Assembly (NCBI GenBank): GCA_021787985.1
Contig: JAJYLG010000001.1
Coordinates: 50,163 to 114,162 of the forward strand
Reading direction: 5' to 3'
Length of the DNA stretch: 64,000 bases
Origin: Chloroflexota bacterium
GTDB lineage: Bacteria > Chloroflexota > Dehalococcoidia > DSGV01
The position numbers were made by a program, and so were the translations under genes. Below the pieces are notes generated by a model. That model made no database searches. It was not told where the DNA came from and saw only the letters and a program-made list of their open reading frames with translations. Positions 1 through 64,000 of the stretch are shown here, piece after piece. Numbering within the stretch: the first letter of the stretch is position 1; every line of letters begins with the position of its first letter.

Positions 1-369
1 CGTCACCACGATGCCGCGCCCGGGACGGTTCGTGGGTCGCGCCTCGGTCGGCTCGACCTCGACGCGAACGGTGTCGCCGACGTACACGGGCTTGAGGATG
101 GTGATCTCGGCGCCGAGGAAGGCGATTCCGCGCTCGTTCAGCACGCCCGTCTGCAGCACCAGCCCTTCCGAGAGCGCGAAGGTGAGCGCTCCTGGCACCA
201 GCCGGCCGGTGAACGACGTCTCGCGGCGGAGGTACTCCTGGTCGACGAACAGCGGCTCGTACATTCCCGACAGACCGATGAAGTTGACCAGGTCCGTCTC
301 AGTGACGGTGCGCGCCAGGGTTGAGAAGCGGGCGCCGACCTTGTAGTCCTCGAAGTACCAGGGTTCCAT
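1..369 (-). CDS. MaoC-like (R)-specific enoyl-CoA hydratase/dehydratase (hotdog fold). C-terminal part runs off the window start.
   Basis: Absent from the ORF track because it has no stop inside the window. Reverse-strand translation from the ATG (complement of 367-369) gives MEPWYFEDYKVGARFSTLARTVTETDLVNFIGLSGMYEPLFVDQEYLRRETSFTGRLVPGALTF..., which is typical MaoC N-terminus. A GGAGA RBS lies ~8 nt upstream. Confidence 0.6.
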   Translation of the reverse strand, partial: MEPWYFEDYKVGARFSTLARTVTETDLVNFIGLSGMYEPLFVDQEYLRRETSFTGRLVPGALTFALSEGLVLQTGVLNERGIAFLGAEITILKPVYVGDTVRVEVEPTEARPTNRPGRGIVVT

Positions 370-474
370 CGTCGCTTGTCTCCTTACTTCCGATAGGTCT
401 TGTGCATGCTCCGGATGATCCGCCATACGCGCGTGGCGCGGCCGGAGCGAGCCGGCACGCACGCAGCGCCTCGC

Positions 475-1674
475 TCACGCGCCCGGTTGAAACGTGACGC
501 CCTGGTCCAACAGCGCATCGATCTCGTGCTCGCCATACCCGACCTCCCGAAGCACCTCGCGACTGTCCTGGCCGAGTCGCGGCGCGAGCCGGCCAATGCT
601 CCCGGGGCTGCGCGAAAACGTGATCGGGTTCCGAATCGTGCGCACGCGGCCCTCGCTGGGATGGTCGACCATGGGGAAGAACTCGATGGACTGAAGGTGC
701 GGGTCGCTGAGCAGGCTGTCGGGCGAGTTCAAGGGGACGGCCGGGATGTCTGCCTGCTCGAGGGCTGCCAGCCATTCGGCCGTGGTGCGCTGCTTCAGGA
801 CGTCGGCAACCATGGCGTAGAGCTCGTCGATGTGTTGGGTTCGTGCCGAGACGTCGCGGAAGCGTTCATCGCTGGCGAGCTCGGGGCGACCGGCCAGCCC
901 GAAGAAGCGCTGCCAGTGGCGGTCCGTATAGATCACGGCGCAGACGTAGCCGTCGGCGGTGCGGTAGGGCTTGCGGTGGACGGACGTGGTCCGTGGGTAG
1001 ACGGCGGAGCCCAGCGGGGGGTCAAACGACTTCCCGTACATGTGCTCCAGCATCAGCCCGAACACGATCGTCTCGAACATGGGCACCTCGATGGCCTGTC
1101 CTTGGCCGGTACGTTCGCGGTGGTAGAGCGCCATGAGGATGGCGCTGAGCGTGACCAGCCCGGCGGTCCGATCCGCAACCGCTGAGGCGACGTACTGTGG
1201 CTCGCCGGCGACGTAGGCCTGTACGGCTGCCAGGCCAGACACGCCCTGGATCATGTCGTCGTACGCTGGCTTTCCGCGATACGGCCCCTGTTCCGAGAAA
1301 CCGTACGCCCCGCAGTACACGATTCGCTCGTTGACTGTCCGGACCTCGTCGTAGGTGAGGCCCAGATCTGCCATGGCCTGAGGACGCATATTGTGGACCA
1401 GGAGGTCGCAGGTCTGTGCGAGCCGGAGCACCGCCTCTCGTCCCGCGGGGAGCTTCAGATCGAGGACGATGCTGCGCTTGTTGCGGTTGAGATTCAGGAA
1501 GTTCGCCGCCATGCCGGGGTGGCGCGCCGGGCCGACATAGCGCGTTATGTCCCCCGCGGGGCTCTCGACCTTGATCACCTCCGCACCCATGTCGCCGAGC
1601 AGCAAGGTGCAGTAGGGGCCAAGCAGAACGGACGTCAGGTCCAACACCCGTAGCCCAGACAACGGACCCGTCAT
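475..1674 (-). CDS. Family III CoA-transferase (CaiB/BaiF family), paralog 1
   Basis: ORF 475..2058 trimmed to the internal ATG at 1672-1674. The protein begins MTGPLSGLRVLDLTSVLLGPYCTLLLGDMGAEVIKVE and has a ...RTGQGQ... motif, both typical of family III CoA-transferases. The upstream 128 codons are low-complexity. Confidence 0.8.
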   Translation of the reverse strand: MTGPLSGLRVLDLTSVLLGPYCTLLLGDMGAEVIKVESPAGDITRYVGPARHPGMAANFLNLNRNKRSIVLDLKLPAGREAVLRLAQTCDLLVHNMRPQAMADLGLTYDEVRTVNERIVYCGAYGFSEQGPYRGKPAYDDMIQGVSGLAAVQAYVAGEPQYVASAVADRTAGLVTLSAILMALYHRERTGQGQAIEVPMFETIVFGLMLEHMYGKSFDPPLGSAVYPRTTSVHRKPYRTADGYVCAVIYTDRHWQRFFGLAGRPELASDERFRDVSARTQHIDELYAMVADVLKQRTTAEWLAALEQADIPAVPLNSPDSLLSDPHLQSIEFFPMVDHPSEGRVRTIRNPITFSRSPGSIGRLAPRLGQDSREVLREVGYGEHEIDALLDQGVTFQPGA

Positions 1675-1892
1675 TTCAGAGCGCCTCCCGCAGCGATCAG
1701 TCGACCTTTGCTTGCGCACGCCCGCCCGGACGCGAACGGGGTCCGGCAGCCGCTCGGCCGACGCACGGGCAGGCCGATGACCGGCGGCTCCGTGTGCCCT
1801 GTCCGGCGCCCATCCACGAGCCTGGGCGAGTTCAACCGGTCGAGCCTCCTCATGGTGGCCTTGGCGATGGCATGTCCGTCCATGCTGGTCCC

Positions 1893-3056
1893 CTAGTTGC
1901 GGGGCAGACCCAGGCCCCGCGTCGCGATCACGTTGCGCTGGATCTCGGACGTGCCGCCGCCGATGGTCGCCGCGACCGCGCCCAGGTACATCCGCTCGAG
2001 CCGGCCCATGAGCGGCGCGTGCGGCGTACCGGGCGCGAGCTGGCCGTGCATCCCGCACACCTTCATGCCGGCACCGGCCACACGTTGCTGTAGCTCGCTG
2101 CTGAAGACCTTGAGCAGCGACGCCTCCTTCGACGGCATCAGTCCTCTGTCCTGCATGGATGCGACCGCGTAGGCCATCACCGTCCCGGTCTCGGTGGCCG
2201 TGCGCAGGTCGATCAGCATGTGGCGGACGGAGACCGGCGGGCGTGTCGGAAGCGCGCGGGCCAGCTCGATGATCTCCTCCAGCGTTCGGCGCACCCCCGC
2301 GAAGGAGGCGATGCTCGACCGCTCGAAGTCGAGCGTGGTGGCCGTCTGGTACCAGCCACGGTGAAGCTCGCCAACGAGATTCTCGCGTGGCACGCGCAGG
2401 TTATCGAAAAACACCTGGTTAAAGAAGTGGCCGTCGGCCATGTTCGTCAACGGCTGAACGGTGACGCCCGCGCTGTGCATGTCGACGATGAAGTTGCTGA
2501 TGCCGCGGTGCTTGGGTGCGTCGGGGTCCGTCCGCGCGGCCAGCCAGCAGAAGTCGGCGCGGTGGGCGTCGGAGGTCCAGATCTTCTGCCCGTTGATAAC
2601 GAAGTCGTCGCCGTCCTGGACGGCGCGCGTCTGGAGGGACGCCAGGTCGCTGCCGGCGCCTGGCTCCGAGAACCCCTGACAGAAGAACGCCCCGCCGGCG
2701 GTGATCTGCCTGAGAAAGACCCGCCGCTGCTCCTCGGTCCCGTAGCGAATCAAGATCGGGCCGACGTAGAAGACGCCGCGGCGATGGGCGGCGGCCGGAG
2801 CGCGGTGGTAGGCGATCTCCTCGTTGAAGATCGCCTGCTCGATGTGCGCAAGGCCCAGGCCGCCGTACTCCTTCGGCCACGGCAGCGCGATCCAGCCGCG
2901 CTCCGCCAGGCGCTTCGAGAACCACGGCGACCAGCCGCCGATGCCGAGCCCCTCTTCGCCGAGATCGTCTTCGGGAACGTGGGGCAGCGTTTCCCGGAGG
3001 AACGCTCGCACCTCATCGCGGAATGCCGCCTGCTGCGGTGTCAATCGGAAATCCAT
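1893..3056 (-). CDS. Acyl-CoA dehydrogenase
   Basis: The protein begins MDFRLTPQQAAFRDEVRAFL and ends ...GGTSEIQRNVIATRGLGLPRN, which is ACAD family. A strong RBS AAGAAGGTGGTGGC sits immediately before the ATG at 3054-3056. It is a paralog of the ACAD at 11686..12831. Confidence 0.85.
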   Translation of the reverse strand: MDFRLTPQQAAFRDEVRAFLRETLPHVPEDDLGEEGLGIGGWSPWFSKRLAERGWIALPWPKEYGGLGLAHIEQAIFNEEIAYHRAPAAAHRRGVFYVGPILIRYGTEEQRRVFLRQITAGGAFFCQGFSEPGAGSDLASLQTRAVQDGDDFVINGQKIWTSDAHRADFCWLAARTDPDAPKHRGISNFIVDMHSAGVTVQPLTNMADGHFFNQVFFDNLRVPRENLVGELHRGWYQTATTLDFERSSIASFAGVRRTLEEIIELARALPTRPPVSVRHMLIDLRTATETGTVMAYAVASMQDRGLMPSKEASLLKVFSSELQQRVAGAGMKVCGMHGQLAPGTPHAPLMGRLERMYLGAVAATIGGGTSEIQRNVIATRGLGLPRN

Positions 3057-3110
3057 GCCACCACCTTCTTGCGCACCTGTCACCCACTCCGTGCCTATTT
3101 CGGCTTCAGG

Positions 3111-4328
3111 TCATGTCCGCTCGCCGTTCACACTGCCGAACGCGCCCGCCGCGCGCAGGCGCGCGATCTCTTCGGGGGAGAACGCGGCCTCGCGCAGCAC
3201 CGCGTCCGTGTCGGCGCCAGCCGCGTGTGCCGTGTGGCGGACGGCGCCCGGGGTCTCGGAGAGCTTCACGGCGATGCCAACCTGGCGAACCGGGCCAACT
3301 TCGGGGTCGAGCAGATCGACGAACATGCCTCGCGCCCGGAGCTGTGGGTCGCTGGCCGCTTCGTCGAGCGTGTAGACGGGGCTCGCGGCCACGTCGTGGT
3401 CACGCAGCGCGTCGAACCACTCGTCGCGCGGCCGGGCACGAAACGCCTCGGCAAAGAACCGCCGGATCTCCTCGGCACGCTCTCCAGCCGCCCACTGGTC
3501 GTCGAGATACCGCTCACCACCGAGGGCACGGCACAGGTTCTCGTAGAACCACGGCTCGTTGCAGCCGACGGCGATGTAGCGGTCGTCGGCGCAGCGATAG
3601 GCGCCGTAGTAGGGAGCGGCGCCCGTCAGCCGGTGCGTGCCCCGCATGGGGATGCTGCCGCGCGCGAAGTACTCCGAGAAGAAGTACGTGAGGAGCATGG
3701 CGACGCCGTCGGTCATGGCGATGTCGACGTACTGGCCGGCTCCCGTCCGCTCACGGGCGACGACCGCCGCGAGGATACCGAAGGCCGCGAGCAGTCCACC
3801 GCCCGCGAAGTCGCCGAGCAGATTGCCGGGGGTGGCCGGTGGGCCGTCGCGCTCTCCGATGAGGCTCAGCGCGCCGGCCAGCGCGATGTAGTTGATGTCG
3901 TGGCCGACGACTCCCGCGTAGGGGCCGTCCTGGCCGTAGCCGGAGATGGAGCAGTACACCAGCCTGGGGTTGAGGTCCCGCAGGCGCTCGTAGTCCACGC
4001 CCAGCCGCCTGACCACGCCGGGGCGGAAGCCCTCGACGACGACATCGGCCGTTCGCGCCAGGCGTCGGAAGACCTCCACCCCGTCCGGCGACTTCAGGTC
4101 GAGCGTGATGCTCCGCTTGTTGCGGTCAAACGCGCTGTGGGCGCGGCGCCGCGCCTCCTCCTCGGGAGGGGGCCGTCGCGCCTGACGTTCGAGGCGGGCA
4201 CGTCGTCCGCCACCCAGCTCCTCGATCTTGATGACGTCGGCGCCGAGGTCGGCCAGCAGCATGGTGCAGAACGGCCCGGGCGCCAGCCGGGAGAGGTCGA
4301 GGATCCGGATGTGGTCCAAAGGCAACAC
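3111..4328 (-). CDS. Family III CoA-transferase, paralog 2
   Basis: Contains ...LPLDHIRILDLSRLAPGPFCTMLLADLGADVIKIE... and ...RERTGAGQYVD.... I place the start at the GTG at 4326-4328, 8 nt after an AAGGAGAG RBS. The ORF-track start at 4400 adds an Arg-rich tail. Confidence 0.75.
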   Translation of the reverse strand: MLPLDHIRILDLSRLAPGPFCTMLLADLGADVIKIEELGGGRRARLERQARRPPPEEEARRRAHSAFDRNKRSITLDLKSPDGVEVFRRLARTADVVVEGFRPGVVRRLGVDYERLRDLNPRLVYCSISGYGQDGPYAGVVGHDINYIALAGALSLIGERDGPPATPGNLLGDFAGGGLLAAFGILAAVVARERTGAGQYVDIAMTDGVAMLLTYFFSEYFARGSIPMRGTHRLTGAAPYYGAYRCADDRYIAVGCNEPWFYENLCRALGGERYLDDQWAAGERAEEIRRFFAEAFRARPRDEWFDALRDHDVAASPVYTLDEAASDPQLRARGMFVDLLDPEVGPVRQVGIAVKLSETPGAVRHTAHAAGADTDAVLREAAFSPEEIARLRAAGAFGSVNGERT

Positions 4329-4516
4329 GTCACTCGCTCTCCTTCTGCACCCGCGGCCCGCTCGCTCTGGCCGCGCGTTGTCGGGCGCGACCGGCTGCAC
4401 GAGCGTCCTCCTGCAGCCGGTCGCGCCGCCTGCGGTTCCGGCTCGGGCTCCCGCCCGCCGAAGTCCCCTCCCTCACCGTCCGTGGGGACCAGACAGGCAA
4501 TGTTCCGCCCGCCGCG

Positions 4517-5737
4517 TCAGTACTGGGGCACCGCGGCAGGCTGAGTCACCGGCACGAACTTGTTATCCTGCGCAGCCACGACCACTTCCTTGAGCGAGCC
4601 GATGTGCCGCGAAGACGTGTAGGTGACGCTGTAGACGAGGCTTCCGGTCCAGTCGCTGAGGGTGTTCAGCGCGGCCTCGAGGTCCTTCCAGGTGGGCTTC
4701 TGGCCGTTGGCCGTCGCCTTCTTGAACGCCTCGCCGAAGATCTCGCCGGCAGCGAAGCCTTGCTGGCTCAGGAGACCGGGCTGGGCATTCGGGAAGTACT
4801 TCGCCAGCGCCGCGCGGTAATCCGACGCCGCGGGCGTGCTCGCATCCGGACCGACCATGTAGCTGTCGAAGAAGGTCGTGCCGTTCGCGAGGCCGTTGCT
4901 CAGCTTGAACAGGCTCGGGTCGGCGTTGTAGAACCCTGCCGCCCACAGTGGATGGTATCCGCTCCCTGCGGCGTCCTTCTCCGCCGTCGAGAGCTGGGGA
5001 ATGCTCGCCCCCCACCAGACGATGCCGTCCACGCCCGCGTCTTTCATCCTGCTCACGTACGAGCTCATGTCGACCGCGGTCGGGTCCACCGCCAGCTCGG
5101 GGCCCACGGACAGGTTCTCGTGCTGCGCGTACGCTTCGAAGCCCGCCTTCGCCACGGTCCCGACGTCGTTGTTCTCGTACAGCAGTCCGAGCTTCGCCAC
5201 GCTCTTCTGCTTGGTGAGGAATTGCGCCAGGAACTCGGTGGCGTACCGGTAGACGGGGTTAGCCGGGAAGTAGTTGGCGATGCCGGGCTCCTTGACGAAC
5301 GGGTCGCTGGAGAAGCCCGGCGCGATGTCCGGGATGCCGGTCTGCTTGATGAACGGCATTACGGCGTTGTTCGGGATCGTTCCGACATCGCCCACCACGG
5401 CGAAGACATGGTCCTGGTTGACCAGCTTTTTCATCACGGTCAATGACCGCGAGGGATCGTAGGCGTTGTCGGCCGTGTCGTAATTGAACGTATAGCCGTT
5501 GATGCCACCGTGGTCATTGACCCACTTGACCCAGGCCTGCACGCCATACGTGAACGGCAGCAGGAAGTTGAACGGGCCAGTTACAACCTCACCGCCGCCG
5601 ATCGTGACCGTCTTTCCCGACACGCCGGGAGCGCTGGAGCTTGACTTGGAGCTGCTGCACGCGGCAAGCAGGGCCACTGCAGCGACCAATGCGAGCAGGA
5701 GCGTCGATTTGCTCTTGACCCGAGCCCACGAGTTCAT
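4517..5737 (-). CDS. ABC transporter substrate-binding lipoprotein (branched-chain amino acid / Liv-type binding protein family)
   Basis: Starts at the ATG at 5735-5737 after a GGGAGGAAACC RBS. It has a signal peptide with a lipobox (...LLLALVAAVALLAACSS...) and a periplasmic binding protein type I fold signature. The longer ORF-track N-terminus is low-complexity. Confidence 0.8.
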   Translation of the reverse strand: MNSWARVKSKSTLLLALVAAVALLAACSSSKSSSSAPGVSGKTVTIGGGEVVTGPFNFLLPFTYGVQAWVKWVNDHGGINGYTFNYDTADNAYDPSRSLTVMKKLVNQDHVFAVVGDVGTIPNNAVMPFIKQTGIPDIAPGFSSDPFVKEPGIANYFPANPVYRYATEFLAQFLTKQKSVAKLGLLYENNDVGTVAKAGFEAYAQHENLSVGPELAVDPTAVDMSSYVSRMKDAGVDGIVWWGASIPQLSTAEKDAAGSGYHPLWAAGFYNADPSLFKLSNGLANGTTFFDSYMVGPDASTPAASDYRAALAKYFPNAQPGLLSQQGFAAGEIFGEAFKKATANGQKPTWKDLEAALNTLSDWTGSLVYSVTYTSSRHIGSLKEVVVAAQDNKFVPVTQPAAVPQY

Positions 5738-6003
5738 GGTTTCCTCCCTTTTCCGTTCGTCCTTCGACCTCGCTCGATAGTTGCCAGGGTTCGCATTCGG
5801 CGGTTGGTGCGCCGGTCCAGCGCCCGTCCAGGCACGGCGCTCCCGCCCGAGCTGCCTCGGCGGAGGCGCGTGCGCGCGGCACCCCCGCCCGCCTCGCAGG
5901 GGGTTGTCCTGCGGCGAGCTGACGATGGTCGCTTGGTCCCGGCGGACCTCCTTTCCGGCGGCGGCCGCCACGGCAGTTCCTCTTCCCGGTTGCTCCAGGT
6001 CAT

Positions 6004-6714
6004 TCACAGGAGCTGATAGGCTCCTTTCACGGCGGGATCCGCGCGCAGGACAGATGTCGCGCCCTCCATCACGACCTGCCCGGACTGCAAGATATAGCCG
6101 TAGTCGGCGAGGGCCAGCGCGAGGGTGACGTTCTGCTCGACCAGGAGCAGGGCTACTCCCGTGCGGTTGATCTCTCGCAGGATCTCGAATATCTGCTGCA
6201 CGATGGCGGGCGCCAGACCGAGCGATGGCTCGTCGAGGAGCAGAACGCGTGCGTGCGCTACCAACGCCCGCCCTACCGCCAGCATCTGCTGCTCGCCTCC
6301 CGAGAGCGTGCCCGCGGGCTGGCGGAGCCGTGACCGGAGCGCGGGGAAGTACGTGAGGACCTGATCGAGATCGGCCCGCCTCGTCTTCTGGTGGTCACGG
6401 ACGGCCATGCTTCCGCAGAGCAAGTTCTCCTCTACCGTGAGGTCGGGGAAGACCTGTCGGCCCTCTGGGACCTGCACCACGCCGCCGCGGGCGATGCGAT
6501 GGACCGGCCAGCGATCGATCCGAGTCCCATCGAGCCGCACGGTGCCGGACATGATGCGCAGCTCACCGGAGATCGCCCGGACGAGCGAGGTCTTCCCTGC
6601 GCCGTTGGGACCCAGGACCGTGACGATCCCGGACTCGGGGATACGCACGCACACCTCATGGAGCACGGTCTTGGGGCCGTACCCGGCGACGAGCGATTCC
6701 ACCTCAAGGAGCAC
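6004..6714 (-). CDS. ABC transporter ATP-binding protein (LivF-like)
   Basis: Walker A GPNGAGKTS, a signature LSGGEQQML and Walker B LLLDEPS are all present. The start overlaps the upstream ATPase stop by 11 nt. Confidence 0.85.
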   Translation of the reverse strand: MLLEVESLVAGYGPKTVLHEVCVRIPESGIVTVLGPNGAGKTSLVRAISGELRIMSGTVRLDGTRIDRWPVHRIARGGVVQVPEGRQVFPDLTVEENLLCGSMAVRDHQKTRRADLDQVLTYFPALRSRLRQPAGTLSGGEQQMLAVGRALVAHARVLLLDEPSLGLAPAIVQQIFEILREINRTGVALLLVEQNVTLALALADYGYILQSGQVVMEGATSVLRADPAVKGAYQLL

Positions 6715-7486
6715 CGGCGCCCTCCCCCAGGTAGCTCGTTACCACCGGCGGCGCGCTCAGGACTTCGGCTGGCCGTCCTGCCGCGATCACCGTCCCGAAG
6801 TTCATGGCGTACATTCGGTTGCTCAGTCGCTCGATGAACCGCACGTCGTGGTCGATCACCAGGACGGCCAGCCGGTACGACGCCCGAATGTCGTCGATCT
6901 TCTGCCGTAGCATGTCCTTCTCGTGCGTGTTCAGCCCCGCCGCGGGCTCGTCGAGGAGCAGCAGTCGCGGCCGGCTGGCTATCGCTCGCGCCAGCTCCAC
7001 CAGCTTCTGGATGCCATACGGCAGGAGCTCGACTCGCTCGTCGCGCCACTCCCGCAGGCCGACCTCGTCCAGGACCTCGTCGGCGCGAGCGCGCATCGCC
7101 CGCTCGTCGCGCCGGGCTGATGGCGCGTTGACAAGGGCGGACATGACGCCGGTCCGGTGCTGCGAATGCAGCCCAACCATCACGTTCTCGACGACCGTCA
7201 TCCCTTCGAAGAGCTCGAGGTTCTGGAAGGTCCGCGCGATGCCCGCTCGAATGATGCTGTGCGGCGCACGGCCCAGCAGCGGTGCACCGGCGAACGAGGC
7301 GCGCCCGCCGTTGGGCCGGGCGAAGCCGGTGATCGCGTTGATAAGCGTCGTCTTGCCGGCGCCGTTCGGCCCGATGATGCCGACCGACTCACCCTCGTCG
7401 ACGGTCAGCGATACGCCGTCAACGGCGCGGACACCGCCGAACCGCACCTGGAGACCCTCGATCGCAAGCAGCGCGCTCACACGCAT
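6704..7486 (-). CDS. ABC transporter ATP-binding protein (LivG-like)
   Basis: Has GPNGAGKTT, a branched-chain-type insertion, and LLLLDEPAAGLN. Confidence 0.85.
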   Translation of the reverse strand: MRVSALLAIEGLQVRFGGVRAVDGVSLTVDEGESVGIIGPNGAGKTTLINAITGFARPNGGRASFAGAPLLGRAPHSIIRAGIARTFQNLELFEGMTVVENVMVGLHSQHRTGVMSALVNAPSARRDERAMRARADEVLDEVGLREWRDERVELLPYGIQKLVELARAIASRPRLLLLDEPAAGLNTHEKDMLRQKIDDIRASYRLAVLVIDHDVRFIERLSNRMYAMNFGTVIAAGRPAEVLSAPPVVTSYLGEGAGAP

Positions 7487-7495
7487 CCGGCCTTC

Positions 7496-9424
7496 CTAGC
7501 TGCTCTTCGCCGGGTCGCCGAGCGGCTCCGCAGTGGTGAGCTGTTGCCGCCTCCCGGTCCGGATGAAAAGGTTGGCCAACTGATCGGGAACACCGACAAT
7601 CCCGCGTGGTGCAAAGCGGATGACAACGAGCAATGCTCCGCCGTAGATCACGTACTGCCAGTTCCCGACCCCCGCGACGAGCTGCGGGATCATCACCAGG
7701 AAGAGCGCCCCGACGATCGCGCCGGGCAGCGACTCCATCCCTCCTACCACCACGGCCGCGAGGTAGAAGATCGAGTTCCAGAACGTAAAGGTCTGAGGCG
7801 AGATGAAGTTGACGGTGTGCGTGTACAGACTGCCCGCCACACCGGCGAGCATGGCGCTGACGACGAACGCCAGCAGCTTGTAGACCGTGATGTTCACGCC
7901 CATCGCCTTTGCGGCCGGCTCGCTCGAGCGGAGAGCGAGCCAAGCACGACCGATGCGCGAGCGGCGCAGATTGGCGACGGCCGCGATGCATACCGCCAGT
8001 ACCACCAGGGCAAGCCAGTACTTGGCCCGGCCGCCGGTGAGCATCAGGCCGAACAGGCTCGGCTCAGGCCCTGCCATCCCGTTGAATCCGCCGGTCAGGC
8101 GGTTGAGGTTCGCGATGGCGGTGGGCAGGCCCCACCCGAACCCCCACGTGGCTACCGCCAGGTATGGCCCGCTCAGCCGCAGGCAGGGAACCCCGAGCGC
8201 CAGCCCGAACAGGCCCGCGACGACCGCCGCGGCCACCAGTCCGCCGAGGAACGGGAAGCCAAGATCCGTCGTGACGATGGCGGAGCAGTACGCGCCGAGC
8301 CCCATGAACCCCGCCTGCGCCAGGGAGACCTGCCCCGTGAAGCCGAACAGCACGGTGAGTCCCAGGATGGCGATCGCGGCGATCCAAACCTGCGTCAGTT
8401 GGTCCGTTCTGATGGAACCGACGAGAAACGGCAGCACCACGCCAATGATGACGAGGAGTGACGTCGCAGATGTCTTCCGCCTCCCGCTCCCGAGGAACCG
8501 CTGCAGCGGCGAGCCGCCCTGCGGTCGCGCGAATAGCCCGTGGGTGGCGGAGATCAGCGACCTTCTTCCGAACAGCCCCTGCGGCCACAGCACCAGCGTC
8601 AGCAAGATAATGAGAACGAGTATCGGGCTCGTCCACTGCGTCGAGACATAGAGGTCGAGGACGTTCGTGACCACGCTCAGCAGCACGGTGCCGGCAACCG
8701 CCCCGAGAAAGCTGGTCAAGCCGCCGAGGACCACTCCCGCGAACGCTATCAGCAGCAACTGGTCCATGATGCCGATGTCGAGGTAGTAGATCGGCGTGAT
8801 GATCGCGGCTGCCAGGGCGCCGAGCGCCCCACTCAACACCCAGGACAGGCTGAACACGCTCTCGACGTTGATCCCCAACAGCCCGGCCACGCGCGCGCTC
8901 TGGCTCGTCGCTCGCATGGCGAGGCCGATGCGCGTGCGCTGCATCAACAGCGTCAAGAGCAGGATGACGACGGCCACGACTCCCAAGGCAAGAAGCGAGC
9001 TGTAGCCCAGCGAGATCGAACCGACCCGCACCCCACCCGTGCCCACCGGCGAGGGCACCGCGAACTCGTACGGTCCCCAGACGAACAGGGCCACACCACT
9101 CAAGATCATCGAGATGGCCAGAGTGGCGATGACCGACGACATGAGCGGTTGACCGCGGAGTGGACGCAAGATCAGTCGGTCCATGACCAGCCCGAGCGCG
9201 CCGCCGAGCAGCACCGCGAGCAGGACCGCGAGCGCATAGGGCAGGTGCACGTGTGTCAGCAGGACGTACAGGAGGAAGCCACAGAGCATCGAGGCATCGC
9301 CCTGGGCGAAGTTCAATACATTGGTAGAACGAAAGACAACGATCACTCCGAGCGCCAGCAGGCCAAGGGCGCCGCCCATAACGACTCCGCTGACTATGCC
9401 CTGAGCCAGGCTCCCGAAATGCAT
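7496..9424 (-). CDS. Fused LivH-LivM type ABC permease (single 642-aa polypeptide)
   Basis: Starts at ATG 9422-9424 (MHFGSLAQGIVSGVV...). The LivH-like half is followed without a stop by a LivM-like half (...LTQVWIAAIAILGLTVLFGFTGQVSLAQAGFMGLGAY...). The ORF-track N-terminal 100 aa are low-complexity. Confidence 0.75.
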   Translation of the reverse strand: MHFGSLAQGIVSGVVMGGALGLLALGVIVVFRSTNVLNFAQGDASMLCGFLLYVLLTHVHLPYALAVLLAVLLGGALGLVMDRLILRPLRGQPLMSSVIATLAISMILSGVALFVWGPYEFAVPSPVGTGGVRVGSISLGYSSLLALGVVAVVILLLTLLMQRTRIGLAMRATSQSARVAGLLGINVESVFSLSWVLSGALGALAAAIITPIYYLDIGIMDQLLLIAFAGVVLGGLTSFLGAVAGTVLLSVVTNVLDLYVSTQWTSPILVLIILLTLVLWPQGLFGRRSLISATHGLFARPQGGSPLQRFLGSGRRKTSATSLLVIIGVVLPFLVGSIRTDQLTQVWIAAIAILGLTVLFGFTGQVSLAQAGFMGLGAYCSAIVTTDLGFPFLGGLVAAAVVAGLFGLALGVPCLRLSGPYLAVATWGFGWGLPTAIANLNRLTGGFNGMAGPEPSLFGLMLTGGRAKYWLALVVLAVCIAAVANLRRSRIGRAWLALRSSEPAAKAMGVNITVYKLLAFVVSAMLAGVAGSLYTHTVNFISPQTFTFWNSIFYLAAVVVGGMESLPGAIVGALFLVMIPQLVAGVGNWQYVIYGGALLVVIRFAPRGIVGVPDQLANLFIRTGRRQQLTTAEPLGDPAKSS

Positions 9425-9470
9425 TGTCCCCCCACCCGTCCCTCGGATCCGCGTAAGGATGGCGTTTCCG

Positions 9471-10643
9471 CTAGGCGGGCACGTTCCCCGACAGAAGGTC
9501 TCGGGCGATGACCATGCGATGGACCTCGGAAGGCCCTTCACCGACCAGCCACACCCGCAGCGCGCGAAGCCACCCCTCCAGGGGCATCTCGCGCGTGAGC
9601 CCGACTCCGCCGTGCACCTGGATGGACCGGTCGACAACCCGATAGGAAGCCTCGGTAGCCAGGAGCTTGGCCATGGAAGCGTGGTAGCGGGCCTCCCGGC
9701 CCTCGACGTCGCGCCAGGCCGCATCCCAGGTCAGCCAGCGGCTCGCCCTCAGCTCGACCGCGGAGTCGGCGAGCATCCACTGCACCGCCTGGCGTGTCGC
9801 GAGCGGCGCGCCGAATGTCTCGCGCTGCTTCGCGTATTCGGTCGCCATCGCGAGTGCCTTGCTGGCGACGCCGATGGACTGCGCCGCGATGGAGACACGG
9901 CCGTGCACCAGCCATTTCTGTGCCAGCGCGAATCCCTGTCCCGGCGCGCCCAGCATCTGCTCCGCGGGTACGCGGCAGTCGTCGAAGGTGATCTCCGTGG
10001 TCCAGCGATCACGGATCACGTGGACGGGACGCACCTCCATCCCCGGCGTGCCGGAGTCGATGATGAACGCGCTGATCCCCTCACGTCCCTTGCCGACGTC
10101 GGTCCGCGCGTAGACGATTCCGTGCTGAGCGCGGTCCGCCCCGGTGGAGAAGAGCTTGCGTCCATTCAGGACCCAGTCGTCCCCATCGCGGACCGCCCGT
10201 GTCTGGATGGCCCGCGCCGGGTCAGAGCCGCCCGACGGCTCGGTAATCGCCACGAACCAGCGACGCGCCTCCGCAACGGAGGGGATGACGTATCGCCGGA
10301 CCTGCTCCTGAGCGCCGGCCAGGAGAACGTTCGGCGGGGTGCGGCCGAATGCCCCACCGGCCGCCTCGAAGAGCCCGGTGCGGTGTTGCACCGCCTCCTC
10401 GAGCACGACCGAGTGCTCGAATGTGTTCAGGCCGCCGCCGCCGTACTCCTGCGGCACCTCGAAGCACCACAGCCCGGCAGCCCTCGCCTTGCCCTGAAGC
10501 TCTCGCACCTGCTCCTCGCGCAGCGTCACCTCATCCCAGCGCAGACTTCGTTCAGCAGCGACGACTTCGCGCTGCACGAACGCCCGTACCGTGTCGCGCA
10601 GGAGGGTCAGCTCGTCGGGCAGCTCGAAACCCTGAAACGGCAT
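9471..10643 (-). CDS. Acyl-CoA dehydrogenase
   Basis: Begins MPFQGFELPDELTLLRDTVRAFVQREVV... and contains ...GGVGLTREMPLEGWLRALRVWLVGEGPSEVHRMVIARDLL, which is ACAD family. The ATG is preceded by an AAGGGAG RBS. Confidence 0.85.
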   Translation of the reverse strand: MPFQGFELPDELTLLRDTVRAFVQREVVAAERSLRWDEVTLREEQVRELQGKARAAGLWCFEVPQEYGGGGLNTFEHSVVLEEAVQHRTGLFEAAGGAFGRTPPNVLLAGAQEQVRRYVIPSVAEARRWFVAITEPSGGSDPARAIQTRAVRDGDDWVLNGRKLFSTGADRAQHGIVYARTDVGKGREGISAFIIDSGTPGMEVRPVHVIRDRWTTEITFDDCRVPAEQMLGAPGQGFALAQKWLVHGRVSIAAQSIGVASKALAMATEYAKQRETFGAPLATRQAVQWMLADSAVELRASRWLTWDAAWRDVEGREARYHASMAKLLATEASYRVVDRSIQVHGGVGLTREMPLEGWLRALRVWLVGEGPSEVHRMVIARDLLSGNVPA

Positions 10644-10788
10644 GATCACTCCCTTGCCAGTGTTGGGATGCCCGCTCGCGCCTGGTCAGGCGAGATGCCG
10701 GGCCGGATGCGGCCGCACCTGGCGGAGAGACGCGACAGCCGGGCAACATCCGCGCGCAGCCTGGCTGCAGCCGTTGCCGGCGCCTGAG

Positions 10789-11520
10789 TCATCCGTCCGC
10801 TCGCGCGTCTGGCGTCCGCACGCGGCGGCGCCGGGATATCGCACCGTCTGGGGCGCGGGTGACGCCGCCAGGCGGTTCCGCCGTCGCCTGCTCCAGACGC
10901 CGGATGGTCCGCTCCCGGTGGCCTCGCTGCAGCGCGAGCACCTCTTCCACCGCGCCGCGGCGGCACGCGTCCACCATCGCGCGGTGATCGGCTTCGGTCG
11001 CTTCGAGGTGTGCTCCCGTCGCGAAGAGCGCTCGATACGGGGCCGAAGCGCCCCACAAGATCCGGAGCACCTGGTATGCCCAGGCGATACCGGCCGCGTC
11101 CAGCATGACGAAGTGGAACTCATGGTTGACCCGGTTGAACCGGCCCGGATCGTGCGCCTGCAGTGCGTCATCCATCTCGGCGACGAGCTGGTCCAAACGG
11201 TCAATGTGCTCAGCACTAAGCTTGGGGATCGCCGCCCTGAGGACGAGCTCCTCGACAACCGCGCGGACCTGGTAGATCTGGCGGAGGTCGTCGATGGTGA
11301 ACTTCGCCACCCGTACCCCGCGTCGAGGTAGCAGGATAACCAGCCCATCGGACTGGAGCTGGCCAAACGCCTCGCGCACCGAGCTCTGGCTGACATTGAG
11401 GCGCGTCGCCACCTCGACCTGCCGGATGTGCTCGCCGGCGGTCATTCGGCCTTCGAGGATCTCGTTGCGAAGCACCTGGGCGACCCAGGTGCTGACGGAA
11501 CTGGCGCCCATCGCGACCAT
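10789..11520 (-). CDS. GntR-family transcriptional regulator (FadR/FCD subfamily)
   Basis: An N-terminal winged HTH (...IRQVEVATRLNVSQSSVREAFGQLQSDGLVILLPRRGVRV) is followed by an FCD-like helical domain. It has no SD. A -10-like GATAAT sits 6 nt upstream of the ATG, which suggests a leaderless mRNA. Confidence 0.8.
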   Translation of the reverse strand: MVAMGASSVSTWVAQVLRNEILEGRMTAGEHIRQVEVATRLNVSQSSVREAFGQLQSDGLVILLPRRGVRVAKFTIDDLRQIYQVRAVVEELVLRAAIPKLSAEHIDRLDQLVAEMDDALQAHDPGRFNRVNHEFHFVMLDAAGIAWAYQVLRILWGASAPYRALFATGAHLEATEADHRAMVDACRRGAVEEVLALQRGHRERTIRRLEQATAEPPGGVTRAPDGAISRRRRVRTPDARADG

Positions 11521-11526
11521 GGCGGG

Positions 11527-11555
11527 ATTATCGACTATCGGTCATACTGGGTCAA
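11527..11555 (-). promoter_or_regulatory. Sigma-70-like promoter (TTGACC-N17-GATAAT) carrying the conserved 14-mer CGATAGTCGATAAT, directly upstream of the GntR start
   Basis: In gene orientation the -35 TTGACC is at 11550-11555 and the -10 GATAAT at 11527-11532. The predicted TSS falls at the A of the GntR ATG. The same 14-mer and ~50 nt of flanking similarity recur at 15661-15700. Confidence 0.55.
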
Positions 11556-11685
11556 GACGGCCGCCGCTCCCCCCGCCGGGCCCGCGCCGCCCCACTCGTC
11601 CGCGGGCTCGCTGCGCCTGGGATGCCGCTCGCCGGTTGCGTCGGGGCCCGCCAACCGCCCCGTCACCGAAGGGAGTGCTCGTTCG

Positions 11686-12831
11686 ATGGATTTCCGCTTC
11701 ACCCCCGAGCAAGAGCGGTTCCGGGCCGACGTCCGCGACTTCATCGCGCACCACTGGCCCGCGGGTCGGACTCCGGGGGACGCCGAGGCGCTGGACGCGC
11801 GACGGGTGCGCACGTTCCGGCGGGCGCTGGCAGAGCGCGGCTGGCTGACGCTCGCCTGGCCCACTGAGCACGGCGGGCTGGGGCTGGGTCCGCTCTGGCA
11901 GGCCATCTATATCGAGGAGATGGCCTCGGCGGGCGCGCCGTACCGCGATCAGGGTGTCGATCGCATTGGGCCCACCCTCATGCTCCATGGCACCGAGGAC
12001 CAGCGACGCCGTCATCTGCCGCCCATCGCCCGCGCCGAGTCCTGGTGGTGCCAGGGGTTCTCCGAGCCGGGCGCCGGCAGTGACCTGGCCTCCCTGCAGA
12101 CCCGCTCGGTCCTCGACGGCGACGAGTTCATCGTCAGTGGCCAGAAGATCTGGACCAGCTACGCTCATCAGGCCGACTGGATGGTCCTGCTGGTTCGCAC
12201 CGACCCGGACGCGCCCAAGCACCGCGGCATCTCCTTCCTGCTCGTCGACGTGAAGACCCCGGGCATCACGGTGCGCCCGCTTGTCAGCCTGCCCGGCCAT
12301 CACTCGTTCAACGAGGTCTTCTTCGAGGATGTGCGCGTGCCACGGGAGAACCTCGTCGGCGAGCTGAACCGCGGCTGGTACGTCGCCACTACCACGCTGG
12401 ACTTCGAGCGCAGCGGCATCGACCGCGTGGTCGTGGCGCGCCGACTGCTCGAGACGCTCCTGGCCCACGCCCGCGAGCGCGGCGTGCCGCGGACGATGGC
12501 GATGGAGCTGAGCGAGCTCCGCACCGGCTTCGAGGTAGCCCGCATGATCGCGTATCGCGTGGCCTGGTTGCAGCAGCAGGGCCTCGTGCCGAACCGCGAG
12601 GCGTCGCAGAGCAAGCTCCTCGGAACCGAGGTCCACCAGCGTCTCGCCAACCTGGCGCTGCGCATGCTGGGGCCGGTGGGGCTGCTACGTGCCGGCGATC
12701 CCCTCGCGCCGTTGGCGGGCCTGGCGGCCGAGGAGTACCTGGGCTCCGTGGCGGTCACCGTCCAGGCGGGGACCAGCGAGATCCAGCGCAACATCATCGC
12801 GACGCGAGGTCTCGGCCTACCACGTTCCTAA
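11686..12831 (+). CDS. Acyl-CoA dehydrogenase (divergent from the GntR gene)
   Basis: Begins MDFRFTPEQERFRADVRDFIAHHW and ends ...GTSEIQRNIIATRGLGLPRS. A GAAGGGAG RBS lies ~10 nt upstream of the ATG at 11686. It is a paralog of 1893..3056. Confidence 0.85.
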   Translation: MDFRFTPEQERFRADVRDFIAHHWPAGRTPGDAEALDARRVRTFRRALAERGWLTLAWPTEHGGLGLGPLWQAIYIEEMASAGAPYRDQGVDRIGPTLMLHGTEDQRRRHLPPIARAESWWCQGFSEPGAGSDLASLQTRSVLDGDEFIVSGQKIWTSYAHQADWMVLLVRTDPDAPKHRGISFLLVDVKTPGITVRPLVSLPGHHSFNEVFFEDVRVPRENLVGELNRGWYVATTTLDFERSGIDRVVVARRLLETLLAHARERGVPRTMAMELSELRTGFEVARMIAYRVAWLQQQGLVPNREASQSKLLGTEVHQRLANLALRMLGPVGLLRAGDPLAPLAGLAAEEYLGSVAVTVQAGTSEIQRNIIATRGLGLPRS

Positions 12832-12860
12832 GCCTCGCGCTCGTGGGGCTGACGTCAGGT

Positions 12861-14096
12861 CTATTCAAAGATCCCCGCGGCCTCGTAGGCTGCCATCTCG
12901 TCGTCCGAAAGGCCGAGGATCTCGCGGCAGACCCAGTCCCGCGCTTCCCCCAGCAACGGCGCCGCTCGGCGCGGCTGCGCGACCAGGTCGGAGAAACGGA
13001 ACGGGCTGCCGTGGCATCGATACCTGCCCATCTCCGGGTGGTCCAGCACCGCAAACGTGCCGCGGAAGCGGAACTGTGGGTCCGCGAAGAGATCTTCCCC
13101 TTTCGCCACTGCGGCCGCGGGCACGCCCACCGCCTGCAGCCGACGCACGAGGTCGTTCGCCTCGAACCCGGCGGTCCAGGCGGCGAGCGTCGCCTCGAGC
13201 GCGTCCTCGTGCCGTTTCCGCTCCAGGAAGGTCGCGAAGCCCTCGTTCTGGCACAGATCTTCCCGCCCCATCTCGGTGCAGAGCGCCGACCACTGCGCGT
13301 CCGTCCGCACCGCGATGGCGACCCAGCGGTCTTCACCCCGGCAGGGGAAGACCCCGTGGGGAGCGGCGTACGGGTCTCGGTTGCCTCGGCGCACCGCGGC
13401 GGCGCCGCGAGTGGCGGGAAGCTGCTCACCCAGCAGGCCCGGAAGCGCGAACTGGCAGGCGACCTCGTACTGCGAGAGATCAACGTACTGTCCCCGACCC
13501 GTCCGCCGCCGGTACTCCAGCGCGACGAGCACAGCCACGGAGACGTAGTGCAGCGCGATGAAATCCGCGTACGCGGAGTACGGCCCGGTGGGTGGCCGGT
13601 CCGGCCAGCCGGTGACCTCGTACCAGCCGGTGAGGGCGGATGCCTGCTGGCCGTAGCCGCGGTGCGTGGCGTGAGGGCCGGTTTGCCCCTGCAGGCATTC
13701 GCTGACCATGATCAGGTCCGGACGAACCCTCCGCAGATCTTCGTACGCAAGCCCCCAGCGTGCCATCACTCCGGGCACGAACGTCTCGACGACCGCGTCC
13801 GCCCAGGGAAGCAGGCGCTTGAAGAACTCGCGCGCGGCTGGCTTCTGCATGTTGAGCGCCAGGGAACGCTTGTCCGAGTTGTAGACGGCGAAGTAGCCGC
13901 TGCGGTTCAGTCCTCGTACGTCGCCCGCATACGGTGAACCGAGTCGCGTGGTATCCGGGTGCACGCTCGATTCGACGCGCAGCACCGTCGCGCCCCACAT
14001 GGCCAGCAGCTTCGTGGCGGCCGGCCCGGCCACGGTCGTGCCGAAGTCCAGGATGTGGACGCCTTCCAGGGGCAGTGTGGGTCGTTCGCCGGCCAT
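12861..14096 (-). CDS. Family III CoA-transferase, paralog 3
   Basis: Contains ...VHILDFGTTVAGPAATKLLAMWGATVLRVES... and ...RRTGRGQYVDLSQYE..., the CaiB/BaiF fold signature. Confidence 0.8.
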   Translation of the reverse strand: MAGERPTLPLEGVHILDFGTTVAGPAATKLLAMWGATVLRVESSVHPDTTRLGSPYAGDVRGLNRSGYFAVYNSDKRSLALNMQKPAAREFFKRLLPWADAVVETFVPGVMARWGLAYEDLRRVRPDLIMVSECLQGQTGPHATHRGYGQQASALTGWYEVTGWPDRPPTGPYSAYADFIALHYVSVAVLVALEYRRRTGRGQYVDLSQYEVACQFALPGLLGEQLPATRGAAAVRRGNRDPYAAPHGVFPCRGEDRWVAIAVRTDAQWSALCTEMGREDLCQNEGFATFLERKRHEDALEATLAAWTAGFEANDLVRRLQAVGVPAAAVAKGEDLFADPQFRFRGTFAVLDHPEMGRYRCHGSPFRFSDLVAQPRRAAPLLGEARDWVCREILGLSDDEMAAYEAAGIFE

Positions 14097-14097
14097 C

Positions 14098-15357
14098 TCA
14101 GACCACCCCCAGGGCGAACAGCAGCTCGAGCTCTTGCGAGCTCAAGCCGAGCTCATCCACGAGCACGGCACGGTTGTGCTGCCCGAGTCGGGGTGCCGGA
14201 CCTCGGACGACCCAGGGTGCGCCCGTGGTATGAACCGGCACCCCGGGATACCGCAGCACGATCGCTCGTGCCGTGTCCGCGACCTCTCGCCAGGAAGCGC
14301 GCGCCGCAAGCTGGGGGTCGGCGAGCACGTCCGCCAGCGTGTTGACCGGGCTGAACATGTGTCCGTCGCGGACGGCTGCTTCCAGGAGCTCCGCCTTCGT
14401 CTTGGTGCGCAGGAAAGCGGTGAAGGGCTCGAGGAACCGGTCGACCTCATCGGGGGGTAGGCCCGCGGGATCGAAGGTGGCCCAGTCGGTCTGCTTGAGC
14501 CATTCCGGTGCCGCGCCTTCGGAATCCATCCACTCCATGAGCTTGCGGGCGGTCCGTGCGCCGCCGTAGAAGGTCATGAACATCCAGACCACCCAGCCAT
14601 CCTTGCATTGATAGAGGGTGCGCGAGCGGCGTCCGGGGCCGAGGTCGCGCCACATTCCTTGTCGCTGGAGATTGACGCCGCTGAGATCGGCGAACGCGTA
14701 GGTGTGCGTCAGCATGGACAGCGGCACCTCCTGCGCCGCCACGTCGACGTGTTCGCCGTGGCCGGTTGCGAGGCGGCGAAAGTGGGCCGCGAGGGCGCCG
14801 ACCACGCCGGCCATCGCCAGGTGCAGGCTTGCCTGCGGCGGGAGCCCCACCCGCAGCGGCGCCCGGTCGGGATCCCCGACCATGTGCATGTACCCGCCGA
14901 GCGCCCAGGTGAGCAGGTCGTCCCCCGCGTACGAGCGATACGGCCCTTCCTGCCCGTACGGCGTGAGCGACACCAGGACGACGCGTTCGTTCTGCGCCCT
15001 CAAGTCTTCGTAGGCGAGTCCGCGCGCCGCCAGATAGCCGGGCGGAAACCCTTCGACGACGAAATCCGCCCCCGAGACGAGCTTCCGGAACAGCGCCTGG
15101 CCGTCGCGAGTGTCGAGGTTTAGCGTGACGCTCTGCTTGCCGGCGCCGTATCCCAACCAGAACAGCCCGCGCTCGAGGCCCGGCTCGCCGTCGGCGAACG
15201 GGCCGAGGCGGCGAGCCGGGCTGCCCCCCGGCGGCTCAACCGCGATGACCCGCGCCCCCAGGTCGGCGAAAGTGCGGCCGAAGAGCGCCGTCTCCGTCGT
15301 CGCCAGCTCCAGCACGACATAGGGCGCGAGCAGGTCCTCGTGTGTCTCGTTGGCCAT
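14098..15357 (-). CDS. Family III CoA-transferase, paralog 4
   Basis: Starts at the ATG at 15355-15357 (MANETHEDLLAPYVVLELATTETALFGRTFADLGARVIAVEPP...) with a GGAGGA RBS 13 nt upstream. The in-frame upstream extension to 15660/15708 is low-complexity. Confidence 0.75.
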   Translation of the reverse strand: MANETHEDLLAPYVVLELATTETALFGRTFADLGARVIAVEPPGGSPARRLGPFADGEPGLERGLFWLGYGAGKQSVTLNLDTRDGQALFRKLVSGADFVVEGFPPGYLAARGLAYEDLRAQNERVVLVSLTPYGQEGPYRSYAGDDLLTWALGGYMHMVGDPDRAPLRVGLPPQASLHLAMAGVVGALAAHFRRLATGHGEHVDVAAQEVPLSMLTHTYAFADLSGVNLQRQGMWRDLGPGRRSRTLYQCKDGWVVWMFMTFYGGARTARKLMEWMDSEGAAPEWLKQTDWATFDPAGLPPDEVDRFLEPFTAFLRTKTKAELLEAAVRDGHMFSPVNTLADVLADPQLAARASWREVADTARAIVLRYPGVPVHTTGAPWVVRGPAPRLGQHNRAVLVDELGLSSQELELLFALGVV

Positions 15358-15660
15358 TTCGCTGCTCGTTTCCTCCAAGCCTGCCTCCTCGGCGAACGAT
15401 GAGGTCGGATTGTCCACGGGGGCTCCCTGCTCGCCTCGGTGGCCCGTAACTTCCCTCGCCGCCGGCAGCAGGGGCCGACGCGCGGCGGCGCAGGAGGGAG
15501 CGTGGACGGGCCTTGCCGATGCTTCGCCGGCGCGGCGAGCCGCGGTCGCAGGCGAGGCCGGCAGTTCCTCCGCAAGCAGCCCATGCTGCCGAACGAGGGT
15601 GGGCCAGCGGCGGAAGGAGCGCGGCTGGCGCGGGCAACAGAGAGCGGCCCACCGGGCCAT

Positions 15661-15689
15661 ATTATCGACTATCGACCAAAATGGATCAA
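15661..15689 (-). promoter_or_regulatory. Second copy of the promoter/operator element (TTGATC-N17-GATAAT with CGATAGTCGATAAT)
   Basis: This is the same architecture as the 11527-11555 element. It lies ~300 nt upstream of the CoA-transferase 3/4 gene pair. Confidence 0.5.
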
Positions 15690-15770
15690 CGCCGCCCCCG
15701 CTCCCCACGCTTCACTGCGCCCGCCACCTCGCACTCGGCGGCTTCCGATGATTCGGGCAGGCATCCGCGC

Positions 15771-17336
15771 TCACGTGAGGCCGGCCGGCCCCACACGCAC
15801 TCGCACGCGCGCATATCCTGTGGCGCCGTTCGGCAACGGCTCGCTCTCGGTGGCCGTCTGCGCCCTTCCGCCACCGTCTGCGGCCCGCGCGACGATCTCG
15901 AGGACCTGCGGGGCCTGACTCGCCCTTACGTCCCACTCGTAGGACCACAGCACCCACGCGGCGGGACCAAGAGGCGGAACCAGCCTCGCCTCGCGCCAGG
16001 TCTGGCCACCGTCGGTGGAAAGCTCCACCCGGCTGATGCCTCGGTCGCCCGCGAAAGCTACGCCCTGTACACGCACGGTGCCCTCGCCCAGCTCCACGCC
16101 GTCGGCGGGGACGTCGATGCGGCAGAAGGTGTGCACGTGGGCCTCCTGGCTCCAGCCGCGCTGCTCCCAGTAGCCGAAGTACTCCTTTTCAGTGAACAGG
16201 ATCTGGGTGATCCACTTGGGGTTCTTCATGCCGTAGCGGCCGGGCACGAGCAGGCGCAGAGGAAAGCCATGTTCCACCGGCAGGGTCTCGCCGTTCATGC
16301 GATACGCCAGCATGACATCGTCGCGGAGCGCTACCTCCAACGGCAGGCTGTCAGAGTAGCCGTCCTGGGAACGAAAGACGACCGACCGCGCGGGCGGCAA
16401 CGGCTGAAGCTCGCCGAGCAACGGAGCCAGCGGCAGGCCCGTCCATGCGGCGTTACTGATGAGGCCGCCCTGCAGTCGGTTGCTGATGCATTCAAGGGTC
16501 AGAAACACGGTCTTTGATGGTCGTGCCAGGATGTCATCGTAGGTGAGAACAAGCGTCCGCCCGGAGCTGCCATCCACCCGCAGGCGCCAGGTATCCGGGT
16601 CGACCCGAGGCGGGGAGAAGTCCTTTGATACAACATAGAACTGCGCGGTCGGCGTGACCGCGGGCGTCGGCCTCCCGGCCCGTGTGGCGCGGGTTGCTCG
16701 CACGAAAAGATCCAGCACCTGCTTGCCGGTGAAACCCAGCGCCAGCACGCCCAGCACCCAGGCAACGGAGGTGGTCACGAACTGACGGCGGGTAGCGCCG
16801 GCTTGGGCCGCGGGGCCATCCCTCAGGACTCGCGCGGGGCCGGCCGGCACGCCACGAACCGCCGTCGTCACGGCGGCGAACGTCAAAGACGCGAGCAGGG
16901 ACACCAGAGCGTATCCCTGCCATTGCTTCTCAGCGGTGATCCGGCCCGGGTAGAGCGCGCCGGGAAGCAGCCCCAGCACGATGAGGAGAAACGACGGCAA
17001 GGCCGCGCGGAGCAGGAAGGCCTGCAGGGCTTCGCCGAGTCGCCCGCCGGACCGCCGAATCCAGCGGCGGAGCACATCGCCGTCCATGAGCATCGAGATG
17101 ACGGCGTAGAGCGCTATCTGTGCGACGACAACGCCGGCGAAGACCAGCGGCTTGGCGTAGCCTTCCAGACGCGTCAGGAGGAAAGCGAAGGCGCCGAACC
17201 CCAGCGAGAAGGGGGCGGAATCGACCGCCACGTCTGCCAGCACGGGTGTGCCATACGCCCGGCGGAAGACAAGCGAGACGGCAACCGCCGCGAAAGCGCC
17301 GGGCAGCGACCGGCAGAGGGACCCGCGGGCGCTCAA
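15771..17336 (-). CDS. Molybdopterin-dependent oxidoreductase of the sulfite oxidase/MsrP (YedY) family, with an N-terminal membrane domain
   Basis: A hydrophobic N-terminal ~200 aa is followed by ...LTLECISNRLQGGLISNAAWTGLPL... and ...HGFPLRLLVPGRYGMKNPKWITQI..., the Moco-binding and dimerisation motifs. The start codon (TTG in the ORF track) is uncertain. Confidence 0.65.
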   Translation of the reverse strand: MSARGSLCRSLPGAFAAVAVSLVFRRAYGTPVLADVAVDSAPFSLGFGAFAFLLTRLEGYAKPLVFAGVVVAQIALYAVISMLMDGDVLRRWIRRSGGRLGEALQAFLLRAALPSFLLIVLGLLPGALYPGRITAEKQWQGYALVSLLASLTFAAVTTAVRGVPAGPARVLRDGPAAQAGATRRQFVTTSVAWVLGVLALGFTGKQVLDLFVRATRATRAGRPTPAVTPTAQFYVVSKDFSPPRVDPDTWRLRVDGSSGRTLVLTYDDILARPSKTVFLTLECISNRLQGGLISNAAWTGLPLAPLLGELQPLPPARSVVFRSQDGYSDSLPLEVALRDDVMLAYRMNGETLPVEHGFPLRLLVPGRYGMKNPKWITQILFTEKEYFGYWEQRGWSQEAHVHTFCRIDVPADGVELGEGTVRVQGVAFAGDRGISRVELSTDGGQTWREARLVPPLGPAAWVLWSYEWDVRASQAPQVLEIVARAADGGGRAQTATESEPLPNGATGYARVRVRVGPAGLT

Positions 17337-17733
17337 CTGGCGACCGCGGCCCTACGTTCGCCTGCGGTGATTGCGGGACATCGGAACGCCCTCCCCCCGG
17401 TCGTCGTCGCGTCGACGGTGCTCACCCGTGCTCCGAGATGATTATGACAATGGCCACGGCGCGTAGTCAATCGCGGTGGCCGTCCGATCAATGTGACATG
17501 CCGGCCAGGCCTGCCAAGCAACGGTTCGTGCGCACCGCGTTGCACCACGGCGCGATCGCGCCAAGTGAGGCCCGACACATGCCGTCCCTGGAATTCGCGC
17601 CCGGTGTTGGCGATGACATACGTTGCGCCAGAGTGCTATGCTTTCTCCGACGCCGCTCGATGGCCGCAAGATTGAGATCGTACCGATCGGCGGATTCTCA
17701 CCGGATCACGCGCGTTGGAGCGAGGACACATTA

Positions 17734-18660
17734 ATGGTTCGAGACATCGTCATTGTCGGAGCAGGGGTCGCCGGTCTGAGCGCCGGGTTGATCGCAGCGC
17801 AGAGCGGGTTTGACACGGTGGTGGTTGATCCGCTGGGCGGCGGCGGCCAATTGGTCAACATCGACCGAGTGCTGAACTACCCGGGGCTCGATGAGATCCA
17901 CGGCTTCGATCTGGGTCCCCGGATCGCCACCCAGGCGATGGACCAGGGAGTGTCGTTTGTCCTCGGAACCGTCGACGGTCTGCGAGCGGAGGCCGACGAG
18001 CTCGACGTCGTCCTGGACTCGGGCGACGTGATCACGGGGAAGTCCGTCATCCTGGCGATGGGTTCCAGCATCCGCCGAGCCGGGATTGAAAACGAAGAGG
18101 CGTTCGAGGGACGGGGCATCTCGTACTGTGGCGTGTGCGATGGTCCGTTCTTTGCCGGGCGCGAGATCGCCGTCGTCGGCGGTGGGGACTCGGCCGCCGA
18201 CGAAGCGCTGTACCTGGCGACCCTCGCCAAGCGCGTGCACCTTGTCTTCCCGGCCGGCGAGATGCACGCCATGGCTGCGGCCCAGAAGCGGCTCCGCGAG
18301 CTGAATAATGTTGTGTTGATGCCAAACTACAGAGTGGCCCAAGCGGCCGGCGACGGCAGCGGCTTGAAGCGACTCCAGTTGGTGGACGTCCGCGACAGCT
18401 CCACCGCCGACCTCGAGGTGGAAGGAGCATTCTTGTACACCGGGCTGGCTTCCAGCACGGCGTTTCTGAAGGGGTTGATGGAGCTCGATGAGGGCGGGCA
18501 CGTGGTCACCGATGCCTGTCTGCGGACGAACGTGCCCGGAATCTTCGCCGCGGGCGACATCCGCCAGTTCTCGGTGAAGCTGCTCGCGGCCGCGGCCGGG
18601 GACGGCGCCAGCGCGGCGGTCTGGGCCGGCCGCTACCTGCGCGGGCAGCGCAGTTCGTAG
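17734..18660 (+). CDS. FAD/NAD(P)-dependent pyridine nucleotide-disulfide oxidoreductase, thioredoxin-reductase-like
   Basis: Begins MVRDIVIVGAGVAGLSAG and has a redox-active CGVC plus a second GGGDSA dinucleotide motif. A GAGGA RBS lies 8 nt upstream of the ATG at 17734. Confidence 0.8.
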   Translation: MVRDIVIVGAGVAGLSAGLIAAQSGFDTVVVDPLGGGGQLVNIDRVLNYPGLDEIHGFDLGPRIATQAMDQGVSFVLGTVDGLRAEADELDVVLDSGDVITGKSVILAMGSSIRRAGIENEEAFEGRGISYCGVCDGPFFAGREIAVVGGGDSAADEALYLATLAKRVHLVFPAGEMHAMAAAQKRLRELNNVVLMPNYRVAQAAGDGSGLKRLQLVDVRDSSTADLEVEGAFLYTGLASSTAFLKGLMELDEGGHVVTDACLRTNVPGIFAAGDIRQFSVKLLAAAAGDGASAAVWAGRYLRGQRSS

Positions 18661-18715
18661 CAAGCGCACCATGACCCGGGACAACCCGCAGGGAGTGGCC
18701 CCGCCACGCCCGCCG

Positions 18716-19342
18716 CTACGTTGCCAGCAGCCAGTCGACGACGCGCCGGTACTGCGCAAGCGGCACCTCGCCGACAACGCGAACGGCGCCGGCCGCGTCG
18801 GCGAGCAGCACCGTCGGCACCGCGGTGATGCCGCGTGTCTGAGCCTCGATGAAGTCGGCGAGCACCGCTGCCCGCTGTGTGCCCTCGTCGAGGTCGCGCT
18901 GGAAGCCCGCCACGTCCAGCCCCGCGCTGTCGGCCACCTGGATGAGCACGTCTCGCTGTGAGATGTCCCGGTTGAGCTCGAAGTAGGCGCGCAGCAGCGC
19001 CTCGTGGTAGCGAGCGAATGCTTCTGCACCCTGCCGCTCGGCGCACTTTCCGGCCTCCAGGGCCGGCAGGCTGTGTGAGGGCATGTCGCGGTCGTCGGGC
19101 CACGGGTGGAAGGTGACGCCATCCGGCGCGCCCATCTCTGCGGCCATTCGCCAGGACTCGCGCGTGTGGTCGTCGGGGCGACGGCCCTCGGCCTCAGGCT
19201 CAGGTCGCAGCGGGTAGGCTTTCCACGTGACGTTCACGCTTCCCGCGTACGTGTGCGTGATCTTGCGCAGACGAACCGCCGCGTTGTAGCACCACGGTCA
19301 GAGGTAATCCGAGTACGCGGTGACGATGACTGGCCCAGCCAT
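18716..19342 (-). CDS. DsbA/FrnE-like thiol-disulfide oxidoreductase with in-frame TGA (predicted selenocysteine, UPWC motif)
   Basis: Translation from ATG 19340-19342 reads MAGPVIVTAYSDYL-TGA(19298-19300)-PWCYNAAVRLRKI.... The TGA sits where DsbA/FrnE proteins have the first Cys of CPWC. The downstream ORF 18716..19237 is in the same frame and continues a DsbA fold (...GITAVPTVLL...). A GAGG RBS is present. A hairpin lies 14 nt after the TGA. Confidence 0.7.
19266..19283 (-). other. SECIS-like stem-loop downstream of the DsbA-like TGA
   Basis: The mRNA forms CGCGG-CGGUUCGU-CUGCG (5 bp stem including a G-U pair, loop with GGUU), starting 14 nt after the UGA. Confidence 0.35.
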
Positions 19343-19432
19343 CCTCGATTCCCCCGTTGCGTGACTTGCCCAGGACCACAGACGATCGGTTCATCGAGGC
19401 TGAAGCCTGGGCTCCTTTCCGGGGCTCGGCGC

Positions 19433-21751
19433 TTACGCCCGCTGCCCCGGTTCTGTACGTTCCCTCGAAGACGAGCGCCGGACACGGGCGGCACGCGGCG
19501 CCCTGGTCTTGGTGGGAGACCGTGTGGCCGCGGCGGACAGGTCCGGCGCCGCCGATGGCTCGGGATCCGCAGCGCCGGTGCCCCCGAGCCCGTGGAGGTC
19601 GGGTGGTCGCCGTGCTTCGCCGATCGCCTTCCTGAAATGGCGGGCCGCAAGCGCCAAGCGCTCGGGCTCAGGCTCCTGACCCCGTTCGATCTGCTCCCGG
19701 ACGGCGAGCATGGTCGCCCGGCGACAGACGAAGCCGATGCGCCCGCCGGTCCAGCCGTCCGTGAGGTCGGCGAGCGTCTCCACTTCCACGTCATCCGCGA
19801 GAGGCTTGCCGTTCAGGTGTAGCTGGAAGATCTCCAGCCTCGCGGCCTTGGCCGGGAGCGGAAGCTCGATTACCAGCTCGAACCGACCGGGAGTCAACAG
19901 CGCGGCGTCGATGGCCTCCGGCCGATTCGCTGCCGCCATCACGACGATGCCGTCCGTCTCGGCCAGCTCATCCATCTCGGTGAGAAGCTGGCTAACGATG
20001 CGATCAGTGACTTGCGTGTCGGACGCGGCGTCCCGTGCGGGCGCCAACGCGGCGAGATCATCAAAGAAGAGGATGCACGGGGCGGTAGTCCGGGCGCGGC
20101 GGAACGCTTCCCGCACTCCCTTCTCGGTCTCGCCGAGCCACTTCGAGAGCAGCTCCGCGCCTCGGACAGGAATCAACGTGCTCTTGCTTTCGCCCGCGAC
20201 GGCTCTGGCCAGGAGGGTCTTCCCAGCTCCTGAAGGTCCGTACAGCAGCACGCCTTTCGGCGGTCGCGCTTGCGCCCGCTGGAAGAGCGCTGGATACTTC
20301 GTCGGCCAGACGATGGCCTCGTCGAGCGCCTGCTTCGCCTCTTCCAGCCCCGCCACGTCGCTCCAGCCGGCCCGAGGTGTTTCGCTGGACAGGCCGCGCA
20401 TCGCGGCCGGCTTCAGACCTGCCAGCGCTTCGAAGAAGTCGGCGCCGCTGACGATCAGGCTCTCCAGTGAGCTGGGCGACCAGTCGCCGGCGTTGCCGCC
20501 GGACGGCGCCATCTCCTTCCTCAGGCGCACCATTGCCGCCTCGCGGCACAAGTTGGCCAGGTCGGCGCCGACGAAGCCATGGGTCAGGTCGGCGATGCTG
20601 GCCAGATCGACGTCCGCGGCGAGCGGCATGGGGTGAGTGTGGATGGCCAAAATCTCGAGCCGCCCGGAGGTACCCGGCACCGGCACGTGGATCTCACGGT
20701 CGAACCTGCCAGGCCGGCGCAGGGCGGGATCGAGCATGTCGGGAGCGTTTGTGGCAGCGATGACGATCACCTGCTCCCGTGACTCGAGGCCGTCCATGAG
20801 CGCCATCAACTGCGCCACGACTCGCTTCTCCACGTCTCCGTAGACGTCCTCGCGCTTGAGCGCGACGGCGTCGATCTCGTCGAAGAAGATGACCGAGGGC
20901 GCATTCTCGCGGGCCTCGCGGAACACCTCGCGCAGGCGCGACTCCGACTCGCCATAGAATTTGTGGAAGATCTCCGGACCGCTGACGTGGATGAAGTGGG
21001 CCGAGGTCTCGCCCGCGACTGCCCGGGCGACCAACGTTTTCCCCGTGCCAGGCGGACCGTACAGGAGCACCCCTTTCGGCGGCTCGATCCCCAGCCGTTC
21101 GAAGACCTCTGGATGGAGGAGAGGCAGCTCTACCACCTCGCGCACCCGCTGCAGTTGCAGCGTCAGGCCACCGACATCGGCATAGGTCGTCCGGGGTCCG
21201 GACTCCGACGCACCCACCTGCAGGGCTGTCTCCTCGCAGATCTCAGCCGGGCCCGCCGGCTCCGTCGATTTCACGATGAACTCCGCGGGCCGTAGCTGGT
21301 CATCGTCGATACAAAGGTAGTCGCCCGGCTGCACGACCATGCTCTGAAACCGTGAGCTCAGCTCCTTCGTTCTGTGTCCATCACGATCCGGGAAACCGCC
21401 CAGTGGCACGAGGAGCACTCGCTCTGCGGCCGGGCAGGCGGCGACCTGCACGATCGACGCCGGCTCTCCGAGGTTCACCCGAGCGTTGCGCCGCACCAGC
21501 GCGTCGGCCTGCACGATGCCCTTCCCGCGGTCCGCGGTCCGCGTAGGGTACACCCGCGCGTGGGCAGCTCGCTTGCCGTGAACACGGACGACCTCACCAA
21601 CATGGGCGCCGATGCGCTCCATGTCCGCCGGATCGATGCGGACGATGCCCCTCGCCGCGTCCTCGGTCGGGGCTTCGGCGACCCGGCGCTCGATGCCTAC
21701 TCCGCCGTCCATCCGGTCCCCACCGCGGGCAACGCGGCCATCCTCCGTCAC
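19433..21751 (-). CDS. Cdc48/VCP-like double AAA+ ATPase (Cpa/VAT-like unfoldase)
   Basis: It has an N-terminal double-psi-barrel-like domain and two AAA modules, each with Walker A GPPGTGKT / GPSGAGKT and a second-region-of-homology. The GTG start at 21751 overlaps the upstream stop (GTGA). An alternative ATG start lies at 21712. Confidence 0.85.
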   Translation of the reverse strand: MTEDGRVARGGDRMDGGVGIERRVAEAPTEDAARGIVRIDPADMERIGAHVGEVVRVHGKRAAHARVYPTRTADRGKGIVQADALVRRNARVNLGEPASIVQVAACPAAERVLLVPLGGFPDRDGHRTKELSSRFQSMVVQPGDYLCIDDDQLRPAEFIVKSTEPAGPAEICEETALQVGASESGPRTTYADVGGLTLQLQRVREVVELPLLHPEVFERLGIEPPKGVLLYGPPGTGKTLVARAVAGETSAHFIHVSGPEIFHKFYGESESRLREVFREARENAPSVIFFDEIDAVALKREDVYGDVEKRVVAQLMALMDGLESREQVIVIAATNAPDMLDPALRRPGRFDREIHVPVPGTSGRLEILAIHTHPMPLAADVDLASIADLTHGFVGADLANLCREAAMVRLRKEMAPSGGNAGDWSPSSLESLIVSGADFFEALAGLKPAAMRGLSSETPRAGWSDVAGLEEAKQALDEAIVWPTKYPALFQRAQARPPKGVLLYGPSGAGKTLLARAVAGESKSTLIPVRGAELLSKWLGETEKGVREAFRRARTTAPCILFFDDLAALAPARDAASDTQVTDRIVSQLLTEMDELAETDGIVVMAAANRPEAIDAALLTPGRFELVIELPLPAKAARLEIFQLHLNGKPLADDVEVETLADLTDGWTGGRIGFVCRRATMLAVREQIERGQEPEPERLALAARHFRKAIGEARRPPDLHGLGGTGAADPEPSAAPDLSAAATRSPTKTRAPRAARVRRSSSRERTEPGQRA

Positions 21752-22695
21752 AGCGGTCGGCCGTGCAGGGCCCCGCCCCGCCCTGGGTCGCGGGCATCCG
21801 TCGCTGCCAACGCTGCGTCGAACAGCGCGGACCCGCCAGCCGTGCCACCAGCGGCTGTCCGTTGCAAGTCCAGCTCCCCCAGACGTTCGAGCACCTGCCT
21901 CGTCGTGCTCGTCATGACGGCGTCGATGCCGAGCCCGGTCATCGTCGCGAGCGAGTCGCCCATCTCCTTGGCACGCCGTGCCAGGTGCTGGGCCCCCTGC
22001 ACGATGAAGTAGTCGGCAGCCGTGTCGAAGGTGTTGCCCGAACCGAGCCGCAACGGCCAGACGATGTCACCGAAGCGCTCCAAGTCTATGCCGGCCCTGC
22101 GGGCGGCCATGCCAACCTCCCACAGGAGCGCCGAGTAGCCCTTGGTCCCGACCGAACGGATCATCTTCAGCACCGAGGCCGTGCCGATCCGCTCGTCGAC
22201 GACGACGGCCGCAAGGTTGTATGGCGCCATGCGCTCGGCGAACGACGCGGCGGCCGGCCCGGAGACGTAGAGCGGCTGCCGATGGCCACCGTACACGACG
22301 GCTCCCATCAGCGCCGCGTCGATGAACTGCGCCCCGGCCTGCAGCACTGGGGCCGCGGCCGCGGCCTTCCTGTCGGGCGCGCACGAGTTCAGGTCCACGT
22401 ACATCTGCGGCGCAGACAGAAACGGGGCCGCTCGTTGCGCGGCTTCCACGGCGCTGTCCGTCGTCACCGCCGAAAACACGATATCCGACTCGGCGGAGAG
22501 GGCGGCGATCGTGTCCACGAGCCGGGCGCCCGCTTGGGCGGCGTGGCGGCGGAACGAAGCGGCGTAGGGAGGACGATGGCGCGGCCCATCGACGAAAGCA
22601 ACGATGTTGCGGATCCCGTCCTGCGACAATCCCCTCGCGTGGTGGTAGCCGACCTCGCCGAAGCCGATGTAGCCGATGCGCGGAGGTGTAGCCAT
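21748..22695 (-). CDS. NAD(P)-binding oxidoreductase (6-phosphogluconate/3-hydroxyisobutyrate dehydrogenase-like NAD-binding domain)
   Basis: Starts at ATG 22693-22695 (MATPPRIGYIGFGEVGYHHARGL...), which is a Rossmann GxGxxG motif. The ORF-track N-terminus is Arg-rich. Confidence 0.7.
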   Translation of the reverse strand: MATPPRIGYIGFGEVGYHHARGLSQDGIRNIVAFVDGPRHRPPYAASFRRHAAQAGARLVDTIAALSAESDIVFSAVTTDSAVEAAQRAAPFLSAPQMYVDLNSCAPDRKAAAAAPVLQAGAQFIDAALMGAVVYGGHRQPLYVSGPAAASFAERMAPYNLAAVVVDERIGTASVLKMIRSVGTKGYSALLWEVGMAARRAGIDLERFGDIVWPLRLGSGNTFDTAADYFIVQGAQHLARRAKEMGDSLATMTGLGIDAVMTSTTRQVLERLGELDLQRTAAGGTAGGSALFDAALAATDARDPGRGGALHGRPL

Positions 22696-22711
22696 GTGCG
22701 CGTGTGCCCGT

Positions 22712-23590
22712 CTATCCACGTCCCGCTCCGCCGTCCGGCGGCGACGCCAGTCCGAGCAACTGGCGCGGATTGTCGCGCGCCATGCGGCCGAGGTCGCCCT
22801 CGGAGAGGCCACCATGGAGGAGCTGCGCGATGAACGTGCGGAAGCCCTCCGGCGGCGACGGATTGATCGCCTGCCCCAGGTCCGTTGAGAGGACGCACTG
22901 GTCCGCGCCTACCGCGCGGATGGCCGTCGCCAGCGACTCCACCGTGTGCGTGCCGACGTGATAGGTGCACACCACGTACGCGTGCTCGATGAAAGCCCCG
23001 CGCCGAGCGAGCTCTTGCTGCCAATCGATCGGGATCCACATGTCGGCGTGCGTCACCACCGTGGGGATCCCGCGACGGCACGACTCGCCGACCAGCGCGT
23101 CCTGCTCCTCCACGGAGAGGTGACCCGTTCCCAGGACGAGGCTCCGGTGCTGAATGATGTCGAGGATGTCGAGAACGGCCGGGCGGAGCTTCCCGGTCTC
23201 ATTCAGTACGGTGATTCCCGGGCGACCGTAGCGTTCCCGACTCCAGTGGTCGGCCGTGAACGTCGGCATCCACACCTTTCGGGCGCCGACACCGGCGGCG
23301 ACCTCGACCGCCCGCGGATTGAGGCCGCCAACTGACTCGTTGAGCGTCACGCTGCCGAACACCTCAATCCCGGGGACCATGCGGTTCACGACGTACGCCA
23401 CCGGCGACGTGGGGTACTCGTGGCTCTTGAAGATGAAGCCGCCCATCCCCAGGTCGCGCGCGGCCGACGCCAGGTCGACGATGTCGTGCCTCCGCGGGGA
23501 ACCCGCATCCGGTGCCGCGTGCACATGGATATCGATCGCGCCTCTCAGGATGGCGTCAACCGTGGCGGTGAACTCTCCGTCCGCAACCAC
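22712..23590 (-). CDS. Amidohydrolase-2-type TIM-barrel metal-dependent hydrolase
   Basis: ...AIDIHVHAAPD... gives the HxH metal ligands, and ...GTGHLSVEE... and ...VVTHADMW... follow. At 292 aa it is typical of PF04909-like hydrolases. Confidence 0.6.
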   Translation of the reverse strand: MVADGEFTATVDAILRGAIDIHVHAAPDAGSPRRHDIVDLASAARDLGMGGFIFKSHEYPTSPVAYVVNRMVPGIEVFGSVTLNESVGGLNPRAVEVAAGVGARKVWMPTFTADHWSRERYGRPGITVLNETGKLRPAVLDILDIIQHRSLVLGTGHLSVEEQDALVGESCRRGIPTVVTHADMWIPIDWQQELARRGAFIEHAYVVCTYHVGTHTVESLATAIRAVGADQCVLSTDLGQAINPSPPEGFRTFIAQLLHGGLSEGDLGRMARDNPRQLLGLASPPDGGAGRG

Positions 23591-23599
23591 ATTCCGCTC

Positions 23600-24688
23600 C
23601 TACTCGCGCAAGTCCGCGACGCGCGCGACCGGCGTTCCGTCCCGTCGGCACAGCGCCCGCGTCACCGGACGCGTCTGGTCCCCGAACGTGGGTTGCCAGC
23701 TACTGTGCTTGCCGGCGCCTCCTACCACGATGACGGAGATCGCCTCCGGCGCATCTGCGATGGGCACCATCGTGTCATCTCGGTCTGGGAGCCCATTGCG
23801 GTGCGCCAGGAAGGCCCGGTACTCGGGGCCGAGGCGTCCCAACGGGAACCGTGCCTGCTCGAACAGGAACTGCTTCACCGTGCGCTTCGAGAACCCGTCC
23901 CGGGCAAGCGTGGCGGCGTGCTCTGGCCCCAGGCTCAGCAGCGGCCAGCCACGGCCGAGGAGATTGTTGCTTCCGGCCTCGCCCATGGCGCCCGCGATCA
24001 GGTGGAGGATGCCGATCCCGGTGGTGCTGTAATGGTCCTGAATGTTGTGCGGGCCCTCGCAGCCGAAGACGGTCACCGTGCTGGTGTCTGGCGCGAACCC
24101 GCGCTCGACGTGCAGCGGCTCCCAGGGATTTTGCTCTTCGTTTTCGGCCACGCAGTAGGCGATCTTTGCCGGGTTCCCTTGAGTGGCGCGATCGCCGCGA
24201 CCGGGCAGCCCTCCGCCGATGTTCATCAGGATGAGGCGCATGGCTCTGCCGATCGTTGCGTTCGCGCGAAAGCCCTGGCCGAACGCGTTGTAACCGGCAT
24301 TGATGCTGAGCTCGCGCGCGACTGGCCCGTTGACGACGACCAATGGCGCGACCGGGTGGGTTGTCGCCTGGATCGAGTCGATGTTGAACGCCGGGTCGGC
24401 GATCGCCTCCACTGCCGCGATCACGACCGGTAGGAATTCCGGCCGGCAGCCCGCCATGGCCGCGTTGATCGCGATCCTTTCCACCGTGGCCTCGCCCTGC
24501 CTCGGAGGCAGCACCGCGACGACCTCCTGGCGATCCCGGTCTGTCCAGCCGAGGAGCTCCTCGACGAGGTCCTCGGTGGGCGGCACGATCGGCAGGCCGT
24601 CGGTCCAGCCGCGTTCTTGGTAGAGCTCGTTGATCGCTCGATACGAGTCCTCGACGCGCAGCGTCCGGGCCGCCGCTCCGTCAGCCAC
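23600..24688 (-). CDS. Uncharacterised conserved protein, UGSC-associated partner A (paralog of 31116..32156)
   Basis: It shares N-terminal ...GWTDGLPIVPPTE... and a central ...GQGFRANATIGRAMRLILMNIGGGLPG... block with the paralog. The GTG start (second GTG, 24686-24688) lies 6 nt after a GGGAGGGA RBS and overlaps the UGSC-A stop by 8 nt. Confidence 0.65.
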   Translation of the reverse strand: MADGAAARTLRVEDSYRAINELYQERGWTDGLPIVPPTEDLVEELLGWTDRDRQEVVAVLPPRQGEATVERIAINAAMAGCRPEFLPVVIAAVEAIADPAFNIDSIQATTHPVAPLVVVNGPVARELSINAGYNAFGQGFRANATIGRAMRLILMNIGGGLPGRGDRATQGNPAKIAYCVAENEEQNPWEPLHVERGFAPDTSTVTVFGCEGPHNIQDHYSTTGIGILHLIAGAMGEAGSNNLLGRGWPLLSLGPEHAATLARDGFSKRTVKQFLFEQARFPLGRLGPEYRAFLAHRNGLPDRDDTMVPIADAPEAISVIVVGGAGKHSSWQPTFGDQTRPVTRALCRRDGTPVARVADLRE

Positions 24689-25256
24689 GCTCACTCCCTC
24701 CCTGAACGCCCGGAGCTGGCAGCGGCACGGCGGCGCTCACCGCTGTTGCCACCGCATCGGCGAGGTCCTTCGCCTTCGCCACCACCTCCTCCTCGGGGAT
24801 GCCCCCCAGCGGGTGCTGCGTGAGCGCGATCGGAAGCTCGGGCAGGCCGCGGTTCCGCGCCTCGAGCCGTGCGAGGGCCTGGAACTCGTCCGTACCGACC
24901 ACTACGGTAGGAACTCCCTGCTTCTCGAGCAGGATGGCGCCGTGGATACTCCACGACGTGCACGACCCTCAGTCCGCGCTGCCCACGATGACGAAGTCGC
25001 ACGTCATCAGGTCAGCCAGCACGTCCGGGGGAGGCGGTCCGGCGATGGGCTTCTCCCGCTTCAACACTTCGCGTATGCCGTGAAGCTCCTGCAGCCGCTT
25101 GGCGACCGACAGCATGAGGATGTCCGCGTTCGGCTTGCCGTTGTCCAGGATCCCGACGCGCGCGCCGGCGAGGCTGTCCAGTCGCGGCGCCAGCCTGACG
25201 GAGGCCACCTTGGGTTCGGCCGTCGGGTCATAAACTCTCGTCCAACGCTCGGTCAT
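24681..25256 (-). CDS. UGSC-motif small selenoprotein A (in-frame TGA at 24969-24971)
   Basis: Starts at ATG 25254-25256 with an AAGGGAG RBS. The ORFs 24969..25295 and 24681..24902 are in one frame and joined by a TGA: ...DFVIVGSAD-U-GSCTSWSIHGAILLEKQGVPTVVVGTDEF.... The paralog 32176..32718 has a TGA at the same aligned position. Confidence 0.7.
24939..24957 (-). other. SECIS-like stem-loop downstream of the UGSC-A TGA
   Basis: The mRNA forms GUCGUGG-AGUAU-CCACGGC (7 bp stem, 5-nt loop with GU), starting 11 nt after the UGA. Confidence 0.45.
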
Positions 25257-25366
25257 TGGCGTGCTCCCTTCGCCCTGCTGCTCTTCCTTCGCCACAGTCT
25301 ATGGGAACCCCCGTGCAGGAGGGCGAGACGCGCGCGAAGCTCGCCCTCCTGCATCAAGGTCGGCGG

Positions 25367-26848
25367 TTACTGGCCCTTCCAGGGGCAGGTGTCCGCGGCA
25401 CACGGATAGCCAGGAATGTTGCCGCGGATGCCGTGACCCTTGCTGGTCTCCATGTCGATCGGCGTCATCCCAGGGACCGGGACGAACCCCTTCGCGCTGG
25501 AATCCCAGTGCACCATCTGCACGGTCTCGATCGCCCAGTGGTCCTGGGCGCCGAACACGATTGGGCCGACGCAGAGGCTGCACTTCCAGCTTGACTGCAC
25601 GCTGAAGCCGGTTTGCATCGCATCGACCAGACCTTGCCGGGTCAGGTCCGGGCCGGCCAGCTCGAGGGAGTGGACCAGCATCTGCGTCCAGGCGATCCCG
25701 TCGAGGACGTAGGTGTTGAAGGCCAGCCCGTTCTGCTGCGCCCACGTCTTCGCCGCGGCCACCGCGGCCTCGTCCAGTTGATGGGTGGTGTAGATCCCGA
25801 GGTCAGCGGTCACGTTGTTGAAGTTCTGCGTTCCCGCGGCGACCGCGTTGCTGCTGCTCGCGCTCGACTGAGCGATCACCACCGGGCCGGTGTAGCCGGC
25901 CGTCTCGCGCAGGGCTTTGATGAACGGCACGATCGCGGTGCCCAGGAACGCCACGTAGTCCGGATGGGTGCTCGCGGCCTCCTGGGCTTGCGAGCTCAGG
26001 TCCGACGCGTTGGCGATGTTGTAGGTGATCGTCTTCGCGATCGTTGCGCTGGAGCTCGCCTGCGCCAATCCGACTTTGAAGCCCGCGAGCAGCGGCTGGC
26101 CGTAGGCGTCGTCCTGATAGACGACCGACACCTTCCCGCCGGGCTTCTGCTTGCCGACGTACGTGCCCAGCGCCAGCCCGTCTTCGAGCGCGGCCTGGCC
26201 GCCGCCGAACATCGTGGTGATCGTCGGCTCGGCCACCCAGGGCCCGTTCGCGAACAGGAAGATGTCGGGCACGCCCTTCGAGGCGTAGTACTTGTAGGTC
26301 GCCAGCTCACAGGCGACGCACAGGTTGCCGAACGTGGCGAACACTTTGTCCTGCTCCACGAGCTGCTTGGCGACGTCCGTGCCCCGCGCCGGAGTCCCGG
26401 CATTGTCCAGGTCGATCAGCTTGATCTTCCGGCCGAAGACGCCGCCGGCCTGGTTGACCGCGTCCACCACCTTCTGCATGGTCTGGGCGGTCGGGAGCCA
26501 CTGCGCCATGCCGCCGGTGTGGGGCGAGGAACGGCCGATTACGATGGTGTCCTTCGTTACGCCCGTGCGGTCGTCGCCTGCCGGCCGCGTCTTCGAGAGG
26601 GCAATGCAGTCGTTGATGGTGAACAGTCCGGCGACGCTCCGCGGGTCGCTTGCGATACCGGCCGGGCCGCATTTCCCGTTCCACGTGACGCCCGACGACG
26701 CCGTCGCCGTGTTGGAGGCGGCAGTGCCGGTGCTCCCCGGCTGAGTCGCCTTGGACGACTTGCTGCTGCACGCGGCCAGCGCCATGGCGACGACGGCCAC
26801 CAGCACCAACACGGTCAGCCGGACTCTCGACCTGGTGTAATCTCTCAT
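25367..26848 (-). CDS. ABC transporter substrate-binding lipoprotein (Liv-type periplasmic binding protein family)
   Basis: It has a signal peptide with a lipobox (...VLVLVAVVAMALAACSSKSS) and a type I PBP fold. Confidence 0.8.
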   Translation of the reverse strand: MRDYTRSRVRLTVLVLVAVVAMALAACSSKSSKATQPGSTGTAASNTATASSGVTWNGKCGPAGIASDPRSVAGLFTINDCIALSKTRPAGDDRTGVTKDTIVIGRSSPHTGGMAQWLPTAQTMQKVVDAVNQAGGVFGRKIKLIDLDNAGTPARGTDVAKQLVEQDKVFATFGNLCVACELATYKYYASKGVPDIFLFANGPWVAEPTITTMFGGGQAALEDGLALGTYVGKQKPGGKVSVVYQDDAYGQPLLAGFKVGLAQASSSATIAKTITYNIANASDLSSQAQEAASTHPDYVAFLGTAIVPFIKALRETAGYTGPVVIAQSSASSSNAVAAGTQNFNNVTADLGIYTTHQLDEAAVAAAKTWAQQNGLAFNTYVLDGIAWTQMLVHSLELAGPDLTRQGLVDAMQTGFSVQSSWKCSLCVGPIVFGAQDHWAIETVQMVHWDSSAKGFVPVPGMTPIDMETSKGHGIRGNIPGYPCAADTCPWKGQ

Positions 26849-26939
26849 CCTTTCCTCCCTGCACGAACTCCGAAGCGATGGTCATCGCTAATGACTTCAC
26901 GCGCTTCGCTACGGTGCCTGTTTGTCTGTTCGCACTCCT

Positions 26940-28442
26940 TCATCCGCTGCTTACCCGTTCTCTTTCCCGTGAGACCCCCCGCGTCTGTTCGTCCGCTCCG
27001 ACTCCTCCAGGAACGATCCGCCCGTGCAGCCACTCGCCTACCTCGGCCCAGGAAAGTGCATCGAGGTCGCGAGTGAAGCCGGCGAGACCGCCCGGCATCG
27101 CCAGCACCACGAGCAAGACCGCCGCGCCCGCGAAGGCGGGCTGCAGCGCCACGACGTTGAGAAACGTCGAGGTGATGAAGCGCAGCCCCGCGAGCACGCC
27201 GACGGCGATGACCGCGGCCACCACCACAGCTCCGGTCACGAGACCGGCACGGGTCACGGGGCTGGCAGGCCTCGCCATGAAAGAGCGCGTAGTACGCGGC
27301 AGCACCGACCTCCGCGAGAACCAGAGCAAGACGAGGACCGTGATCAGCGCCACGACCAGCACATCCGCCCAGTTTCGCGAGCCGCTCTGAAACGCGCTGG
27401 AGAAGGCCTGTACGCCTTGTTGGTAGATGTAGACGAGAAAGAAGCCGCCCAGGATGGACCCGAGGATCGACGCCCTGCCGCCGATCACCATCGCCAGCAG
27501 GAACTCGATCGACTGGGTAAGCGTGAACCCGTCCGGCGCCACGCTGCGGTTGTTCAACAGGAACCACAGCCCGCCGGCCACGCCGGCGAGCGCCGCGCTG
27601 ACCACGAAGGCCGAGATCTTGACCAGCGCGATGTCGACGCCCATCGCCGTTGCGGCGTTCTCGTCGTCGCGCGTGGCGGTCAGAGCGCGCCCCGCCGCCG
27701 AACGGACGAGATTGCTGACCAGCCAGATCGCCACCAGCAGCACCAGCAGCCCAACGAAGTAGTGCCACCGCTCCGAGGTCAGCCAGTGCCACGAAACCGG
27801 CGGGCCGAATGCGCGGCTGAACTCGCTCAGCCCGTTGAAGCTGCCGGTGTACTTCTCGAGCTCGTGCACCTGCAGGACCTCCGGGAAGGCGACCGTGATC
27901 GCCAGCGTGACCAGGCCGAGGTAGTGGCCACGCAAGCGGAGGGCGGGCACCCCGATCAGCAGGCCGACAGCGGCGGTAGCGGCCGCGCCGATGGCGACCG
28001 CCAGCACGATGCTGAGGTGCCCCTGTCCCGTGGCGATCGCCGCCGCGTACGCCCCGATCCCCAGCAGCGCCGCGTGACCGATCGAGATCTGGCCGGTGTA
28101 GCCCGTCACCAGGTTGAGGCTGAGGACGATGAGCGACACGACCAGCGCGCGGTCCATCAGGCTGACCGCGAAGGTGCTCTTGGCAACTCCAGGTAGGACC
28201 ACCGCGAACAGCGCCGCGCCGATCGCCCATCCGAGACGTGCGGAGGAAACCCCGCGGCCCGCCTGCGCTCCGCGCCGAGTCCGACGCCACGAGGCGAGCA
28301 TCACCGCGGCGCCGACGGCGCCGACCGCAAGCCCCGCGCGCGGGCCGGCCACGTAGACCGCGAACCACAGCCCCACGATGAGCGCCAGGAGCTCGACCGG
28401 CGTCGGTATGACGGACGCCGTGGCCCAGGCGGCCCGTTTCAT
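26940..28442 (-). CDS. ABC permease, LivM-like
   Basis: It is polytopic, with a LivM-type core ...GYTGQISIGHAALLGIGAYAAAIATG.... The stop overlaps the upstream LivH-like gene start by 4 nt. Confidence 0.8.
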   Translation of the reverse strand: MKRAAWATASVIPTPVELLALIVGLWFAVYVAGPRAGLAVGAVGAAVMLASWRRTRRGAQAGRGVSSARLGWAIGAALFAVVLPGVAKSTFAVSLMDRALVVSLIVLSLNLVTGYTGQISIGHAALLGIGAYAAAIATGQGHLSIVLAVAIGAAATAAVGLLIGVPALRLRGHYLGLVTLAITVAFPEVLQVHELEKYTGSFNGLSEFSRAFGPPVSWHWLTSERWHYFVGLLVLLVAIWLVSNLVRSAAGRALTATRDDENAATAMGVDIALVKISAFVVSAALAGVAGGLWFLLNNRSVAPDGFTLTQSIEFLLAMVIGGRASILGSILGGFFLVYIYQQGVQAFSSAFQSGSRNWADVLVVALITVLVLLWFSRRSVLPRTTRSFMARPASPVTRAGLVTGAVVVAAVIAVGVLAGLRFITSTFLNVVALQPAFAGAAVLLVVLAMPGGLAGFTRDLDALSWAEVGEWLHGRIVPGGVGADEQTRGVSRERERVSSG

Positions 28443-29359
28443 AGCTTGACCACCCGTTTCCGGCCGAATAGTCCCTGGGGCCGGACGATAAGCAGCACCA
28501 CGATGACCACCAGCGCGATCAGGTCACGGTACTGCTGCGGCTGGGCGATGTTGAACGGGAGGTGCAGCCATCGCACCACGTTGCCGAGGTAGACTCCGGT
28601 CAAGCTCTGCAGCACGCCGAGAAGAACGCCACCGACCAGTGTGCCGACCATGCTGTCCAGCCCGCCCACGACCGCCGCGGCGAACGCGAACACCAGGACG
28701 ACGTCCATCATGTTGGGCGTCAGGCTCAGCAACTGCGCCAGAAGCATCCCGGCGACGCCCGCGCACGCGATCCCCAGACCCCAGGCGAGCATCATCATGC
28801 GGTCCGTTGGAACGCCGGCCAGCTCGGCGGCCGTGCGGTTTGCCGCCGTGGCTCGCAGCACCAGACCAAGGCGGGTGTGCCGGAAGAGAAGGTACAGGGC
28901 GAGGACGAGCGCCAGCGAAACGCCGAAGAGGTACAGCGACGCTCGCCCGATGTGCACACCATGCAGGTCGATCGGCGGCCCCGCGAACGGCTGCGGAAAC
29001 GGATGAGGCTGACCACCGTAGATGCCAACGGTCAGCCCGTAGAACACGAACAGCAGTCCCAGCGTGACGATCAGCGGATTGAGCCCGGTGCGCTCCTTCT
29101 CCGGGACCATTCGGATCACCAGGCGCTCCACCAGCGCACCCACCACGAAGGCGACGATCGTGCCGAGCAGGAAGCCGGCCGGGTAGGGCAGCCGGAGCAA
29201 CAACGACCAGGCGATGAACGTCACGAACGTGCCCATCGCTGCCTGTCCGAAGTTGATGATCTCCGTCGCCTGGGCGATGACGACCAGTCCAAGCCCCACG
29301 ACCGCGTAGACGCTGCCTGTCAGTGCACCCGTGATCGTCTGCTGGAGGAGCTGGGTCAT
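28439..29359 (-). CDS. ABC permease, LivH-like
   Basis: Contains MTQLLQQTITGALTGSVYAVVGLGLVVI... and ...INFGQAAMGTFVTFIA.... Four-nt overlaps on both sides. Confidence 0.85.
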   Translation of the reverse strand: MTQLLQQTITGALTGSVYAVVGLGLVVIAQATEIINFGQAAMGTFVTFIAWSLLLRLPYPAGFLLGTIVAFVVGALVERLVIRMVPEKERTGLNPLIVTLGLLFVFYGLTVGIYGGQPHPFPQPFAGPPIDLHGVHIGRASLYLFGVSLALVLALYLLFRHTRLGLVLRATAANRTAAELAGVPTDRMMMLAWGLGIACAGVAGMLLAQLLSLTPNMMDVVLVFAFAAAVVGGLDSMVGTLVGGVLLGVLQSLTGVYLGNVVRWLHLPFNIAQPQQYRDLIALVVIVVLLIVRPQGLFGRKRVVKL

Positions 29360-30168
29360 GTGGAAGCGGCCCCCTGCCCGAGATAGCTTCGTCGTACTTG
29401 TTCGCTGCCGCGCAGCTCCGCCGCCGAGCCGACGGACATGACCGTCCCGGTCTCGATGACGTATCCCAAGTCGGCGATACTCAGGGCGATCCCCACGTTC
29501 GGCTCCGCCATGAGCACCGCGACGCCTTGCTCGCGGTTGATGCGCGTGATGATCCGATAGATGTCCCGGACCACAAGCGGCGCCAGGCCCAGCGATGGCT
29601 CGTCCAGCAGCAGCAGCCGAGGACTGGCCATCAGCGCGCGAGCGATCACCAGCATCTGCTGTTCGCCGCCCGACAGCGTGGCCGCGCGCTGCCTGCTGCG
29701 CTCTTTCAGGATCGGGAAATACTCGAACGCCCGCTCCAGCGCGGTGGCGATCGCGGACCGGCCTCGCGTGGAGTACGCGCCGACCATGAGGTTCTCTTCA
29801 ACCGTTAAGTCCGCGAACAGCGGTCGTCGCTCGGGCACATGGACGAGACCGCGGTGCACCAGTGAGCTCGGCCGCTGTCCCACGATCGACTCGTCCTCGA
29901 ATTCGATCGACCCGGCGTCTGGTCGTGCCAGGCCCGAGATGGCGCGCAGCAGCGTGGACTTGCCGGCCCCGTTTGCGCCCAGCAGGGCCACCACGCCATG
30001 GCGCTTCACTTCGAGGTTGACGCCGTGCAGGACCCGGAGCTTGCCGTACGAGACCCACAGGTCGCGCACCCGCAGCATGGGATGCGCGCCATCTGCCGAC
30101 GCGGTCGCCCGGTCCTCCCCGCGTGAGCAAACACTCGTACCGGCTTCTCCGCCGGCCTTCTCACTCAT
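29356..30168 (-). CDS. ABC ATP-binding protein, LivF-like
   Basis: Has GANGAGKST and LSGGEQQML. The ATG at 30166-30168 overlaps the upstream stop (ATGA). A shorter start at 30078 (MLRVRDLWVSYG) is possible. The ORF-track start at 30297 is an artefact. Confidence 0.75.
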   Translation of the reverse strand: MSEKAGGEAGTSVCSRGEDRATASADGAHPMLRVRDLWVSYGKLRVLHGVNLEVKRHGVVALLGANGAGKSTLLRAISGLARPDAGSIEFEDESIVGQRPSSLVHRGLVHVPERRPLFADLTVEENLMVGAYSTRGRSAIATALERAFEYFPILKERSRQRAATLSGGEQQMLVIARALMASPRLLLLDEPSLGLAPLVVRDIYRIITRINREQGVAVLMAEPNVGIALSIADLGYVIETGTVMSVGSAAELRGSEQVRRSYLGQGAAST

Positions 30169-30965
30169 CAGCCGCCCGATACCGCCGTTTCTGCCACCGA
30201 GTCGAGCTCGCCGAGGTATGCCAGCACCACCGCGGGATCGCGCTGGACCGCGTCCGGCGGGCCATCCGCGATCTTCTGCCCGAAGTTGAGCACGCATACC
30301 CTGCTCGAGATGCTCATGACGAGACCCATGTGATGTTCGACGAGCACGATGGTGACGCCGGCCTCGCGCCTCACGCCGAGGATGACGTCCGCCAGCTCCG
30401 CCACCTCCTCGTGGTTCAAGCCGGCTGCCGGCTCATCGAGCAGCAGCAGCTTGGGAGCCGACATGAGCGCGCGCGCCAGCTCGACGCGCTTGCCCGTCTG
30501 CACGGAAACCTCGCTTGCCTTGCGATAGGCGACAGCGGCCAGCCCGAGCTGCTCGATCAGCTCGCCCGCCCGACGGCGAAGCGCCTGCTCGGATGCCCGC
30601 AGCCGCGCCCACGGAACCATCGAGACGAAGGGGTTGGTCACGGCTCCGGAATGGCCGCCGACGAGGATGTTCTCCAGCACCGACATCGACGGGAAGAGCG
30701 CCACATTCTGGATGGTGCGGGCAATGCCCAGGGCCGCAACCTGCTTCGGCCGAACCGGCCGCAGATCCTTCCCGTCGAACTGTATGGCTCCCGCATCCCA
30801 GTCGTAGAACCGCGAGACGCAGTTGAGCAGCGTGGTCTTGCCGGCCCCGTTCGGGCCGACCACCGCGCAGATCTCTCCGGCCGCGACGTCCAGACTCACG
30901 TCCTGGAGCGCCTGCACACCGCCGAAGCTCAGCGACACGCCACGCACCGAGAGCACCGAGGTCAT
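30168..30965 (-). CDS. ABC ATP-binding protein, LivG-like
   Basis: Contains MTSVLSVRGVSLSFGGVQAL... then GPNGAGKTT... then LLLLDEPAAGLN. Confidence 0.85.
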   Translation of the reverse strand: MTSVLSVRGVSLSFGGVQALQDVSLDVAAGEICAVVGPNGAGKTTLLNCVSRFYDWDAGAIQFDGKDLRPVRPKQVAALGIARTIQNVALFPSMSVLENILVGGHSGAVTNPFVSMVPWARLRASEQALRRRAGELIEQLGLAAVAYRKASEVSVQTGKRVELARALMSAPKLLLLDEPAAGLNHEEVAELADVILGVRREAGVTIVLVEHHMGLVMSISSRVCVLNFGQKIADGPPDAVQRDPAVVLAYLGELDSVAETAVSGG

Positions 30966-31115
30966 GTCTTACCGTCGCGTGCTCGCTGTCGGCGGCGCCG
31001 GACAGTCCTCAACTCCACCATCGACCCAACCGACTCTCCACGGTCCGGCTGATCTCCTGTCTCCAACGCGTATTCGCCGCGGCAGCGGCGGGCCGGGCGG
31101 CCGGCTCCGCGGCCA

Positions 31116-32156
31116 TCACGGCGCCACCGCCAGGTCACGCACGACGGCCGAGGTCATTTGTGTGTCTCCAAAGTTCGAGCAGACCGTGACGTGATACGGC
31201 TCGTCCCCGCCCGCCACGACCAGCACGATGTCTTCCGGCTGGGCGGCGACGGCATGCTCTTCCGAGATGGCGCGGCGCTCGGGGCGGCCGCCCAGGGCCT
31301 GGATCTCGTCCGGGAAGCGCGACCGCGGCACCTTCGCGTGCTCGTACAGCCATTCCTTGGTGCGCTGCTTGTCGTAGCCCTGGCTCTGGAGCAGATTGGC
31401 GTGGCCGTAGCTCATGATCACCAGCGGATTCCCGTGCTGGAACTCGACGTTGTTGGCGCCCACCTGCCCGAGCGTGTCCGCCACCGCCAGCAGCACGCTC
31501 TCCGCCTTCTTGTAGATGGCGAGGACGTTGGCCGTCCCGATCGCCCCGACGCAGGTAACGACACTCTCGTTCGCAGCGAAACCTCGTTCGACGTGCAGCG
31601 GGGGCCACGGGCTGCGCTCCTCGTCCTCGCCGAAGCAGAACGTGTACTTCCCCGGCATCCCGTGCAGCGCCTGGTCCACGGTGCCGGGAGCGGCGCCACC
31701 GATGTGCAGCATGCAGAGGCGGACCGCCCGCCCGATCGTGGCGTTCGCGCGCCAGCCGGGGCCGAGCAGCCCGCGCTGGCAGTTGATGCCGATCGTGCGT
31801 CGTATCGGCCCGTTGACGATGATGGCGGGTCCAACGGGATTGGTCGTGGTCTGGATGCCGTGGAGGTTGAAATCGGGGATCGCCAGCGCCTCGACCGCGG
31901 CGATAACCGTCGACATGTACTCCGGCAGGCAGCCCGCCATCACCGCGTTGGCCGCGATCGTCTCGATGGTGGCCGCGCCCCCCGCCGGGTCGAGGTAGGC
32001 GATGAGCTCGTCCGGCGGGCGTGCGGTCGCCGCCACCATGGCCGCGACCCGCTCCTCCGTCGGGGGTATCAGGGGCAGTCCGTCTCCCCAGCCCTGGGCC
32101 TGGGCGTAGTCCAACCACCCATCGAGTGAGTCCGGGACCTCTCGAACGGTAGCCAC
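31116..32156 (-). CDS. Uncharacterised conserved protein, UGSC-associated partner B (paralog of 23600..24688)
   Basis: Contains ...GWGDGLPLIPPTEE... and ...GPGWRANATIGRAVRLCMLHIGGAAPG.... It has a GTG start 20 nt after the UGSC-B stop. Confidence 0.65.
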   Translation of the reverse strand: MATVREVPDSLDGWLDYAQAQGWGDGLPLIPPTEERVAAMVAATARPPDELIAYLDPAGGAATIETIAANAVMAGCLPEYMSTVIAAVEALAIPDFNLHGIQTTTNPVGPAIIVNGPIRRTIGINCQRGLLGPGWRANATIGRAVRLCMLHIGGAAPGTVDQALHGMPGKYTFCFGEDEERSPWPPLHVERGFAANESVVTCVGAIGTANVLAIYKKAESVLLAVADTLGQVGANNVEFQHGNPLVIMSYGHANLLQSQGYDKQRTKEWLYEHAKVPRSRFPDEIQALGGRPERRAISEEHAVAAQPEDIVLVVAGGDEPYHVTVCSNFGDTQMTSAVVRDLAVAP

Positions 32157-32175
32157 AATGCCGCAGACGACCTCC

Positions 32176-32718
32176 TTACGCTTCCAGCGGGCGCGGCGCC
32201 GCCACTTTGGCGACCACGTCGTCGATCGCGTTCCTGATCACGCCGCGCGAGCTCTCGGTGTCGCCGAACTCGGTTACCTCGGTTGGCGGAAGCACCACCA
32301 TCGGGGAGCTGCTCGCCCCCTTACCCTTGAACGTGACCGTGGCGAGGTTGACGAACCGCTCGGTCACCAGTACCACGGACGGGATGCCCCGTCGAATCAG
32401 CTCGATCGTGTCGTGGACACTCCACGCGGTGCAGGACCCTCAGTTGGCGAGCCCCACGATGGCGATGTCGGCGTTCTCCGTCGCCTGTTGGAGCACGGCC
32501 TCCGACGCGGCGGCGGCGATGGGCACCTCGAACTCGAGGACCTGCGCGACGCCGAACTCATTGACCAGCGTGCCGCGCATCTCGTCGACCAGCTTGTTCA
32601 TGCTCTGCCAGCCGTTGTTGAGAAAGACGACGGACTTGCCCCGCAGGTCTTGCGGGGCGAACTCCGCGGTCACTCGGGTCGCACGAAACGCACCAGCCGT
32701 CGGTTCTACGATCCGCAT
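32176..32718 (-). CDS. UGSC-motif small selenoprotein B (in-frame TGA at ~32440-32442)
   Basis: Starts at ATG 32716-32718 with a GGGAGAAACAC RBS. ORFs 32440..32718 and 32176..32376 are in the same frame: ...DIAIVGLAN-U-GSCTAWSVHDTIELIRRGIPSVVLVTERF.... This is the same architecture as UGSC-A. Confidence 0.7.
32411..32425 (-). other. SECIS-like stem-loop downstream of the UGSC-B TGA
   Basis: The mRNA forms CGUGG-AGUGU-CCACG, 14 nt after the UGA. It is near-identical in shape to the UGSC-A hairpin (loop AGUGU versus AGUAU). Confidence 0.4.
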
Positions 32719-32737
32719 GTGTTTCTCCCACCAGGCG

Positions 32738-32751
32738 ATTATCGATTATCG
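32738..32751 (-). promoter_or_regulatory. Third copy of the AT-rich motif (perfect tandem GATAATCGATAAT in gene orientation), 20 nt upstream of the UGSC-B start
   Basis: ATTATCGATTATCG on the plus strand. It is -10-like, but there is no obvious -35. Confidence 0.45.
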
Positions 32752-32840
32752 GCCCTTCCCGCTCGTACCCGCCGAGAATAGCCACCCGCCCGCGCAGCGT
32801 CAAGCTCCCCACGTCGGACGTCGTTCGCAGCCGCGGCAGG

Positions 32841-32946
32841 CTGGATTCCCGCCCCCCGCCTCCGTGGGGGCAGGCTTCGCGGGAATGGCGAAGAGCGCGG
32901 GAATGATCGACGGCGTGGGAACGACGAAGCGCGGGGATGGCGCGCG
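32841..32946. repeat. Structured intergenic repeat, copy A: ~47-nt imperfect palindrome followed by 3 degenerate ~18-nt direct units beginning GCGGGAAT/GCGGGGAT
   Basis: The core is CTGGATTCCCGCCCCCCGCCTCCGTGGGGGCAGGCTTCGCGGGAATG, with ATTCCCGC...GCGGGAAT arms and an inner CCCCC...GGGGG. It recurs in inverted orientation at 42430-42556 with one mismatch in the core. Confidence 0.6.
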
Positions 32947-33065
32947 ACTCGCGGTCGATGAGGCGAAGCGGAGCGACGGGGCAATCGCTTTCCCCGGACG
33001 CAGAGGGGAGAAGACGCCGAGGGCCGCTTCCTTGCGAGGGTCCCTCGGCATGAGGTTCGTGTGGC

Positions 33066-33141
<76 letters not shown>

Positions 33142-33492
33142 GGGCAAGCGGTAGCCTATCACAGGCCGACCACGCGCTCAATTGCTTGTGGCGCTCCAAG
33201 ACCGGCGGAACAGAGGGAGGGCGAAGGGGTCACGCGGTCTGGTTGGCCTCTCGATGCGGAGTGCACGCAGCTTCCTGCCGGCGGAGCTCGCGGAGTCGGG
33301 CTCCCGACCACGGGGTGCCGGTGGGGAGATCCTCTGGCCGCGACGCCGCGGTCTCACTCCGTTGGCGGACCGACGAACCGAGCCGCAGAACAGCGGGAGA
33401 GCGGAGCCGACCGGCTCCGCTTTCCTGCCACGCGGTGAGCCACGCAGCGGACCCTGCGTTTTTCCCCCGTTGCTCCTCCAACGACCGGGCTC

Positions 33493-34227
33493 CTAGCGCT
33501 TGCGCAGCGCCAGCAGGCCACTCGCGCCGGCCAGCCCGGCCAGGGCCAGGGCGCTCAAGATGAGCGCGGCTTGCGGCCAGCCCTGTGAGGCTTGACCGGA
33601 GCCGGTGTTCGGCGGCACCACCGTACCCGGCAGCGTCGGCGTAGTGCCACCGGGCGTCGCCGATGCGCACGGCGATCCCGTGGCGTCTACGCATGGCGTT
33701 GCTGTCTCCGCCGGGGTAGACGTCGCGCAGGGCGCCGTCGGCGGGCACGGCGTCGCAGTCGTCGGCGGCGGAGTGGATGTCCCGCAGGGCGCCGTCGGCG
33801 GGCAGGGCGTCGCGGTGGTGCCGGGCGTCGCCGTTGGGCACGGCAATCCCGCCGCGTTCACGCATGGCGTGGCTGTCTCTGTTGGAGTGGACGTCGCGCA
33901 GGGTGCTCCGGTCGGTGCGCATGGCGTGGACGTCGGCGTGCACACCGCTCCTGCGGGACACGTTGGCGTCGACGTCGCGGTAGGCGTCGCGCAGGGCACC
34001 CCCGGCACGCACGTGGTAGGGGCCGCCTGTGCCAGCGCAACCTTCGTCCGCAGCGGCCCACCACCCACCGTCGCTCCGGCCAGGCCTGCCAGTGCAAGCG
34101 CGACCAGCGCCAGAGCGAGCACGGCTGTCGCCCGCCGGCCGACATGAGAACGCGTGCGCTCCATCGCCTCGCGCTCGGCCGTTTGCCGTCCGCTTTCCTT
34201 GCCCGATGTCACGGGGTCGTTGTTCAT
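33493..34227 (-). CDS. Thr/Pro/Cys-rich repetitive secreted/surface protein with C-terminal TM segment plus basic tail (sorting-signal-like)
   Basis: Starts at ATG 34225-34227 after a GGAGGAG RBS. It has an N-terminal hydrophobic segment (AVLALALVALALAGLAG), ~14 copies of a TPC/TPCPPTAPC-type repeat, and a C-terminus ...LPGTVVPPNTGSGQASQGWPQAALILSALALAGLAGASGLLALRKR. The DNA shows tandem repeats. Confidence 0.55.
   Translation of the reverse strand: MNNDPVTSGKESGRQTAEREAMERTRSHVGRRATAVLALALVALALAGLAGATVGGGPLRTKVALAQAAPTTCVPGVPCATPTATSTPTCPAGAVCTPTSTPCAPTGAPCATSTPTETATPCVNAAGLPCPTATPGTTATPCPPTAPCGTSTPPPTTATPCPPTAPCATSTPAETATPCVDATGSPCASATPGGTTPTLPGTVVPPNTGSGQASQGWPQAALILSALALAGLAGASGLLALRKR
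33600..34010. repeat. Imperfect tandem DNA repeats inside the Thr/Pro/Cys-rich gene
   Basis: GTGGACGTCGCGCAGGGCG-type units of ~30-45 nt recur. Confidence 0.5.
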
Positions 34228-34637
34228 GTTGCTTTCTCCTCCCGGTGAGAAACCGTGCGGTGTTCGCCCTTACTTGCTCGCGGACCAGCGTCCCCTCGTG
34301 GCACAGGTCCGAAACCTGTGCCACAGGAGACCCGCGGTGCGCACTTCATTCCTCGTGTCCCCGCCCCTCGCCGGACGCCCGATCCTGTCGCTCCGGGCTC
34401 GGGGCGCTGGCGAGCCGGAGTGTGATGAAGTCGGTCAGGTCGGCGAGGGAGGAGAAGTACAGCCGCTGCCCCGAGGGCACGTGCTCGACCGAGCCGGGCC
34501 ATTGGCCGGGCCCCGCGCGGCCCGGCTCGTGCCAGATGCGCACGATGAACAGATGCTGCGGCCGTCGCGCGGGCTCGGCCAATTTCGCCTCCTTACGGTA
34601 TCCGTGACACTGCGGGCTCAGGTGGGTCACCCGACGG

Positions 34638-35381
34638 CTAGAGTCGCGCCGCGAGCTTCTTGGCCAAGGCGATCAGGGCGTCCTTCCTGCCGGCGGCCTC
34701 GGACTCGGACCCTTTGTACGAGAGGGTGACAAGCGTACCGCCCTTCAAGAAGACCAGCACCGCCTCGCTTCCGCCGTTGGCGATGCCCAGCTTCGCCTCG
34801 TCACCGATGCCGGGAACGGGCGTGCCCTCAGTGCTGCTATCTTCGAATTGGCTCTTGGCCAGGTCGGCGTAACCGGCTGGGACCTTCATGACGTCGAGCA
34901 GCAGGTGCTCGCCTGGGCCGAGCATGCTCGCGGCGGCGGCGGCGTCCGAGCCCCATGCGCACACCGAGACGCTGAGCGTTGGGGCACCCGCGCGTCCGCT
35001 GGTGCTGTGTGGGGGAAACCGCTTCACCACCGTGAGCGTCGGCGAGATTGAGGCCGCCTCGGCCGGACTGACCAGGCTGCAGGCGTCCGCGCTCGTGGTG
35101 GTGCCCTTCGCGGTCGTGGACCCGCCCGGTGTGGCGGGCGGGGTTGTCGATGTGGTGGTGGCCTGGGCTGCCGTGGTCGTCGCGGTTTGTGAGCTGGCCT
35201 GCGAGCGGCTCGGCCCCTTCGCCCCGCAGGCGGCCAGTGCCAGCGTGAGCACGGCCAAGCTCGCGAGTGCAGTCGCTCGAGCTCGTCGCATGGCCCGCCG
35301 GGGGCCGCCTGCGGGGCGCCCCCCGCCGGCCGCGGTCGTTGGTGCCGAGAGCGCCTGTCGACGATACATCAAGATGTGCAT
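34638..35381 (-). CDS. Hypothetical lipoprotein with Thr-rich low-complexity linker
   Basis: The ATG at 35379-35381 is preceded by a strong RBS GGGAGGAGAAAAGGAGG. A lipobox LTLALAACG lies ~50 aa in. The true start could be the ATG at 35291. Confidence 0.45.
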   Translation of the reverse strand: MHILMYRRQALSAPTTAAGGGRPAGGPRRAMRRARATALASLAVLTLALAACGAKGPSRSQASSQTATTTAAQATTTSTTPPATPGGSTTAKGTTTSADACSLVSPAEAASISPTLTVVKRFPPHSTSGRAGAPTLSVSVCAWGSDAAAAASMLGPGEHLLLDVMKVPAGYADLAKSQFEDSSTEGTPVPGIGDEAKLGIANGGSEAVLVFLKGGTLVTLSYKGSESEAAGRKDALIALAKKLAARL

Positions 35382-35602
35382 GACCTCCTTTTCTCCTCCC
35401 CTGGCGGCCGGGTGCTCGCAGACCCAGCGCACCGCTAGTGTTCACGGCTCGTTGTAAACGGCCTGCCGTCCAGAAACCGTCCAAGGGGGGTCCGACCGGC
35501 AGTTGAAGCTACCCGTGGCTCGGCCGTCGGAGGCTCCCACGGCTGGAGCAGGTGGTGGCACAGGCTTGAAGCCTGTGCCACGTCTCGCTCTTACTCGCCG
35601 GC

Positions 35603-36238
35603 TCAGGCCAGCGTGCCGGGGCCCGCGACGTTGACCAGCAGCACGTCGCCCGGGAACACGCCAGTCATCGTGTGGCTCGTGCCGCCGGGGAACACATACT
35701 CCCAGGCGACGCTGGTGCCGCTGGCCACCAGCTCGTAGGCCGTGGTCCAGCTCGTCCCGGCGACGTGGGCCGTCAGGTAGCCCTGGATGGTGGCGGTGCT
35801 GCTCTCCATCGGTCCCTTCCACACCACCACGTTGAAGCCGGCCGCGAAGGATTCGGACGCCGGTGGAGGCGTGGGCGTCGGTGAAGGAGTCGGGCTCGGC
35901 GAAGGTGTCGGCGTCGGCATGGCGATCACGAGCTTGCCGACCTTGTTGGTGCCGGATTCGGTGAACCACATGGCGCCGTCGGGGCCGGTGACGATGCCCT
36001 CGGGGAAGCTGCTGGCAGTTGGGATGGCGTACTCGGTGATGGTCGCGCCGGCTGTCAGTGTCGCCGGCCTGCTAGCGCCAGCCGCCCGACTCGCGGGCAG
36101 CCACCAGCTCCGCGTTGAAGGGGAGCCGCAGGAAGGTGACGCGGGACTCCGCGTCCGGGATGGCCGCGGCCTTGGCCTGCAAGGTAGCGTGGGCTTCATC
36201 GAACAGCTCGTGCGCCCGGCGTCCCTCTCCCAGCGCAC
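35603..36238 (-). CDS. Hypothetical protein with a single Vgb-lyase-like beta-propeller repeat and a Pro/Thr linker
   Basis: The ORF overlaps the 3' end of the SARP regulator gene, and there is no ATG after the regulator stop at 36072. The repeat is ...ITEYAIPTASSFPEGIVTGPDGAMWFTESGTNKVGKL.... Possibly a gene remnant. Confidence 0.3.
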   Translation of the reverse strand: MRWERDAGRTSCSMKPTLPCRPRPRPSRTRSPASPSCGSPSTRSWWLPASRAAGASRPATLTAGATITEYAIPTASSFPEGIVTGPDGAMWFTESGTNKVGKLVIAMPTPTPSPSPTPSPTPTPPPASESFAAGFNVVVWKGPMESSTATIQGYLTAHVAGTSWTTAYELVASGTSVAWEYVFPGGTSHTMTGVFPGDVLLVNVAGPGTLA

Positions 36239-39200
36239 GGTAGGTCTGCGCCCCCGCCCAGAGGATGTACTGGGGGTGTATCATCGCGTCGGCCGTGCAG
36301 CCAAGAAGGTCGAGCAGTTCATCCGCGCACGCCCGCGCCTTAGCCAGGTTGCCGGCGCGCAGGTAGGCTACGGTGAGGTCGCACAGGTCGGCGCCCAGGT
36401 CAGCCGGGCGGTCAAGTCGGCGGCGGATGGCAAGGCCGGCCTCCATGTGCTCGACGGCCTGGGCCAGACGGCCGAGCTCCCGCTCGGCGGCTCCCAGGTT
36501 GCCGAGGGCCGTGCCTTCCAGGACCGGGTTGCGGATCGCGCGCGCGAGCTCCAGCCCGCGGCGCGCGGCGGCCTCGGCGGCCGGATGGTCGCCCTGGAAG
36601 AACGCCGCCATCCCGGCGTTCAGTGCGCATGCCGCCTGCCCGCGCAGATCGTCGAGGGAGCGGAACAGCTCCTCGGCCTTGTGGAACGAATCCACGCTTT
36701 CCGTGTACTGGCCAAGGCCGCCCGCAAGCATGCCAGCGTTGACCAGGACGGCGGCCTCGCCCTGCCGCTTGCCCAACGCGTGATATAGGCTTGCGGCGCG
36801 CTCGTAGTGCTGACGGGCCTCCTGGATGCGGAACAGCCGCGCCGCCACCATGCCGAGAGATGCGTGGGCGCCCGCCTCGCCCTCGCGGTCGCCGATTGTG
36901 CGGCACAAGTCGAGCATCTGCTGGCCCAGCGCACCGGCGGAGTCGAAACGCTGCTGTGCGAACAGCGCTCCTACGGCCGACCCCAGCGTCTGTACCATCA
37001 GCGACTGGTTCATCTGCCACCCGCGAAACGCGAGGGCAGTCCGGATCAGGTCTTCCGCCTCCTCGAACCGGCCCTGCTGAACGGCGACGTCGGCCAGTAG
37101 GCAGCAGCACTCCGCCTGACCGCCCGCGTCGTCGCGTGCCTGACGCAGCCCAAGAACTCGCTGTAGCGCGACCCAGGCCGCGTCGTATCGATTGAGCAGC
37201 AATTGATGGACGGCTTCGGCTTGCAGCGCCTCGACCTGCCAGCGGGGCCGCTCGGCAGCCGCCGCGTGCAGCGCCTCAATAAGGGCGGCTTCGGCCTGGC
37301 GCTCGCCGAGCGCTCGGTGAAAGAGAACCTGGCGGTGAAGCAGCTCACACAGCAGGTCGCCGTCGCCCAGGCTGCGCGCCAGCCCGCCCAACTCCGCCAG
37401 GTCGGCCCGCTGTGCTTCTCGGTCACCGCGGCGGCTGTGGACGCGCTCGCGCAAGAGTAGCGCGTCACACCGGGGCCGCGGGGCAGACGTCAGCTCAAGG
37501 CAGCGGGACAGATGGGCCAGTGCCTCCTCGCCGGCGTGGAGCGCCAGGGCGTGGCGAGCCGCGCGCAGGGAGTAATGGGCAGCGCGATCGGGGTCACCGC
37601 CCCGGTCGAAGTGCAAGGCCAGCTCAGCGGTCAGGTCGTCGAGCCGCTGGGAGTACAGCTCCTCCATAACGCGCGCAACGCGGCGGTGCCGGCGCCTGCG
37701 TGCCGGCGCCGGGATCCCGGCGTAGACCGCGGCCTGGATCAGGTGGTGGGTGAAGGCGTAGTCGAAGCGGCTGCCACCGCCTACCTCGCGCACCAGGTGG
37801 TGGTCGTGCAGCTCGCCCAGCGCATCGAGGACGCGGTCCTCCTCCCAGCCGCTCACCTCACGCGCCAGCTCGACGTCGAACGCCGTGCCGGCGACCGCAG
37901 CGACCTCGGCCAGCGCGCGAGCCGTCGGCGACAGCCGCGCCAGGCGATCGGCGACGGTCGCACGCAGACCGCCGGAGAGCGACGACGGGCGTGGCCCCAG
38001 CTCCGGCAGCGCCGCGGCCCCCGACTCCAGCAGCTCGTGGACCAGCTCGTTCAAGAAGAGCGGATTGCCCTCGCTGGCCGAATGCAGGCGCCGCGCCAAC
38101 TCGGGTAGCGGCATACGCTCCGACCCCGCCCTGGTGCTCAGACCCGGCGCCCGTTCCACCATGCGCTCCACCGCGGAGACCGGCAGCCGTTCCAGGGCGA
38201 GGTGAGTGATCAGGTTCTCCCGCTGCAATCGCCGGCGTAGGTCTCGCAACGGGTGGGCGCGTCCCGTCTCTTCCTCCCGATAGGTCACCAGCACGAGCAA
38301 CGGATGACGTGGAGCGCGACGAGCCAGGACCTCCAGCAGGGTGACCATTGCGGCGCCGCCCCAGTGCAAGTCCTCCAGGATGACGAGCAGCGGACGCGGC
38401 TGCGCCAGCCCCTCGAGGACGCGCGCCAGAGCTTCGAACAAGCGCGCCTGCTCGCGCTCTGGGTCGAGCGGTGGGAGCGCGACCGGCTTGCCAGCGCGGG
38501 CACGCAGCTCAGGGAGCAATGGACCGGCGGCAGCGAACCACAGCGGGTCCAGGTCCAGCGCAGCCAGCAGCGGCAGGGCGGAGCGCAACGCCTCGACGAG
38601 GGCGTGGTATGGCATTGGCTCGGCCGGCCGCGCCGTCCCGGCCAGCACGCGCGCCGCTTCAGCCCGGACCACGAGCGCGAGCTCGGCGGCCAGACGGGAC
38701 TTTCCTATCCCGGCCTCCCCGCCGACCAGGACGACCCCGCCGCGACCACGGGCCGCCCGCGTCCAGCAGGCGCGGAGCTGTTCCGGCTCGGCCTCGCGCC
38801 CGACGAACGGCAGGGGCGCCGAGCGCTTCTCCTCCTCGTTGGCGGCGGCTGTCTCCCTCGCCGGCTGCACGCCCGGGATCTGCTGACCCCGGACGACCGC
38901 CTCGTACAAGGCGGTCGTCTCCGGCATCGGCAGGGCCGCTAGCTCCTCCTGAAGGCGGCGCACGAAGCGCCTGTATTCCAGGACCGCGCCGGCGCGGTCG
39001 CCAGGCTCGTAGCGCAAGGCGATCAGGCGCTGCGCCACGTCCTCGCGCAGCGGATCCTTCGCCAGGAGCTGCTGGCAGTAGGCGATGGCCCGACGGTGGT
39101 CACGGTGCGTCCAGCTCTCGCTGATGAGCCGGTCCAGGTGTGCCACGTACAGGTTGCGAAGGCGCTCGCGCTCGGCGAACAGCCAATCCTCGTAGACGTT

Positions 39201-39590
39201 CTCCAGCAGGTCGGCAGTGTAGAGCGCCACCGCGCTGGCCAGGTCGTCGACGGTGGAGCCCGCTTGCTCGAACTGGGATACATCGAGCCAGTAGTCCGCG
39301 GCAGGGTTCCAACGGACCGTCTTGGCGTCGCTCAGCAGCCAGGGGTGGCGCGGCGGGGCGGCGGGCAGGGCGCGTTGCAGGTGGTGGAGATGCCGGCGCA
39401 GGTTGGCGCGGGCATTCGCTTCCGATTCGTCGGGCCAGAGAGCGAACGCGAGGGTATCCCGCCCGATGGGTTGCGAGGCGTGGAGCAGCAGATACGCCCA
39501 GAGCGGCAGCGTCTTGGGCGGAGCCGCCAGCCGAAACGGCTGCCCATCGGCGAGGAAGCGTGGCTGGCCGAAGAGGTGTATGCGCAGCAT
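36072..39590 (-). CDS. SARP/AfsR-family regulator: OmpR-type winged helix plus BTAD, NB-ARC-type ATPase and C-terminal TPR region (~1170 aa)
   Basis: From ATG 39588-39590 the protein reads MLRIHLFGQPRFLADGQPFRLAAPPKTLPLWAYLLLHASQPIGRDTLAFALWPDE..., then a Walker A VLVGGEAGIGKSRLAAEL, then a long helical repeat region. Confidence 0.8.
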   Translation of the reverse strand: MLRIHLFGQPRFLADGQPFRLAAPPKTLPLWAYLLLHASQPIGRDTLAFALWPDESEANARANLRRHLHHLQRALPAAPPRHPWLLSDAKTVRWNPAADYWLDVSQFEQAGSTVDDLASAVALYTADLLENVYEDWLFAERERLRNLYVAHLDRLISESWTHRDHRRAIAYCQQLLAKDPLREDVAQRLIALRYEPGDRAGAVLEYRRFVRRLQEELAALPMPETTALYEAVVRGQQIPGVQPARETAAANEEEKRSAPLPFVGREAEPEQLRACWTRAARGRGGVVLVGGEAGIGKSRLAAELALVVRAEAARVLAGTARPAEPMPYHALVEALRSALPLLAALDLDPLWFAAAGPLLPELRARAGKPVALPPLDPEREQARLFEALARVLEGLAQPRPLLVILEDLHWGGAAMVTLLEVLARRAPRHPLLVLVTYREEETGRAHPLRDLRRRLQRENLITHLALERLPVSAVERMVERAPGLSTRAGSERMPLPELARRLHSASEGNPLFLNELVHELLESGAAALPELGPRPSSLSGGLRATVADRLARLSPTARALAEVAAVAGTAFDVELAREVSGWEEDRVLDALGELHDHHLVREVGGGSRFDYAFTHHLIQAAVYAGIPAPARRRRHRRVARVMEELYSQRLDDLTAELALHFDRGGDPDRAAHYSLRAARHALALHAGEEALAHLSRCLELTSAPRPRCDALLLRERVHSRRGDREAQRADLAELGGLARSLGDGDLLCELLHRQVLFHRALGERQAEAALIEALHAAAAERPRWQVEALQAEAVHQLLLNRYDAAWVALQRVLGLRQARDDAGGQAECCCLLADVAVQQGRFEEAEDLIRTALAFRGWQMNQSLMVQTLGSAVGALFAQQRFDSAGALGQQMLDLCRTIGDREGEAGAHASLGMVAARLFRIQEARQHYERAASLYHALGKRQGEAAVLVNAGMLAGGLGQYTESVDSFHKAEELFRSLDDLRGQAACALNAGMAAFFQGDHPAAEAAARRGLELARAIRNPVLEGTALGNLGAAERELGRLAQAVEHMEAGLAIRRRLDRPADLGADLCDLTVAYLRAGNLAKARACADELLDLLGCTADAMIHPQYILWAGAQTYRALGEGRRAHELFDEAHATLQAKAAAIPDAESRVTFLRLPFNAELVAARESGGWR

Positions 39591-39899
39591 GGGAGCATCT
39601 ACCGTCCCGCAGTAGCGCCCGCCGGGCAACGTGGCCCGTCGAGACGAGGAGCGGTTGAACCGCTCTTGCCTTACGTTCTCCTCTAGCAGCGAGAATACCC
39701 CATTCCGGCCGTGACGCCGCGCTCTCGGTGGTGACAGCGAGAACCCCGCGGCCCGCCTTGCGCGGAAGGACGCCCCGCATCCGTCCTACGCCCGGGAGCC
39801 CGGCTGCTCAGGAACCAGAAAGGCAAGCGGTGTCCGGTGGGTGCCGACCGAGTACAACCCGTTGCGGCCGTTGGCGGCCGCACCCTACACTTGCTGCGC

Positions 39900-39976
39900 G
39901 GGCGGTTAGCTCAGTTGGTTAGAGCGCCACGTTGACATCGTGGAGGTCACTGGTTCGAGTCCAGTATCGCCCACCA
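39900..39976 (+). tRNA. tRNA-Val (anticodon GAC)
   Basis: Acceptor GGGCGGT/ATCGCCC with a G-U pair, D-arm GCTC-AGTTGGTTA-GAGC, anticodon loop TTGACAT, T-arm ACTGG-TTCGAGT-CCAGT, and an encoded CCA. Confidence 0.9.
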
Positions 39977-40282
39977 CTCCGCAGCGTTTCTCGGCTCGCC
40001 GCTGGCGGGCCGCTTTCTTCAACCGTCGGCTATACTGCGGGTACAGGCGTCGAAGCGGACACGCGGCGTCCCAGCGAGCGCGCAGAGACGGGGCCCTCCG
40101 GCTGCAAGGCCCCCCGCAGCGCAGACGCACGCACCACCGCGGAGCCGGGCGAAATCAATCGCCTCCGGACGGCCCCGTTACCGGCCAGGAACAAGGCCCG
40201 CCTGCGGCGGGTGAACCAGGGTGGAACCACGGAGCGCGCCTCCCGTCCCTCGGACGCGGAGGCGCGTTTGCTTGGAGCGACG

Positions 40283-40549
40283 ATGAGCAAGAAGAAGCGC
40301 GCCAAGACGGCGGCCCCAACGGGATCGCGCGGCTGGAAGGCGTTCTCCGGCGTCTTCACCGTCATCTACGCGGTCGGCGCCGGGGTGAGCGTCGTGGCCG
40401 GGGTGGCCTTCGCTACCTATGGGGACTGGGTCGGGGCGGCGCTGATGCTTGGGAGCGCCGCGGTCCTTGGCCTGGGCGTCGTCCAGCACCTGGGCTATTT
40501 CCGTCGCGGCAGGCCGATCACGCGGCGCGGGAAGGATGGTGAGCGATGA
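40283..40549 (+). CDS. Small two-helix membrane protein (88 aa)
   Basis: Reads MSKKKRAKTAAPTGSRGWKAFSGVFTVIYAVGAGVSVVAGVAFATYGDWVGAALMLGSAAVLGLGVVQHLGYFRRG.... A GGAG RBS lies 7 nt upstream. Its stop overlaps the thrS ATG (ATGA). Confidence 0.45.
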   Translation: MSKKKRAKTAAPTGSRGWKAFSGVFTVIYAVGAGVSVVAGVAFATYGDWVGAALMLGSAAVLGLGVVQHLGYFRRGRPITRRGKDGER

Positions 40550-42309
40550 GCGCGAAGCTGGAGGCGATGTCCAAGGGGGAGCGGCTGCTCCGCATGCGGC
40601 ACTCGGCCTCGCACGTGATGGCGCAGGCGGTCCTCGAGATCTTCCCGATGGCGAAGTGGGCCATCGGCCCTGCCATCGACACCGGCTTCTACTACGACTT
40701 CGACCTCCCGCGCCCGCTCACGCCGGAGGACCTGGAAGATGTCGCGCGCAGGATGCAGGAAACGGTCCGCCGCGGCGACGCGTTCGCGCAGCGCTTCGTC
40801 GACAAGGAGGAAGCGCGCCGCATCTTCGCCGGCCAGCCGTACAAGATCGAGCTGATCGACGGCATCGCCGATGAGCGGGTCTCGCTCTACCAGCAGGGCC
40901 CGTTCCTCGACCTCTGCGAAGGGCCGCACGTCGAGCGGACAGACCAGATCGGCGCGTTCAAGCTGATGAGCGTGGCCGGGGCGTATTGGCGGGGAGACGA
41001 GCGCCGGCCGATGCTGCAACGCATCTACGGCGCTCTGTTCGAGACGCAGCAGGACCTGGACCAGCACCTCCACCAGCTCGAGGAGGCGCGCAGGCGCGAT
41101 CACCGGCGCCTTGGTCGCGAGCTGGGCCTGTTCACCTCGGCGGAGGAGGTCGGCGCGGGGCTGCCGCTGTGGCTGCCCAAGGGCGCCGCCGTCCGGCGCA
41201 TTCTCGAGACCTACATCGTGGAGGAGGAGCGGAGGCGCGGCTACCAGCACGTCTACACGCCCCATCTGGCGAAGGTGGAGCTGTACCAGCGGTCCGGCCA
41301 TTGGGATCACTATCGCGACTCGATGTTCCCGCCCATGGTGCTGGAGAACGAGCAGCTTGTGCTGCGGCCGATGAACTGCCCGCACCACATCACGATCTAC
41401 GGCGCCGGCCAGCACTCCTACCGTGAGCTGCCGGTCCGGCTGGCCGAGCTGGGCACGATGTACCGCTATGAGAAGTCGGGCGAGCTGGCCGGCCTGTCGC
41501 GCGTGCGCGCCATGACGCTCAACGATGCCCACATCTTCTGCCGGCTCGACCAGCTCAAGGACGAGTTCCTGGGGGTGCTCGACCTGATCCGCGAGGCGTA
41601 CCGCGTGCTGGGCTTCCGCGACCACTGGTACCGGCTTTCGCTGCGCGACCCCGCCGACACGGAGAAGTACGTCCAGAACGACGCCATGTGGGACGAGGCC
41701 GAACGCCTGCTGCACGAGGCGATGGACGAGACCGATCTTGAGTACGTCGACGCGCCGGGCGAGGCTTCCTTCTACGGGCCGAAGCTCGACGTGCAGGTGC
41801 GCAACGCCACCGGCCGGGACGAGACCGTCTCGACCATCCAGATCGACTTCCACCTGCCGGAGCGGTTCGGGCTCGAGTACATCGGCGCGGACGGTCAGCC
41901 GCACCGGCCGGTGATCATCCATCGCGGGGTGATCTCGACGATGGAGCGGCTGATGGCTTTTCTGATCGAGACCTACGCCGGCGTCTTCCCGGTGTGGCTG
42001 GCGCCGGTCCAGGCTACCTTCATCCCGATCGCCGACCGGCATCTGGATTACGCGCGGGCGGCGGCACGGCGCTTTATCGAAGCCGGGCTGCGGGTGGAGG
42101 TGGACGACGGCCAAGAGCGGATGAGCGCCAAGATCCGCAACGCCCAGCTCCAGAAAGTGCCGTACATGCTGGTGTGCGGCGACCGGGAGGTCGGCGGGGG
42201 GGCGCTGGCCGTGCGGACGCGCGGTGGGCAGGACCTCGGCCCGATGCCGGCCGAGGCGGTGCTGCGGCGGCTGCTCGAGGAGTCGAAGCCCGGGGCGGAG
42301 TCGACGTGA
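40546..42309 (+). CDS. thrS: Threonine--tRNA ligase (short form without N-terminal TGS domain)
   Basis: Contains ...RMRHSASHVMAQAV... (the editing-domain HxxxH), ...DHRRLGRELGLF... and class II motifs 2 and 3, and at 587 aa is consistent with a short-form ThrRS. Confidence 0.9.
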   Translation: MSAKLEAMSKGERLLRMRHSASHVMAQAVLEIFPMAKWAIGPAIDTGFYYDFDLPRPLTPEDLEDVARRMQETVRRGDAFAQRFVDKEEARRIFAGQPYKIELIDGIADERVSLYQQGPFLDLCEGPHVERTDQIGAFKLMSVAGAYWRGDERRPMLQRIYGALFETQQDLDQHLHQLEEARRRDHRRLGRELGLFTSAEEVGAGLPLWLPKGAAVRRILETYIVEEERRRGYQHVYTPHLAKVELYQRSGHWDHYRDSMFPPMVLENEQLVLRPMNCPHHITIYGAGQHSYRELPVRLAELGTMYRYEKSGELAGLSRVRAMTLNDAHIFCRLDQLKDEFLGVLDLIREAYRVLGFRDHWYRLSLRDPADTEKYVQNDAMWDEAERLLHEAMDETDLEYVDAPGEASFYGPKLDVQVRNATGRDETVSTIQIDFHLPERFGLEYIGADGQPHRPVIIHRGVISTMERLMAFLIETYAGVFPVWLAPVQATFIPIADRHLDYARAAARRFIEAGLRVEVDDGQERMSAKIRNAQLQKVPYMLVCGDREVGGGALAVRTRGGQDLGPMPAEAVLRRLLEESKPGAEST

Positions 42310-42429
42310 AGGCGGCCGTGACACGCGCTTGACGTGACACGACGAGCTTCGGCTGGAGTGCCGGCGCAAGCACACCAACGCGGACGGCGCGCGAACGCTC
42401 GCAGCCACGAGCCCCGGTGCGCCTCGGCG

Positions 42430-42556
42430 GAGCGCGCGCGCCCACGCCCACCGTCACTCCCGCGCGCCCGCCGTCATTCCCGCGAAGCCTGCCCCCGCGG
42501 AGGCGGGGGGCGGGAATCCAGCATCGAGCGGCCTTCTCCCCGCCCTGGATTCCGGC
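42430..42556. repeat. Structured intergenic repeat, copy B (inverted relative to copy A), plus an adjacent GGAATCCAG/CTGGATTCC hairpin
   Basis: Tandem CCCACCGTCACTCCCGCG / CCCGCCGTCATTCCCGCG units are followed by CATTCCCGCGAAGCCTGCCCCCGCGGAGGCGGGGGGCGGGAATCCAG. Confidence 0.6.
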
Positions 42557-42570
42557 TCGCGCTCGCGTCC

Positions 42571-42645
42571 GCTCGCCAGGATGCTGGGCTACGACGAGGC
42601 GGACGTGGACTGGCTGCCGTCCGCCGAGGCGGAGTCCTTGGCGAC
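42571..42645 (+). pseudogene. ~75-nt fragment duplicating an internal segment of the ArsM-like methyltransferase gene (45012-45086)
   Basis: ~90% nucleotide identity. It translates to LARMLGYDEADVDWLPSAEAESLA versus LARMLGYDEADLDRLPSAVAESFA in the full gene. Confidence 0.5.
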
Positions 42646-42945
42646 CGCGGATGCGGCGCCCGGGAGAATGAAAGATTTCTCCCTATGGTCTGTCGGGCTT
42701 GACAGCATTATGAACGTTTCGTATGATTCTCTCTGTCCGAGCGCGTGCCAGACGGCGCTGCTCGGAGGGGACGTCGGATGCGCCCTGCGTCGCGCTGTCG
42801 GCTTTGCGCTACACCGTTCGAAGGTCCAGGCGGTTGGGTCAACCGAGTGTTCCGTCGCGTGACGCGCTTCCGTAAGAATCCCAACATCTGCACAACGTGA
42901 AACGAACTTACGCCCCTGGGTCAGGGGCAGCGGCGCACAGTCAGC

Positions 42946-43485
42946 GTGCTCTTCGCTGACTGCCGCGGCTTTTCCGCCCTCGTCGAGAGCTACCCGGCTG
43001 AAGAAGTGGTCCGGGTGCTCAACCGCTTTTTCCAAGCCGCCACCGACGTATTGCTGGCCCACGATGCCTGTATCGACAAGCTCATGGGAGACCAGCTCAT
43101 GGCCGTGTTCGGTGCCCCGATTGTGCGGCCGGACCACGCAGACCAGGCCGTCGAGGCCGCGGTCGAGATACAGACGGCGATGACGGAGTTGTTTCCCCGC
43201 GGGGGAGAGCCGCGCCTCCGGATCGGCATCGCCATCAACAGCGGCGTGGCTCTGGTGGGCAACCTGGGCTCTCGCGAGTTCAAGGACTTCACGGCCATCG
43301 GCGACGTGGTCAATCTGGGCGCCCACCTTCAGGAGCAGGCAGGACCTGGCGAGGTGCTCGTTACCGAGGCAACCACAGGGATGCTGGCGAAGCAGCCGGA
43401 CCACGCCGCGGGGCGAGTCGTGGCCGTCAAGGGTCGAGCTGAGCCAGTGCGGGTAACGGCCCTCGTGTTTCCGGAAGGCACTTGA
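42946..43485 (+). CDS. Class III adenylate/guanylate cyclase catalytic (CHD) domain protein
   Basis: Contains ...RRTVSVLFADCRGFSALVESY... and ...IGIAINSGVALVGNLGSREFKDFTAIGDVVNLGAHL.... It has a GTG start at 42946 (a CTG further upstream is also possible). No other domains. Confidence 0.6.
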   Translation: MLFADCRGFSALVESYPAEEVVRVLNRFFQAATDVLLAHDACIDKLMGDQLMAVFGAPIVRPDHADQAVEAAVEIQTAMTELFPRGGEPRLRIGIAINSGVALVGNLGSREFKDFTAIGDVVNLGAHLQEQAGPGEVLVTEATTGMLAKQPDHAAGRVVAVKGRAEPVRVTALVFPEGT

Positions 43486-44177
43486 TGGCCCCGGTCACGC
43501 CGCTGCTGCGGGTCCCCCTGTTCGCGGGGCTGCGTCCGCCCGAGCTGGAGGAGATCGCGCGGCGGCTGGTCCCGCGCCTCTATCGGCGGGGCCAGGTGGT
43601 CTTTCACCAGGGAGACCCCGGCGGCTGCCTCTACATCATTGAGCGCGGAAGCGTGAAGGTCTCCCTTCTGTCGGAGACGGGAGAGGAAGCGCTGCTCGCA
43701 ATCATGGGCGCCGGCGACTTCTTCGGCGAGCTGGCGTTGATCGACGGTCAACCCAGATCGGCCACCGTGATCGCCCTGGCAGACACGCGTGCCTGCACGC
43801 TTGACCACCAGAGCTTCCTCGCCTTCTTCGGGGCCTCGCCCGAGGCTGCCGTCGCGGTCTGCGGCGCCTTGGCGGCTCGGCTGCGCCAGATGAACCAGCG
43901 TTTCGCCGAGGTCATCTCCCTTGATCTGCCCGGACGACTGGCCAAGTGCCTGCTCGAGCTGGCGGAGCGGAACGGCGAGGCGGTGGCCGAGGGAGTGGCG
44001 TTCGAGCTGCCGCTCAGCCAGAGGGAGATAGGGGAGCTGGTGGGGGCGTCGCGCCAAAGCGTCAATCGCGCGCTCGCCCAGTGGGAACACCTGGGACTCT
44101 TACGACGACGCCACCGCCGCATCGTCCTCGTCCGTCCGGACGCCCTGCAACGGCGCATCGTGCCACGGCTGTCGTAA
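43485..44177 (+). CDS. Crp/Fnr-family transcriptional regulator
   Basis: Has a cNMP-binding domain (...FFGELALIDGQPRSATVIA...) and a C-terminal HTH (...SQREIGELVGASRQSVNRAL...). The ATG overlaps the upstream stop (TGATG). Confidence 0.8.
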   Translation: MAPVTPLLRVPLFAGLRPPELEEIARRLVPRLYRRGQVVFHQGDPGGCLYIIERGSVKVSLLSETGEEALLAIMGAGDFFGELALIDGQPRSATVIALADTRACTLDHQSFLAFFGASPEAAVAVCGALAARLRQMNQRFAEVISLDLPGRLAKCLLELAERNGEAVAEGVAFELPLSQREIGELVGASRQSVNRALAQWEHLGLLRRRHRRIVLVRPDALQRRIVPRLS

Positions 44178-44280
44178 AGATGACACCTCAAGTGTCTCGC
44201 CGACGCTACTCGCGCGGTCGGGCGGCGAGGCGTAATGAAGACGCTTGATCATAAGCACTCGCGCAACGGGGAGGACAGCG

Positions 44281-44838
44281 ATGACGACAACCATCAACCG
44301 CAACGGCATCAACATCGATCAGCTCATGCAGACGATTGAGGCCATCCGCCAGGACCCGGAGCTGGCGCGGTTCCAGTTCCGGGCACACAGCGAGTGGCAA
44401 GGCGGCGCACGCTCCGCTACCAGGATTCAGGGTTTCTATGGCGCCGGCCAAGAGGACAGCTCGCGTTCGCGGCCGTTCGAGGTCGGTGGGGACGAGCCGC
44501 CGCTGCTCCTGGGCACGGACACGGCTCCCAACGCGGTGGAGACGGTGCTGGCGGCCCTCGCCTCCTGCCTGACAGTGGGCTACGTCTACAACGCCGCGGC
44601 GCAGGGCGTCAAGATCGAGTCGCTGGACTTCGACCTGGAGGGCGATGCGGACCTGCGGGGCTTCCTGGGCCTGTCGGAGACGGTCCGGCCGGGGTTCGGC
44701 GGGATCCGGCTCACCTACCGCGTGAAGGCAGATGCACCTCGCGAGAAGCTCGAAGAGCTATGCGAGTACGTTCAACGCACCTCACCGGTGCTGGATATCA
44801 TCCGCAATCCTGTGCCGGTGTCGATCGAACTGCGGTAG
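44281..44838 (+). CDS. OsmC/Ohr-family protein
   Basis: Contains ...FRAHSEWQGGARSATRIQGFYGAGQ... and ...LAALASCLTVGYVYNAAAQGVKIESL.... A GGGGAGGA RBS precedes it. Confidence 0.75.
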   Translation: MTTTINRNGINIDQLMQTIEAIRQDPELARFQFRAHSEWQGGARSATRIQGFYGAGQEDSSRSRPFEVGGDEPPLLLGTDTAPNAVETVLAALASCLTVGYVYNAAAQGVKIESLDFDLEGDADLRGFLGLSETVRPGFGGIRLTYRVKADAPREKLEELCEYVQRTSPVLDIIRNPVPVSIELR

Positions 44839-44885
44839 GCCGGCGCGGGCCAGGGCAGGACGTCGAGAATCGGGAGGCGAGCGGG

Positions 44886-45857
44886 ATGAGAGGACGACTC
44901 CAGGCGGCGCTGGTCGACCGCGACGCGCTTCGGTCTCAGATCCGGGACAAGTACACGGTGGTGGCCCTCGAACCGCAGACGGGCTTCCATTTCCACACGG
45001 GCCGGCCGCTCGCCAGGATGCTCGGCTACGACGAGGCGGACCTGGACCGGCTGCCGTCCGCCGTGGCGGAGTCCTTCGCCGGCACGGGCAACCCGTTCGC
45101 CTTCGGACGGCTGGCGGAAGGCGAGGTGGTCGTCGACATCGGGTGCGGCGCCGGGTTCGACACCTTGTTGGCGGCTGGGCAGGTCGGGCCACGGGGCCGA
45201 GTCATTGCCGTGGACATGACCCCCGCCATGCTCGACAAGGCCGCCGCGGGCGCCCTGGTCCTCAACCTCCGCAACGTCGAGGTACGCCACGGCGTTGCGG
45301 AGGAGCTGCCGGTGCCCAGTCAATCGGCCGACGTTGTCATCAGCAACGGCGTCATGAATCTGTGCCCGGACAAGCTCGCGGCCATGCGCGAGGTCCGCCG
45401 TGTGCTGCGGCCAGGCGGGCGTTTCCAGATCGGCGACCTGGTCGTGCACCAGGAGGTGCCACAGGACGCGAAGGACGACATCGACCTGTGGTCCGGCTGA
45501 ATCGCCGGGGCTCTGCTGGAAGCAGAGTGGGACTGGGTCCTCAAGCACGCCGGGTTCATCGACGTGCGCTGGGGCCGCCAGGTGGATGTCTTCGCGGGCT
45601 CCAAGCACGAGTCCGACGCTCAGGAATTCGGTGCGCGTGGCGTCACGTTCGCTGGTAGGAGACCCATGCGGGCGGCCGACCCCGCGCCCGTGTGGGCGGA
45701 GCGCGACTCTGATGGCGGCCGCCGGTGCGCGGTCCCGGTCGCGTCGGCTGGCCAGCAGCCAGGCCCTTCGTGTGGTAAGATGCAGTCACGGGGACGAAAG
45801 GGCTCGACAGGGGCCGGCGTGCTCGGGTTGCAGGCCGAGGTGCCATCAACCTCGTAA
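44886..45857 (+). CDS. ArsM-like SAM-dependent methyltransferase with in-frame TGA (45498-45500) at the conserved catalytic Cys position. Predicted selenoprotein; 3' end uncertain.
   Basis: Contains a GCGAG SAM motif (VVDIGCGAGFDTLL) and ...VVISNGVMNLCPDK.... Around the TGA it reads DIDLWSG-TGA-IAGALLEAEWDWVLKHAGFIDVRW..., and typical ArsM sequence continues in frame after it. The nominal stop at 45855-45857 overlaps the tmRNA 5' end by ~68 nt. Confidence 0.55.
45511..45527 (+). other. SECIS-like stem-loop 10 nt downstream of the ArsM-like TGA
   Basis: CUCUGC-UGGAA-GCAGAG: a 6-bp stem with a 5-nt loop. Confidence 0.4.
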
Positions 45858-46143
45858 ATCAGGTGGCAAACAAGTAACTGGCGAACCACAACTCGCCCTC
45901 GCTGCCTAAGAGCTAGGCAGCCGTCCGCCACCGCCTCGTCCCGGTGGGTGGTGAACGGGCGACGCAATGCCGGGATGCCGCGCAGCGCTCGCTGACGACG
46001 CGCGCGAAAGATCAGTCAGCCCGCCCCGAAGGGACGCCGGCGGTAGCGGCCCGAGGGGCTCAAACAAAGTGCCGCAGAAGCCTGTGGATGCCCGGGGCGT
46101 ACGCTCACTGGACCGGGGGTTCAATTCCCCCGCGTCTCCACCA
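45790..46143 (+). ncRNA. ssrA: tmRNA (ssrA), tag peptide GEPQLALAA
   Basis: The 5' GGGGACG pairs with the 3' CGUCUCC-A-CCA. The T-arm is GGGGG-UUCAAUU-CCCCC. The tag ORF GGC GAA CCA CAA CTC GCC CTC GCT GCC TAA runs 45880-45909. It is followed by the hairpin CTGCCTAAGAGCTAGGCAG. Confidence 0.85.
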
Positions 46144-46310
46144 TCTCGATCAGACCGCCCGTCCGTCAGGACGGGCGTTCGTTTCCCGCGCGCCGCCTGC
46201 GCTCCCGCCGCCAGCGGCCGGGCAGCCCGCCTGATCTGCTCCCAAAGCCGTCCCGCGTTCGCCTGACAGGCGGGCGTGCCGCCACGTGACTGCCGGGCTA
46301 TGCTGCCGCC

Positions 46311-47198
46311 ATGGCACGGCGAAGACTCCACGTGCTCTGCGTGCACGGCATCGGCGGCGCACGGCCCGGCTTCTCCGATGGCCTGCGCGTGCGCGTCCGC
46401 CGACTCCTGGCGCGCGACCCGCGCGCTCGCGAGTGGGGGGCGCGACATCCGGATGTGGACTTGCTCGACTGGAGCGAGTACGTCTGGAGCGCGATCGGAG
46501 AGGAGCGAGAGCTTGGGCTGCTCCAAGCGCTCTATCCGGATCTGGCTGAGGACCGCCCGCCGCGACTGCTGCTCTGGGAGCTCATCGAGGGGATCCTGGG
46601 TGTCGGCCGCATGGGTGAGACGCGGCGGTCTCTCATCAAGCAGCTCGGCGACATCCTCGTGTATCTCTCTCCGACCGACGGGGAGCGCATCCGCGCCGGT
46701 CTGGCCAGCGCGATCACCGCGATCCGCGACCGCTGTGACCGCGAGGAGCCGGGTGTGGCGAGTTATGTCACGCTCATCGCCTACTCGCTCGGCGCCGTGA
46801 TCGCGTTCGACGTCGCCTACCGCTTCGCGCAGACCGGTGAGATGCGTGAGCACAGCGAGGGCCTCGAGCTCGGCAGCCTGGTCACGCTCGGCGCGCCGAT
46901 CGCCCTTTTCTCGCTCCTGCGCGGGCCCGCGTACGACCACTACCGTGACCGCCCCGTGCGGACGCGACCGGGCGGCCGCTGGGTCAACTGCCTCGACCCG
47001 CAGGACCTCGTCGCCTGGCCGATCCGGCCCCTTTACCCCGAGCTGCCCGGGCTCGAGGATCGTCCCGTTCGCACCGGCAACCTGGTGTCGGCCCACTCCG
47101 GCTACTGGCATAGCCGGGATGTGGCGCGCATCGTCGCGGGCTGCCTCAGCGCCGATCCGGGTATGAGCGCGGGAGCGGCCCCAGAGAGCGCCACATGA
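46311..47198 (+). CDS. Alpha/beta-hydrolase-like protein (DUF-type, lipase-like AYSLG nucleophile elbow)
   Basis: Reads MARRRLHVLCVHGIGG... then ...VTLIAYSLGAVIAFD.... The longer minus-strand ORF over it is antisense noise. Confidence 0.55.
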   Translation: MARRRLHVLCVHGIGGARPGFSDGLRVRVRRLLARDPRAREWGARHPDVDLLDWSEYVWSAIGEERELGLLQALYPDLAEDRPPRLLLWELIEGILGVGRMGETRRSLIKQLGDILVYLSPTDGERIRAGLASAITAIRDRCDREEPGVASYVTLIAYSLGAVIAFDVAYRFAQTGEMREHSEGLELGSLVTLGAPIALFSLLRGPAYDHYRDRPVRTRPGGRWVNCLDPQDLVAWPIRPLYPELPGLEDRPVRTGNLVSAHSGYWHSRDVARIVAGCLSADPGMSAGAAPESAT

Positions 47199-47234
47199 TA
47201 CCCTCGACCGTGGACTCCGAGGAGGAACGAACGG

Positions 47235-48680
47235 TTGTTCTCAGATACTGAGCCTCACCCACTCGAGCCCATCTTCCATCCGCGTTCCGTGGCCGTGGTC
47301 GGCGTGTCTGAGAAGAGCGGCGGGATGGGTGGCGGCGCGTTCGTCGATTCGCTGCTGGGCATGGGCTTCCCGCGTGAGCGTCTCTATCCGGTGCATCCGC
47401 GTGGCGGGGAGTTCCGCGGACTGACCGTCTATGCCTCGCTGCGCGAGATCCCGGGGCCGGTGGACTATGTCATCTCCAGCATCCCGGCGGCGGCCGTGCC
47501 GATGCTCGTCGATGAGGCCATCGCCAAGGACGTGAAGGCCATCCATTTCTTCACGGCCGGCTTCAGCGAGACCGGCGAGGAGGAACGCGAGGAGCTGGAA
47601 CGTGAGGTGCTGGAGAAGCTGACCGCGGCCGGGATCCGGGTGATCGGTCCGAACTGCATGGGCCTGTACGTTCCGCAATCGGGGCTTTCGTTCATGCGAG
47701 ACCTGCCGACCGAGCCCGGGCACGTGGCGATGGTCAGTCAGAGCGGAGCCAATGCGGGCGGGTTCGTGCGCTACGCCGGAGCGCGTGGCGTCCGCTTCTC
47801 CAAGGTGATCTCATACGGCAACGGTGCTCAGCTCACCGAGTCCGACTTCTTCGAGTACCTGGCGACGGACGCCGACACTCGGGCCGTCTTCGCCTACATC
47901 GAGGGTGTGCGGGACGGGCGGCGGTTCCTGCGTGCCGTACGGGCCTGCGCCGAGCGGGTGCCCGTCGTCATCCTCAAGGGTGGTCGCGGCGAAGCCGGCG
48001 CCCGCGCCGCGCGATCGCATACCGGCAGCCTCGCCGGCTCGTTGCAGGTCTTCGACGCGGCCTGCCGCCAGGCAGGCGCGCTGCGGGTCGAGGAGCTGGA
48101 CGAGTTGGTGGACCTCGCGGTGGCCGTGCAATTCGAAGCGCGGCCTGCCGGGCGGGGGGTCGCCGTGGTCGGTATGGGGGGAGGCACCTCGGTGCTCGCG
48201 GCCGACGAGGTCGACGCAGCCGGCCTCGATCTGCCCGTCATGCCGCAGGAGATCCAGGACGAGCTCCATACCTTCACCCCCCTCGCGGGGACATCCGTGC
48301 GCAACCCGATCGACAGCACGGCGCTGTTCCAAGCCGACGGTTTCCTGCGCACCTTCGAGCTGGCTGCTCGGCCCGAATCGGTGCACACGATCCTCTTCCA
48401 CGTCTCCTTCGGATGGGGACCGGCGATCCGGCCGGAAGACTATGTCCAGCGGATCGCGGACACCGCCGCCAATCTCCGCGACGCGCGCTCACGCGTCGGC
48501 GGCAAGCCGATTCTGGTGGCGGTCGACTCCCCAGTTACGGCCGAGGGCGCGGCGCACACCATCGATGCCATCCAGCGCGTCTCGGCCGACGGGTTCCCTA
48601 CCTTTGTCGGCATTCCGCGGGCGGCCCGCACGATCGCCGAGCTGGCGCGCCTCCAGGCGCTGCGTCGGCGCCAGGACTAG
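47235..48680 (+). CDS. Acetate--CoA ligase (ADP-forming) family protein, alpha-type CoA-binding plus ligase-CoA domains
   Basis: Contains ...RSVAVVGVSEKSGGMGG... then ...ITAGFSETGEEEREELEREVLEKLTAAGIRVIGPNCMGLY.... A TTG start at 47235 lies 9 nt after a GGAGGA RBS. Confidence 0.7.
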   Translation: MFSDTEPHPLEPIFHPRSVAVVGVSEKSGGMGGGAFVDSLLGMGFPRERLYPVHPRGGEFRGLTVYASLREIPGPVDYVISSIPAAAVPMLVDEAIAKDVKAIHFFTAGFSETGEEEREELEREVLEKLTAAGIRVIGPNCMGLYVPQSGLSFMRDLPTEPGHVAMVSQSGANAGGFVRYAGARGVRFSKVISYGNGAQLTESDFFEYLATDADTRAVFAYIEGVRDGRRFLRAVRACAERVPVVILKGGRGEAGARAARSHTGSLAGSLQVFDAACRQAGALRVEELDELVDLAVAVQFEARPAGRGVAVVGMGGGTSVLAADEVDAAGLDLPVMPQEIQDELHTFTPLAGTSVRNPIDSTALFQADGFLRTFELAARPESVHTILFHVSFGWGPAIRPEDYVQRIADTAANLRDARSRVGGKPILVAVDSPVTAEGAAHTIDAIQRVSADGFPTFVGIPRAARTIAELARLQALRRRQD

Positions 48681-50470
48681 CGGCGGCGGAACTCACGCTC
48701 CAGCGCGGTCGCCGGCACATGGACGACGGTCGGTCGCCCGTGCGGGCAGGTGCGCGGCTGCCGGCACGACTCCAGCGCCAGCACGATCTCGCGCATCTCG
48801 TCAAGCGAGAGCGACATGCCCGCCCGCACTGATGCGTGACAGGCGGCGGTCATCAGCGAGCGGTCGCGCCTGCGTGGCAGGTCGGGCTCCTCGGCCGCCA
48901 GCGCCCCCAGCTCGCTGAGGAGCTGCGACAGGTCTCGCTTGACCAGCGGCGCGGGCACCGCCCGCACCAACCAGGCGCCGCCGTCGAGGGGGTCGGCCTG
49001 TACGCCGACAGTCTCCAGCACACGCCTATCGGCAACCAGCGCGGCCGACGCGCCGGGCGAGAGCTGGCAAACCTGCGGCACCAGTAACGGCTGCAGATCC
49101 TCTCCCTCCGGCCTGGCGCAGAAGCGCTCGTACAGCACCCGCTCGTGGGCGGCGTGCTGGTCGATGAGGAACATCCCTTCCGGGCCCTCGGCGACGATGT
49201 AGGTGGCGCCAACCTGGCCGACGATGCGCAGCGGCGGCAGGGCCGGACCGGCGACTGGCGCGTCGCCGGCGCCGTTGGCGGACCGTGCCGGCGGCGGCCC
49301 CGCGGAGGCGGGGGGCGCGGCTGCCTCCCCCGGTGACCGGGCGTCCGCCGGAAGCTGGGGGACCGCCGGCTCTTCGAGCGGCAGTCGCGGCGCCCACGGA
49401 GGAGAAACGAGCCGCAGCGGCGCCGCATCGTCGCCCTCGAAGGTCTGCGCTCCGCCCGAGAGAAGGGCGCCGGCCGCCGGCACCGGGGCGGATCTGCTGA
49501 TGGCGGAGTGCGCTGCCGCCGTCAGGGCGGACAGCACGACGCGCTCGTCGCGGAAGCGCACGTCCGTCTTCGCGGGGTGCACGTTGACGTCCACTTCCTC
49601 GGGTGCGAGGCGCACGTCGAGCACGGCCAGCGGGTGCTGCCCCGTGGGTAGCCCGTCCTGGTATGCGCGCTCGATCGCGAAGAGTGGCGCGCGGCTGCTG
49701 ACCCAGCGGCCGTTGACAAAGACGGTCATGGCGCCGCGGGAGCCGCGCCAGGTGCCCGGCGGCGACACCAGCCCGGTCACGCGCACGCCGGGGGCTTCGA
49801 ACTCCACCGGCAGCAGGTGGTCGGCGGCCGAGCCGTAGAGCGCGCGACAGACGTCGCGCAGCTCGCCGCTGCCGTCCGTGCGCAACAGCAGGCGGCCATC
49901 GGACGTCAGCGTGAAGCGCACGTCCGGGCGGGACAGCGCCAGCCGGGTGACCACGCCCGCGACCGCGGCCGCCTCGGCCCCGGCCGAGCGCAGGAACTTG
50001 CGGCGCGCCGGCTGCGCGTGGAAGAGGCGCGTCATTCCGATATCGGTGCCGTGTGGCTTGCCCTCGCGCCCTCGGCCGAGCAGCTCGCCGCCAGCTATCC
50101 GGATCCACGCCGCTGCGAGCTGCTCGGCTGGCCGGGAGGAGCAGCGCACCTCGGCGGCGGCGGCGATGGCGGCGAGCGCCTCGCCGCGGAAGCCGAGCGT
50201 GGCGACGCGCGCCAGGTCCTCGATCGTGGATAATTTGCTGGTCGCGTGGCGGGCGAACGCGAGCTCCAGCTCGCCCTCGGGGATGCCGCAGCCGTCATCG
50301 ACGACGCGCAATCGTTCCGCACCGCCGCGCTGCATCTCGACGGTGACGCGCCGAGCCCCCGCGTCGAGCGAGTTCTCGACGAGCTCTTTCGCCACCGAAG
50401 CAGGCCGCTCGACGACTTCCCCGGCGGCGATCTGGCGGGAGACCTCGGGCGGCAGGCGCTGAATGGGCAT
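48677..50470 (-). CDS. mutL: DNA mismatch repair protein MutL
   Basis: From ATG 50468-50470 it reads MPIQRLPPEVSRQIAAGEVVERPASVAKELVENSLDAG..., the GHKL ATPase N-terminus. The stop overlaps the convergent upstream gene by 4 nt. Confidence 0.9.
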   Translation of the reverse strand: MPIQRLPPEVSRQIAAGEVVERPASVAKELVENSLDAGARRVTVEMQRGGAERLRVVDDGCGIPEGELELAFARHATSKLSTIEDLARVATLGFRGEALAAIAAAAEVRCSSRPAEQLAAAWIRIAGGELLGRGREGKPHGTDIGMTRLFHAQPARRKFLRSAGAEAAAVAGVVTRLALSRPDVRFTLTSDGRLLLRTDGSGELRDVCRALYGSAADHLLPVEFEAPGVRVTGLVSPPGTWRGSRGAMTVFVNGRWVSSRAPLFAIERAYQDGLPTGQHPLAVLDVRLAPEEVDVNVHPAKTDVRFRDERVVLSALTAAAHSAISRSAPVPAAGALLSGGAQTFEGDDAAPLRLVSPPWAPRLPLEEPAVPQLPADARSPGEAAAPPASAGPPPARSANGAGDAPVAGPALPPLRIVGQVGATYIVAEGPEGMFLIDQHAAHERVLYERFCARPEGEDLQPLLVPQVCQLSPGASAALVADRRVLETVGVQADPLDGGAWLVRAVPAPLVKRDLSQLLSELGALAAEEPDLPRRRDRSLMTAACHASVRAGMSLSLDEMREIVLALESCRQPRTCPHGRPTVVHVPATALEREFRRR

Positions 50471-50655
50471 CGCGGTGATCCTGCGTGCGGTCTCCGCGAT
50501 TCTACACGACCTGCCGTTGCGGCCGGAACCGGCCACCTGCGACGTCACCGGCCGACGAGGCAGCCGCGCCGGCGGTGCTTCGACGACACGCCGCGCTTCC
50601 GCCCCCTCGCTCGTCCGAACGGGCTCAGAGGGGAAGGGCAAGAGGCGACGGACCG

Positions 50656-51456
50656 TCAATCGTAGAACTTTTCCTTGCGCAGCTCCGCGAACACGTCCGG
50701 GTCGTGTCCGAACACGAGGTGGGCGTCAGTGCGCTCAGCCATCGCCCGCACGAACTTCAGGCTGCCCCACCAGGCGCGGTGGTCGCGCAGCAGCCAGCCC
50801 TGCGGCCGCGACTGCTCGTAGTTCTCCTTCAACAGGATCAGGTCGCTGGTGAAGATGAACGTGCCCGCGTTCGGCAGGTCGACGCGCATCGTCATCAGGC
50901 CGGGGGTGTGACCCGGAGTGCGATAGAACGTGATACCGCTCCAGGGCTCGAGCTGGTCGCCGCTCACGCCCTGCCAGTTGAACGAGAAGTCGAGGTAGTG
51001 CGGCAGGTACGCTCCGAAGTCCTCCTTGGTGGCGACCGAGTAGAACGCGTTCTTTAGCTCTGCCTCGTGTACGTAGACGGGCACATCTCTGCCGCGGAAG
51101 AACTCGAGCCCCCCGGCGTGATCGAGGTGCATGTGGCCGATGATGACGGCCTTGATGTCCTTCAGCTCGTAGCCCGCCTCGCCGAGTGCCACCTCGAGCC
51201 GGTTCTCCCGCGCGTAGCCGGTGACCGCAAAGGCTTCGAAGACCGGCTCCGGCCACAGCTCTCGAGCGTTCGGCGCCCCGCCGACCTCGAAGAGGATCGG
51301 CCCCGCTCTTGGATGCTCGATGACGGCACCGATCATTTGCAGTTGCCGCCGGACGCGCGGCGGCGCCGGTTGCGAGTACGTGCTCGCCCCGCTTGCTTCC
51401 AGGAACCACCCTTCGTCGGCCGTGATCTGACCGAGGTCCAAGAGGTGCAGCTTCAT
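50656..51456 (-). CDS. MBL-fold metallo-hydrolase (N-acyl homoserine lactonase-like)
   Basis: The HMHLDHAGG motif is present, and the ~265-aa size matches AiiA-like enzymes. Confidence 0.75.
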   Translation of the reverse strand: MKLHLLDLGQITADEGWFLEASGASTYSQPAPPRVRRQLQMIGAVIEHPRAGPILFEVGGAPNARELWPEPVFEAFAVTGYARENRLEVALGEAGYELKDIKAVIIGHMHLDHAGGLEFFRGRDVPVYVHEAELKNAFYSVATKEDFGAYLPHYLDFSFNWQGVSGDQLEPWSGITFYRTPGHTPGLMTMRVDLPNAGTFIFTSDLILLKENYEQSRPQGWLLRDHRAWWGSLKFVRAMAERTDAHLVFGHDPDVFAELRKEKFYD

Positions 51457-51755
51457 GATGTCCCCGTCACAGCTCCTTTCGGAAGGATCGACGCGCGGGC
51501 CGCGGCCCCGATGTGGTGTGCGCCCGTACTATATGCGTGCCGCCGGCGTTTTACAATCTGCTATTACTGTTGTGGCAAGGGGTACGGCGGCGATCCGGCA
51601 ACGCGGGCGCGGAGCCCCATCCGTCGCGGTGTCCCCTGCATGCTTGGCCCGGCCAGCAGCCTCACGGCGCGAGCTGGGGACACGCGCCCAGGTCTTCTGC
51701 CCGGCCCCCGGAGCGGAGGCGGAGAGTGGCGCGAGAATCGTTTCTACGTCCCGCG

Positions 51756-52952
51756 TCAATAGAACATCGACCCGCCGTCAGCCACGAACTGCTCGCCCAC
51801 TTCCTGCTGAACCAGCTCGTTCGGCCCGATGTAAATCTGGACGATCTTGGCGTCGCGCATGTGCTTCTCCACACCGACCTCGCGGCTGTACCCCAGCGAG
51901 CCCATGAGCTGGACCGCCCGCGTCGTGACCTCCATCGCCACATCGCTCGCGTACACCTTGGCCATCGATGCCCAGTACAGGCTGTGCTGGCCCGGCTGAC
52001 TGTTGTGCCAGGCCGCACGCCAGGCCAGCAGCCTTGCCGCGTCCAGCTTGACGGCGGCATCGCCCAGCAGGTAACGGACTACCGGATGATCGCTCAGGAC
52101 CTCGGTCCCCACGGAACGCTCGCGCAGCCAGGCCACCGCTCGCTCCAGCGCGCCCCGCGCCATGCCGATGGAGATCGCCGCGGCGCCAACCCGGTTGTAG
52201 GCCAGCGTCCGCTGCAGTAGCCGCAACCCGTCGCCGACCTCGCCCAGCAGATGGTCGCGCGGCACCCTGACCATGTCGAAGATGATCTCGCCGTTTCGAT
52301 CGGCGTTCATGCCCATCTTGTGGACTGCCGGGCCGACGCTCAGCCCCAGCGACTCTCGCTCGACCACGACCAGGCACGAGCCTTTGGCGCCCGCCTGCGC
52401 GTCGGTGGTCGCCACCACCGTGTAGAGCGAGGCCACGTCGAAGTTCGATGGCCATAACTTGGTCCCGGTGATAACCAGCTCGTCACCGTCGGCCCGGACC
52501 CGCGTTTGGACGGTACGCATCGCCTGCTTCGGATCCTCGATCGCGCCGCCGCCTGCCGGTTCGGTCATCGCCATGCATACCAGATACGGCTCAGGCTCGG
52601 CGCAGCGTCGCAGCCACTCCTCCCGGCGCTCGCGCCGCGCCGCCATGAGGATCGGCGTCTGCCCGAACCACGAAGCACCGATCGCCGTGGCGATGCCGCC
52701 ATCGCCGGCCGCCAGCTCTTCCAGCACCACGGCGCAGTCGAGGTTGTTGCCCCCTGCTCCCCCGTACGCCTCGGGCACCGGCAGCGCCAGGATCCCGGCT
52801 CCGGCCGCCGCACGGATGATCTCGTGTGCAATCCGGCCTTCGCGGTAGTCGGCGTCGACTTCCTGCAGCCTCGGCGAGATCTCCTGCCGGACGAACTCCC
52901 GCACTCGTTCCCTCAATGCGAGCTGCTGCGCTGTCAGTCGGAAATCGGCCAT
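51756..52952 (-). CDS. Acyl-CoA dehydrogenase
   Basis: Starts at ATG 52950-52952 after an AAGGAGGTG RBS. Reads MADFRLTAQQLALRERVREFVRQE... and has ACAD motifs. Confidence 0.85.
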   Translation of the reverse strand: MADFRLTAQQLALRERVREFVRQEISPRLQEVDADYREGRIAHEIIRAAAGAGILALPVPEAYGGAGGNNLDCAVVLEELAAGDGGIATAIGASWFGQTPILMAARRERREEWLRRCAEPEPYLVCMAMTEPAGGGAIEDPKQAMRTVQTRVRADGDELVITGTKLWPSNFDVASLYTVVATTDAQAGAKGSCLVVVERESLGLSVGPAVHKMGMNADRNGEIIFDMVRVPRDHLLGEVGDGLRLLQRTLAYNRVGAAAISIGMARGALERAVAWLRERSVGTEVLSDHPVVRYLLGDAAVKLDAARLLAWRAAWHNSQPGQHSLYWASMAKVYASDVAMEVTTRAVQLMGSLGYSREVGVEKHMRDAKIVQIYIGPNELVQQEVGEQFVADGGSMFY

Positions 52953-53234
52953 CGTGTCACCTCCTTGGCCCACTGGGGCCTTCGACGGCGCTCGGGGGAT
53001 CGCGGCGCCTGCTCAACGGCGCTGTGCGGTTCGTGTGGGCGTGTCTGCGAGAAAACGCGCGATCTGCCGCCTGGTGCCAACCGTACCGCAACGGCCTCCA
53101 TCCACCAAGGGTGCGCGGCTGCGGCCACGCACCTTCGCCCTCACGCCGGCGCGGACCGCGTGGAACTCGCGAGCGGGGCGACACGTTTCATCCTTCGGGA
53201 ACCGTATGCGAGAATGGCACGGAGGCGGACCGGG

Positions 53235-54836
53235 ATGAGATCTGCATTGCGAGTCGTGCTGCTGGTGATCCTGCTGGCCGTGCCGCTCGCCCTCTCCAGT
53301 CGCCGTCCGACTGTCGCCGCTCCTCCGTCTCCCTCCTCGACCGCTGCATCTCCCGCCACGGCGGACGACGCCCCGACCGCCTTGCTGGTGCAGCTCGCGC
53401 CGGCAGCGGCCCACCGTCTGGCGGCGGCGATGACCGTCCAGGCAGTCGGCGGCGTGGTCGAGGCGCGCGAGCAGAGCATCGGGGTCGTGCGCTACCGTTT
53501 CGCCGACCCCGCTTCGGCCGCGGCCGCGCTCGATCTGCTGCGGCAGGACCCGGGCGTCGCCTCGGTCTCGCCGCTCTACGTGGCACACGCGCTGACCGTG
53601 CCACCGCCCGCGGTCCTCTTCTGGCAGCCGTACGAGAGCCTCTACATGGACGCGATCCATCTGCGGGACGCGTGGGCACAGGGGACGGGCTCGCCCAGCG
53701 TGGTGGTCGCCGTCGTCGACACGGGGGTTAACTACCGGCTGCCCTCGGTCGCGCAGCATGACTACAAGAACTACGTCGAGCTGGCGGGGGCGCTCGGGAA
53801 CGACAACGATGGCAGCGGCTGCGCGTACGATGTCGATGGCTGCAACTTCGTCCACCCTAGCACCGCGACCGGCGTCGGAGTCGGGTGCCCGGTCCAGGAC
53901 AGCTACTTCGGCCGCGTGGACCCGTACGCATCGACCCCGAACAACGACGTGTTCGATGACGACTACCGCAGCCCCAACCACGGGACGGCGATGGCCTCCG
54001 TCGTCGCCGCGGGACCACAGGACTGGCACCAGGGCGATCCGAGCTTTGTCGGGGTGGCGTGGCGTACCAGCGTGCTGGCGGTCAAGGTACTGGACTGCCA
54101 CGCCGAGGGGAACGTCGACGACATCGCCGCCGGCGTCCAGTACGCGATGGACCGGGGATCGCGGGTAATCAACCTGAGCCTCGGCTTCTGCCCGCCGGCG
54201 GGCTACGACGCGACCGCCGACCCGCTGCGCGCCGCGGTGGAACGCGCGCTGGCGCGCGGGATCGTCGTGGTCGCCTCCGCCGGCCAGTACACCACCGGTC
54301 TTCCGGACGGCGCCAGCAACTGCCCGACGACCATGCTCCCGGCAGCGTACCCGGGGGTGGTCTCCGTCGGTGCCGCCCGTGTCATGGAGGATGGGAGCAT
54401 CGTCCGCGGCGATTGGACGCGCCTGCAGCCGGACGGTCGCTCGGTCGAATGGAAGAGCCCCGCCGCGGGCCATATCGACATCGCCGCGCCGGGTGTGGGC
54501 GTGCTCGGCCAGTGGATGCAGTACGACCCCGCGACCGGCAAGCCGGTACTCTGTGCCTTGGTCGGGCCGTGCCCGACGCCCTTCCCCGGCCTTTACTTCG
54601 GCACGTCGCCCGCGGCGGCCGTCGTCTCCGGTGTCGTTGCCCTCATGCTGGCGCGCAACCCGACGCTGCGGCCGGCGGACGTGGTGCGCATCCTTCGCCA
54701 GACCGCGCAATCCTACGTCGCCGGGGACGCGCCGGGTTGGGCCGGAGCGGGCGTCATCGACGCAGCCGCGGCAGTGGTGGCGGTGCCGCCCGCTGCAGGG
54801 TTCGGGCAAGCAGGCGGCGTCGCGCACCAGCCCTAG
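53235..54836 (+). CDS. S8-family (subtilisin-like) serine peptidase, secreted
   Basis: Starts at ATG 53235 after a GGAGG RBS, with a signal peptide MRSALRVVLLVILLAVPLALS. The catalytic D (VAVVDTGV), H (HGTAMASV) and S (GTSPAAAVVSG) are present. Confidence 0.8.
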   Translation: MRSALRVVLLVILLAVPLALSSRRPTVAAPPSPSSTAASPATADDAPTALLVQLAPAAAHRLAAAMTVQAVGGVVEAREQSIGVVRYRFADPASAAAALDLLRQDPGVASVSPLYVAHALTVPPPAVLFWQPYESLYMDAIHLRDAWAQGTGSPSVVVAVVDTGVNYRLPSVAQHDYKNYVELAGALGNDNDGSGCAYDVDGCNFVHPSTATGVGVGCPVQDSYFGRVDPYASTPNNDVFDDDYRSPNHGTAMASVVAAGPQDWHQGDPSFVGVAWRTSVLAVKVLDCHAEGNVDDIAAGVQYAMDRGSRVINLSLGFCPPAGYDATADPLRAAVERALARGIVVVASAGQYTTGLPDGASNCPTTMLPAAYPGVVSVGAARVMEDGSIVRGDWTRLQPDGRSVEWKSPAAGHIDIAAPGVGVLGQWMQYDPATGKPVLCALVGPCPTPFPGLYFGTSPAAAVVSGVVALMLARNPTLRPADVVRILRQTAQSYVAGDAPGWAGAGVIDAAAAVVAVPPAAGFGQAGGVAHQP

Positions 54837-57355
54837 CTCGGACCGCCCTCCGCCCGGGCACGCGTCCGCAGCTCGTACAGCCGGGTGATCGCCTCCAGCG
54901 GAGTGATCGCGTCGACGTCGAGCTCGCGCAGCTCGCGCACCAGCGGGGAATCCGGCTCGAACAGCCGCATCTGTACCACGGGCTGGCGGCGGCGCGGCCC
55001 ACGTCCCTGCTCCTCCAGCACGCGCAGCACCTCCCGGGCGCGCTCTACCACCGGCCGTGGCAAGCCCGCCAGCTCCGCGACGTGGATACCGTAAGAGCGG
55101 TCAGCCGCGCCGGGGATGACCTGGCGCAGGAAGACGACGGCGCCGTCCTGCTCCGCCACGGCCATCGTCAGATTGGTGACCCGCGGAAGCTCGTCCGCCA
55201 GCCCGGCCAGCTCGTGATAGTGGGTGGCGAAGAGCGTACGCGCGGCGTGGCGCGAATGATTGTGCAGGTACTCCACCACGGCGCGCGCGATGCTGATGCC
55301 GTCGTAGGTGCTGGTCCCGCGTCCCACCTCGTCGAGGACGACCAACGACCGCGGGGTGGCGTCGCGCAGGATGGCGGCCGTCTCCAGCATCTCCACCATG
55401 AAGGTGCTCGCCCCGCCGACGAGGTCGTCCTGCGCGCCCACCCGGGTGAAGATGCGGTCGGCCACGCCGATAAGCGCCTCGGCGGCCGGCACGAAGCTGC
55501 CCGTCTGCGCCATCAGCACGATCAGGGCGCACTGCCGCAGGTAGGTGCTCTTGCCGGCCATATTCGGCCCGGTGACGACGGCGATCTGCGGTCCCTCGAT
55601 GTCGAGCAGACAGTCGTTTGGCACGAACGTTCCCTCGGGCAGCGCGCGTTCGACCAGCGGGTGGCGGCCGGCGACGATCCGCAGCCGGGCCGCATCGTCG
55701 ACCGCGGGTCGCCGGTAGTCGTAGCGCGCGGCGGCCTCGGCGAGGGCGGACAACACGTCGGCGATGGCGACCGACGTCGCCAGGGCGCGCAACCGTTCCT
55801 GCTGCCGCGCCACGCGACCGGCGAGCTCGCGCACGATCGCCTCGGCGAGCTCCTCGGATCGCGCCTGCGCCCCGAGAATCCGCTCCTCGATCTCCTTCAG
55901 CTCGGGCGTGACGTAGCGCTCCGCGTTCACCAGCGTCTGGCGGCGTGTCCAGGTCTCGGGCACGAGCGCCCGATTGGCGTGCGAGACCTCCAGGTAGTAG
56001 CCGAACACGCGGTTGTAGCCCAGCCGCAGCGAACGGATGCCGCTTTCGCTGCGGGCGCGGGCCTCGATCTCGGCCAGCACGGAGCGGGAATCTGCCGCCA
56101 GCCGCCGGACCTCGTCCAGCGCCGCCGAGTGTCCCGGGCGCACCACCTCGACCGCGTCCCCGCCTTTGGGCGGGTCGTCCACCAATGCGGAGTCGAGCGC
56201 GGCCAGCAGGTCGTCGATGGGCGGTGGCGGCTCCCACGCCGGCAGCCGGTCGGCGTGGGACGCCAAGGCCGTGAGGGCGTCCGCGGCCTGGTGGAGCGCG
56301 AGCCGCAGCGTCACGAGCTCGCGCGGCTGGGCGAGGCCGGCCGAGACACGCGTCGCGAGCCGCCCCAAGTCGCCCATGCGGGCCAGTCCCGCTCGCAGGG
56401 CTGAGCGCAGCGACCCATCCGTCGTCAGCGAACCGACGCTGTCGAGACGCCGGTTGATCGCTGGCGGTTCCGCGAGCGGCCGCGTCAGCCACTCGCGCAG
56501 CAGCCGGCCGCCCATCGGGGTCTGCGTCAGGTCCAGCACATCGAACAGGCTCGTCATCCCGCCCCGCGGCGCCCCCGGAGTGGGCAGCACGGCCAGATGG
56601 CGCAGCGCGGTGGCCGAGACGCGGCAGGTGCCGGCCATGCCCAGCGGCCGCGGCGGGCCGAGCGCGTTCGCTACCTGCGGGAGGCTCGCTGCGAGGTAGT
56701 CGCGCAGGGCCGCCAGGGCGCGACCGGCGACCTCGGGCAGCGCCTCGCCCTCCGCATCGCGCGCCTCTGGAAGCGCGCTGAAACGCGCGGCGGCCCAGGA
56801 CGTGATCCGCGTGCCCCGTGGCAGCGCCGGCGGCTCGGCGCCTTGCGCGACGAGCACCTCGGCCGGCTGCAGGCGGGCGATCTCGGCGGCGGCCTGCGCC
56901 TCTCCCAGCGCGCCGGCGAGGCACTCCCCCGTGGACACATCGGCCGCGGCGAGCCCGATGGTGTCCCCGTCGCGAGCGACCGCCAGCAGGAAGTTGTTCG
57001 CCTCGCTCGGCAGCAGGCGCTCCTCGACTAGCGTCCCCGCCGAAACGACACGGGTGACGCGGCGCTCCATCAGCCCGGCGGCGGCGTTCTCATCGACCTG
57101 CTCCACGATGGCGACGCGATGGCCGGCCGCGACCAGTCGCGCCAGGTGGCCCTCGGCGGCGTGGAACGGGATGCCGGCCATGGGCACGCGACCATCGCGC
57201 CCGAAGTTGCGCGTTGTGAGCGTGATCTGGAGGATCTCGGCACACACGCGGGCGTCGTCGTCGAACGTCTCGTAGAAATCGCCGAGGCGGAAGAAGACGA
57301 TGACGTCTGGATACTGGCGCTTGATCGCCAGGTACTGGCGGCGAATGGGTGTCAC
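54833..57355 (-). CDS. mutS: DNA mismatch repair protein MutS
   Basis: Reads MTPIRRQYLAIKRQYPDVIVFFRLGDFYETFDDDA... and has a Walker A GPNMAGKST. Confidence 0.9.
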   Translation of the reverse strand: MTPIRRQYLAIKRQYPDVIVFFRLGDFYETFDDDARVCAEILQITLTTRNFGRDGRVPMAGIPFHAAEGHLARLVAAGHRVAIVEQVDENAAAGLMERRVTRVVSAGTLVEERLLPSEANNFLLAVARDGDTIGLAAADVSTGECLAGALGEAQAAAEIARLQPAEVLVAQGAEPPALPRGTRITSWAAARFSALPEARDAEGEALPEVAGRALAALRDYLAASLPQVANALGPPRPLGMAGTCRVSATALRHLAVLPTPGAPRGGMTSLFDVLDLTQTPMGGRLLREWLTRPLAEPPAINRRLDSVGSLTTDGSLRSALRAGLARMGDLGRLATRVSAGLAQPRELVTLRLALHQAADALTALASHADRLPAWEPPPPIDDLLAALDSALVDDPPKGGDAVEVVRPGHSAALDEVRRLAADSRSVLAEIEARARSESGIRSLRLGYNRVFGYYLEVSHANRALVPETWTRRQTLVNAERYVTPELKEIEERILGAQARSEELAEAIVRELAGRVARQQERLRALATSVAIADVLSALAEAAARYDYRRPAVDDAARLRIVAGRHPLVERALPEGTFVPNDCLLDIEGPQIAVVTGPNMAGKSTYLRQCALIVLMAQTGSFVPAAEALIGVADRIFTRVGAQDDLVGGASTFMVEMLETAAILRDATPRSLVVLDEVGRGTSTYDGISIARAVVEYLHNHSRHAARTLFATHYHELAGLADELPRVTNLTMAVAEQDGAVVFLRQVIPGAADRSYGIHVAELAGLPRPVVERAREVLRVLEEQGRGPRRRQPVVQMRLFEPDSPLVRELRELDVDAITPLEAITRLYELRTRARAEGGPS

Positions 57356-57410
57356 GGGGTGATTATGCCGTGCCGCCCGGTCGGCGCTCGACCCGCGACT
57401 CGCCGCTGGG

Positions 57411-59330
57411 TCAGCGGCCGGCCGCGGCGGCGACCTGGCCGGGCGGGGTGGCCGCGGTGCCCGCCGGCAGAGTCTCGGGGAAGGCCGCCAACTTCCGCAC
57501 CCCCTCGTGGGCCACTTCGTGGCAGACGCCGCAGCGGATGCACGCCGCCTGGTCGATCCGCCAGCCTTGCTCGGACTGGCGGAAGGCGTCGACAGGGCAG
57601 GCCGCGGCGGCGCCCTCCACCTCCCGGTCTCGCGCGTGCGCCGGGCTGACCTCGAAGCGGATCAGGCCGCGGCAGACGCCGGCCTCGCAGCGCTTGCGCT
57701 GGATGTGGTCCAGTAGCTCCTCGCGGAAGTAACGGAGCGCGTTGCGGACGGCCGTGGGCGCGGCCTGGCCGTGGACGCAGTTCGACCAGCGCAGGGTGTC
57801 GGCCAGCAGCGGGATGCGTTCGAGGTCGCTCACACGCCCCTCGCCGGACTGGAAACGGCGCAGGATCTCGACCAGCCGCTGTGTGCCGATCCGGCACGTG
57901 GTGCAGCGCGAGCAGGACTCGTCCTCGGCGAACCATTCGACCCACTGGCACAGATCGACGATGCAGTTCGTGTCGTCGAGGGCGATCAGGCCGCCGGAGC
58001 CCATCAGCACGTCGCGTTCGCGGTACGGCTCCGGCTCGAGCGGGATGCTGATCTCGCTGGCGGGCAGCAGTCCGCCGAGTGGGCCGCCCGACTGCAACCC
58101 TTTGAACTGGTGGCCCGGGAGCGGGCCACCGCCGGCGACGTTCAGCAGCTCGAGCGTGTTGAAGCCGAAGGGGACCTCCACCACGCACACCCGCTGCAAC
58201 CGCCCGGACAGGCTGAACATCTTCGTCCCGGCGTTGCGCTGCGTCCCCTGCTCGCGGTACCAGGCGACGCCGTGCCGCAGGATCAACGGGACGTTGGCGT
58301 AGCTCTCGACGTTGTTGACGTTGGTCGGCTTGTGGAAGAGGCCGGACTGGGCCGGGAACGGCGGGCGGATGCGTGGCATGCCGCGCGAGTCCTGGATGGA
58401 GGAGATGAGCCCCGTCTCCTCGCCACACAGGTAGGAGCCGGCGCCGCGCACGACGACCAGGTCAAGGCTCGTGCCGCTGCCCAGGATGTTCTCGCCCAAC
58501 AGCCCACGCTCGCGCGCCTGCTCGACGGCACGCTCCATGCGATAGACGTCCAGGGGGTACTCGTCGCGGATATAGATGTAGCCGCGGATGGCACCGGTCG
58601 CCCGCGCGGCGATAATCATGCCCTCGATGATGCCGTGCGGGTCGCCCTCCATGAGCGTGCGGTTGACGAACGCGCCGGGGTCGCCCTCGTCGGCGTTGCA
58701 GACCAGGAACTTCGGCTCGCCGCGCGCCGTACGCAGGAAGTCCCACTTGCGACCGGTGGGGAACGCCGCTCCCCCGCGGCCCCACAGGCCGCTGTCGAGC
58801 GTCTCCTGGATGATCTCCTCGGCCTTCATGCCCAGAGCCCGCACCAGGCCCTCGTAGCCACCGGTCGCGAGGTAGTGATCGATGGACTCCGGGTCCTGCA
58901 GGCCGCAGCGCTCCATGAGGCGCCGGACCTGGATCTTCCAGATGTCGAGCGAATCGACCGGCTCGATCTCCGTGGTCGCGCCGGACAGGGCCGCGACGGC
59001 CAGCCGCTCGAGAGGCCGTCCCCCGCGGATGGCCTGCAGCAGGTCAGGCACGTTGGCTGGGCGGACCGGACCGTGGAGGACGGCTGTCCCATCGGGGAAG
59101 ACGACGGTGACGTTCGGCTCCGAGTAACAGAGGCCGAGGCAGGCGGTGCGGACGAGGTCCACGCCAGCGGCCTGTTCGACGATCGCTTCGTTGAGCGCGG
59201 CGTAGGTGTCCAGGGCGCCCGCCGCCTTGCCGCAGGTGGTCAGCCCGACGCGGAGCTGTGGCCGCGGCGGGTTCACCCATGCTGTCCACTGCTCGCGGGC
59301 CGCCGCCTGCAGCTCAGCGAAGCTCGCCAT
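57411..59330 (-). CDS. NuoF-like NADH dehydrogenase flavoprotein subunit with C-terminal 4Fe-4S ferredoxin domains
   Basis: Contains ...GRGGAAFPTGRKW... and ...CNADEGDPGAF... then C-terminal CxxCxxCxxxC clusters. The ATG at 59328-59330 lies 8 nt after a GAGAGGAG RBS. Confidence 0.8.
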   Translation of the reverse strand: MASFAELQAAAREQWTAWVNPPRPQLRVGLTTCGKAAGALDTYAALNEAIVEQAAGVDLVRTACLGLCYSEPNVTVVFPDGTAVLHGPVRPANVPDLLQAIRGGRPLERLAVAALSGATTEIEPVDSLDIWKIQVRRLMERCGLQDPESIDHYLATGGYEGLVRALGMKAEEIIQETLDSGLWGRGGAAFPTGRKWDFLRTARGEPKFLVCNADEGDPGAFVNRTLMEGDPHGIIEGMIIAARATGAIRGYIYIRDEYPLDVYRMERAVEQARERGLLGENILGSGTSLDLVVVRGAGSYLCGEETGLISSIQDSRGMPRIRPPFPAQSGLFHKPTNVNNVESYANVPLILRHGVAWYREQGTQRNAGTKMFSLSGRLQRVCVVEVPFGFNTLELLNVAGGGPLPGHQFKGLQSGGPLGGLLPASEISIPLEPEPYRERDVLMGSGGLIALDDTNCIVDLCQWVEWFAEDESCSRCTTCRIGTQRLVEILRRFQSGEGRVSDLERIPLLADTLRWSNCVHGQAAPTAVRNALRYFREELLDHIQRKRCEAGVCRGLIRFEVSPAHARDREVEGAAAACPVDAFRQSEQGWRIDQAACIRCGVCHEVAHEGVRKLAAFPETLPAGTAATPPGQVAAAAGR

Positions 59331-59829
59331 GACCCCACTCCTCTCGAACCTCGAAGGTGCCATCGCGCAACCCGCGCGCGATGCGCACGGCGTCGGCCAG
59401 CGTCAGCGGTCCGTGCACCCGCCCGTTAATCCAGACCATCGGCGCAGCGCAGCACGAGCCGTCGCACTGCGCCACGTGCAAGCCCACGCGCCCGTCCGGT
59501 GTCGCGCCCTCCATGGGCACGCCGAGTACCGCCTCGAAGATGCGGCGGATCTCGTCGCCGCCGGAGAGGCGGCACGCCGGACCCGAGCACCAGCTCACCT
59601 CCACCTTCGGCGGAGGCGTGGTCGGCAGCTCGCTGTAGAACGAGATGCAGCCGAAGACCGCCGCCGGCGTCAGGCCCAGCTTGCGCGCGACGACCGGGAC
59701 TGACTCGGGCGGGATGTAGCCGTATGCTTCCTTGACCAGGTGGAGCGCCTTGAGGAGGTGGCCGGAGTTCGGCTTTACGTCCCTCAGCAGCGTTTCGAGC
59801 GGCGGGTGGCTCGCGGCCACTTCCGACAT
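59314..59829 (-). CDS. NuoE-like thioredoxin-fold 2Fe-2S subunit
   Basis: Contains ...CISFYSELP... and ...CSGPACRLSGG... and ...CDGSCCAAPMVWING.... A GGAGG RBS lies 7 nt upstream of the ATG at 59827-59829. Confidence 0.8.
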   Translation of the reverse strand: MSEVAASHPPLETLLRDVKPNSGHLLKALHLVKEAYGYIPPESVPVVARKLGLTPAAVFGCISFYSELPTTPPPKVEVSWCSGPACRLSGGDEIRRIFEAVLGVPMEGATPDGRVGLHVAQCDGSCCAAPMVWINGRVHGPLTLADAVRIARGLRDGTFEVREEWGHGELR

Positions 59830-59932
59830 GCCAAACCTCCGTTTGTGCATCCCATCACACTATAGGCGCCGGCTTCCGACACGCTCAACGAGGGCGGGAC
59901 GCCGATGCCGCCAGGCGTGGAGGGACATCCGG

Positions 59933-61240
59933 TCACGGGCCGGCGGTGTCGATCAGCTTCGCGACCTGCTGGCCCATGCGGATGCTGTAGTTCTGCCCGC
60001 GGTCCTCGGGATAGATCTGGGTCGTGTTTGCCAGCCACAGCCCGGGCATCGGCGTGCGATGCGGCGGCACGCTGCGGCTGTAGAAGCGCCCGATCAGCGG
60101 CTGCCCGCCGGGGTCCTTGAACAGCCAGCGTTGCGTCACCCACGATGGCTGGAACGCGGGATTGAGCTTCTTCACGTAGGGAAGGTACGTCTCCCAGATC
60201 GCGTCCTCGTCCATCTGGATGTACGGCGACGAGTCCTCCACGTAGTTCGACAGGTAGACGAGGTGCTGGCCGCCGTAGCGCTCGGGCTCGATGAAGTTGG
60301 TGTGCTCCACGCAGGCGACGAAGGGGATGTCGCGGTCGCCGATGTTGCACCAGTACGTGTTCGTTAGCGGCCGGTCCAGCGCGAGGATGAGGCAGGTCGC
60401 CCACTGATAGCGGACCGAGCGCAGGATGGCGGAATACTCCTCCGGCAGCCCGGGGGCGAGCCGCAGCACGGCACTGTTGGGCACGGTGAGCAGCACGGCG
60501 TCGCCGCGCCGCAGCTCGCCGCCCACGCGCACGCCGACCGCGCGGCCGCCTTCCTGGGCGATGCCTTCGACCGGAGCGCCGCAGGTGATCTTGCCGCCGA
60601 GGTCGCGGATCCGGTCGGCCAGCGCCTCGATGTAGACGGCAAACGAGCCGAGGAGATAGCCGAGCAGCTCCTTCTGACTGACGCCACCCTTGCGGCTGGC
60701 GAAGCGGAGGTGCACCTTGCCCCAGTACCAGGCCATCCCGACCTCGTCGGCGTAGCGGCCGAACTTCCCACGCAGCAGCGGTCCCCACACGACGTCGTAC
60801 GCCTTGCCGCCGGCGTGGCGCCGGATCCACTCGCGCGCCGTGAGCTTCTCGTAGCGCCGCCAGTCGGACTGGTAGCGCAGATACAACCCGGCCAGGCCCA
60901 GCCGCACGCGGTCAGGCAGCGGGAGAGGGGTGAATCGCAGCAGGTCGCCTGGCGTGACGAAGGGATAGATGCGACCGCCGGAGAAGAAGCCGAGCTTGCT
61001 CTCGCGCCACGTCATGCGGCCGCCGAGACCAAGCTCCTCGACCAGCTCCACGATGTCGCGGTCGTTCGTGAACAGGTGGTGGTAGAAGGCCTCGATCCGG
61101 TCACCCGCCGTGGGGAAGGTGATGACCTGGCCGCCGACTTCCGGGCGCGCCTCCCATACTTCCACCTCGTGCCCCATCTGCAGCAGCCGATAGGCCGCCG
61201 ACAGCCCGGCGACGCCCGCGCCCACGATCTGGACTCTCAT
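59933..61240 (-). CDS. FAD-dependent oxidoreductase (amine oxidase / protoporphyrinogen oxidase-like)
   Basis: From ATG 61238-61240 it reads MRVQIVGAGVAGLSAAYRLLQMGHEVEVWEARPEVGGQ.... The ORF-track N-terminal 71 aa are Arg/Ala-rich noise. Confidence 0.7.
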   Translation of the reverse strand: MRVQIVGAGVAGLSAAYRLLQMGHEVEVWEARPEVGGQVITFPTAGDRIEAFYHHLFTNDRDIVELVEELGLGGRMTWRESKLGFFSGGRIYPFVTPGDLLRFTPLPLPDRVRLGLAGLYLRYQSDWRRYEKLTAREWIRRHAGGKAYDVVWGPLLRGKFGRYADEVGMAWYWGKVHLRFASRKGGVSQKELLGYLLGSFAVYIEALADRIRDLGGKITCGAPVEGIAQEGGRAVGVRVGGELRRGDAVLLTVPNSAVLRLAPGLPEEYSAILRSVRYQWATCLILALDRPLTNTYWCNIGDRDIPFVACVEHTNFIEPERYGGQHLVYLSNYVEDSSPYIQMDEDAIWETYLPYVKKLNPAFQPSWVTQRWLFKDPGGQPLIGRFYSRSVPPHRTPMPGLWLANTTQIYPEDRGQNYSIRMGQQVAKLIDTAGP

Positions 61241-61704
61241 CCTCCCACCTGCCCGATCAGCGCCTGGACCGCGGCCTGGGCGGCTGGCACCTCCAGCCGT
61301 TCGGCCGCCTCCGCCGGCGGGAGCCACAGCGTCTCCACGATGTCGTGGTCGGCGGGCCGCGGTGGTCGCAGCGGGGCGCGAGGTGTCGCGAAGAAGAAGA
61401 AGCCGAGCACGTGCCACAGCTCGTCGCTGGCCCACGGAGGCACGAACGGCCACTCGGCCACGTGCACCAGGCCGCCGACGGTCGCCTCGATCCCGGCCTC
61501 CTCGCGCACCTCACGTGCGACGGCGTCGGCCAGCGGCTCGCCGGGCTCCACGCCGCCGCCCGGCAGCACCAGTCGGCCGGTCATGCTCGACCGGCAGACG
61601 AGCAGCCGCTCCTCGCGCAGCAGCAGCGCGTAGGCCGACGGTCGGAAGTGCACACGGCCGGCAAGCGGGGCGACCAGGCGTGGGTGGAATCGGAATGCCG
61701 CCAT
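61237..61704 (-). CDS. NUDIX hydrolase
   Basis: Has the Nudix box GGGVEPGEPLADAVAREVREEAGIE. Four-nt overlap with the downstream gene. Confidence 0.8.
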   Translation of the reverse strand: MAAFRFHPRLVAPLAGRVHFRPSAYALLLREERLLVCRSSMTGRLVLPGGGVEPGEPLADAVAREVREEAGIEATVGGLVHVAEWPFVPPWASDELWHVLGFFFFATPRAPLRPPRPADHDIVETLWLPPAEAAERLEVPAAQAAVQALIGQVGG

Positions 61705-61717
61705 GCAAGGCGCCGGC

Positions 61718-62734
61718 TCAGCGGCCGGCGACCGCCTCCTCGGCGACCGGCTCCTTCTCGCGGCTGCGCTTCCAGAGCGAGCCGAGGGAGAGGTCGGTGG
61801 TCCAGAGGAAGAACAGCCCCAGGACGGTGGCGGGCCCCAGGATCACGAAGTGCGCGGCGAACGAATACGCGGTGGCGCTCGCCGCGCCGACGCCGCCGAA
61901 CGTGATCGCCGTACGCACGAAGAACTCGAACGGCCCGACGCCGCCCTGCGACGACGGGGCCGTGATGGCCAGGTTGCCGGCAGCGACGGCGAGCACGTAG
62001 TACGCGAACCCGAGATGGAAGCCGAACCCGTGGCCCATCAGCGCATACACGACTGCTTCAAGCAGCCAGGCGGTCCCGGAGGTCAGGACGACAGCCGCGA
62101 GGCCCCCTGACCCTCGCAGGGCGCCGAGCCCATCCAGGAACGAGTGCGCCAGCCGCTCTCCCTCGTCGTGGAAGCGATGCGGCAGGAGCCGGACGCCCAA
62201 CGAGGCGAACGTGCGGCTGCGCGTCGGCGACACGATGACGAACAGGAAGACGCAGAGCGCGACGGCGAAGATCGGCAGGGTGACCAGCAGCAGGTCGCGC
62301 AGGACGCCGTTGACGCCTACCACCAGCGCCGCGCCCAACAGCATCGCCAGCAGGGTGAGGCCGTCGAAGAGACGTTCGACGGCGATGGTGCCGAACCCCG
62401 CCATCTTGGAGACGTGGTACTTGTGGCCCAGCACGTAGGCCCGCACCACCTCACCGGCCCGCGCCGGCAGCACATTGTTGGCCATGTAGCCGATCATCAT
62501 CACCGGAAACAGACCGGCCGGGTGGATGTCGCGGATCGAGCGCAACAGGAAGCGCCAGCGCACCGCCCGGATGCCCACCGAGAGCAGGTAGACGGCCACC
62601 GCCGGGATCACCCAGGCGTAGTTCGCCTGCCGCAGCGAGCTCATCACTTCGCGGAAGGGCGTACGCCAGAGCAGCAGCGCGATGAAGAACGCGCTGACTC
62701 CTAGCCCGATCCAGTACCTGCGCGATTTGAGCAA
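61718..62734 (-). CDS. Flippase-like / lysylphosphatidylglycerol-synthase-type transmembrane domain protein (UPF0104 family)
   Basis: Polytopic membrane protein with ...LPARAGEVVRAYVL..., characteristic of this family. Confidence 0.65.
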   Translation of the reverse strand: MLKSRRYWIGLGVSAFFIALLLWRTPFREVMSSLRQANYAWVIPAVAVYLLSVGIRAVRWRFLLRSIRDIHPAGLFPVMMIGYMANNVLPARAGEVVRAYVLGHKYHVSKMAGFGTIAVERLFDGLTLLAMLLGAALVVGVNGVLRDLLLVTLPIFAVALCVFLFVIVSPTRSRTFASLGVRLLPHRFHDEGERLAHSFLDGLGALRGSGGLAAVVLTSGTAWLLEAVVYALMGHGFGFHLGFAYYVLAVAAGNLAITAPSSQGGVGPFEFFVRTAITFGGVGAASATAYSFAAHFVILGPATVLGLFFLWTTDLSLGSLWKRSREKEPVAEEAVAGR

Positions 62735-62761
62735 ATCAGCCTCGTCTCTTCGCTCGGCTGC

Positions 62762-64000
62762 CTAGTGAGGAAGCACGACGGCGCGTGCCCGCGCGGCGCC
62801 TGCCTCGGTCCACCACAGTCGCCCCCGGGCGTCGACCGCAACGCCGAGCGGCGTTTGCAAACCCGCCGCATCGCCCTCGAACTGATGCACCACTGTCTGC
62901 GGCTGGTCGCCTGTCAAGGGGAAACCACGCACCTCACCGGCGGTCGGGACTGTGAAGTAGCACCAGCCGTTGGCGATGGTGAGATACGGCTTGTTCTCCA
63001 CTCCGTGGTCGCTCGCCCATTCCGGGACTGGGACGCTTCCCAGCCACGCGCCCGACGGCGAAAGATGGGCGATGCGCCCGTTCCAAGTATCGGCGACCCA
63101 CAGGCTCCCATCAACGCCGACCGCGATTCCGACTGGCTCGTCGAACTGGCCGGGTCCGGAGCCCTTCGTCCCGAACGCGCCCAAAGGCTTGAGGTCGGCC
63201 GAAAGGTGGAGCACGCGCTCGTTGCCCGTGTCGGTCACCCAGATCGTCCCGTCCGGGGCGACCGCGATGCCGCGCGGGCCGTACAGGTGCGCATAGTCGG
63301 TGGGGGACTTCGCGTACCCGCCCGAGCCGAAGCTGGCCAGGTAGTTACCCGACGCGTCGAGCCTCTCGATGCGATGATTCCACGTGTCGGCCACGTAGAT
63401 GCTGCCGTCCCGCCCCACCGCCACACCCCACGGTTGCTGGAGCTGGCCGGCCAGCGCTCCGGTGCCCGCGCCGATGGTGCGCACCAGCTTGCCGGACGGC
63501 GAGAACTGGTACACGCGGCTGAGGCTGGAGTCGGCGATCAGCAGGTCGCCGTTGAGGGCCGTGGCCATGCCCACCGGGTGCGCGAACGCCGCCCCGGCCC
63601 CGCTGCCGATCTGGATGCCGCCGTCGGGGAAGGTCGTCGGGCCGGACGCCGCGCCGGTCTTCCCTTGCAGCAAGCCCTTCTGGAAGAAGGCGAACGCGTC
63701 CACCGAGCCGAGCGGGTACGGCTCCTTGCGGTCAATCCAGTAGTTCCACCAGCCCTCCCACGTCTTCGTGCTGCCGAGGTGCGCGAGGAACGAGTCGGCG
63801 GTGAGCCCGCGATACGTCTGCTCGGGGAACCACCAGCGATGATGATAGCGTTGGCCGCTGTCGTAGTAGCCGGGCACCTGGTTGACGATGGCCACATTGC
63901 TGGCGTTGACGAGCAAGACTGGCGTGGGCTGGAATCCGGTGACCTGGCCGGATACGTATGACGTCAGGTCCGGGTAGGACACGTTATGGTAGTTACGCAG
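62762..64000 (-). CDS. NHL-repeat beta-propeller protein; N-terminus may lie beyond the window end
   Basis: Repeated ...GVAVGRDGSIYVADTWNHRIERL... and ...GIAVAPDGTIWVTDTGNERVLHL... are NHL repeats. The first in-window start is a GTG at 63982, and the frame stays open to the window edge. Confidence 0.55.
   Translation of the reverse strand: MRNYHNVSYPDLTSYVSGQVTGFQPTPVLLVNASNVAIVNQVPGYYDSGQRYHHRWWFPEQTYRGLTADSFLAHLGSTKTWEGWWNYWIDRKEPYPLGSVDAFAFFQKGLLQGKTGAASGPTTFPDGGIQIGSGAGAAFAHPVGMATALNGDLLIADSSLSRVYQFSPSGKLVRTIGAGTGALAGQLQQPWGVAVGRDGSIYVADTWNHRIERLDASGNYLASFGSGGYAKSPTDYAHLYGPRGIAVAPDGTIWVTDTGNERVLHLSADLKPLGAFGTKGSGPGQFDEPVGIAVGVDGSLWVADTWNGRIAHLSPSGAWLGSVPVPEWASDHGVENKPYLTIANGWCYFTVPTAGEVRGFPLTGDQPQTVVHQFEGDAAGLQTPLGVAVDARGRLWWTEAGAARARAVVLPH

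Follow-up and report, generated by a model that had tools for sequence, protein, structure and literature searches.

Close to the middle of a 64-kb window of Chloroflexota DNA (64,000 nt, the whole stretch analysed) lies a minus-strand gene for a 244-aa protein containing 45 Thr, 45 Ala, 37 Pro, 24 Gly and 14 Cys (Table 1). A tRNA-Lys gene lies on one side of it, and a lipoprotein gene and a SARP-type regulator lie on the other, as the sequence-only reading had stated. The same reading had called this location a typical site for variable surface genes. That part of the argument is unsupported, because the gene sits 5′ of the tRNA, a side on which tRNA-targeted islands do not insert; on the same grounds, a genomic island at the tRNA was rejected.

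Table 1. Features at the locus, in window positions; aa numbers refer to the 244-aa protein, and P0001 is a metagenomic protein with a similar C-terminal tail (see text).
Feature	Position	Strand	Remarks
tRNA-Lys(CTT)	33066-33141	minus	
GC-rich hairpin, 8-bp stem, GGUC loop	33401..33420	minus	73 nt 3′ of the stop codon
CDS of the 244-aa Thr/Pro/Ala/Cys-rich protein	33493..34227	minus	ATG-start ORF; stop codon 33493-33495
C-terminal hydrophobic segment (aa 220-241) and basic RKR (aa 242-244)	33496..33570	minus	Kyte-Doolittle peak 2.06; AlphaFold2 helix 221-242
GWP (aa 216-218), ahead of the C-terminal hydrophobic segment	33574..33582	minus	Kept in P0001, the sole tail-sharing protein
VPPNTG (aa 204-209), candidate sortase-type recognition motif	33601..33618	minus	Matches (S/P)PXTG; PPNAG in P0001
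LPGT (aa 199-202), second LPxT-like element ahead of the main motif	33622..33633	minus	TLPG also in P0001
Repeat tract (aa 69-197), seven ~19-aa units TPC-x5-7-C-x6-12	33637..34023	minus	14 Cys, no globular domain
N-terminal hydrophobic segment (aa 33-56), ATAVLALALVALALAGLAGATVGG	34060..34131	minus	Kyte-Doolittle peak 2.45
Charged N-terminal region (aa 1-32), ending RSHVGRR	34132..34227	minus	Predicted cytoplasmic n-region; positive charges adjoin the hydrophobic segment
Shine-Dalgarno sequence GGAGGAG	34236..34242	minus	8 nt 5′ of the ATG; read from the sequence
Hairpin between the small upstream gene and the gene for the 244-aa protein	34290..34331	minus	Perfect 12-bp core stem
Small conserved-looking ORF	34346-34630		Upstream of the gene
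Lipoprotein, LAAC lipobox	34638-35291		Upstream of the gene; weak DUF3558 match
BTAD+AAA_16+TPR regulator, SARP-type	36072-39629		Upstream of the gene

The GGAGGAG ribosome-binding site on which the sequence-only reading had relied is present ahead of the start codon. The hairpin further upstream folded with a minimum free energy of -56.5 kcal/mol (z = -3.3 against shuffled sequences) and probably either ends transcription of the upstream gene or acts in regulation, in which case the gene studied here would have a promoter of its own. No sigma-70-like promoter was found for it, an absence that means little in Chloroflexota. On the 3′ side, the GC-rich hairpin is a candidate terminator that lacks a U-tract; the hairpin itself is clear, and the region as a whole folds weakly better than its shuffles (z = -1.9).

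The window has a G+C content of 69%, and across this region four ORFs of 180-364 aa overlap. The Thr/Pro/Cys translation could thus be an off-frame or antisense artefact, the real frame being a 364-aa minus-strand ORF (33230..34324) or an ORF on the plus strand. Parts of the composition data suit this alternative: within the repeat tract, the 364-aa frame has the canonical GC1/GC2/GC3 of the genome (about 0.78/0.52/0.95), and its synonymous codon score there is 0.60 as compared to 0.18 for the claimed frame. Over the whole gene, the claimed frame scores 0.29, under the lowest reference gene (0.34; reference genes, 0.53 ± 0.10). However, the canonical GC pattern follows automatically from the NCN codons for Thr, Pro, Ala and Ser in the claimed frame, because runs of ACN, CCN, GCN and TCN give the same pattern when shifted by two bases. 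The third position of the rival frame is 74% C, against 45% in reference genes and a maximum of 68% in windows of the same size. This position is also the least variable one between repeat copies and therefore behaves as a second codon position rather than a third. Beyond the repeats, the scores of the rival frame drop to -0.18 and -0.19, its translation is Arg-rich, and it extends past the downstream hairpin in the direction of the tRNA; no Pfam match was obtained for any rival ORF. All this makes an artefact a very unlikely explanation.

The claimed frame, for its part, is the only one of the four that is coherent from start to stop: it alone combines a Shine-Dalgarno sequence and ATG with a segment of signal type and a tail of sorting type (an example of its peptides is VALAQAAPTTCVPGVPCATPTATS). 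In the C-terminal part of the gene its synonymous codon score reaches 0.63, the other frames remaining at or below 0.37. The proportion of A at its third positions is raised (16%), as it also is in the neighbouring lipoprotein's Thr-rich linker (5/30 codons). Between the two members of a 99-nt repeat pair, the differences at codon positions 1/2/3 number 8/2/10; in most of six other repeat pairings, position 2 again carries the fewest differences, and in none the most. Pooling three pairings in a chi-square test gave p = 0.07, short of significance. Low variability at this position may partly reflect low base diversity there.

Independent gene calling on an ENA metagenome contig with 99.97% identical DNA (assembly ERZ27233565, contig k141_1339019, 126.9 kb) returned the same 244-aa gene, with 7 mismatches over 20.6 kb and 0 within the gene. 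The same contig was the one comparator for the between-strain comparison of repeat copy number that the sequence-only reading had proposed; its copy is identical, and no variation in copy number was seen. A frameshifted gene joining two frames is not needed, given that the claimed frame runs open and coherent over its full length. We consider this very probably a real gene. The sequence-only reading had itself named antisense or low-complexity artefact status as what would overturn it; composition alone is insufficient to dismiss such a reading, but the tests described above make it unlikely. In this high-GC genome, frame statistics on their own would pick the wrong frame for low-complexity genes of this type.

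At the protein's N-terminus, the hydrophobic segment noted earlier from the sequence was confirmed. Together with the preceding RSHVGRR, this 24-residue stretch is a candidate secretion signal, either a Sec signal peptide (with a possible AGA/T cleavage, between AGA and T) or a signal anchor; the n-region of 32 residues is unusually long for a signal peptide that is cleaved. In a Pfam search of the whole protein, the only match was a sub-threshold one to DUF7524, on the N-terminal helix. Two other export routes were considered and rejected. The N-terminus contains twin arginines (GRRATAV), yet no TAT-signal model matches the N-terminal 72 aa at E ≤ 10, which argues against a Tat substrate. A lipoprotein was rejected as well, since there is no lipobox of the form [LVI][ASTVI][GAS]C and the first Cys, at aa 73 in the context PTTC, comes 17 residues past the hydrophobic segment.

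The central tract is a repeat in both protein and DNA. Counting gave exactly 14 Cys, where the sequence-only reading had said about 14, all of them within aa 73-187 and arranged in seven pairs (C73/79, C90/96, C103/110, C122/130, C142/148, C161/167 and C179/187). That reading had placed each Cys in a TPC, LPC or SPC context. This is mostly right, in that Pro precedes 11 of the 14 once APC and VPC are included (TPC five times, APC three times, VPC, LPC and SPC), but it does not apply to the remaining three, which stand in TTC, PTC and AVC. The Cys residues are invariant across otherwise diverged repeat copies. At the DNA level, we found a 57-nt unit in 5 copies of 61-82% identity and the 99-nt pair, whose members are 80% identical and 171 nt apart; all repeat spacings (57, 18, 96, 93 and 171 nt) are multiples of 3. 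The array went unreported by Tandem Repeats Finder, its copies being too diverged. The earlier description of repeats at the DNA level was thus borne out, though the tract covers about 130 aa and not the ~150 aa given for it. It matched nothing in Pfam or NCBIfam. AlphaFold2, run on the single sequence, returned two helices, 5-51 and 221-242, separated by coil (overall pLDDT 48, coil <50), which would suit an extended low-complexity tract but shows no more than that; at such low confidence the model lends no structural support to any disulfide geometry.

The spacing of the Cys residues favours disulfides over metal sites. They are strictly paired, even in number and invariant between copies, the pairs have the form C-x5-7-C, the protein holds no CxxC, CxC or CxxCH and only one His, and the tract is predicted to lie outside the membrane. 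Whether the pairs actually staple the stalk is, by this reasoning, an evenly balanced question. In Chloroflexota, disulfides have been reported in 42.7% of predicted isopeptide-bond domains, which are largely domains of surface proteins (PMC12617251).

As the sequence-only reading had proposed alongside a disulfide-stapled stalk, fourteen regularly spaced Cys on a flexible scaffold could instead serve as metal ligands, for Cu(I), Zn or Cd for example, making the protein a surface metal buffer or sensor. We regard this as improbable. The chelating patterns just listed are absent, the mature part contains no Met besides its lack of all but one His, and Cys accounts for 5.7% of the residues, far under metallothioneins; the metallothionein or CxxC class of metal-binding proteins was rejected on these grounds. 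Moreover, the tract is predicted to be extracellular, where paired thiols normally oxidise, and within ~8 kb on either side of the gene there is no metal-resistance or transport gene.

The Thr found 2-4 residues ahead of nearly every Cys also recalls a RiPP precursor of the lanthipeptide, ranthipeptide or SCIFF type with Thr-Cys cross-links, and the large regulator nearby partially matches a TOMM kinase/cyclase model, far below threshold. That match, however, spans only the AAA and TPR parts of an ordinary SARP-type regulator (159.8 bits; cutoff 705.75). Two membrane segments and a sorting-type tail fit a precursor peptide poorly, and no lanthipeptide synthetase, radical-SAM or cyclodehydratase gene was present among the major ORFs of the window that were scanned. 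Gene context effectively refutes a RiPP precursor, which we think extremely unlikely.

The C-terminal tail begins with TLPGTVVPPNTGSG (aa 198-211) and eventually ends in RKR. The LPGT...PNTGSG element, hydrophobic helix and RKR reported from the sequence were all confirmed, at aa 198-244. Between motif and helix lies a 10-residue spacer, SGQASQGWPQ (aa 210-219), which contains the GWP. In a six-frame scan of the window, this ORF alone ended in a truly hydrophobic segment and a basic tail. One other six-frame match for a C-terminal helix with a basic tail is an off-frame artefact.

We searched the isolated tail against 18,950 NCBIfam models. At E ≤ 10, its only matches were three sortase-type models, all below their curated cutoffs: GVDTG_CTERM (NF058571) with 19.8 bits for the tail alone and 14.4 for the whole protein (cutoff 29), LPXTG_anchor (TIGR01167) with 10.2 bits for the tail (E 0.98; cutoff 15.9) and unreported for the whole protein, and Rumino_NPXTG with 8.6 bits for the tail (cutoff 23.5). 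T208-G209 lines up with the TG in the GVDTG model, profile position 8 corresponding to T208. PEP-, PGF-, GlyGly- and MYXO-CTERM and their relatives gave no NCBIfam match at E ≤ 10, with either the whole protein or the tail. As expected of an LPXTG-type substrate, a hydrophobic segment precedes a positively charged extreme C-terminus. VPPNTG preserves the PxTG core, with Pro in place of the Leu of LPXTG at position 1, and fits the (S/P)PXTG class. A peptide of this class, PVPPKTGDS, is cleaved between T and G by recombinant SrtB of C. difficile, which is not a Chloroflexota sortase (PMC4155245). Judged by its sequence, then, the protein is like a sortase substrate in form but scores below every curated cutoff, and we do not file it in those families. 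The sortase-like signal claimed by the sequence-only reading is thus upheld in its motif, helix and RKR and in the kind of models it draws, and falls short in its HMM scores.

That reading had also suggested looking for sortase or exosortase genes. Within the 64-kb window, to which the search was confined, no sortase was found: none of ~45 ORFs matched Pfam Sortase (PF04203), and no credible ORF carried a TLxTC active site. Literature searches returned nothing on the GVDTG_CTERM model and nothing specific on sortases in Chloroflexi/Chloroflexota. Some Chloroflexota lack peptidoglycan, and a sortase there would be without an acceptor. From what is seen in the tail, processing of the protein by a sortase has, in our estimate, a roughly even chance.

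The tail has a single relative, at the end of an otherwise unrelated metagenomic protein, P0001, in which a signal anchor is followed by a non-repetitive N-terminal region and then by a PT linker. P0001 ends in TLPG...VSPPNAGTG-NEDVKS-GWP-helix-RRSR, the protein studied here in TLPG-TV-VPPNTGSG-QASQ-GWP-helix-RKR, and the two tails are 51% identical over 39 aa (pairwise E 2e-6). This suggests a shared C-terminal module, seen in two sequences only. The P0001 tail does not match GVDTG_CTERM, its only match being a weak one to an LAXTG model; a profile built from both tails had no match at E ≤ 10.

These data also bear on the possibility that no sortase is involved, and that the protein is a type I membrane protein or a two-helix hairpin with both ends in the cytoplasm and the tract as an external loop, or is handled by some other, undescribed sorting enzyme that would read the GWP at the helix edge in the way that exosortases and archaeosortases read PEP or PGF. 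In line with this, the window held no sortase gene, the sortase-signal HMM scores all fell below threshold, GWP stands where the helix starts and is kept in P0001, and the charged 32-aa N-terminus with a predicted helix at aa 5-51 resembles a signal anchor more than a cleaved peptide. On the other hand, three sortase-type models match the tail at E ≤ 10, but no exosortase, archaeosortase or rhombosortase model does. PPN[TA]G is kept 10 residues before the helix, which a plain membrane anchor would not need, and in other systems VPPxTG has been shown to be a motif of sortase substrates (PMC4155245). We therefore hold anchoring without a sortase to be possible, though doubtful.

The repeat tract itself has no relatives. 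The whole protein had no homologue in a word-indexed set of 5.8 billion proteins, and an exhaustive search of 1.84 billion representatives yielded three weak matches (E 2e-5 to 2e-4), P0001 among them, which are mostly low complexity and fall on Cys-free Pro/Thr linkers. Two scans of metagenome DNA, one with the protein and one with the aligned tails, gave no confirmed match, and a PDB sequence search gave none. With no homologue, the repeat tract offers no sign of conservation or selection across species. A threonyl-tRNA synthetase (ThrRS) encoded 6 kb away has no match above 65% identity in a one-genome-per-species GTDB set, its best matches being Dehalococcoidia and Chloroflexia MAGs, implying that the host belongs to an undersampled Chloroflexota lineage and is not an actinomycete, as a SARP-type regulator might suggest. 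The genomes of these ThrRS relatives contained neither a syntenic counterpart of the gene nor similar tails.

The overall architecture—a basic and hydrophobic N-terminus, a low-complexity Thr/Pro stalk, then a motif, a transmembrane segment and RKR—agrees with the envelope protein proposed by the sequence-only reading, and an exported, C-terminally anchored Thr/Pro stalk is well supported as a reading of the sequence. For the fuller account, in which this stalk protein has no globular domain, may be a sortase substrate and carries oxidised Cys pairs, we see about an even chance. The N-terminal basic and hydrophobic segments would direct Sec export, with the orientation read from sequence grammar and signal cleavage presumed. 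The C-terminal motif, helix and RKR would then stop transfer and leave the ~165-residue Thr/Pro/Ala/Cys tract outside the membrane, as expected from the positive-inside rule. There the tract would form an extended stalk, probably polyproline-like and possibly O-glycosylated. Its seven C-x5-7-C pairs may be oxidised extracellularly into intra-repeat loops or inter-chain staples, and such disulfides could stiffen the stalk, make it protease-proof or cross-link it to its neighbours. VPPNTG would most likely mark the protein for sortase-type cleavage after Thr208 and attachment to the wall; failing a sortase, it would remain a membrane-anchored type I protein.

A bolder version, speculative and in our judgement unlikely, would take PPN[T/A]G-x-G...GWP-helix-basic as an undescribed Chloroflexota sorting signal, read by a divergent sortase or an unknown enzyme, whose cargo is a disulfide-stapled, hinge-like polyproline rod without a globular domain that cross-links or stiffens the surface. 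If the reading is right, the gene would provide a candidate Chloroflexota sorting signal, PPN[T/A]G...GWP, and a surface protein that consists wholly of a cysteine-stapled Thr/Pro stalk, in a phylum that is mostly uncultured and whose envelope biology is poorly known. As far as its sequence can tell, the gene is a new sequence within a familiar kind of surface protein, an orphan with one tail-only relative. Its immediate value lies in an annotation that is open to test, not in a new principle.

Among known systems, the substrates of C. difficile SrtB, such as CD2831 (PVPPKTGDS; PMC4155245), share the N-terminal export signal (predicted for the protein studied here), V-PPxTG, a short spacer, a helix of ~20 residues and a basic tail. 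The host here, however, is a Chloroflexota member and not a Firmicute, the spacer is longer (10 aa) and bears GWP, and the protein has no adhesin or hydrolase domain but a repeat stalk only. GVDTG_CTERM, the best-scoring curated model, aligns in its TG, helix and basic tail up to the end of the profile; the motif here is nonetheless PPNTG rather than GVDTG, the score lies under the cutoff, and P0001 is not matched. The Pro/Thr-rich wall-spanning stalks of Gram-positive bacteria and Chloroflexota likewise place a Thr/Pro/Ala tract between an export signal and an anchor. Ordinary PT linkers, however, are free of Cys and tie the anchor to a functional domain, whereas in the present case the stalk makes up the entire protein and bears seven conserved Cys pairs.

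Two further likenesses come from more distant structural proteins. The long chaplins of Streptomyces (LAXTG) are small, secreted and sortase-anchored, lack an enzymatic domain and are structural at the cell surface, with a chaplin domain that is hydrophobic and amyloid-forming; the tract studied here, in contrast, is hydrophilic and Thr/Pro/Cys-rich and has no sequence similarity to them. In the IgG1 hinge (THTCPPCPAP) and the repeated hinge of IgG3, a rigid proline rod is combined with inter-chain disulfide staples, and TPCPPTAPC of the present protein resembles these Thr/Pro/Cys hinge repeats by analogy only, not by homology.

The UGSC-family gene at 32176-32718 is interrupted by an in-frame TGA that directly precedes the GSC motif (context VGLAN-TGA-GSCTAW) and is very likely a selenocysteine codon; ORF lists and the gene call on the matching metagenome contig (ENA, k141_1339019) show this gene as two fragments of 92 and 66 aa. 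A second UGSC-family gene with an in-frame TGA is likewise represented by two separate gene calls in the ENA contig (19997-20284 and 20351-20572). The DsbA/FrnE-like gene, whose product lacks a signal peptide, yields the redox motif U-P-W-C when its TGA is read through (context MAGPVIVTAYSDYL-TGA-PWCYNA), and constitutes the third selenoprotein candidate within 64 kb. Given three such candidates in a stretch of this size, the host organism appears to be rich in selenoproteins. The active site of the OsmC-related family member holds Cys, not Sec.

Selenoprotein candidates, small ORFs and other features of the window
Feature	Position	Strand	Remark
DsbA/FrnE-like thioredoxin-fold gene	18716-19342	-	in-frame TGA at 19298-19300
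Second UGSC-family gene	24681-25256	-	in-frame TGA; GSAD-TGA-GSCTSW
UGSC-family gene	32176-32718	-	interrupted by in-frame TGA at 32440-32442
Small ORF adjoining the Thr/Pro/Ala/Cys-rich protein gene upstream	34346-34582	-	94-aa ORF; 78 aa in ENA contig call
Small ORF between SARP-type regulator and lipoprotein genes	35603-35971	-	sub-threshold Vgb_lyase/NHL beta-propeller match
OsmC-related '(seleno)protein' family member	44245-44838	+	active-site Cys (ALASCL)
tmRNA	45790-46143	+	Rfam, 120.5 bits

Upstream of the gene for the Thr/Pro/Ala/Cys-rich protein, the adjoining small ORF returned no match in Pfam or NCBIfam. The ORF in the interval between the SARP-type regulator and lipoprotein genes scored 44 bits against the beta-propeller family (cutoff 50), with the match confined to a single segment of 44 profile residues. 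The gene call on the ENA contig gives this ORF 122 aa, and it may be fragmentary. Within the Thr/Pro/Ala/Cys-rich protein itself, the N- and C-terminal hydrophobic segments have the peptide ALALAGLAGA in common, with 81% DNA identity over 32 nt (34071-34102 versus 33522-33553); this likeness may reflect chance in Ala/Leu/Gly-rich helices or be the trace of an internal duplication.

On the flank of the tRNA-Lys gene, 5 nt beyond the tRNA 3' end, there are three adjoining mismatches at 33059-33061 (GTG in the window, AGA in the ENA contig), which make up three of the seven differences between the two sequences over 20.6 kb. The tmRNA encodes a short tag peptide, GEPQLALAA.

Elsewhere in the window (1893-15708 and 51756-52973), we observed an unusual build-up of paralogous acyl-CoA dehydrogenases (n = 4) and family III CoA-transferases (n = 3), with a branched-chain-type ABC transporter interspersed among them. 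Taken together, these genes are suggestive of an island for the breakdown of an organic acid.

Follow-up and report, generated by a model that had tools for sequence, protein, structure and literature searches.

Bacterial genomes commonly contain gene remnants left by duplication and deletion. In Salmonella and E. coli, tandem duplications that have REP sequences (REP/BIME) at their join point are known. Template switching of the MMBIR/FoSTeS type, which is associated with templated or filler insertions, is documented mainly in eukaryotes. With respect to the genes concerned here, an ArsM selenoprotein ('arsenite methyltransferase, UxxG') has been listed in a 2026 review (PMC13188914). The locus described in this work invites comparison with each of these systems. 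Within a 64-kb stretch of DNA (the window, meaning the whole 64,000 nucleotides analysed), a 77-nt segment of an ArsM-family methyltransferase gene is present a second time, in the spacer between the threonyl-tRNA synthetase gene (thrS) and the operon to which the methyltransferase belongs. The second copy, which lies in a neutral spacer, is probably a relic without function, specific to this lineage, of a local duplication that took in the 5' part of the methyltransferase gene. Because such remnants are ordinary, the fragment itself is of small importance; its surroundings, which comprise a selenoprotein methyltransferase and an apparent selenocysteine (Sec)-containing cyclase, matter more. 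The features referred to below are as follows (position in the window, strand, description).

32830–32899, minus: the other full-length REP-like repeat, close to tRNA-Lys
40546–42309, plus: thrS, which bounds the repeat- and fragment-bearing spacer on its upstream side
42463–42532, plus: palindromic REP-like repeat, 70 nt, inverted copy of 32830–32899 (87%)
42545–42557, minus: partial extra half-site of the REP-like repeat (AGCCGGAATCCAG), ending 8 nt before the fragment
42566–42642, plus: orphan 77-nt copy of methyltransferase codons 40–65 (the fragment)
42662–42683, no strand: perfect 7-bp inverted repeat GGGAGAA-N8-TTCTCCC, read from the sequence; candidate operator, putatively autoregulatory
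42699–42727, plus: sigma-70-like promoter TTGACA-17-TATGAT, 11/12, a consensus match only
42778–43485, plus: class III nucleotidyl cyclase with an N-terminal CxxC...CxxU domain, TGA at 42898–42900 apparently read as selenocysteine
43485–44177, plus: Crp/Fnr-family regulator (cNMP-binding domain and HTH), its start overlapping the cyclase stop (TGATG)
44281–44838, plus: OsmC-like protein
44886–45857, plus: ArsM-family SAM methyltransferase of selenoprotein type, TGA at 45498–45500, SECIS-like hairpin at about 45510–45528
45003–45079, plus: parent segment within the methyltransferase gene, R40 to A65 (RPLARMLGYDEADLDRLPSAVAESFA)
45790–46143, plus: tmRNA gene, downstream neighbour

A second copy of codons 40–65 in the thrS spacer

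The fragment aligns with the parent segment on the same strand and without gaps, with 71 of the 77 positions identical (92%) and a start-to-start spacing of 2437 nt. A sequence-only reading of the window had earlier described a duplicate of about 90% identity between 42571–42645 and 45012–45086, some 2.4 kb apart. The duplicate is real and the distance is right, but those coordinates are 4–9 nt off and imply a register of 2441 instead of 2437 nt. The same reading had named a short low-complexity match as what would undo it; the match is ungapped throughout its 77 nt, and the segment is ordinary coding-type sequence whose complexity is not low. The local alignment score of the duplicate is 124, compared with a maximum of 33 in 200 shuffles of the 42300–43000 region and a score of 29 for the reverse complement. 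Likewise, a 36-mer of the segment, with up to three mismatches allowed, has exactly two occurrences across the 64-kb window and none in 100 dinucleotide-preserving shuffles. The longest exact run common to both copies is 18 nt. The homology ends sharply and abruptly on both sides, and comparison of the flanks with the whole methyltransferase gene, by gapped and ungapped alignment, gives no convincing extension in either direction. On the right, the best collinear match pairs 42643–42663 with 45135–45155 (18/21) after a 55-nt gap, a match that lacks significance (p-values of 0.04 ungapped and 0.27 gapped).

The presence of the fragment is supported by more than one assembly. Records of the methyltransferase protein come from two sources, a 126.9-kb NCBI/ENA contig and the independent Logan assembly of run SRR13170411, the two assemblies having been built from one read set. 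A Logan contig (L001) corresponds to 42547–50203 of the window with 100% identity, and carries both the fragment and its right-hand junction. Its break at 42547 falls within the repeat cluster, as a multi-copy element would lead one to expect, so that the left junction is covered by 19 nt only.

The fragment sits in a GC-rich spacer that extends from thrS to the operon promoter. Its position beside the inverted copy of an intergenic repeat and ahead of a cyclase-domain gene is as the sequence-only reading had it. The repeat is an imperfect, REP-like palindrome that is intergenic and occurs in both orientations, with two full copies and one half-site in the window, and its hairpin is seen in the predicted fold; the cluster upstream of the fragment lies 8–33 nt from the fragment's left end. 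Short sub-repeats in direct orientation, of the form GTCA(C/T)TCCCGCG, come before the REP-like repeat (..CATTCCCGCGAAGCCTGCCCCCRCGGAGGCGGGGGGCGGGAATCCAGC..; 42440–42557 and 32830–32930). The core of the REP-like repeat is absent from every relative locus that was retrieved. On the other side, the right end of the fragment is 19 nt ahead of the 42662–42683 palindrome and 57 nt ahead of the −35 hexamer of the predicted promoter, which is the only promoter-like site of the region (one found, 0.0 expected). Transcription is predicted to start near 42734; the fragment thus lies 92–168 nt upstream of this start, and the centre of the palindrome about 61.5 nt upstream of it. Class I activator sites of the Crp type have this offset of about 61.5 nt, and one of the operon's own genes codes for a Crp-family protein.

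The parent methyltransferase and its operon

The sequence-only reading took the parent gene to be arsM. That the fragment is a genuine copy from an ArsM-family gene holds: the encoded protein has a class I SAM-methyltransferase domain of the ArsM/UbiE type (Methyltransf_31 at 6e-29), and its best PDB matches are arsenite methyltransferases (5evj at 6e-26, and 4fr0). The label 'ArsM' itself calls for a reservation. With selenocysteine scored as cysteine, the protein reaches 222.2 bits against the NCBIfam model NF008823, below the cutoff of 263. In addition, when the As(III)-binding cysteines (in GCGNP, SNCV and the C-terminal C(I/L)(A/G)GA) are aligned to 5evj/5eg5, the corresponding motifs are GTGNP (Thr), SNGV (Gly) and U-IAGA, so that one of the three cysteine positions is kept, namely the third, as a selenocysteine. 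Judged by these sequence features, the parent methyltransferase is not a canonical ArsM, and since two of the three As(III)-binding cysteines are missing and the NF008823 score is below cutoff, its substrate may be something other than arsenite.

Several observations bear on how the TGA at 45498–45500 is read. It aligns with the conserved cysteine of the homologues' ..WS(G/N)C-IAGAL.. (WSG-U-IAG in the window). More than 20 database homologues, 76–78% identical, have been called as proteins of exactly 204 aa, i.e. with a stop at the same TGA, and in two relative loci (L002 and L130) the conservation of the methyltransferase runs on through it. The hairpin that follows, GCUCUGC-UGGAA-GCAGAG(U/C), is invariant (GCUCUGCUGGAAGCAGAG), begins 12–14 nt past the TGA and folds at the same place in all three loci (3/3). 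The TGA at a cysteine position, the conservation past it and the invariant hairpin together mark the gene as encoding a selenoprotein of the known UxxG type. No tRNA-Sec is found among the three tRNA/tmRNA genes of the 64-kb window. The 3' end of the gene is unusual as well. The frame has no stop after ..GVTFAGRRP, where homologues end (..GVTFAG(V/A)KPA and a stop), and runs for 64 extra codons to a TAA at 45855–45857, 66 nt into the tmRNA gene. This extension (45666–45857) has a non-coding-like composition, with a GC2 of 0.68, and the missing stop could be either a recent stop-codon loss or a sequence error.

The methyltransferase is the last of four co-directional operon genes, the others coding for the cyclase, the Crp-family regulator and the OsmC-like protein; the latter has a weak match to the 'OsmC-related (seleno)protein' model NF041052. 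The first gene deserves attention. As annotated (42946–43485, GTG start), the cyclase lacks a proper start: at the place of MPLGQGQR.. in its closest homologue, the window reads ACG-PLGQGQR... Upstream and in frame with it lies a conserved small ORF that ends ..FRKNPNIC-T-T-TGA. The arrangement C(K/R)LC..PF......KNPN(I/L/V)Cxx-TGA-three codons-(M/T)P(L/V)GxG is found in frame in nine loci (the window, L047, L048, L129, L130, L131, L135, L045 and L046). In two of these nine, the window (42910–42912) and L048 (3966–3968, approximate), ACG (Thr) replaces ATG (Met), leaving no start codon for the cyclase domain itself, in keeping with a TGA that has to be read through. A SECIS-like hairpin, GCCCCUG-GGU-CAGGGGC (42912–42928 in the window), starts 12–14 nt after the TGA and folds at the same place in six of seven loci, and pairing-preserving stem changes, read by eye, are present in L130 (G:C to C:G) and L129. 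Finally, homologues with a single ORF have cysteine at the TGA position: P0127 and P0129 (..KNPNICNSCNISMPLG..), P0133, P0142, P0128, P0137 and P0139. On the classical signature of a conserved in-frame TGA, a SECIS-like hairpin and cysteine homologues, a selenoprotein appears to be encoded here, namely a class III nucleotidyl cyclase whose N-domain (CxxC...CxxU) resembles a zinc ribbon.

Annotation splits this gene into a 'hypothetical' ORF of 40–50 aa, 43–44 aa in the loci compared, and a start-less cyclase. The possibility that the cyclase was truncated by a rearrangement breakpoint was considered and ruled out: short proteins are the norm in this family, and translation that continues from the upstream domain accounts for the missing start. 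A model for a Sec-cyclase is absent from NCBIfam release 20, as is the word 'cyclase' from two reviews of prokaryotic selenoproteomes, one of them PMC13188914. An exhaustive search with the 40-aa N-domain of the cyclase returned four matches only, and a metagenome scan with a cyclase alignment, which contains generic cyclase motifs, returned distant cyclases only, none of them with the N-domain/TGA signature. The Sec-cyclase gene appears to be previously unlisted and more interesting than the fragment.

The gene order is retained elsewhere. Linkage of cyclase, crp and osmC is seen in L045, L048 and L135–138; L130 has the order cyclase-Crp-79aa-methyltransferase (204 aa), and a JGI 3300056388 contig has cyclase-Crp-OsmC-...-methyltransferase (202 aa). 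The upstream neighbour of the operon is a different one in each relative locus. Since linkage is kept in distant relatives and the upstream neighbour changes each time, the operon is, on comparative grounds, ancestral, and the spacer on the thrS side is the variable part. The recurrence of a Sec-cyclase/Crp/OsmC/Sec-methyltransferase cluster across distant Dehalococcoidia-like lineages suggests a redox or metalloid stress module under cyclic-nucleotide control.

The collections searched contain no close relatives. The best ThrRS among GTDB representative genomes is 65% identical (an uncultured Dehalococcoidia), the best methyltransferase homologues are 71–78% identical, an exact-protein look-up of the OsmC-like protein gave no match, and a look-up of the methyltransferase returned the same organism only. 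In a ThrRS scan of the genome collection, thrS was linked to the operon in no retrieved relative, and L002, a 77% relative, is not syntenic. With the nearest relatives this distant and thrS unlinked to the operon, synteny comparison could not settle the ancestral state. The one distant relative with the same operon that was compared for this purpose, L130, has no comparable 77-nt duplicate. In L002 (ENA ERZ25039478 contig_16695, 90 kb), many genes are called as adjacent short pieces belonging to a single family, e.g. CoA_transf_3 twice and DNA_pol_A twice. This suggests a frameshift-rich long-read assembly, and gene lengths in L002 therefore need caution.

Origin of the duplicate

The fragment is 92% identical to the methyltransferase gene of its own genome, compared with about 75% to the equivalent segment of L002, and the window holds no other ArsM-like copy; its origin is therefore local. 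Six positions differ between fragment and parent, two of the differences being synonymous and four non-synonymous in the parent frame, too few sites to measure selection. At three of the six, the fragment holds the state found in L002 ('ADVDWLP', as in the closest homologues P0099 and P0102), and it is the live gene that has changed. Changes specific to the fragment include F64L, at a phenylalanine that is nearly invariant in the family, and V60E. Any 'decay' of the fragment accordingly rests on two or three substitutions.

A past rearrangement, as had been suggested from the sequence, is the most economical explanation for these data, and the history that best fits the geometry has two steps. 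In the first, a unit of 2437 bp (42643–45079), comprising the regulatory region, the cyclase gene, crp, osmC and the 5'-terminal 194 nt of the methyltransferase gene, would have been duplicated in tandem, with the join point at what is now the right end of the fragment. In the second, the redundant upstream copy would have been deleted except for its last 77 nt, the left end of the deletion remnant lying at the REP-like cluster. The direct orientation, the spacing of 2437 nt and a right end that abuts the start of the operon regulatory region are all as a tandem-duplication join would give. We infer the order and type of these events from a model that was built to fit the geometry. No two-copy operon intermediate is seen in the window, where only the 77 nt remain, and no microhomology is demonstrable at the junctions.

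The sequence-only reading had also offered a repeat-mediated event as an option. The sole basis for this is the adjacency of the fragment to the REP-like cluster. Recombination between two REP copies cannot explain the duplicate, because at its other end the duplicated unit stops within a gene that has no repeat; the role of the REP-like element in the event is circumstantial.

Among the alternatives to a tandem duplication followed by deletion, the one that fares best dispenses with a second operon copy altogether. Here, during replication or break repair, a nascent strand would have left its template near the REP-like hairpins, copied 77 nt of the methyltransferase gene some 2.4 kb downstream and returned, giving a filler or microhomology-mediated insertion. 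A single event then suffices. In favour are the short length of the copy, its sharp ends on both sides and its location, 8 nt away from a cluster of hairpin-forming repeats at which replication could stall; in addition, the motif GCTCGC is present in two copies immediately to the left of the junction and in one copy where the copied segment starts. This microhomology between donor and acceptor is, however, off the junction itself, and the placement of the right end exactly upstream of the regulatory region is better explained by a duplication join. To our knowledge, templated patches of 77 nt are poorly documented in bacteria, which also counts against a one-step origin, and we consider it unlikely on balance, if worth keeping in mind.

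An older second gene of the ArsM family, situated right after thrS, interrupted when the REP-like cluster inserted and cut short on its 3' side, is a less probable source and one to which we give little credence. It is essentially the 'truncated copy' of the sequence-only reading, which had proposed a relocated or truncated arsM copy. What speaks for it is the left flank, where 42325–42375, just past the thrS stop, is collinear with 44907–44956 (methyltransferase codons 8–24) at about 70% identity, with p-values of 0.002–0.008 by shuffling and 0.016 against real window sequence; moreover, the extra 144 nt between the matching blocks is about the size of the repeat cluster. This block could be due to chance or could be the trace of an older copy. 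Its p-value is marginal, and identities of 70% upstream and 92% in the fragment are incompatible with a single age of duplication. The start codon implied for such a gene would overlap the thrS stop, and REP-type insertions normally occur without deletion of 46 nt of target. There is also no match downstream of codon 65, since tblastn extension from the fragment beyond that codon yields noise only, and the 64-kb window has no further ArsM-like sequence elsewhere. A whole arsM copy that was relocated or truncated at this site is therefore not supported.

The remaining biological alternative is that the fragment does something, either as a protein-binding site or RNA segment, in cis or in trans, that is shared by the operon promoter region and the methyltransferase gene, or as the start of a small protein. 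Its location just upstream of the predicted start of the very operon that holds the parent gene is suggestive in this respect, as are an 8-bp inverted repeat within it (GGCGGACG..CGTCCGCC) and the fact that a gene caller placed an ORF across it on the Logan contig. That ORF (42581–42862) begins at an ATG in the fragment. The fragment retains the GC3 of its parent (0.96); the GC3 of the ORF is 0.96–1.0 within the fragment and 0.61 in the next 100 nt, compared with 0.80–0.93 in real genes; the ORF contains the promoter, overlaps the cyclase N-domain in a different frame and has no Pfam match. A small protein from this ORF is thus ruled out by composition, overlap and lack of a family match, and the call is a warning for annotation, the gene caller having built a spurious ORF on a gene fragment. 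The fragment as such has no start or stop of its own, its protein homology being confined to codons 40–65. It matches no Rfam family, either at the gathering threshold or at E-values up to 1; the fold of 42430–42700 is unremarkable relative to shuffles (z = −1.08), and the region has no minus-strand promoter-like site. The copy being direct, an RNA from it would be sense, not antisense, to the methyltransferase gene. Together with the missing counterpart in L130, these results make a functional element very improbable, and the fragment most likely has no function, as judged from the lack of any sign of one. We attach just as little weight to two broader ideas, namely that the copy has been kept as a shared binding site or RNA segment coupling control of the two-selenoprotein operon to the methyltransferase gene, or that it marks a still-active cycle of operon-scale duplication and loss.

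An assembly artefact, i.e. a chimeric join, for which the metagenomic source and the break of the Logan contig with its 19-nt coverage of the left junction could be cited, is unlikely to the point of being negligible, because two assemblers agree through the fragment and the right-hand junction and because the copies, which differ at six sites, share at most 18 consecutive identical bases, shorter than assembly k-mers, so that k-mer graphs would not confuse them.

Comparison with known systems

How does this locus relate to the systems outlined at the start? With the ArsM selenoprotein family (NF008823 type, PMC13188914), the parent gene shares the UxxG motif, the TGA at a conserved cysteine and the hairpin; it differs in its sub-cutoff NF008823 score and in the absence of two of the three As(III)-binding cysteines. 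The fragment, which spans codons 40–65, includes neither the Sec codon nor the hairpin. The likeness to templated or filler insertions of the MMBIR/FoSTeS type consists of a short patch from a nearby locus, with sharp ends, at a hairpin-rich acceptor, and the difference is that no junctional microhomology can be demonstrated. As in REP/BIME-associated rearrangements, a palindromic, multi-copy intergenic repeat is found 8–33 nt from one end of the duplicate; unlike in those, the other end of the unit is inside a gene without a repeat, and only two full copies of the element are visible in the window.

The closest parallel to a tandem duplication followed by deletion is provided by the gene remnants that such events leave in bacterial chromosomes, which are likewise short, direct, intergenic copies near their parent, without start or stop. 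The fragment would then be a small fossil of a past partial duplication of the operon region, retaining a few of the gene's earlier character states, and it is a marker that could serve to date or trace rearrangements if sister genomes appear. What sets it apart from other gene remnants is that only 77 nt survive, and that this relic keeps the outgroup state at half of the sites at which it differs from its parent.

Follow-up and report, generated by a model that had tools for sequence, protein, structure and literature searches.

A probable selenocysteine codon at the active-site position of an ArsM/AS3MT-like methyltransferase gene whose reading frame overlaps ssrA

The gene that starts at position 44886 of the window, i.e., the 64,000-nucleotide stretch of a Chloroflexota bacterium contig analysed here, very probably encodes a selenocysteine (Sec)-containing, SAM-dependent methyltransferase of the ArsM/AS3MT-like kind, in which UGA is read as Sec by means of a hairpin and the normal stop codon of which has been lost here. 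Judged from its sequence and that of its relatives, the in-frame TGA of this gene most likely encodes selenocysteine and represents a known kind of recoding. ArsM/AS3MT-like proteins with Sec at this position were already known in 2007 (Fomenko et al., 2007, Science 315:387, as cited in PMC13188914), and PMC13188914 gives UxxG as the motif of the Sec-ArsM family. The codon occupies positions 45498..45500 (all features described here lie on the + strand), is read as Sec205 within the motif U-I-A-G and aligns with Cys224 of CmArsM (PDB 4FR0/4KW7). The first-pass annotation, made from the sequence alone, had placed the TGA at the conserved catalytic Cys, and the alignment bears this out.

Read directly from the sequence, a Shine-Dalgarno-like GGGAGG (44872..44877) lies 8 nt before the ATG start codon at 44886-44888. 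From this ATG the open frame spans the TGA, around which it reads ...DIDLWSG-TGA(45498-45500)-IAGALLEAEWDWVLKHAGFIDVRW..., and the next stop is the TAA at 45855-45857. The Sec-containing peptide predicted at this site is DIDLWSG-U-IAGALLEAEWDWVLK. The first 204 codons (44886..45497) encode a Rossmann SAM-binding domain with the motif VVDIGCGAG, matched by the Pfam models Methyltransf_31 (3.7e-30, 105 bits), Methyltransf_25 and Methyltransf_11, and the class I SAM-binding Rossmann domain of ArsM/AS3MT is thus present. GC contents at the three codon positions are 0.75/0.45/0.89 in this part and 0.71/0.49/0.80 in the conserved C-terminal 55 codons that follow the TGA (45501..45665), which end in ...GVTFAGRRP (Pro260). 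Across 37 relatives, these 55 codons show 74% amino-acid identity and 0.195, 0.123 and 0.452 differences per codon at positions 1, 2 and 3, respectively. By this pattern, which matches that of the region upstream of the TGA, the segment is under purifying selection.

The state of the TGA column in other organisms is the first line of evidence for recoding. TGA occupies it in 75 of 78 homologous sites and TGC in the other three, a proportion biased by the use of a Sec-type N-terminus as the scan query. The TGA-type sites come from metagenome-assembled genomes of Chloroflexota, Gemmatimonadota, Acidobacteriota, KSB1, Latescibacterota, Polyangiaceae and Rhodospirillales, and both the TGA and the frame downstream of it are thus kept in orthologues of other organisms, as expected of a selenoprotein. 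Moreover, the 99 Cys-type homologues carry C-I-A-G at the TGA column, which makes up the Sec/Cys pair.

The second line of evidence is a hairpin immediately downstream of the codon. The first-pass annotation had described a 6-bp stem with a UGGAA loop beginning 10 nt past the TGA; this core (CTCTGC/GCAGAG around TGGAA) is present and is extended to 7 bp by the pair G45510-U45528, so that the whole element occupies 45510..45528, with 45510-45516 paired to 45522-45528 and the loop at 45517-45521. On 74 sequences, RNAalifold predicts exactly this helix, 99.2% of the alignment cells are paired and three pairs show compensatory changes (G-C to C-G, G-C to U-G, U-A to C-G and C-G to G-C), values that none of 500 shuffles reached. 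In the same 74 sequences the third positions of the stem codons are fixed (GCT in 72, CTG in 71, GCA in 70 and GAG in 73), while flanking third positions vary freely, and not one of the 99 Cys-type homologues encodes ALLEAEW at the place of the hairpin. As a single sequence the hairpin folds no better than shuffles (z = -1.64; 14 of 200 fold as well), and its significance therefore derives from its conservation across relatives. The published model of bacterial SECIS elements (PMC13188914) defines an apical loop of 3-9 nt, a stem of 4-16 bp, a G within the first two loop positions, a UGA-to-loop distance of 16-37 nt and a minimum free energy of at most -7.5 kcal/mol. With a 5-nt loop, a 7-bp stem, G at loop position 2, a spacing of 16 nt, which is the lower limit of the model, and an isolated folding energy of -10.3 kcal/mol, i.e., below the -7.5 kcal/mol threshold, the hairpin agrees with all four points of this model (i-iv), and its loop U-G-G-A-A fits the N1-G-G-N-N2 pattern. 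It resembles the bSECIS elements of the E. coli fdhF/fdnG type in being a hairpin within the coding sequence directly 3' of the UGA, with a small loop and a G at position 2 followed by another G, although its sequence is unrelated to theirs. In the Rfam scan neither a SECIS nor any other family matched the hairpin, the additional matches all being below threshold.

Decoding of UGA through a SECIS element and SelB is an established mechanism in E. coli. By analogy with it, the UGA at 45498-45500 would be decoded as Sec, with the 7-bp UGGAA-loop hairpin acting as the bacterial SECIS that brings SelB-GTP-Sec-tRNA(Sec) to a ribosome with the UGA in its A site.

An additional layer of complexity occurs at the 3' end of the gene, where the frame continues from 45666 to 45857 as 63 unconserved codons plus TAA. 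The usual stop is missing, and this read-on covers the probable ssrA promoter and extends 68 nt into ssrA. The tmRNA gene lies at 45790..46143 (ARAGORN, tag GEPQLALAA) and is matched over the full length (1-374) of Rfam RF00023 with 120.5 bits (gathering score 47; E = 7.7e-48), and the same tag is found in 17 metagenomic tmRNAs. The first in-frame stop is a TAA within the conserved tmRNA segment CCUCGUAAA; given the ARAGORN-predicted 5' end at 45790, it produces the 68-nt overlap that the first-pass annotation had reported. That annotation had left it between an overlap with ssrA and a different C-terminus; the open reading frame does overlap ssrA, but relatives end 0-12 codons past the equivalent of Pro260 ('..KP'), except for two (L002 and L107) with mutually unlike tails of 40 and 70 codons. 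In the tail, GC at the second codon position rises to 0.68-0.74, which is noncoding-like, and 60% of its residues are A, G, P, R or S. Homology of the tail to the 'EAEW..ALAALSC' extension of relatives or to TusA fusions was considered and rejected (BLASTP E >= 3), a metagenome scan with the 63-codon tail found no relative, and ssrA adjacency as a family feature was dismissed likewise, tmRNA occurring in 0 of 60 loci of relatives. Judged by this comparison, the ssrA overlap is a lineage-specific stop-codon loss and not a family feature. In the proposed sequence of events, the stop after the C-terminal '..KP' would have been lost in this genome alone, so that the frame stays open across the ssrA promoter region until the first in-frame stop is reached, and the predicted tail would be a by-product of this loss in GC-rich DNA. 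The enzyme most likely tolerates such a tail, variable C-terminal extensions being accepted in this family.

An alternative reading leaves the Sec gene intact but the enzyme compromised in this genome. RNase P cleaves tmRNA precursors at the mature 5' end. If the transcript entered ssrA and were cut by RNase P at 45790, a non-stop mRNA would result. Ribosomes would stall at its 3' end, the product would be tmRNA-tagged and degraded, and the gene would serve as a natural target of trans-translation or be on its way to loss. The region 45501-45789 indeed contains no in-frame stop, a terminator scan shows nothing between the gene and ssrA, and a hairpin after ssrA (46156..46177; 9-bp stem and T-rich tail) is the sole terminator-like site on the + strand downstream of the methyltransferase. 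In relative L002, too, the frame passes a strong hairpin before it reaches a stop. This scenario is nevertheless unlikely. It is built entirely by inference, and the catalytic motifs, the Sec codon and the SECIS are all intact; furthermore, the 40-70-codon tails of L002 and L107 suggest that extensions are tolerated. In addition, ssrA apparently has its own promoter, and read-through would thus not be needed for tmRNA synthesis. This probable promoter consists of an extended -10 element (TGgTAAGAT, 45773..45781) located 8 nt upstream of the mature 5' end of the tmRNA; a strict consensus promoter scan does not pick it up, and it is proposed by analogy with the 17 loci of same-tag tmRNAs, most of which have TTGCAA-N17-TGCTATAAT about 13 nt before GGGG. 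Whatever becomes of the transcript, the overlap is a small curiosity, in which a stop loss in GC-rich DNA puts a reading frame across the promoter and 5' end of a tmRNA gene, and the locus would suit as a natural test case for non-stop rescue. The 46156..46177 hairpin also gave a sub-threshold match to CRISPR-DR9 in Rfam.

Returning to the Sec-containing methyltransferase as the preferred reading, its relation to ArsM is partial. The alignment to ArsM proteins of known structure, i.e., that of Cyanidioschyzon merolae (CmArsM; 4FR0/4FS8/4KW7) and that of Chlamydomonas (5EVJ), covers residues 11-229 (E = 6e-26 to 9e-24) and includes the Rossmann domain and the ...G-C/U-x-x-G-A-L segment, which all of them have in common. 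However, CmArsM holds As(III) by Cys174 and Cys224, helped by Cys72 and Cys44, which its first methylation requires, whereas the window protein keeps only the Cys224 position, as Sec205. The Cys72 position is Thr66 here and Thr in 117 of 117 family members, the Cys174 position is Gly155 and Gly in all 116 family members, and no Cys occurs in residues 1-85 of the window protein. The score with the NCBIfam ArsM model NF008823 is 221.3 bits, below its cut-off of 263, and three relatives score 221-226. Of the three As-binding cysteines that the first-pass annotation had named for ArsM enzymes, only the Cys224 position thus survives, and arsenite methylation by the clade is only putative, given the missing equivalents of Cys72 and Cys174 and the sub-cut-off score. 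With the Sec-ArsM family (NF008823) the protein has in common the fold, the Sec column U-x-x-G and the hairpin directly after the UGA, but it is a short protein, the conserved core of which measures about 260 aa, and it lacks the C-terminal ArsM domain. The top NCBIfam models for the methyltransferase part are those of the fused selenoproteins NF041537 (ArsM/AhpD), NF041536 (ArsM/DUF2284) and NF047649 (methyltransferase/UXPK-star) (Haft and Tolstoy, 2025, as cited in PMC13188914), with 237, 224 and 208 bits against cut-offs of 510, 575 and 460, respectively. The UxxG site is common to these models and the window protein, which differs from them in having neither an AhpD nor a DUF2284 domain and no second Sec.

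Because it sits at the position of CmArsM Cys224, a metalloid ligand beside the SAM methyl group, Sec205 is most likely a substrate-binding or nucleophilic active-site residue. It would be the one residue that the clade cannot do without, the other ArsM cysteines being absent. Since the clade lacks these cysteines, it probably acts on a soft metalloid or chalcogen species bound by a single selenolate and not on As(III) bound by three thiolates. Environmental surveys should thus be cautious in taking such genes as markers of arsenic methylation. Cys159 ('NLCPDK') was considered as a resolving partner of Sec and rejected. Its counterpart in CmArsM is Ser179, and the clade does not conserve it: Sec-type genes have C, T, F, M, I, A, S or V there, and 15 Cys-type proteins also have Cys. 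A more far-reaching proposal, which has to be regarded as improbable, is that this widespread clade is, instead of an arsenite methyltransferase, a selenol-dependent methyltransferase working with sulfur/selenium relay proteins, and that in this genome the gene additionally gives rise to a natural non-stop mRNA, with the amount of its protein product determined by trans-translation from the neighbouring ssrA. Such an enzyme could, for example, methylate persulfide, selenide or other chalcogen species on Sec205. Hints in this direction come from TusA fusions in two relatives, from DsrE-like and DUF4395 genes that adjoin in 8-9 loci, and from rhodanese and OsmC-like neighbours. A conserved gene neighbourhood as a guide to function was looked for and rejected: no gene family is shared by more than 14 of the 76 loci compared, and the OsmC adjacency is seen at the window locus only. 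In the plasmid collection only distant methyltransferase/arsM matches were found (66-72% identity over parts of the gene).

The remaining alternatives deny the recoding itself. It is very improbable that the UGA is a true terminator, which would make the gene product a 204-residue methyltransferase and the 55 codons downstream a separate small gene or untranslated sequence. TGA is the commonest ordinary stop in the window, where it ends 18 of 37 genes, and gene callers do give a protein of exactly this size: the database entry P0001 has the identical 204 residues and was called as truncated, and 17 of the 120 best database homologues (P0001 and 16 others) have exactly this length, being called truncated at the same codon. 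However, neither a start codon nor a ribosome-binding site follows the TGA, and the downstream segment is homologous to the C-terminal part of the Cys-type enzymes and CmArsM, in the same frame and contiguously. Termination at this codon would also deprive the enzyme of its equivalent of Cys224 and of the remainder of its fold.

Hardly any weight can be given to the idea that the gene is a pseudogene, i.e., a Cys-type methyltransferase hit by a recent TGC-to-TGA nonsense mutation, with the open frame beyond it as a leftover. The first-pass annotation had considered Sec and such an inactivation side by side. The latter could draw on the existence of Cys-type homologues at 65-71% identity, on the loss of the normal stop as well, which could signal decay, and on the sel genes, as selA, selB, selD and tRNA-Sec were not found in record positions 40,774-123,033 (82 kb) of the 126,864-bp contig, a result that also speaks against the Sec reading. 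Nevertheless, the closest relatives (74-78% identity) are all of the TGA type, the TGA is common to 75 of the 78 sites over several phyla, and the segment downstream shows purifying selection together with a hairpin that has compensatory changes and frozen synonymous sites. Independent nonsense mutations in the relatives are excluded by the conserved hairpin and downstream frame. Recent inactivation is thereby refuted, and the Sec half of the earlier proposal is strongly supported by the TGA column, the purifying selection, the SECIS and three other selenoprotein genes in the window.

An artefactual TGA or missing stop after 45665 is scarcely credible even though the window derives from a metagenome assembly (contig k141_1339019). 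A Logan assembly of run SRR13170411 (L001), made independently, matches window positions 42547-50203 (7,657 nt) with 100% identity; both sites lie in this stretch, so that neither is an artefact of one assembler. Moreover, TGA is the conserved state in relatives, no one-base change at 45666-45668 (ATG) gives a stop, and each of the two shifted frames runs for 14 codons or more without a stop.

For annotation, the consequence is that this protein and at least 17 close database relatives are ended at residue 204 by gene callers, with loss of the active-site residue, and recognising the Sec codon would restore the full-length enzyme. The methyltransferase is also not the only such gene in the window, which holds three further TGA-interrupted genes of known selenoprotein families, namely two of the UGSC family and one DsbA-like. 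With the methyltransferase, the two UGSC proteins and the DsbA-like protein, this Chloroflexota-like organism has a rich predicted selenoproteome.

Sequence comparison shows that the methyltransferase gene carries a predicted selenocysteine (Sec) codon at the ArsM Cys224 position (numbering of Cyanidioschyzon merolae ArsM), a conserved putative SECIS hairpin and a downstream frame that is translated. From the ATG at 44886 (+ strand), preceded by a Shine-Dalgarno-like GGGAGG read from the sequence at 44872-44877, the frame runs through QDAKDDIDLWSG, the TGA at 45498-45500 and IAGALLEAEWDWVLKHAGFIDVRW, and its sole other stop is the TAA at 45855-45857. Over 7,657 nt, a separate Logan assembly of SRR13170411 agrees at every base with window 42547-50203, and thus neither the TGA nor the absent stop is an artefact of a single assembler. 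The first-pass annotation had placed the TGA, in a DIDLWSG context, at a conserved ArsM cysteine; the sequence is as described, and structure alignments put the TGA at Cys224.

That annotation had weighed Sec against a very recent TGC-to-TGA inactivation, and it is the inactivation that falls away, while the conserved TGA, the frame and the hairpin speak for Sec. In a search of 5.8 billion proteins, the gene's own 204-aa product came first, followed by homologues of about 261 aa with Cys at this column (Cys-type, 62-71% identity); the same search found 16 more proteins of exactly 204 aa (75-78% identity), so the gene calls of these relatives had ended at the same codon. A scan with one genome per species gave 80 loci from MAGs, distributed over Chloroflexota (Dehalococcoidia, Chloroflexia, Thermomicrobiales, Anaerolineae and Ktedonobacteria) and Gemmatimonadota, Acidobacteriota, KSB1, Latescibacterota, Polyangiaceae, Rhodospirillales and others. 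The homologous column holds TGA at 75 sites and TGC at 3, a proportion inflated because the scan query was itself a Sec-type (TGA-containing) sequence, and all TGA frames run on into the conserved C-terminal segment. Despite this inflation, the aligned loci exclude a mutation that is both recent and private to this genome. When 37 relatives are compared, differences per codon at the three codon positions in turn amount to 0.195, 0.123 and 0.452 over 54 codons 3' of the TGA (74% amino-acid identity) and to 0.159, 0.117 and 0.394 over the 45 codons 5' of it (79% identity). The pattern across the downstream codons therefore indicates that the part after the TGA is translated and under purifying selection. 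Since TGA is also an ordinary stop in the window, and in fact the commonest one (18 of 37 genes), this would be site-specific recoding and not a reassigned code.

The stem with a UGGAA loop reported earlier 10 nt after the TGA is present as described, its arms being CTCTGC and GCAGAG. The alignment of 74 distinct TGA sites is gap-free from -6 to +45 nt around the TGA, and RNAalifold finds in it a single helix (columns 19-25 with 31-37), which corresponds in the window to 45510-45516 paired with 45522-45528 around the loop 45517-45521 (+ strand). Across these sites, 99.2% of 518 cells are paired, with two-sided changes at three pairs (G-C to C-G and U-G; U-A to C-G; C-G to G-C). None of 500 shuffles matched the observed value on any of five measures, and sliding the partner gave 19-50% pairing. 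Third positions of the stem codons are near-fixed (GCT in 72 of the 74 sites, CTG in 71, GCA in 70, GAG in 73), GCT and GCA ending in T or A although third-position GC of the gene is 0.89; flanking codons vary, with ATC/ATT/ATA for Ile at 40/26/8 and GGT/GGC/GGG/GGA for Gly at 42/25/4/3. Sec-type genes almost always have A-L-L-E-A-E after U-I-A-G, while Cys-type homologues carry ALTQDEW, ALTRDEW, ALLDDEW and the like, with ALLEAEW in none of 99; this limitation of ALLEAE to Sec forms is what an RNA constraint acting in Sec forms only predicts. The hairpin (5-nt loop, 7-bp stem, 16 nt from UGA to loop, -10.3 kcal/mol) agrees with the published bacterial SECIS model (quoted in PMC13188914) in all four of its constraints, and its U-G-G-A-A loop fits N1-G-G-N-N2, with G at loop position 2 and then a second G. 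The fold of the window sequence alone is unremarkable (z = -1.64), and Rfam holds no family matching the hairpin. In Escherichia coli, such a hairpin brings SelB carrying Sec-tRNA(Sec) to the UGA in the A site. By analogy, the hairpin here would recruit SelB and Sec-tRNA(Sec) while the UGA occupies the A site.

Three further window genes, all on the - strand, belong to known selenoprotein families and are interrupted by TGA at precisely the codon where those families have Sec. The first UGSC gene (24681-25256, TGA 24969-24971) has the motif GSAD-U-GSC, scores 136.5 bits with NF041046 (cut-off 125), aligns its two halves with positions 2-92 and 94-170 of the UGSC profile in Pfam, and has a hairpin, CGUGGA-GUA-UCCACG, about 14 nt past the UGA. 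Both halves of the second (32176-32718, TGA 32440-32442, motif GLAN-U-GSC) also match Pfam UGSC; its NF041046 score of 86.7 bits is under the cut-off of 125, and its hairpin GUGGA-GUG-UCCAC resembles that of the first. The third is a DsbA-like thioredoxin-fold gene (18716-19342, TGA 19298-19300) with SDYL-U-PWC, the known UxxC form, in which the Pfam DSBA match begins at profile position 11, right after the TGA. Together with the methyltransferase gene, these make four TGA genes within 64 kb, strong indirect evidence for a working Sec system. None of selA, selB, selD and tRNA-Sec was found in the window and two flank extensions (positions 40,774-123,033 of the 126,864-bp contig ena:ERZ27233565:k141_1339019). 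After each UGSC gene comes one for a product of about 375 aa without a Pfam match (23600-24736 and 31116-32237, - strand); these two products share 42% identity (E = 3e-85), and gene and partner look like a duplicated cassette. Both pairs lie inside branched-chain-type ABC transporter gene clusters, one adjoining a DUF6282 gene.

The enzyme has a class I SAM methyltransferase domain (Pfam Methyltransf_31, 105 bits; also Methyltransf_25 and Methyltransf_11). Its top NCBIfam models, for ArsM-type selenoproteins and for the ArsM subfamily, are ArsM/AhpD (237 bits against a curated cut-off of 510), ArsM/DUF2284 (224 against 575), PRK11873 arsenite methyltransferase (221 against 263) and methyltransferase/UXPK-star (208 against 460), all under their cut-offs. 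The closest solved structures are ArsM of Chlamydomonas (5EVJ) and Cyanidioschyzon (4FR0, 4KW7). Of the three As(III)-binding cysteines expected of an ArsM in the first-pass annotation, only the Cys224 column, with its TGA, stands; Cys72 corresponds to Thr66 and Cys174 to Gly155. Residues 1-85 of the window protein contain no cysteine. Among the best 120 database homologues, the two positions are Thr in 117 of 117 and Gly in 116 of 116, and Cys159 is not conserved among relatives. The canonical three-thiolate As(III) site thus cannot form, and the enzyme belongs to a clade in which only one ArsM metalloid-binding position is retained. By homology, Sec205 would lie beside the SAM methyl group, binding or attacking the substrate.

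Knowledge of Sec at this position of ArsM/AS3MT homologues dates back to Fomenko et al. (2007; cited in PMC13188914), and prokaryotic selenoprotein lists include the ArsM/AS3MT family with UxxG, as well as UGSC and DsbA-like proteins (PMC13188914, PMC9312934, PMC2398784). In addition, several ArsM-type selenoprotein models are curated by NCBI. The finding is genuine, has good support and helps annotation, and is no surprise to a specialist; what is less usual is that the remaining ArsM cysteines are missing throughout a large clade and that a stop loss carries the frame into ssrA.

The tmRNA gene ssrA (45790-46143, + strand, tag GEPQLALAA) was located by ARAGORN and, at the same coordinates, by Rfam RF00023 with the whole model matched (120.5 bits, gathering score 47), which bears out the earlier observation that the open frame ends 68 nt within it. 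The alternatives offered there were overlap with ssrA or a different C-terminus: the 68-nt frame overlap stands, and relatives end 0-12 codons past a conserved ...GVTF.G.KP (e.g., GVKPA-stop, ARKP-stop, GRKPGKT-stop). In the window gene the homologous proline, Pro260, is encoded by the CCC at 45663-45665, which an ATG follows in place of a stop. For the 63-codon tail that follows, a metagenome scan gave no relative, and comparison with relatives' extensions gave E of at least 3. Second-position GC climbs from 0.45 to 0.68-0.74 in the tail, in which Ala, Gly, Pro, Arg and Ser make up 60% (41% in the body) and hydrophobic residues 16% (32% in the body); such a composition is typical of noncoding, GC-rich DNA when it is read as protein. 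The usual stop after ..GVKA is also lost in two related contigs, L002 (10613-10890) and L107 (661-1000), whose frames continue for 40 and about 70 codons with dissimilar tails, and a third relative, L108, has 10 extra residues, so the family C-terminus tolerates variable extensions. The L002 frame crosses a strong GC hairpin, with a TAG stop immediately beyond. Where GC is about 69%, losing a single stop codon gives a long read-on.

Between the Pro260 codon and the tmRNA 5' end lies the ssrA upstream region (45666-45789, + strand), in which there is an extended -10 element, TGgTAAGAT (45773-45781), 8 nt before G45790 and with a poor -35. Among seventeen tmRNA genes from metagenomes that share the tag, the majority have a clear promoter, TTGCAA-N17-TGCTATAAT, some 13 nt upstream of the GGGG at the mature 5' end; the loci compared (L083-L101) have tags GEPQLALAA or GEPQFALAA. 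No terminator-like site lies between the methyltransferase gene and ssrA, the only one on the + strand being at 46156-46177, 3' of ssrA, and no tmRNA was found near relatives' methyltransferase genes in 60 loci. A less likely scenario is that a transcript reading through into ssrA is cut by RNase P and the resulting methyltransferase mRNA, now lacking a stop, is rescued by the tmRNA itself. We conclude from the comparison with relatives that the frame collision is a lineage-specific stop loss. Directly 3' of ssrA lies an ORF of 295 aa (46311-47198, + strand) with coding-like GC3 (0.84) and without a Pfam match.

Upstream of the methyltransferase gene (42901-44838, + strand) are genes for a guanylate/adenylate cyclase domain protein, a Crp/Fnr-type regulator and an OsmC-like protein, the last with 47 nt between its stop and the methyltransferase ATG; this arrangement is specific to the window genome. 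OsmC-like proteins are a known selenoprotein family, and the window copy has Cys. Gene context around relatives is not conserved, with no neighbour common to the whole family. A DsrE/DsrF-like gene is directly upstream in 8 loci and DUF4395 directly downstream in 9 (e.g., L003, L007 and L010 among these loci), and two relatives, L043 (10001-11077) and L050 (63-1169), are fused to a TusA domain (Pfam TusA, 41 bits). These features, present in a minority of relatives, are hints, and no more, of a possible role in sulfur or selenium trafficking. An MFS transporter is nearby in 14 of 76 loci. In a subgroup of Sec-type relatives, the C-terminus is extended by xxEAEWxxALAALSCxxP, in which the Cys is conserved; the subgroup comprises L043 and L050, where the extension runs on into the TusA domain, and L040, L041, L044, L045, L047, L049, L051, L056, L059, L063 and L067. 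The two paralogues of L041 are separated by 4 kb; the extension ends ...PI-TGA-TAA in one of these copies and in L045.

Follow-up and report, generated by a model that had tools for sequence, protein, structure and literature searches.

Between positions 45790 and 46143 of the 64-kb stretch of DNA analysed here (the window), several mechanically listed protein ORFs lie over a segment in which a first-pass annotation had recognized a tmRNA gene. The locus thus raises two questions: whether the segment is indeed an ssrA gene, with the ORFs above it being spurious, and whether its 3′ end marks the border of an integrated element, as that annotation had also suggested. We consider, with a probability of roughly nine in ten, that 45790–46143 on the forward strand is the host’s ssrA, a standard one-piece tmRNA that forms a stand-alone unit among ordinary chromosomal genes and does not border any element. 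The finding is correct but ordinary, as it represents an already-known kind of feature. The ssrA gene is near-universal in bacteria, standard annotation tools detect the host copy at once, and in itself the finding matters little. Its practical value is the correction of the annotation, in which three long ORFs over ssrA are spurious; it also adds a tmRNA sequence for a deep-branching lineage of Chloroflexota that has been sampled poorly.

Identification of the tmRNA Gene

Two independent detectors, both proposed in the first-pass annotation, were applied to the region. ARAGORN called a tmRNA at 45790–46143 on the forward strand, with the tag GEPQLALAA* at gene positions 91–120. Infernal (cmscan, Rfam) returned a match to the model RF00023 at identical coordinates, scoring 120.5 bits where the gathering score is 47 (about 2.5 times that score) and an E-value of 1.6e-46; the alignment extends over model positions 1–374 of 374 and is not truncated. 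This agreement far exceeds chance, and the covariance model, whose failure on the region had been named beforehand as refuting, did not fail. Since both checks were positive, the reading of a tmRNA gene with spurious ORFs above it is fully supported.

The gene is arranged in the normal 5′-to-3′ order, not in swapped acceptor and coding pieces. Two-piece permuted tmRNAs, found in alpha- and beta-proteobacteria and cyanobacteria (RF04321 and related models), share with the host ssrA their function and the tRNA-like and tag modules, but differ in this order; the permuted model RF04321 gave only 17.2 bits against its threshold of 47 (E 0.97). The coordinates of all features are collected in Table 1.

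Table 1. Features of the ssrA gene, its surroundings, and the candidate selenoprotein genes, in window positions.
Feature	Position	Strand	Basis or remark
ssrA gene, one-piece (standard) tmRNA, 354 nt, CCA encoded	45790–46143	+	ARAGORN; RF00023 full-length
Acceptor stem 5′ strand, GGGGACG	45790–45796	+	Read from sequence; closing helix in cmscan alignment
Acceptor stem 3′ strand CGUCUCC (46133–46139), discriminator A and CCA (46140–46143)	46133–46143	+	Sequence, cmscan alignment
T-arm, GGGGG / UUCAAUU / CCCCC	46115–46131	+	Sequence, cmscan alignment, MFE and centroid folds
Tag frame: resume codon GGC (45880–45882), GEPQLALAA, stop UAA (45907–45909)	45880–45909	+	ARAGORN, translation, Rfam register
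Helix 5 hairpin, 8 bp, GCUGCCUA/UAGGCAGC, tag stop UAA at top	45901–45921	+	MFE and centroid folds, Rfam alignment
PK1: stem 1 45836–45840/45850–45854 (CGAGG/CCUCG); stem 2 45842–45847/45862–45867 (GCCAUC/GGUGGC)	45836–45867	+	Complementarity search
PK2 (candidate): hairpin 45922–45936/45946–45961; loop CCCGG 45939–45943 with CCGGG 45970–45974	45922–45974	+	Hairpin from Rfam; second stem by eye
PK3 (candidate): hairpin CGCGC 45979–45983/GCGCG 46000–46004; loop GCUGAC 45991–45996 with GUCAGC 46015–46020	45979–46020	+	Rfam alignment, complementarity search
PK4 (candidate): hairpin GCCCC 46023–46027/GGGGC 46055–46059; loop GCGGUA 46040–46045 with UGCCGC 46070–46075	46023–46075	+	Rfam alignment, complementarity search
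Candidate extended −10 element TGGTAAGAT, 8 nt before mature 5′ end	45773–45781	+	By eye; putative
Intrinsic-terminator-like hairpin (46156–46177), 9 bp, 8 of them G-C, loop of 4, then UUCGUUU	46156–46184	+	Terminator scan
Mechanical ORF over ssrA	45400–45909	+	ORF list
Mechanical ORF over ssrA	45620–45967	−	ORF list
Mechanical ORF over ssrA, 401 aa, over ssrA 3′ end	45906–47111	−	ORF list
ArsM-like SAM methyltransferase gene, directly upstream of ssrA	ATG 44886	+	In-frame TGA 45498–45500 (DLWSG*IAGAL)
UGSC-family gene	TGA 24969-71		In-frame TGA, then GSC
UGSC-family gene	TGA 32440-42		In-frame TGA, then GSC
DsbA-like gene, U-P-W-C	TGA 19298–19300		In-frame TGA

Architecture of the RNA

The structural elements described in the first-pass annotation were recovered in full. 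The T-arm, acceptor, and CCA are all present at 46115–46143, the 3′ end (46133–46139) pairs with GGGGACG about 350 nt upstream (45790–45796), and the internal tag ORF that had been described as ending in ALAA-TAA corresponds to GEPQLALAA-stop at 45880–45909. The acceptor stem consists of 7 bp, GGGGACG with CGUCUCC, and its third pair in the cmscan register is G45792:U46137. A G3:U pair at this place (G3:U70) is the alanine identity element that alanyl-tRNA synthetase reads in both tRNA-Ala and tmRNA.

The tag is encoded by the codons GGC GAA CCA CAA CUC GCC CUC GCU GCC UAA. In the cmscan alignment, the Rfam consensus resume codon falls on GGC at 45880–45882, 12 nt past the first pseudoknot (PK1). 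An alternative frame, ANHNSPSLPKS*, was rejected; it lacks the ALAA end and conflicts with both ARAGORN and the Rfam register. No mention of the tag GEPQLALAA was found in the literature.

PK1, which lies just before the resume codon, forms a clean H-type pseudoknot from one stem of 5 bp and a second of 6 bp; the Rfam alignment brackets the second stem and also matches the conserved CCUCGUAAAU motif. The main hairpins of PK2–PK4 align to RF00023, and their second stems, of 5–6 bp, can be drawn from this one sequence together with the family model, so that all three are candidate pseudoknots. Several non-standard pairs are flagged by cmscan in helices 2 and 5 and in PK2–PK4. The plain MFE fold of the RNA is not clearly better than those of shuffled sequences (z −1.82), a result to be expected when a GC-rich RNA contains pseudoknots, and one that is not counted as positive evidence.

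Compared with the standard one-piece tmRNA (RF00023), of which E. coli SsrA is the usual example, the host RNA has the same tRNA-like domain with G3:U70, an encoded CCA, and PK1 placed before the resume codon, as well as the short tag ending in ALAA and a helix 5 that contains the stop codon; three more pseudoknots, as in the family, are candidates here. It differs in its resume codon, which is GGC (Gly) instead of the commoner GCN (Ala), in the shortness of its tag (9 encoded residues, GEPQLALAA), and in the GC content of the RNA, which reaches 68%. Glycine resume codons are known also from Deinococcus and Dehalococcoides. The glycine codon, the short tag, and the high GC content are ordinary variation within the tmRNA family.

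By analogy with the family, the molecule would act in trans-translation. Its 5′ and 3′ ends would pair into the tRNA-like domain, whose G3:U pair would allow alanine to be loaded onto the CCA end by alanyl-tRNA synthetase. Together with SmpB and EF-Tu, the charged tmRNA would enter the empty A site of a ribosome stalled on an mRNA without a stop codon, and the nascent chain would pass to its alanine. The ribosome would then be expected to exchange its template for the resume codon GGC behind PK1, adding (A)GEPQLALAA, and to terminate at the UAA in the helix 5 hairpin, by which it would be freed. The C-terminal ALAA would mark the tagged protein for proteases such as ClpXP.

Protein ORFs Overlying ssrA

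Stop codons are rare in sequence of 69% GC, and for this reason long spurious ORFs lie over ssrA. None of the three matches Pfam at E ≤ 0.1. Their GC contents by codon position are 0.56/0.78/0.69, 0.70/0.63/0.72, and 0.82/0.57/0.74, while real neighbouring genes have about 0.75/0.45–0.52/0.85–0.89, that is, a low GC2 and a high GC3. As they have neither a Pfam match nor a coding-type GC pattern, the three ORFs are judged to be spurious, just as the first-pass annotation had claimed.

The probability that one of these ORFs is nevertheless a real gene, to which the likeness to tmRNA would be secondary, is practically negligible. ORFs of 115–401 aa do span the region, and the frame of the upstream methyltransferase gene stays open as far as the TAA at 45855–45857, 68 nt inside the tmRNA gene. 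However, the ORFs lack both a family match and the codon-position pattern of real genes, the tmRNA match has an E-value of 1.6e-46, and the Cys-type homologues of the methyltransferase stop about 65 codons ahead of that TAA.

Transcription Signals and Integrity of the Gene

In its surroundings, ssrA looks like a stand-alone transcription unit, with a candidate −10 element upstream and a predicted intrinsic terminator downstream. The sequence TGGTAAGAT at 45773–45781 is an A/T-rich patch in a genome of 69% GC; a two-hexamer consensus scan reported no promoter ahead of ssrA. The terminator-like hairpin begins 13 nt past the CCA, and its fold has an energy of −24.5 kcal/mol (z −2.3).

A further question is whether the gene could be a decayed or non-functional copy, either a pseudogene or a duplicated fragment, with the working ssrA placed elsewhere in the genome. 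Such an explanation draws on the limited view of the genome (64 kb plus 8.7 kb), on the non-standard pairs marked by cmscan, and on the absence of a nearby smpB gene, no SmpB domain having been detected among the scanned ORFs of the 64-kb window. Yet smpB is frequently unlinked to ssrA in bacteria. RF00023 matches the gene over its whole length, without truncation and at 2.5 times the gathering score, and the acceptor stem, G3:U pair, T-arm, CCA, PK1, open ALAA-UAA tag frame, and terminator are all intact. A decayed copy is, therefore, exceedingly improbable.

Is ssrA the Border of an Integrated Element?

The ssrA gene is a known integration hot-spot, including within the class Dehalococcoidia. 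In Dehalococcoides, a 20-bp repeat of the ssrA 3′ end delimits ssrA-specific islands (McMurdie et al. 2011, PMC3146451), in which the serine recombinase gene dsiB overlaps attL on the reverse strand (PMC3146451). Such islands, for which Dehalococcoides is known, are relevant here since the host is Dehalococcoidia-like; judged by the best ThrRS matches, the present gene and the ssrA of Dehalococcoides mccartyi belong to the same class-level neighbourhood. The last 11 nt of the host gene, CGTCTCCACCA, are common to it and to the Dehalococcoides repeat CCCTCCCCCGTCTCCACCA (taken as the reverse complement of a primer in PMC3146451). By this analogy, the intact ssrA could be the left border (attL) of an integrated island or prophage, with the gene for a 295-aa protein and the acetate-CoA ligase-like gene behind it as cargo. 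The 295-aa gene immediately after ssrA suits such a view: it is nearly an orphan, with 10 homologues besides itself at 29–43% identity, and in other genomes these are placed elsewhere, after pyrG or by a DinB-type polymerase gene. The 401-aa ORF at 45906–47111 likewise runs on the reverse strand, over the ssrA 3′ end.

The search for an attR that the first-pass annotation had proposed gave no direct repeat of the last 15–29 nt, either within the window or in the adjoining 8.7 kb. Besides the gene itself, the window contains no copy of the 3′-end 29-mer with up to 6 mismatches or of the 20-mer with up to 4; with up to 3 mismatches, the 29-mer and the 19-mer each occur once. The 15-mer with up to 2 mismatches has two extra matches, at 55384 (inside mutS) and at 39382 (on the opposite strand), which are attributed to chance. 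Compared with random 97-nt segments, the last 80 nt share fewer exact 11- and 12-mers with the rest of the window. For the 8.7 kb past the window end, the source contig was followed in ENA ERZ27233565 k141_1339019 (126,864 bp, with its base 50300 corresponding to window base 1), and no 3′-end repeat was present there either. The contig extends 30.4 kb past ssrA, of which the search covered 26.6 kb.

Other marks of integration are likewise missing. Neither the scanned large ORFs of the window nor the genes called past its end include a tyrosine or serine recombinase, and the reverse-strand ORF at 45906–47111 is not a recombinase, having no Pfam match and no coding signature in its GC by codon position. 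Across the whole window the GC content remains between 0.66 and 0.76 and does not shift at ssrA. IMG/VR viral contigs gave 0 matches to either the exact or the degenerate pattern of the ssrA 3′ end. Three features of the Dehalococcoides islands are absent here: the 20-bp downstream direct repeat, the reverse-strand dsiB/dsiA module by attL, and the rdhA cargo. Moreover, mutL starts 2.5 kb and mutS 8.7 kb downstream of ssrA.

With neither a repeat of the ssrA 3′ end in the 26.6 kb searched downstream nor a recombinase module, an island is not supported, and neither is the first-pass suggestion of an element integrated at this site, followed as it is by core genes. An island or prophage at this border is highly unlikely and can be regarded as largely refuted. 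The preferred reading remains that of a chromosomal ssrA in an ordinary setting.

Downstream Genes and the 295-aa Protein

Downstream of ssrA, the 295-aa protein is followed by an ADP-forming acetate-CoA ligase alpha-like protein, MutL, a metallo-beta-lactamase-fold protein, an acyl-CoA dehydrogenase, a subtilase, MutS, NuoF-like and NuoE-like proteins, an amine oxidase, an LPG-synthase-type membrane protein, and an NHL/PMT protein. Past the window end come DUF2298, MptA_B, FtsY, and SMC. Among these genes, mutL, mutS, ftsY, and smc are core genes.

The first-pass annotation had spoken of downstream genes of mixed function and had named two of them. Both labels are roughly right. The acetate-CoA ligase is an ADP-forming, alpha-like protein of 481 aa, and the 295-aa protein, labelled an alpha/beta hydrolase, has no significant match to any family. 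That protein has no match in Pfam or NCBIfam, but it contains the conserved pattern HG...AHSLG...D...H that is typical of alpha/beta hydrolases. A profile search against the PDB gave weak matches to DDHD, phospholipase A1, and lipase (E 0.06–0.8). The AlphaFold model is poor (pLDDT 57), and Foldseek returned nothing at E ≤ 0.001, with mostly alpha/beta hydrolases at the top of its list. Judging by its conserved AHSLG, D, and H residues, the protein is plausibly an alpha/beta hydrolase.

The Host and Its Relatives

The best ThrRS matches are 64–70% identical, and the named ones among them are labelled Dehalococcoidia or Chloroflexota, as are the named best matches of the methyltransferase. On the basis of these labels, the host is placed as a high-GC, deep-branching, Dehalococcoidia-like member of the Chloroflexota, for which a metagenome assembly is the only source. 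The search turned up no genome above about 70% ThrRS identity, and the five proteins of the window that were checked are all singletons at 90% identity.

Relatives of the tmRNA were sought by several routes. A search of genome contigs for a 27-mer from the ssrA 3′ end found no exact copy, and a protein-seeded scan of genome contigs with the acetate-CoA ligase-like protein gave no relative. A degenerate pattern of the 3′ end had three matches in metagenome contigs, two of which are chance occurrences inside coding sequence; the third, a low-GC tRNA-like 3′ end, was rejected, with no tmRNA or tRNA call. ARAGORN found no tmRNA in the nine longest scanned loci with homologues of the 295-aa protein, the methyltransferase, or ThrRS. 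Given the absence of ssrA from these loci, the local gene order around it appears to be specific to the host genome. The only shared order seen is that of tRNA-Lys(ctt), tRNA-Val(gac), and thrS, at a single locus (L017).

Candidate Selenoprotein Genes in the Window

Four genes of the window carry an in-frame TGA at Cys positions of known selenoprotein families (Table 1). These candidate selenoprotein genes mark the host as a probable user of selenocysteine, which is more interesting than the tmRNA itself. One of them is the gene for an ArsM-like methyltransferase directly upstream of ssrA. Among the listed selenoprotein families is that of arsenite methyltransferases with a UxxG motif (PMC13188914), which NCBIfam models also cover.

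In the methyltransferase gene, coding-type GC persists past the TGA at 45498–45500. Cys-type homologues, of 260–261 aa, read LWSNCIAGAL at this site, and at least 15 clusters of homologues end at exactly 204 aa. The TGA recurs in frame at two homologous loci on independent contigs, L012 and L022, and conserved coding sequence follows it in both. Over the 31 nt that begin with the TGA and reach the end of the GCUCUGCUGGAAGCAGAG hairpin (45498–45528), the three sequences differ only at 45506 and 45509, both of which precede the hairpin; further on, third positions vary among the three. Conservation of this kind, immediately after the TGA, would result from a SECIS element.

At the point where its homologues end, the methyltransferase frame lacks a stop codon. 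It continues for about 65 further codons, through the candidate ssrA promoter, and closes at the conserved UAA of PK1 (45855–45857), 68 nt inside ssrA. L012, the sole other Sec-type homologue with a contig that reaches the C-terminus, is also without a canonical stop. The extension has a non-coding GC composition, and for this reason it is read as an unconstrained tail. No terminator is predicted between the homologous end of the methyltransferase and ssrA. It is conceivable, albeit very improbable, that the methyltransferase gene is co-transcribed with ssrA and the tmRNA cut from the 3′ end of that mRNA, or that its stop-less transcripts serve as built-in substrates of trans-translation.

Selenocysteine candidates in the window

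Four genes in the 64-kb window are selenocysteine (Sec) candidates: an ArsM-like SAM methyltransferase gene, two UGSC-family genes (PF24696) and a DsbA-like thioredoxin-fold gene, each with an in-frame TGA. No selA, selB, selD or tRNA-Sec was seen within the same 64 kb.

The methyltransferase gene is located directly upstream of ssrA, the tmRNA gene. Its TGA coincides exactly with a Cys of homologues of 260-261 aa (DLWSG*IAGAL vs. LWSNCIAGAL, the asterisk marking TGA), a UxxG motif is formed at this codon, and the coding signal persists 3' of it. The same TGA is present in two independent contigs carrying homologues of the gene (L012 and L022), and at least 15 homologue clusters end at exactly 204 aa. 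A stretch of 31 nt (window 45498-45528), which begins with the TGA and ends with the GCUCUGCUGGAAGCAGAG hairpin, differs between the window, L012 and L022 only at positions 45506 and 45509, a SECIS-like pattern. The gene is considered a candidate selenoprotein gene of a known family.

In both UGSC-family genes, GSC follows the TGA directly (…GSAD*GSCTSW… and …GLAN*GSCTAW…) and the coding signal goes on past it; the Pfam match is broken off at profile position 91-92 of 172. Both are candidate selenoprotein genes; a branched-chain-type ABC transporter operon (25367-30965) lies between them. The DsbA-like gene reads MAGPVIVTAYSDYL*PWCYNA at its TGA, with U-x-x-C where CxxC would form the redox motif. 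The gene is a candidate for the known selenoprotein family "DsbA-like form 1".

Features discussed in the text (window coordinates unless a contig is named)
Feature	Position	Strand	Remark
DsbA-like thioredoxin-fold gene	18716-19342	-	TGA at 19298-19300
UGSC-family gene 1	24681-25295	-	TGA at 24969-24971
UGSC-family gene 2	32176-32718	-	TGA at 32440-32442
tRNA-Lys(ctt)	33066-33141	-	
tRNA-Val(gac)	39900-39976	+	
ArsM-like methyltransferase gene	44886-45857	+	TGA at 45498-45500
Open tail of methyltransferase frame	45666-45857	+	~65 extra codons, crossing the ssrA promoter region
295-aa protein gene	46311-47198	+	directly downstream of ssrA
tRNA-like 3' end GATGGTTCAATTCCATCCACGTCTCCACCA	L010 1846-1872	-	T-arm, acceptor strand and CCA; contig Ga0137403_10000093

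The methyltransferase frame and ssrA

Homologues with Cys in place of Sec terminate at …GVKPG-stop, whereas the methyltransferase frame of the window has no stop codon there and closes only at the conserved UAA of the tmRNA pseudoknot PK1 (45855-45857), 68 nt within the tmRNA gene. The GC composition of this tail is of the non-coding type, and no terminator is predicted between the homologue-type end and the PK1 UAA. The Sec-type homologue on L012 likewise lacks the canonical stop, its frame extending by ~37 codons.

The 295-aa protein and a tRNA-like 3' end on a metagenome contig

The 295-aa protein encoded on the other side of ssrA belongs to a very small family (10 homologues, 29-43% identity) and has no Pfam or NCBIfam model. 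The HG, AHSLG, D and H residues invariant in this family look like the catalytic set of alpha/beta-hydrolases, and the profile matches, to DDHD, phospholipase A1 and lipase, are weak. In other genomes, the homologous genes are found downstream of pyrG.

A degenerate ssrA 3'-end pattern matched a tRNA-like 3' end on the low-GC metagenome contig L010, where neither ARAGORN nor Rfam called a tRNA or tmRNA. It could be a remnant of an attachment site, or a tmRNA or tRNA-like piece of an unusual kind.

tRNA spacing and host lineage

In the window, tRNA-Lys(ctt) and tRNA-Val(gac) are separated by 6.7 kb, in which a 1185-aa BTAD/AAA/TPR regulator is encoded along with several ORFs that match no Pfam family, whereas in a related locus (GCA_029262675.1) they lie ~230 bp apart, immediately upstream of thrS. 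The wider gap could reflect an insertion or merely divergence.

The genome represents a deep-branching lineage. Five proteins of the window, ThrRS included, stand as singletons when ~15 billion sequences are clustered at 90% identity; the closest ThrRS match, among Dehalococcoidia and Chloroflexota MAGs, is 70% identical. The window's first 17 kb are rich in paralogues of two kinds, acyl-CoA dehydrogenases and family III CoA-transferases.
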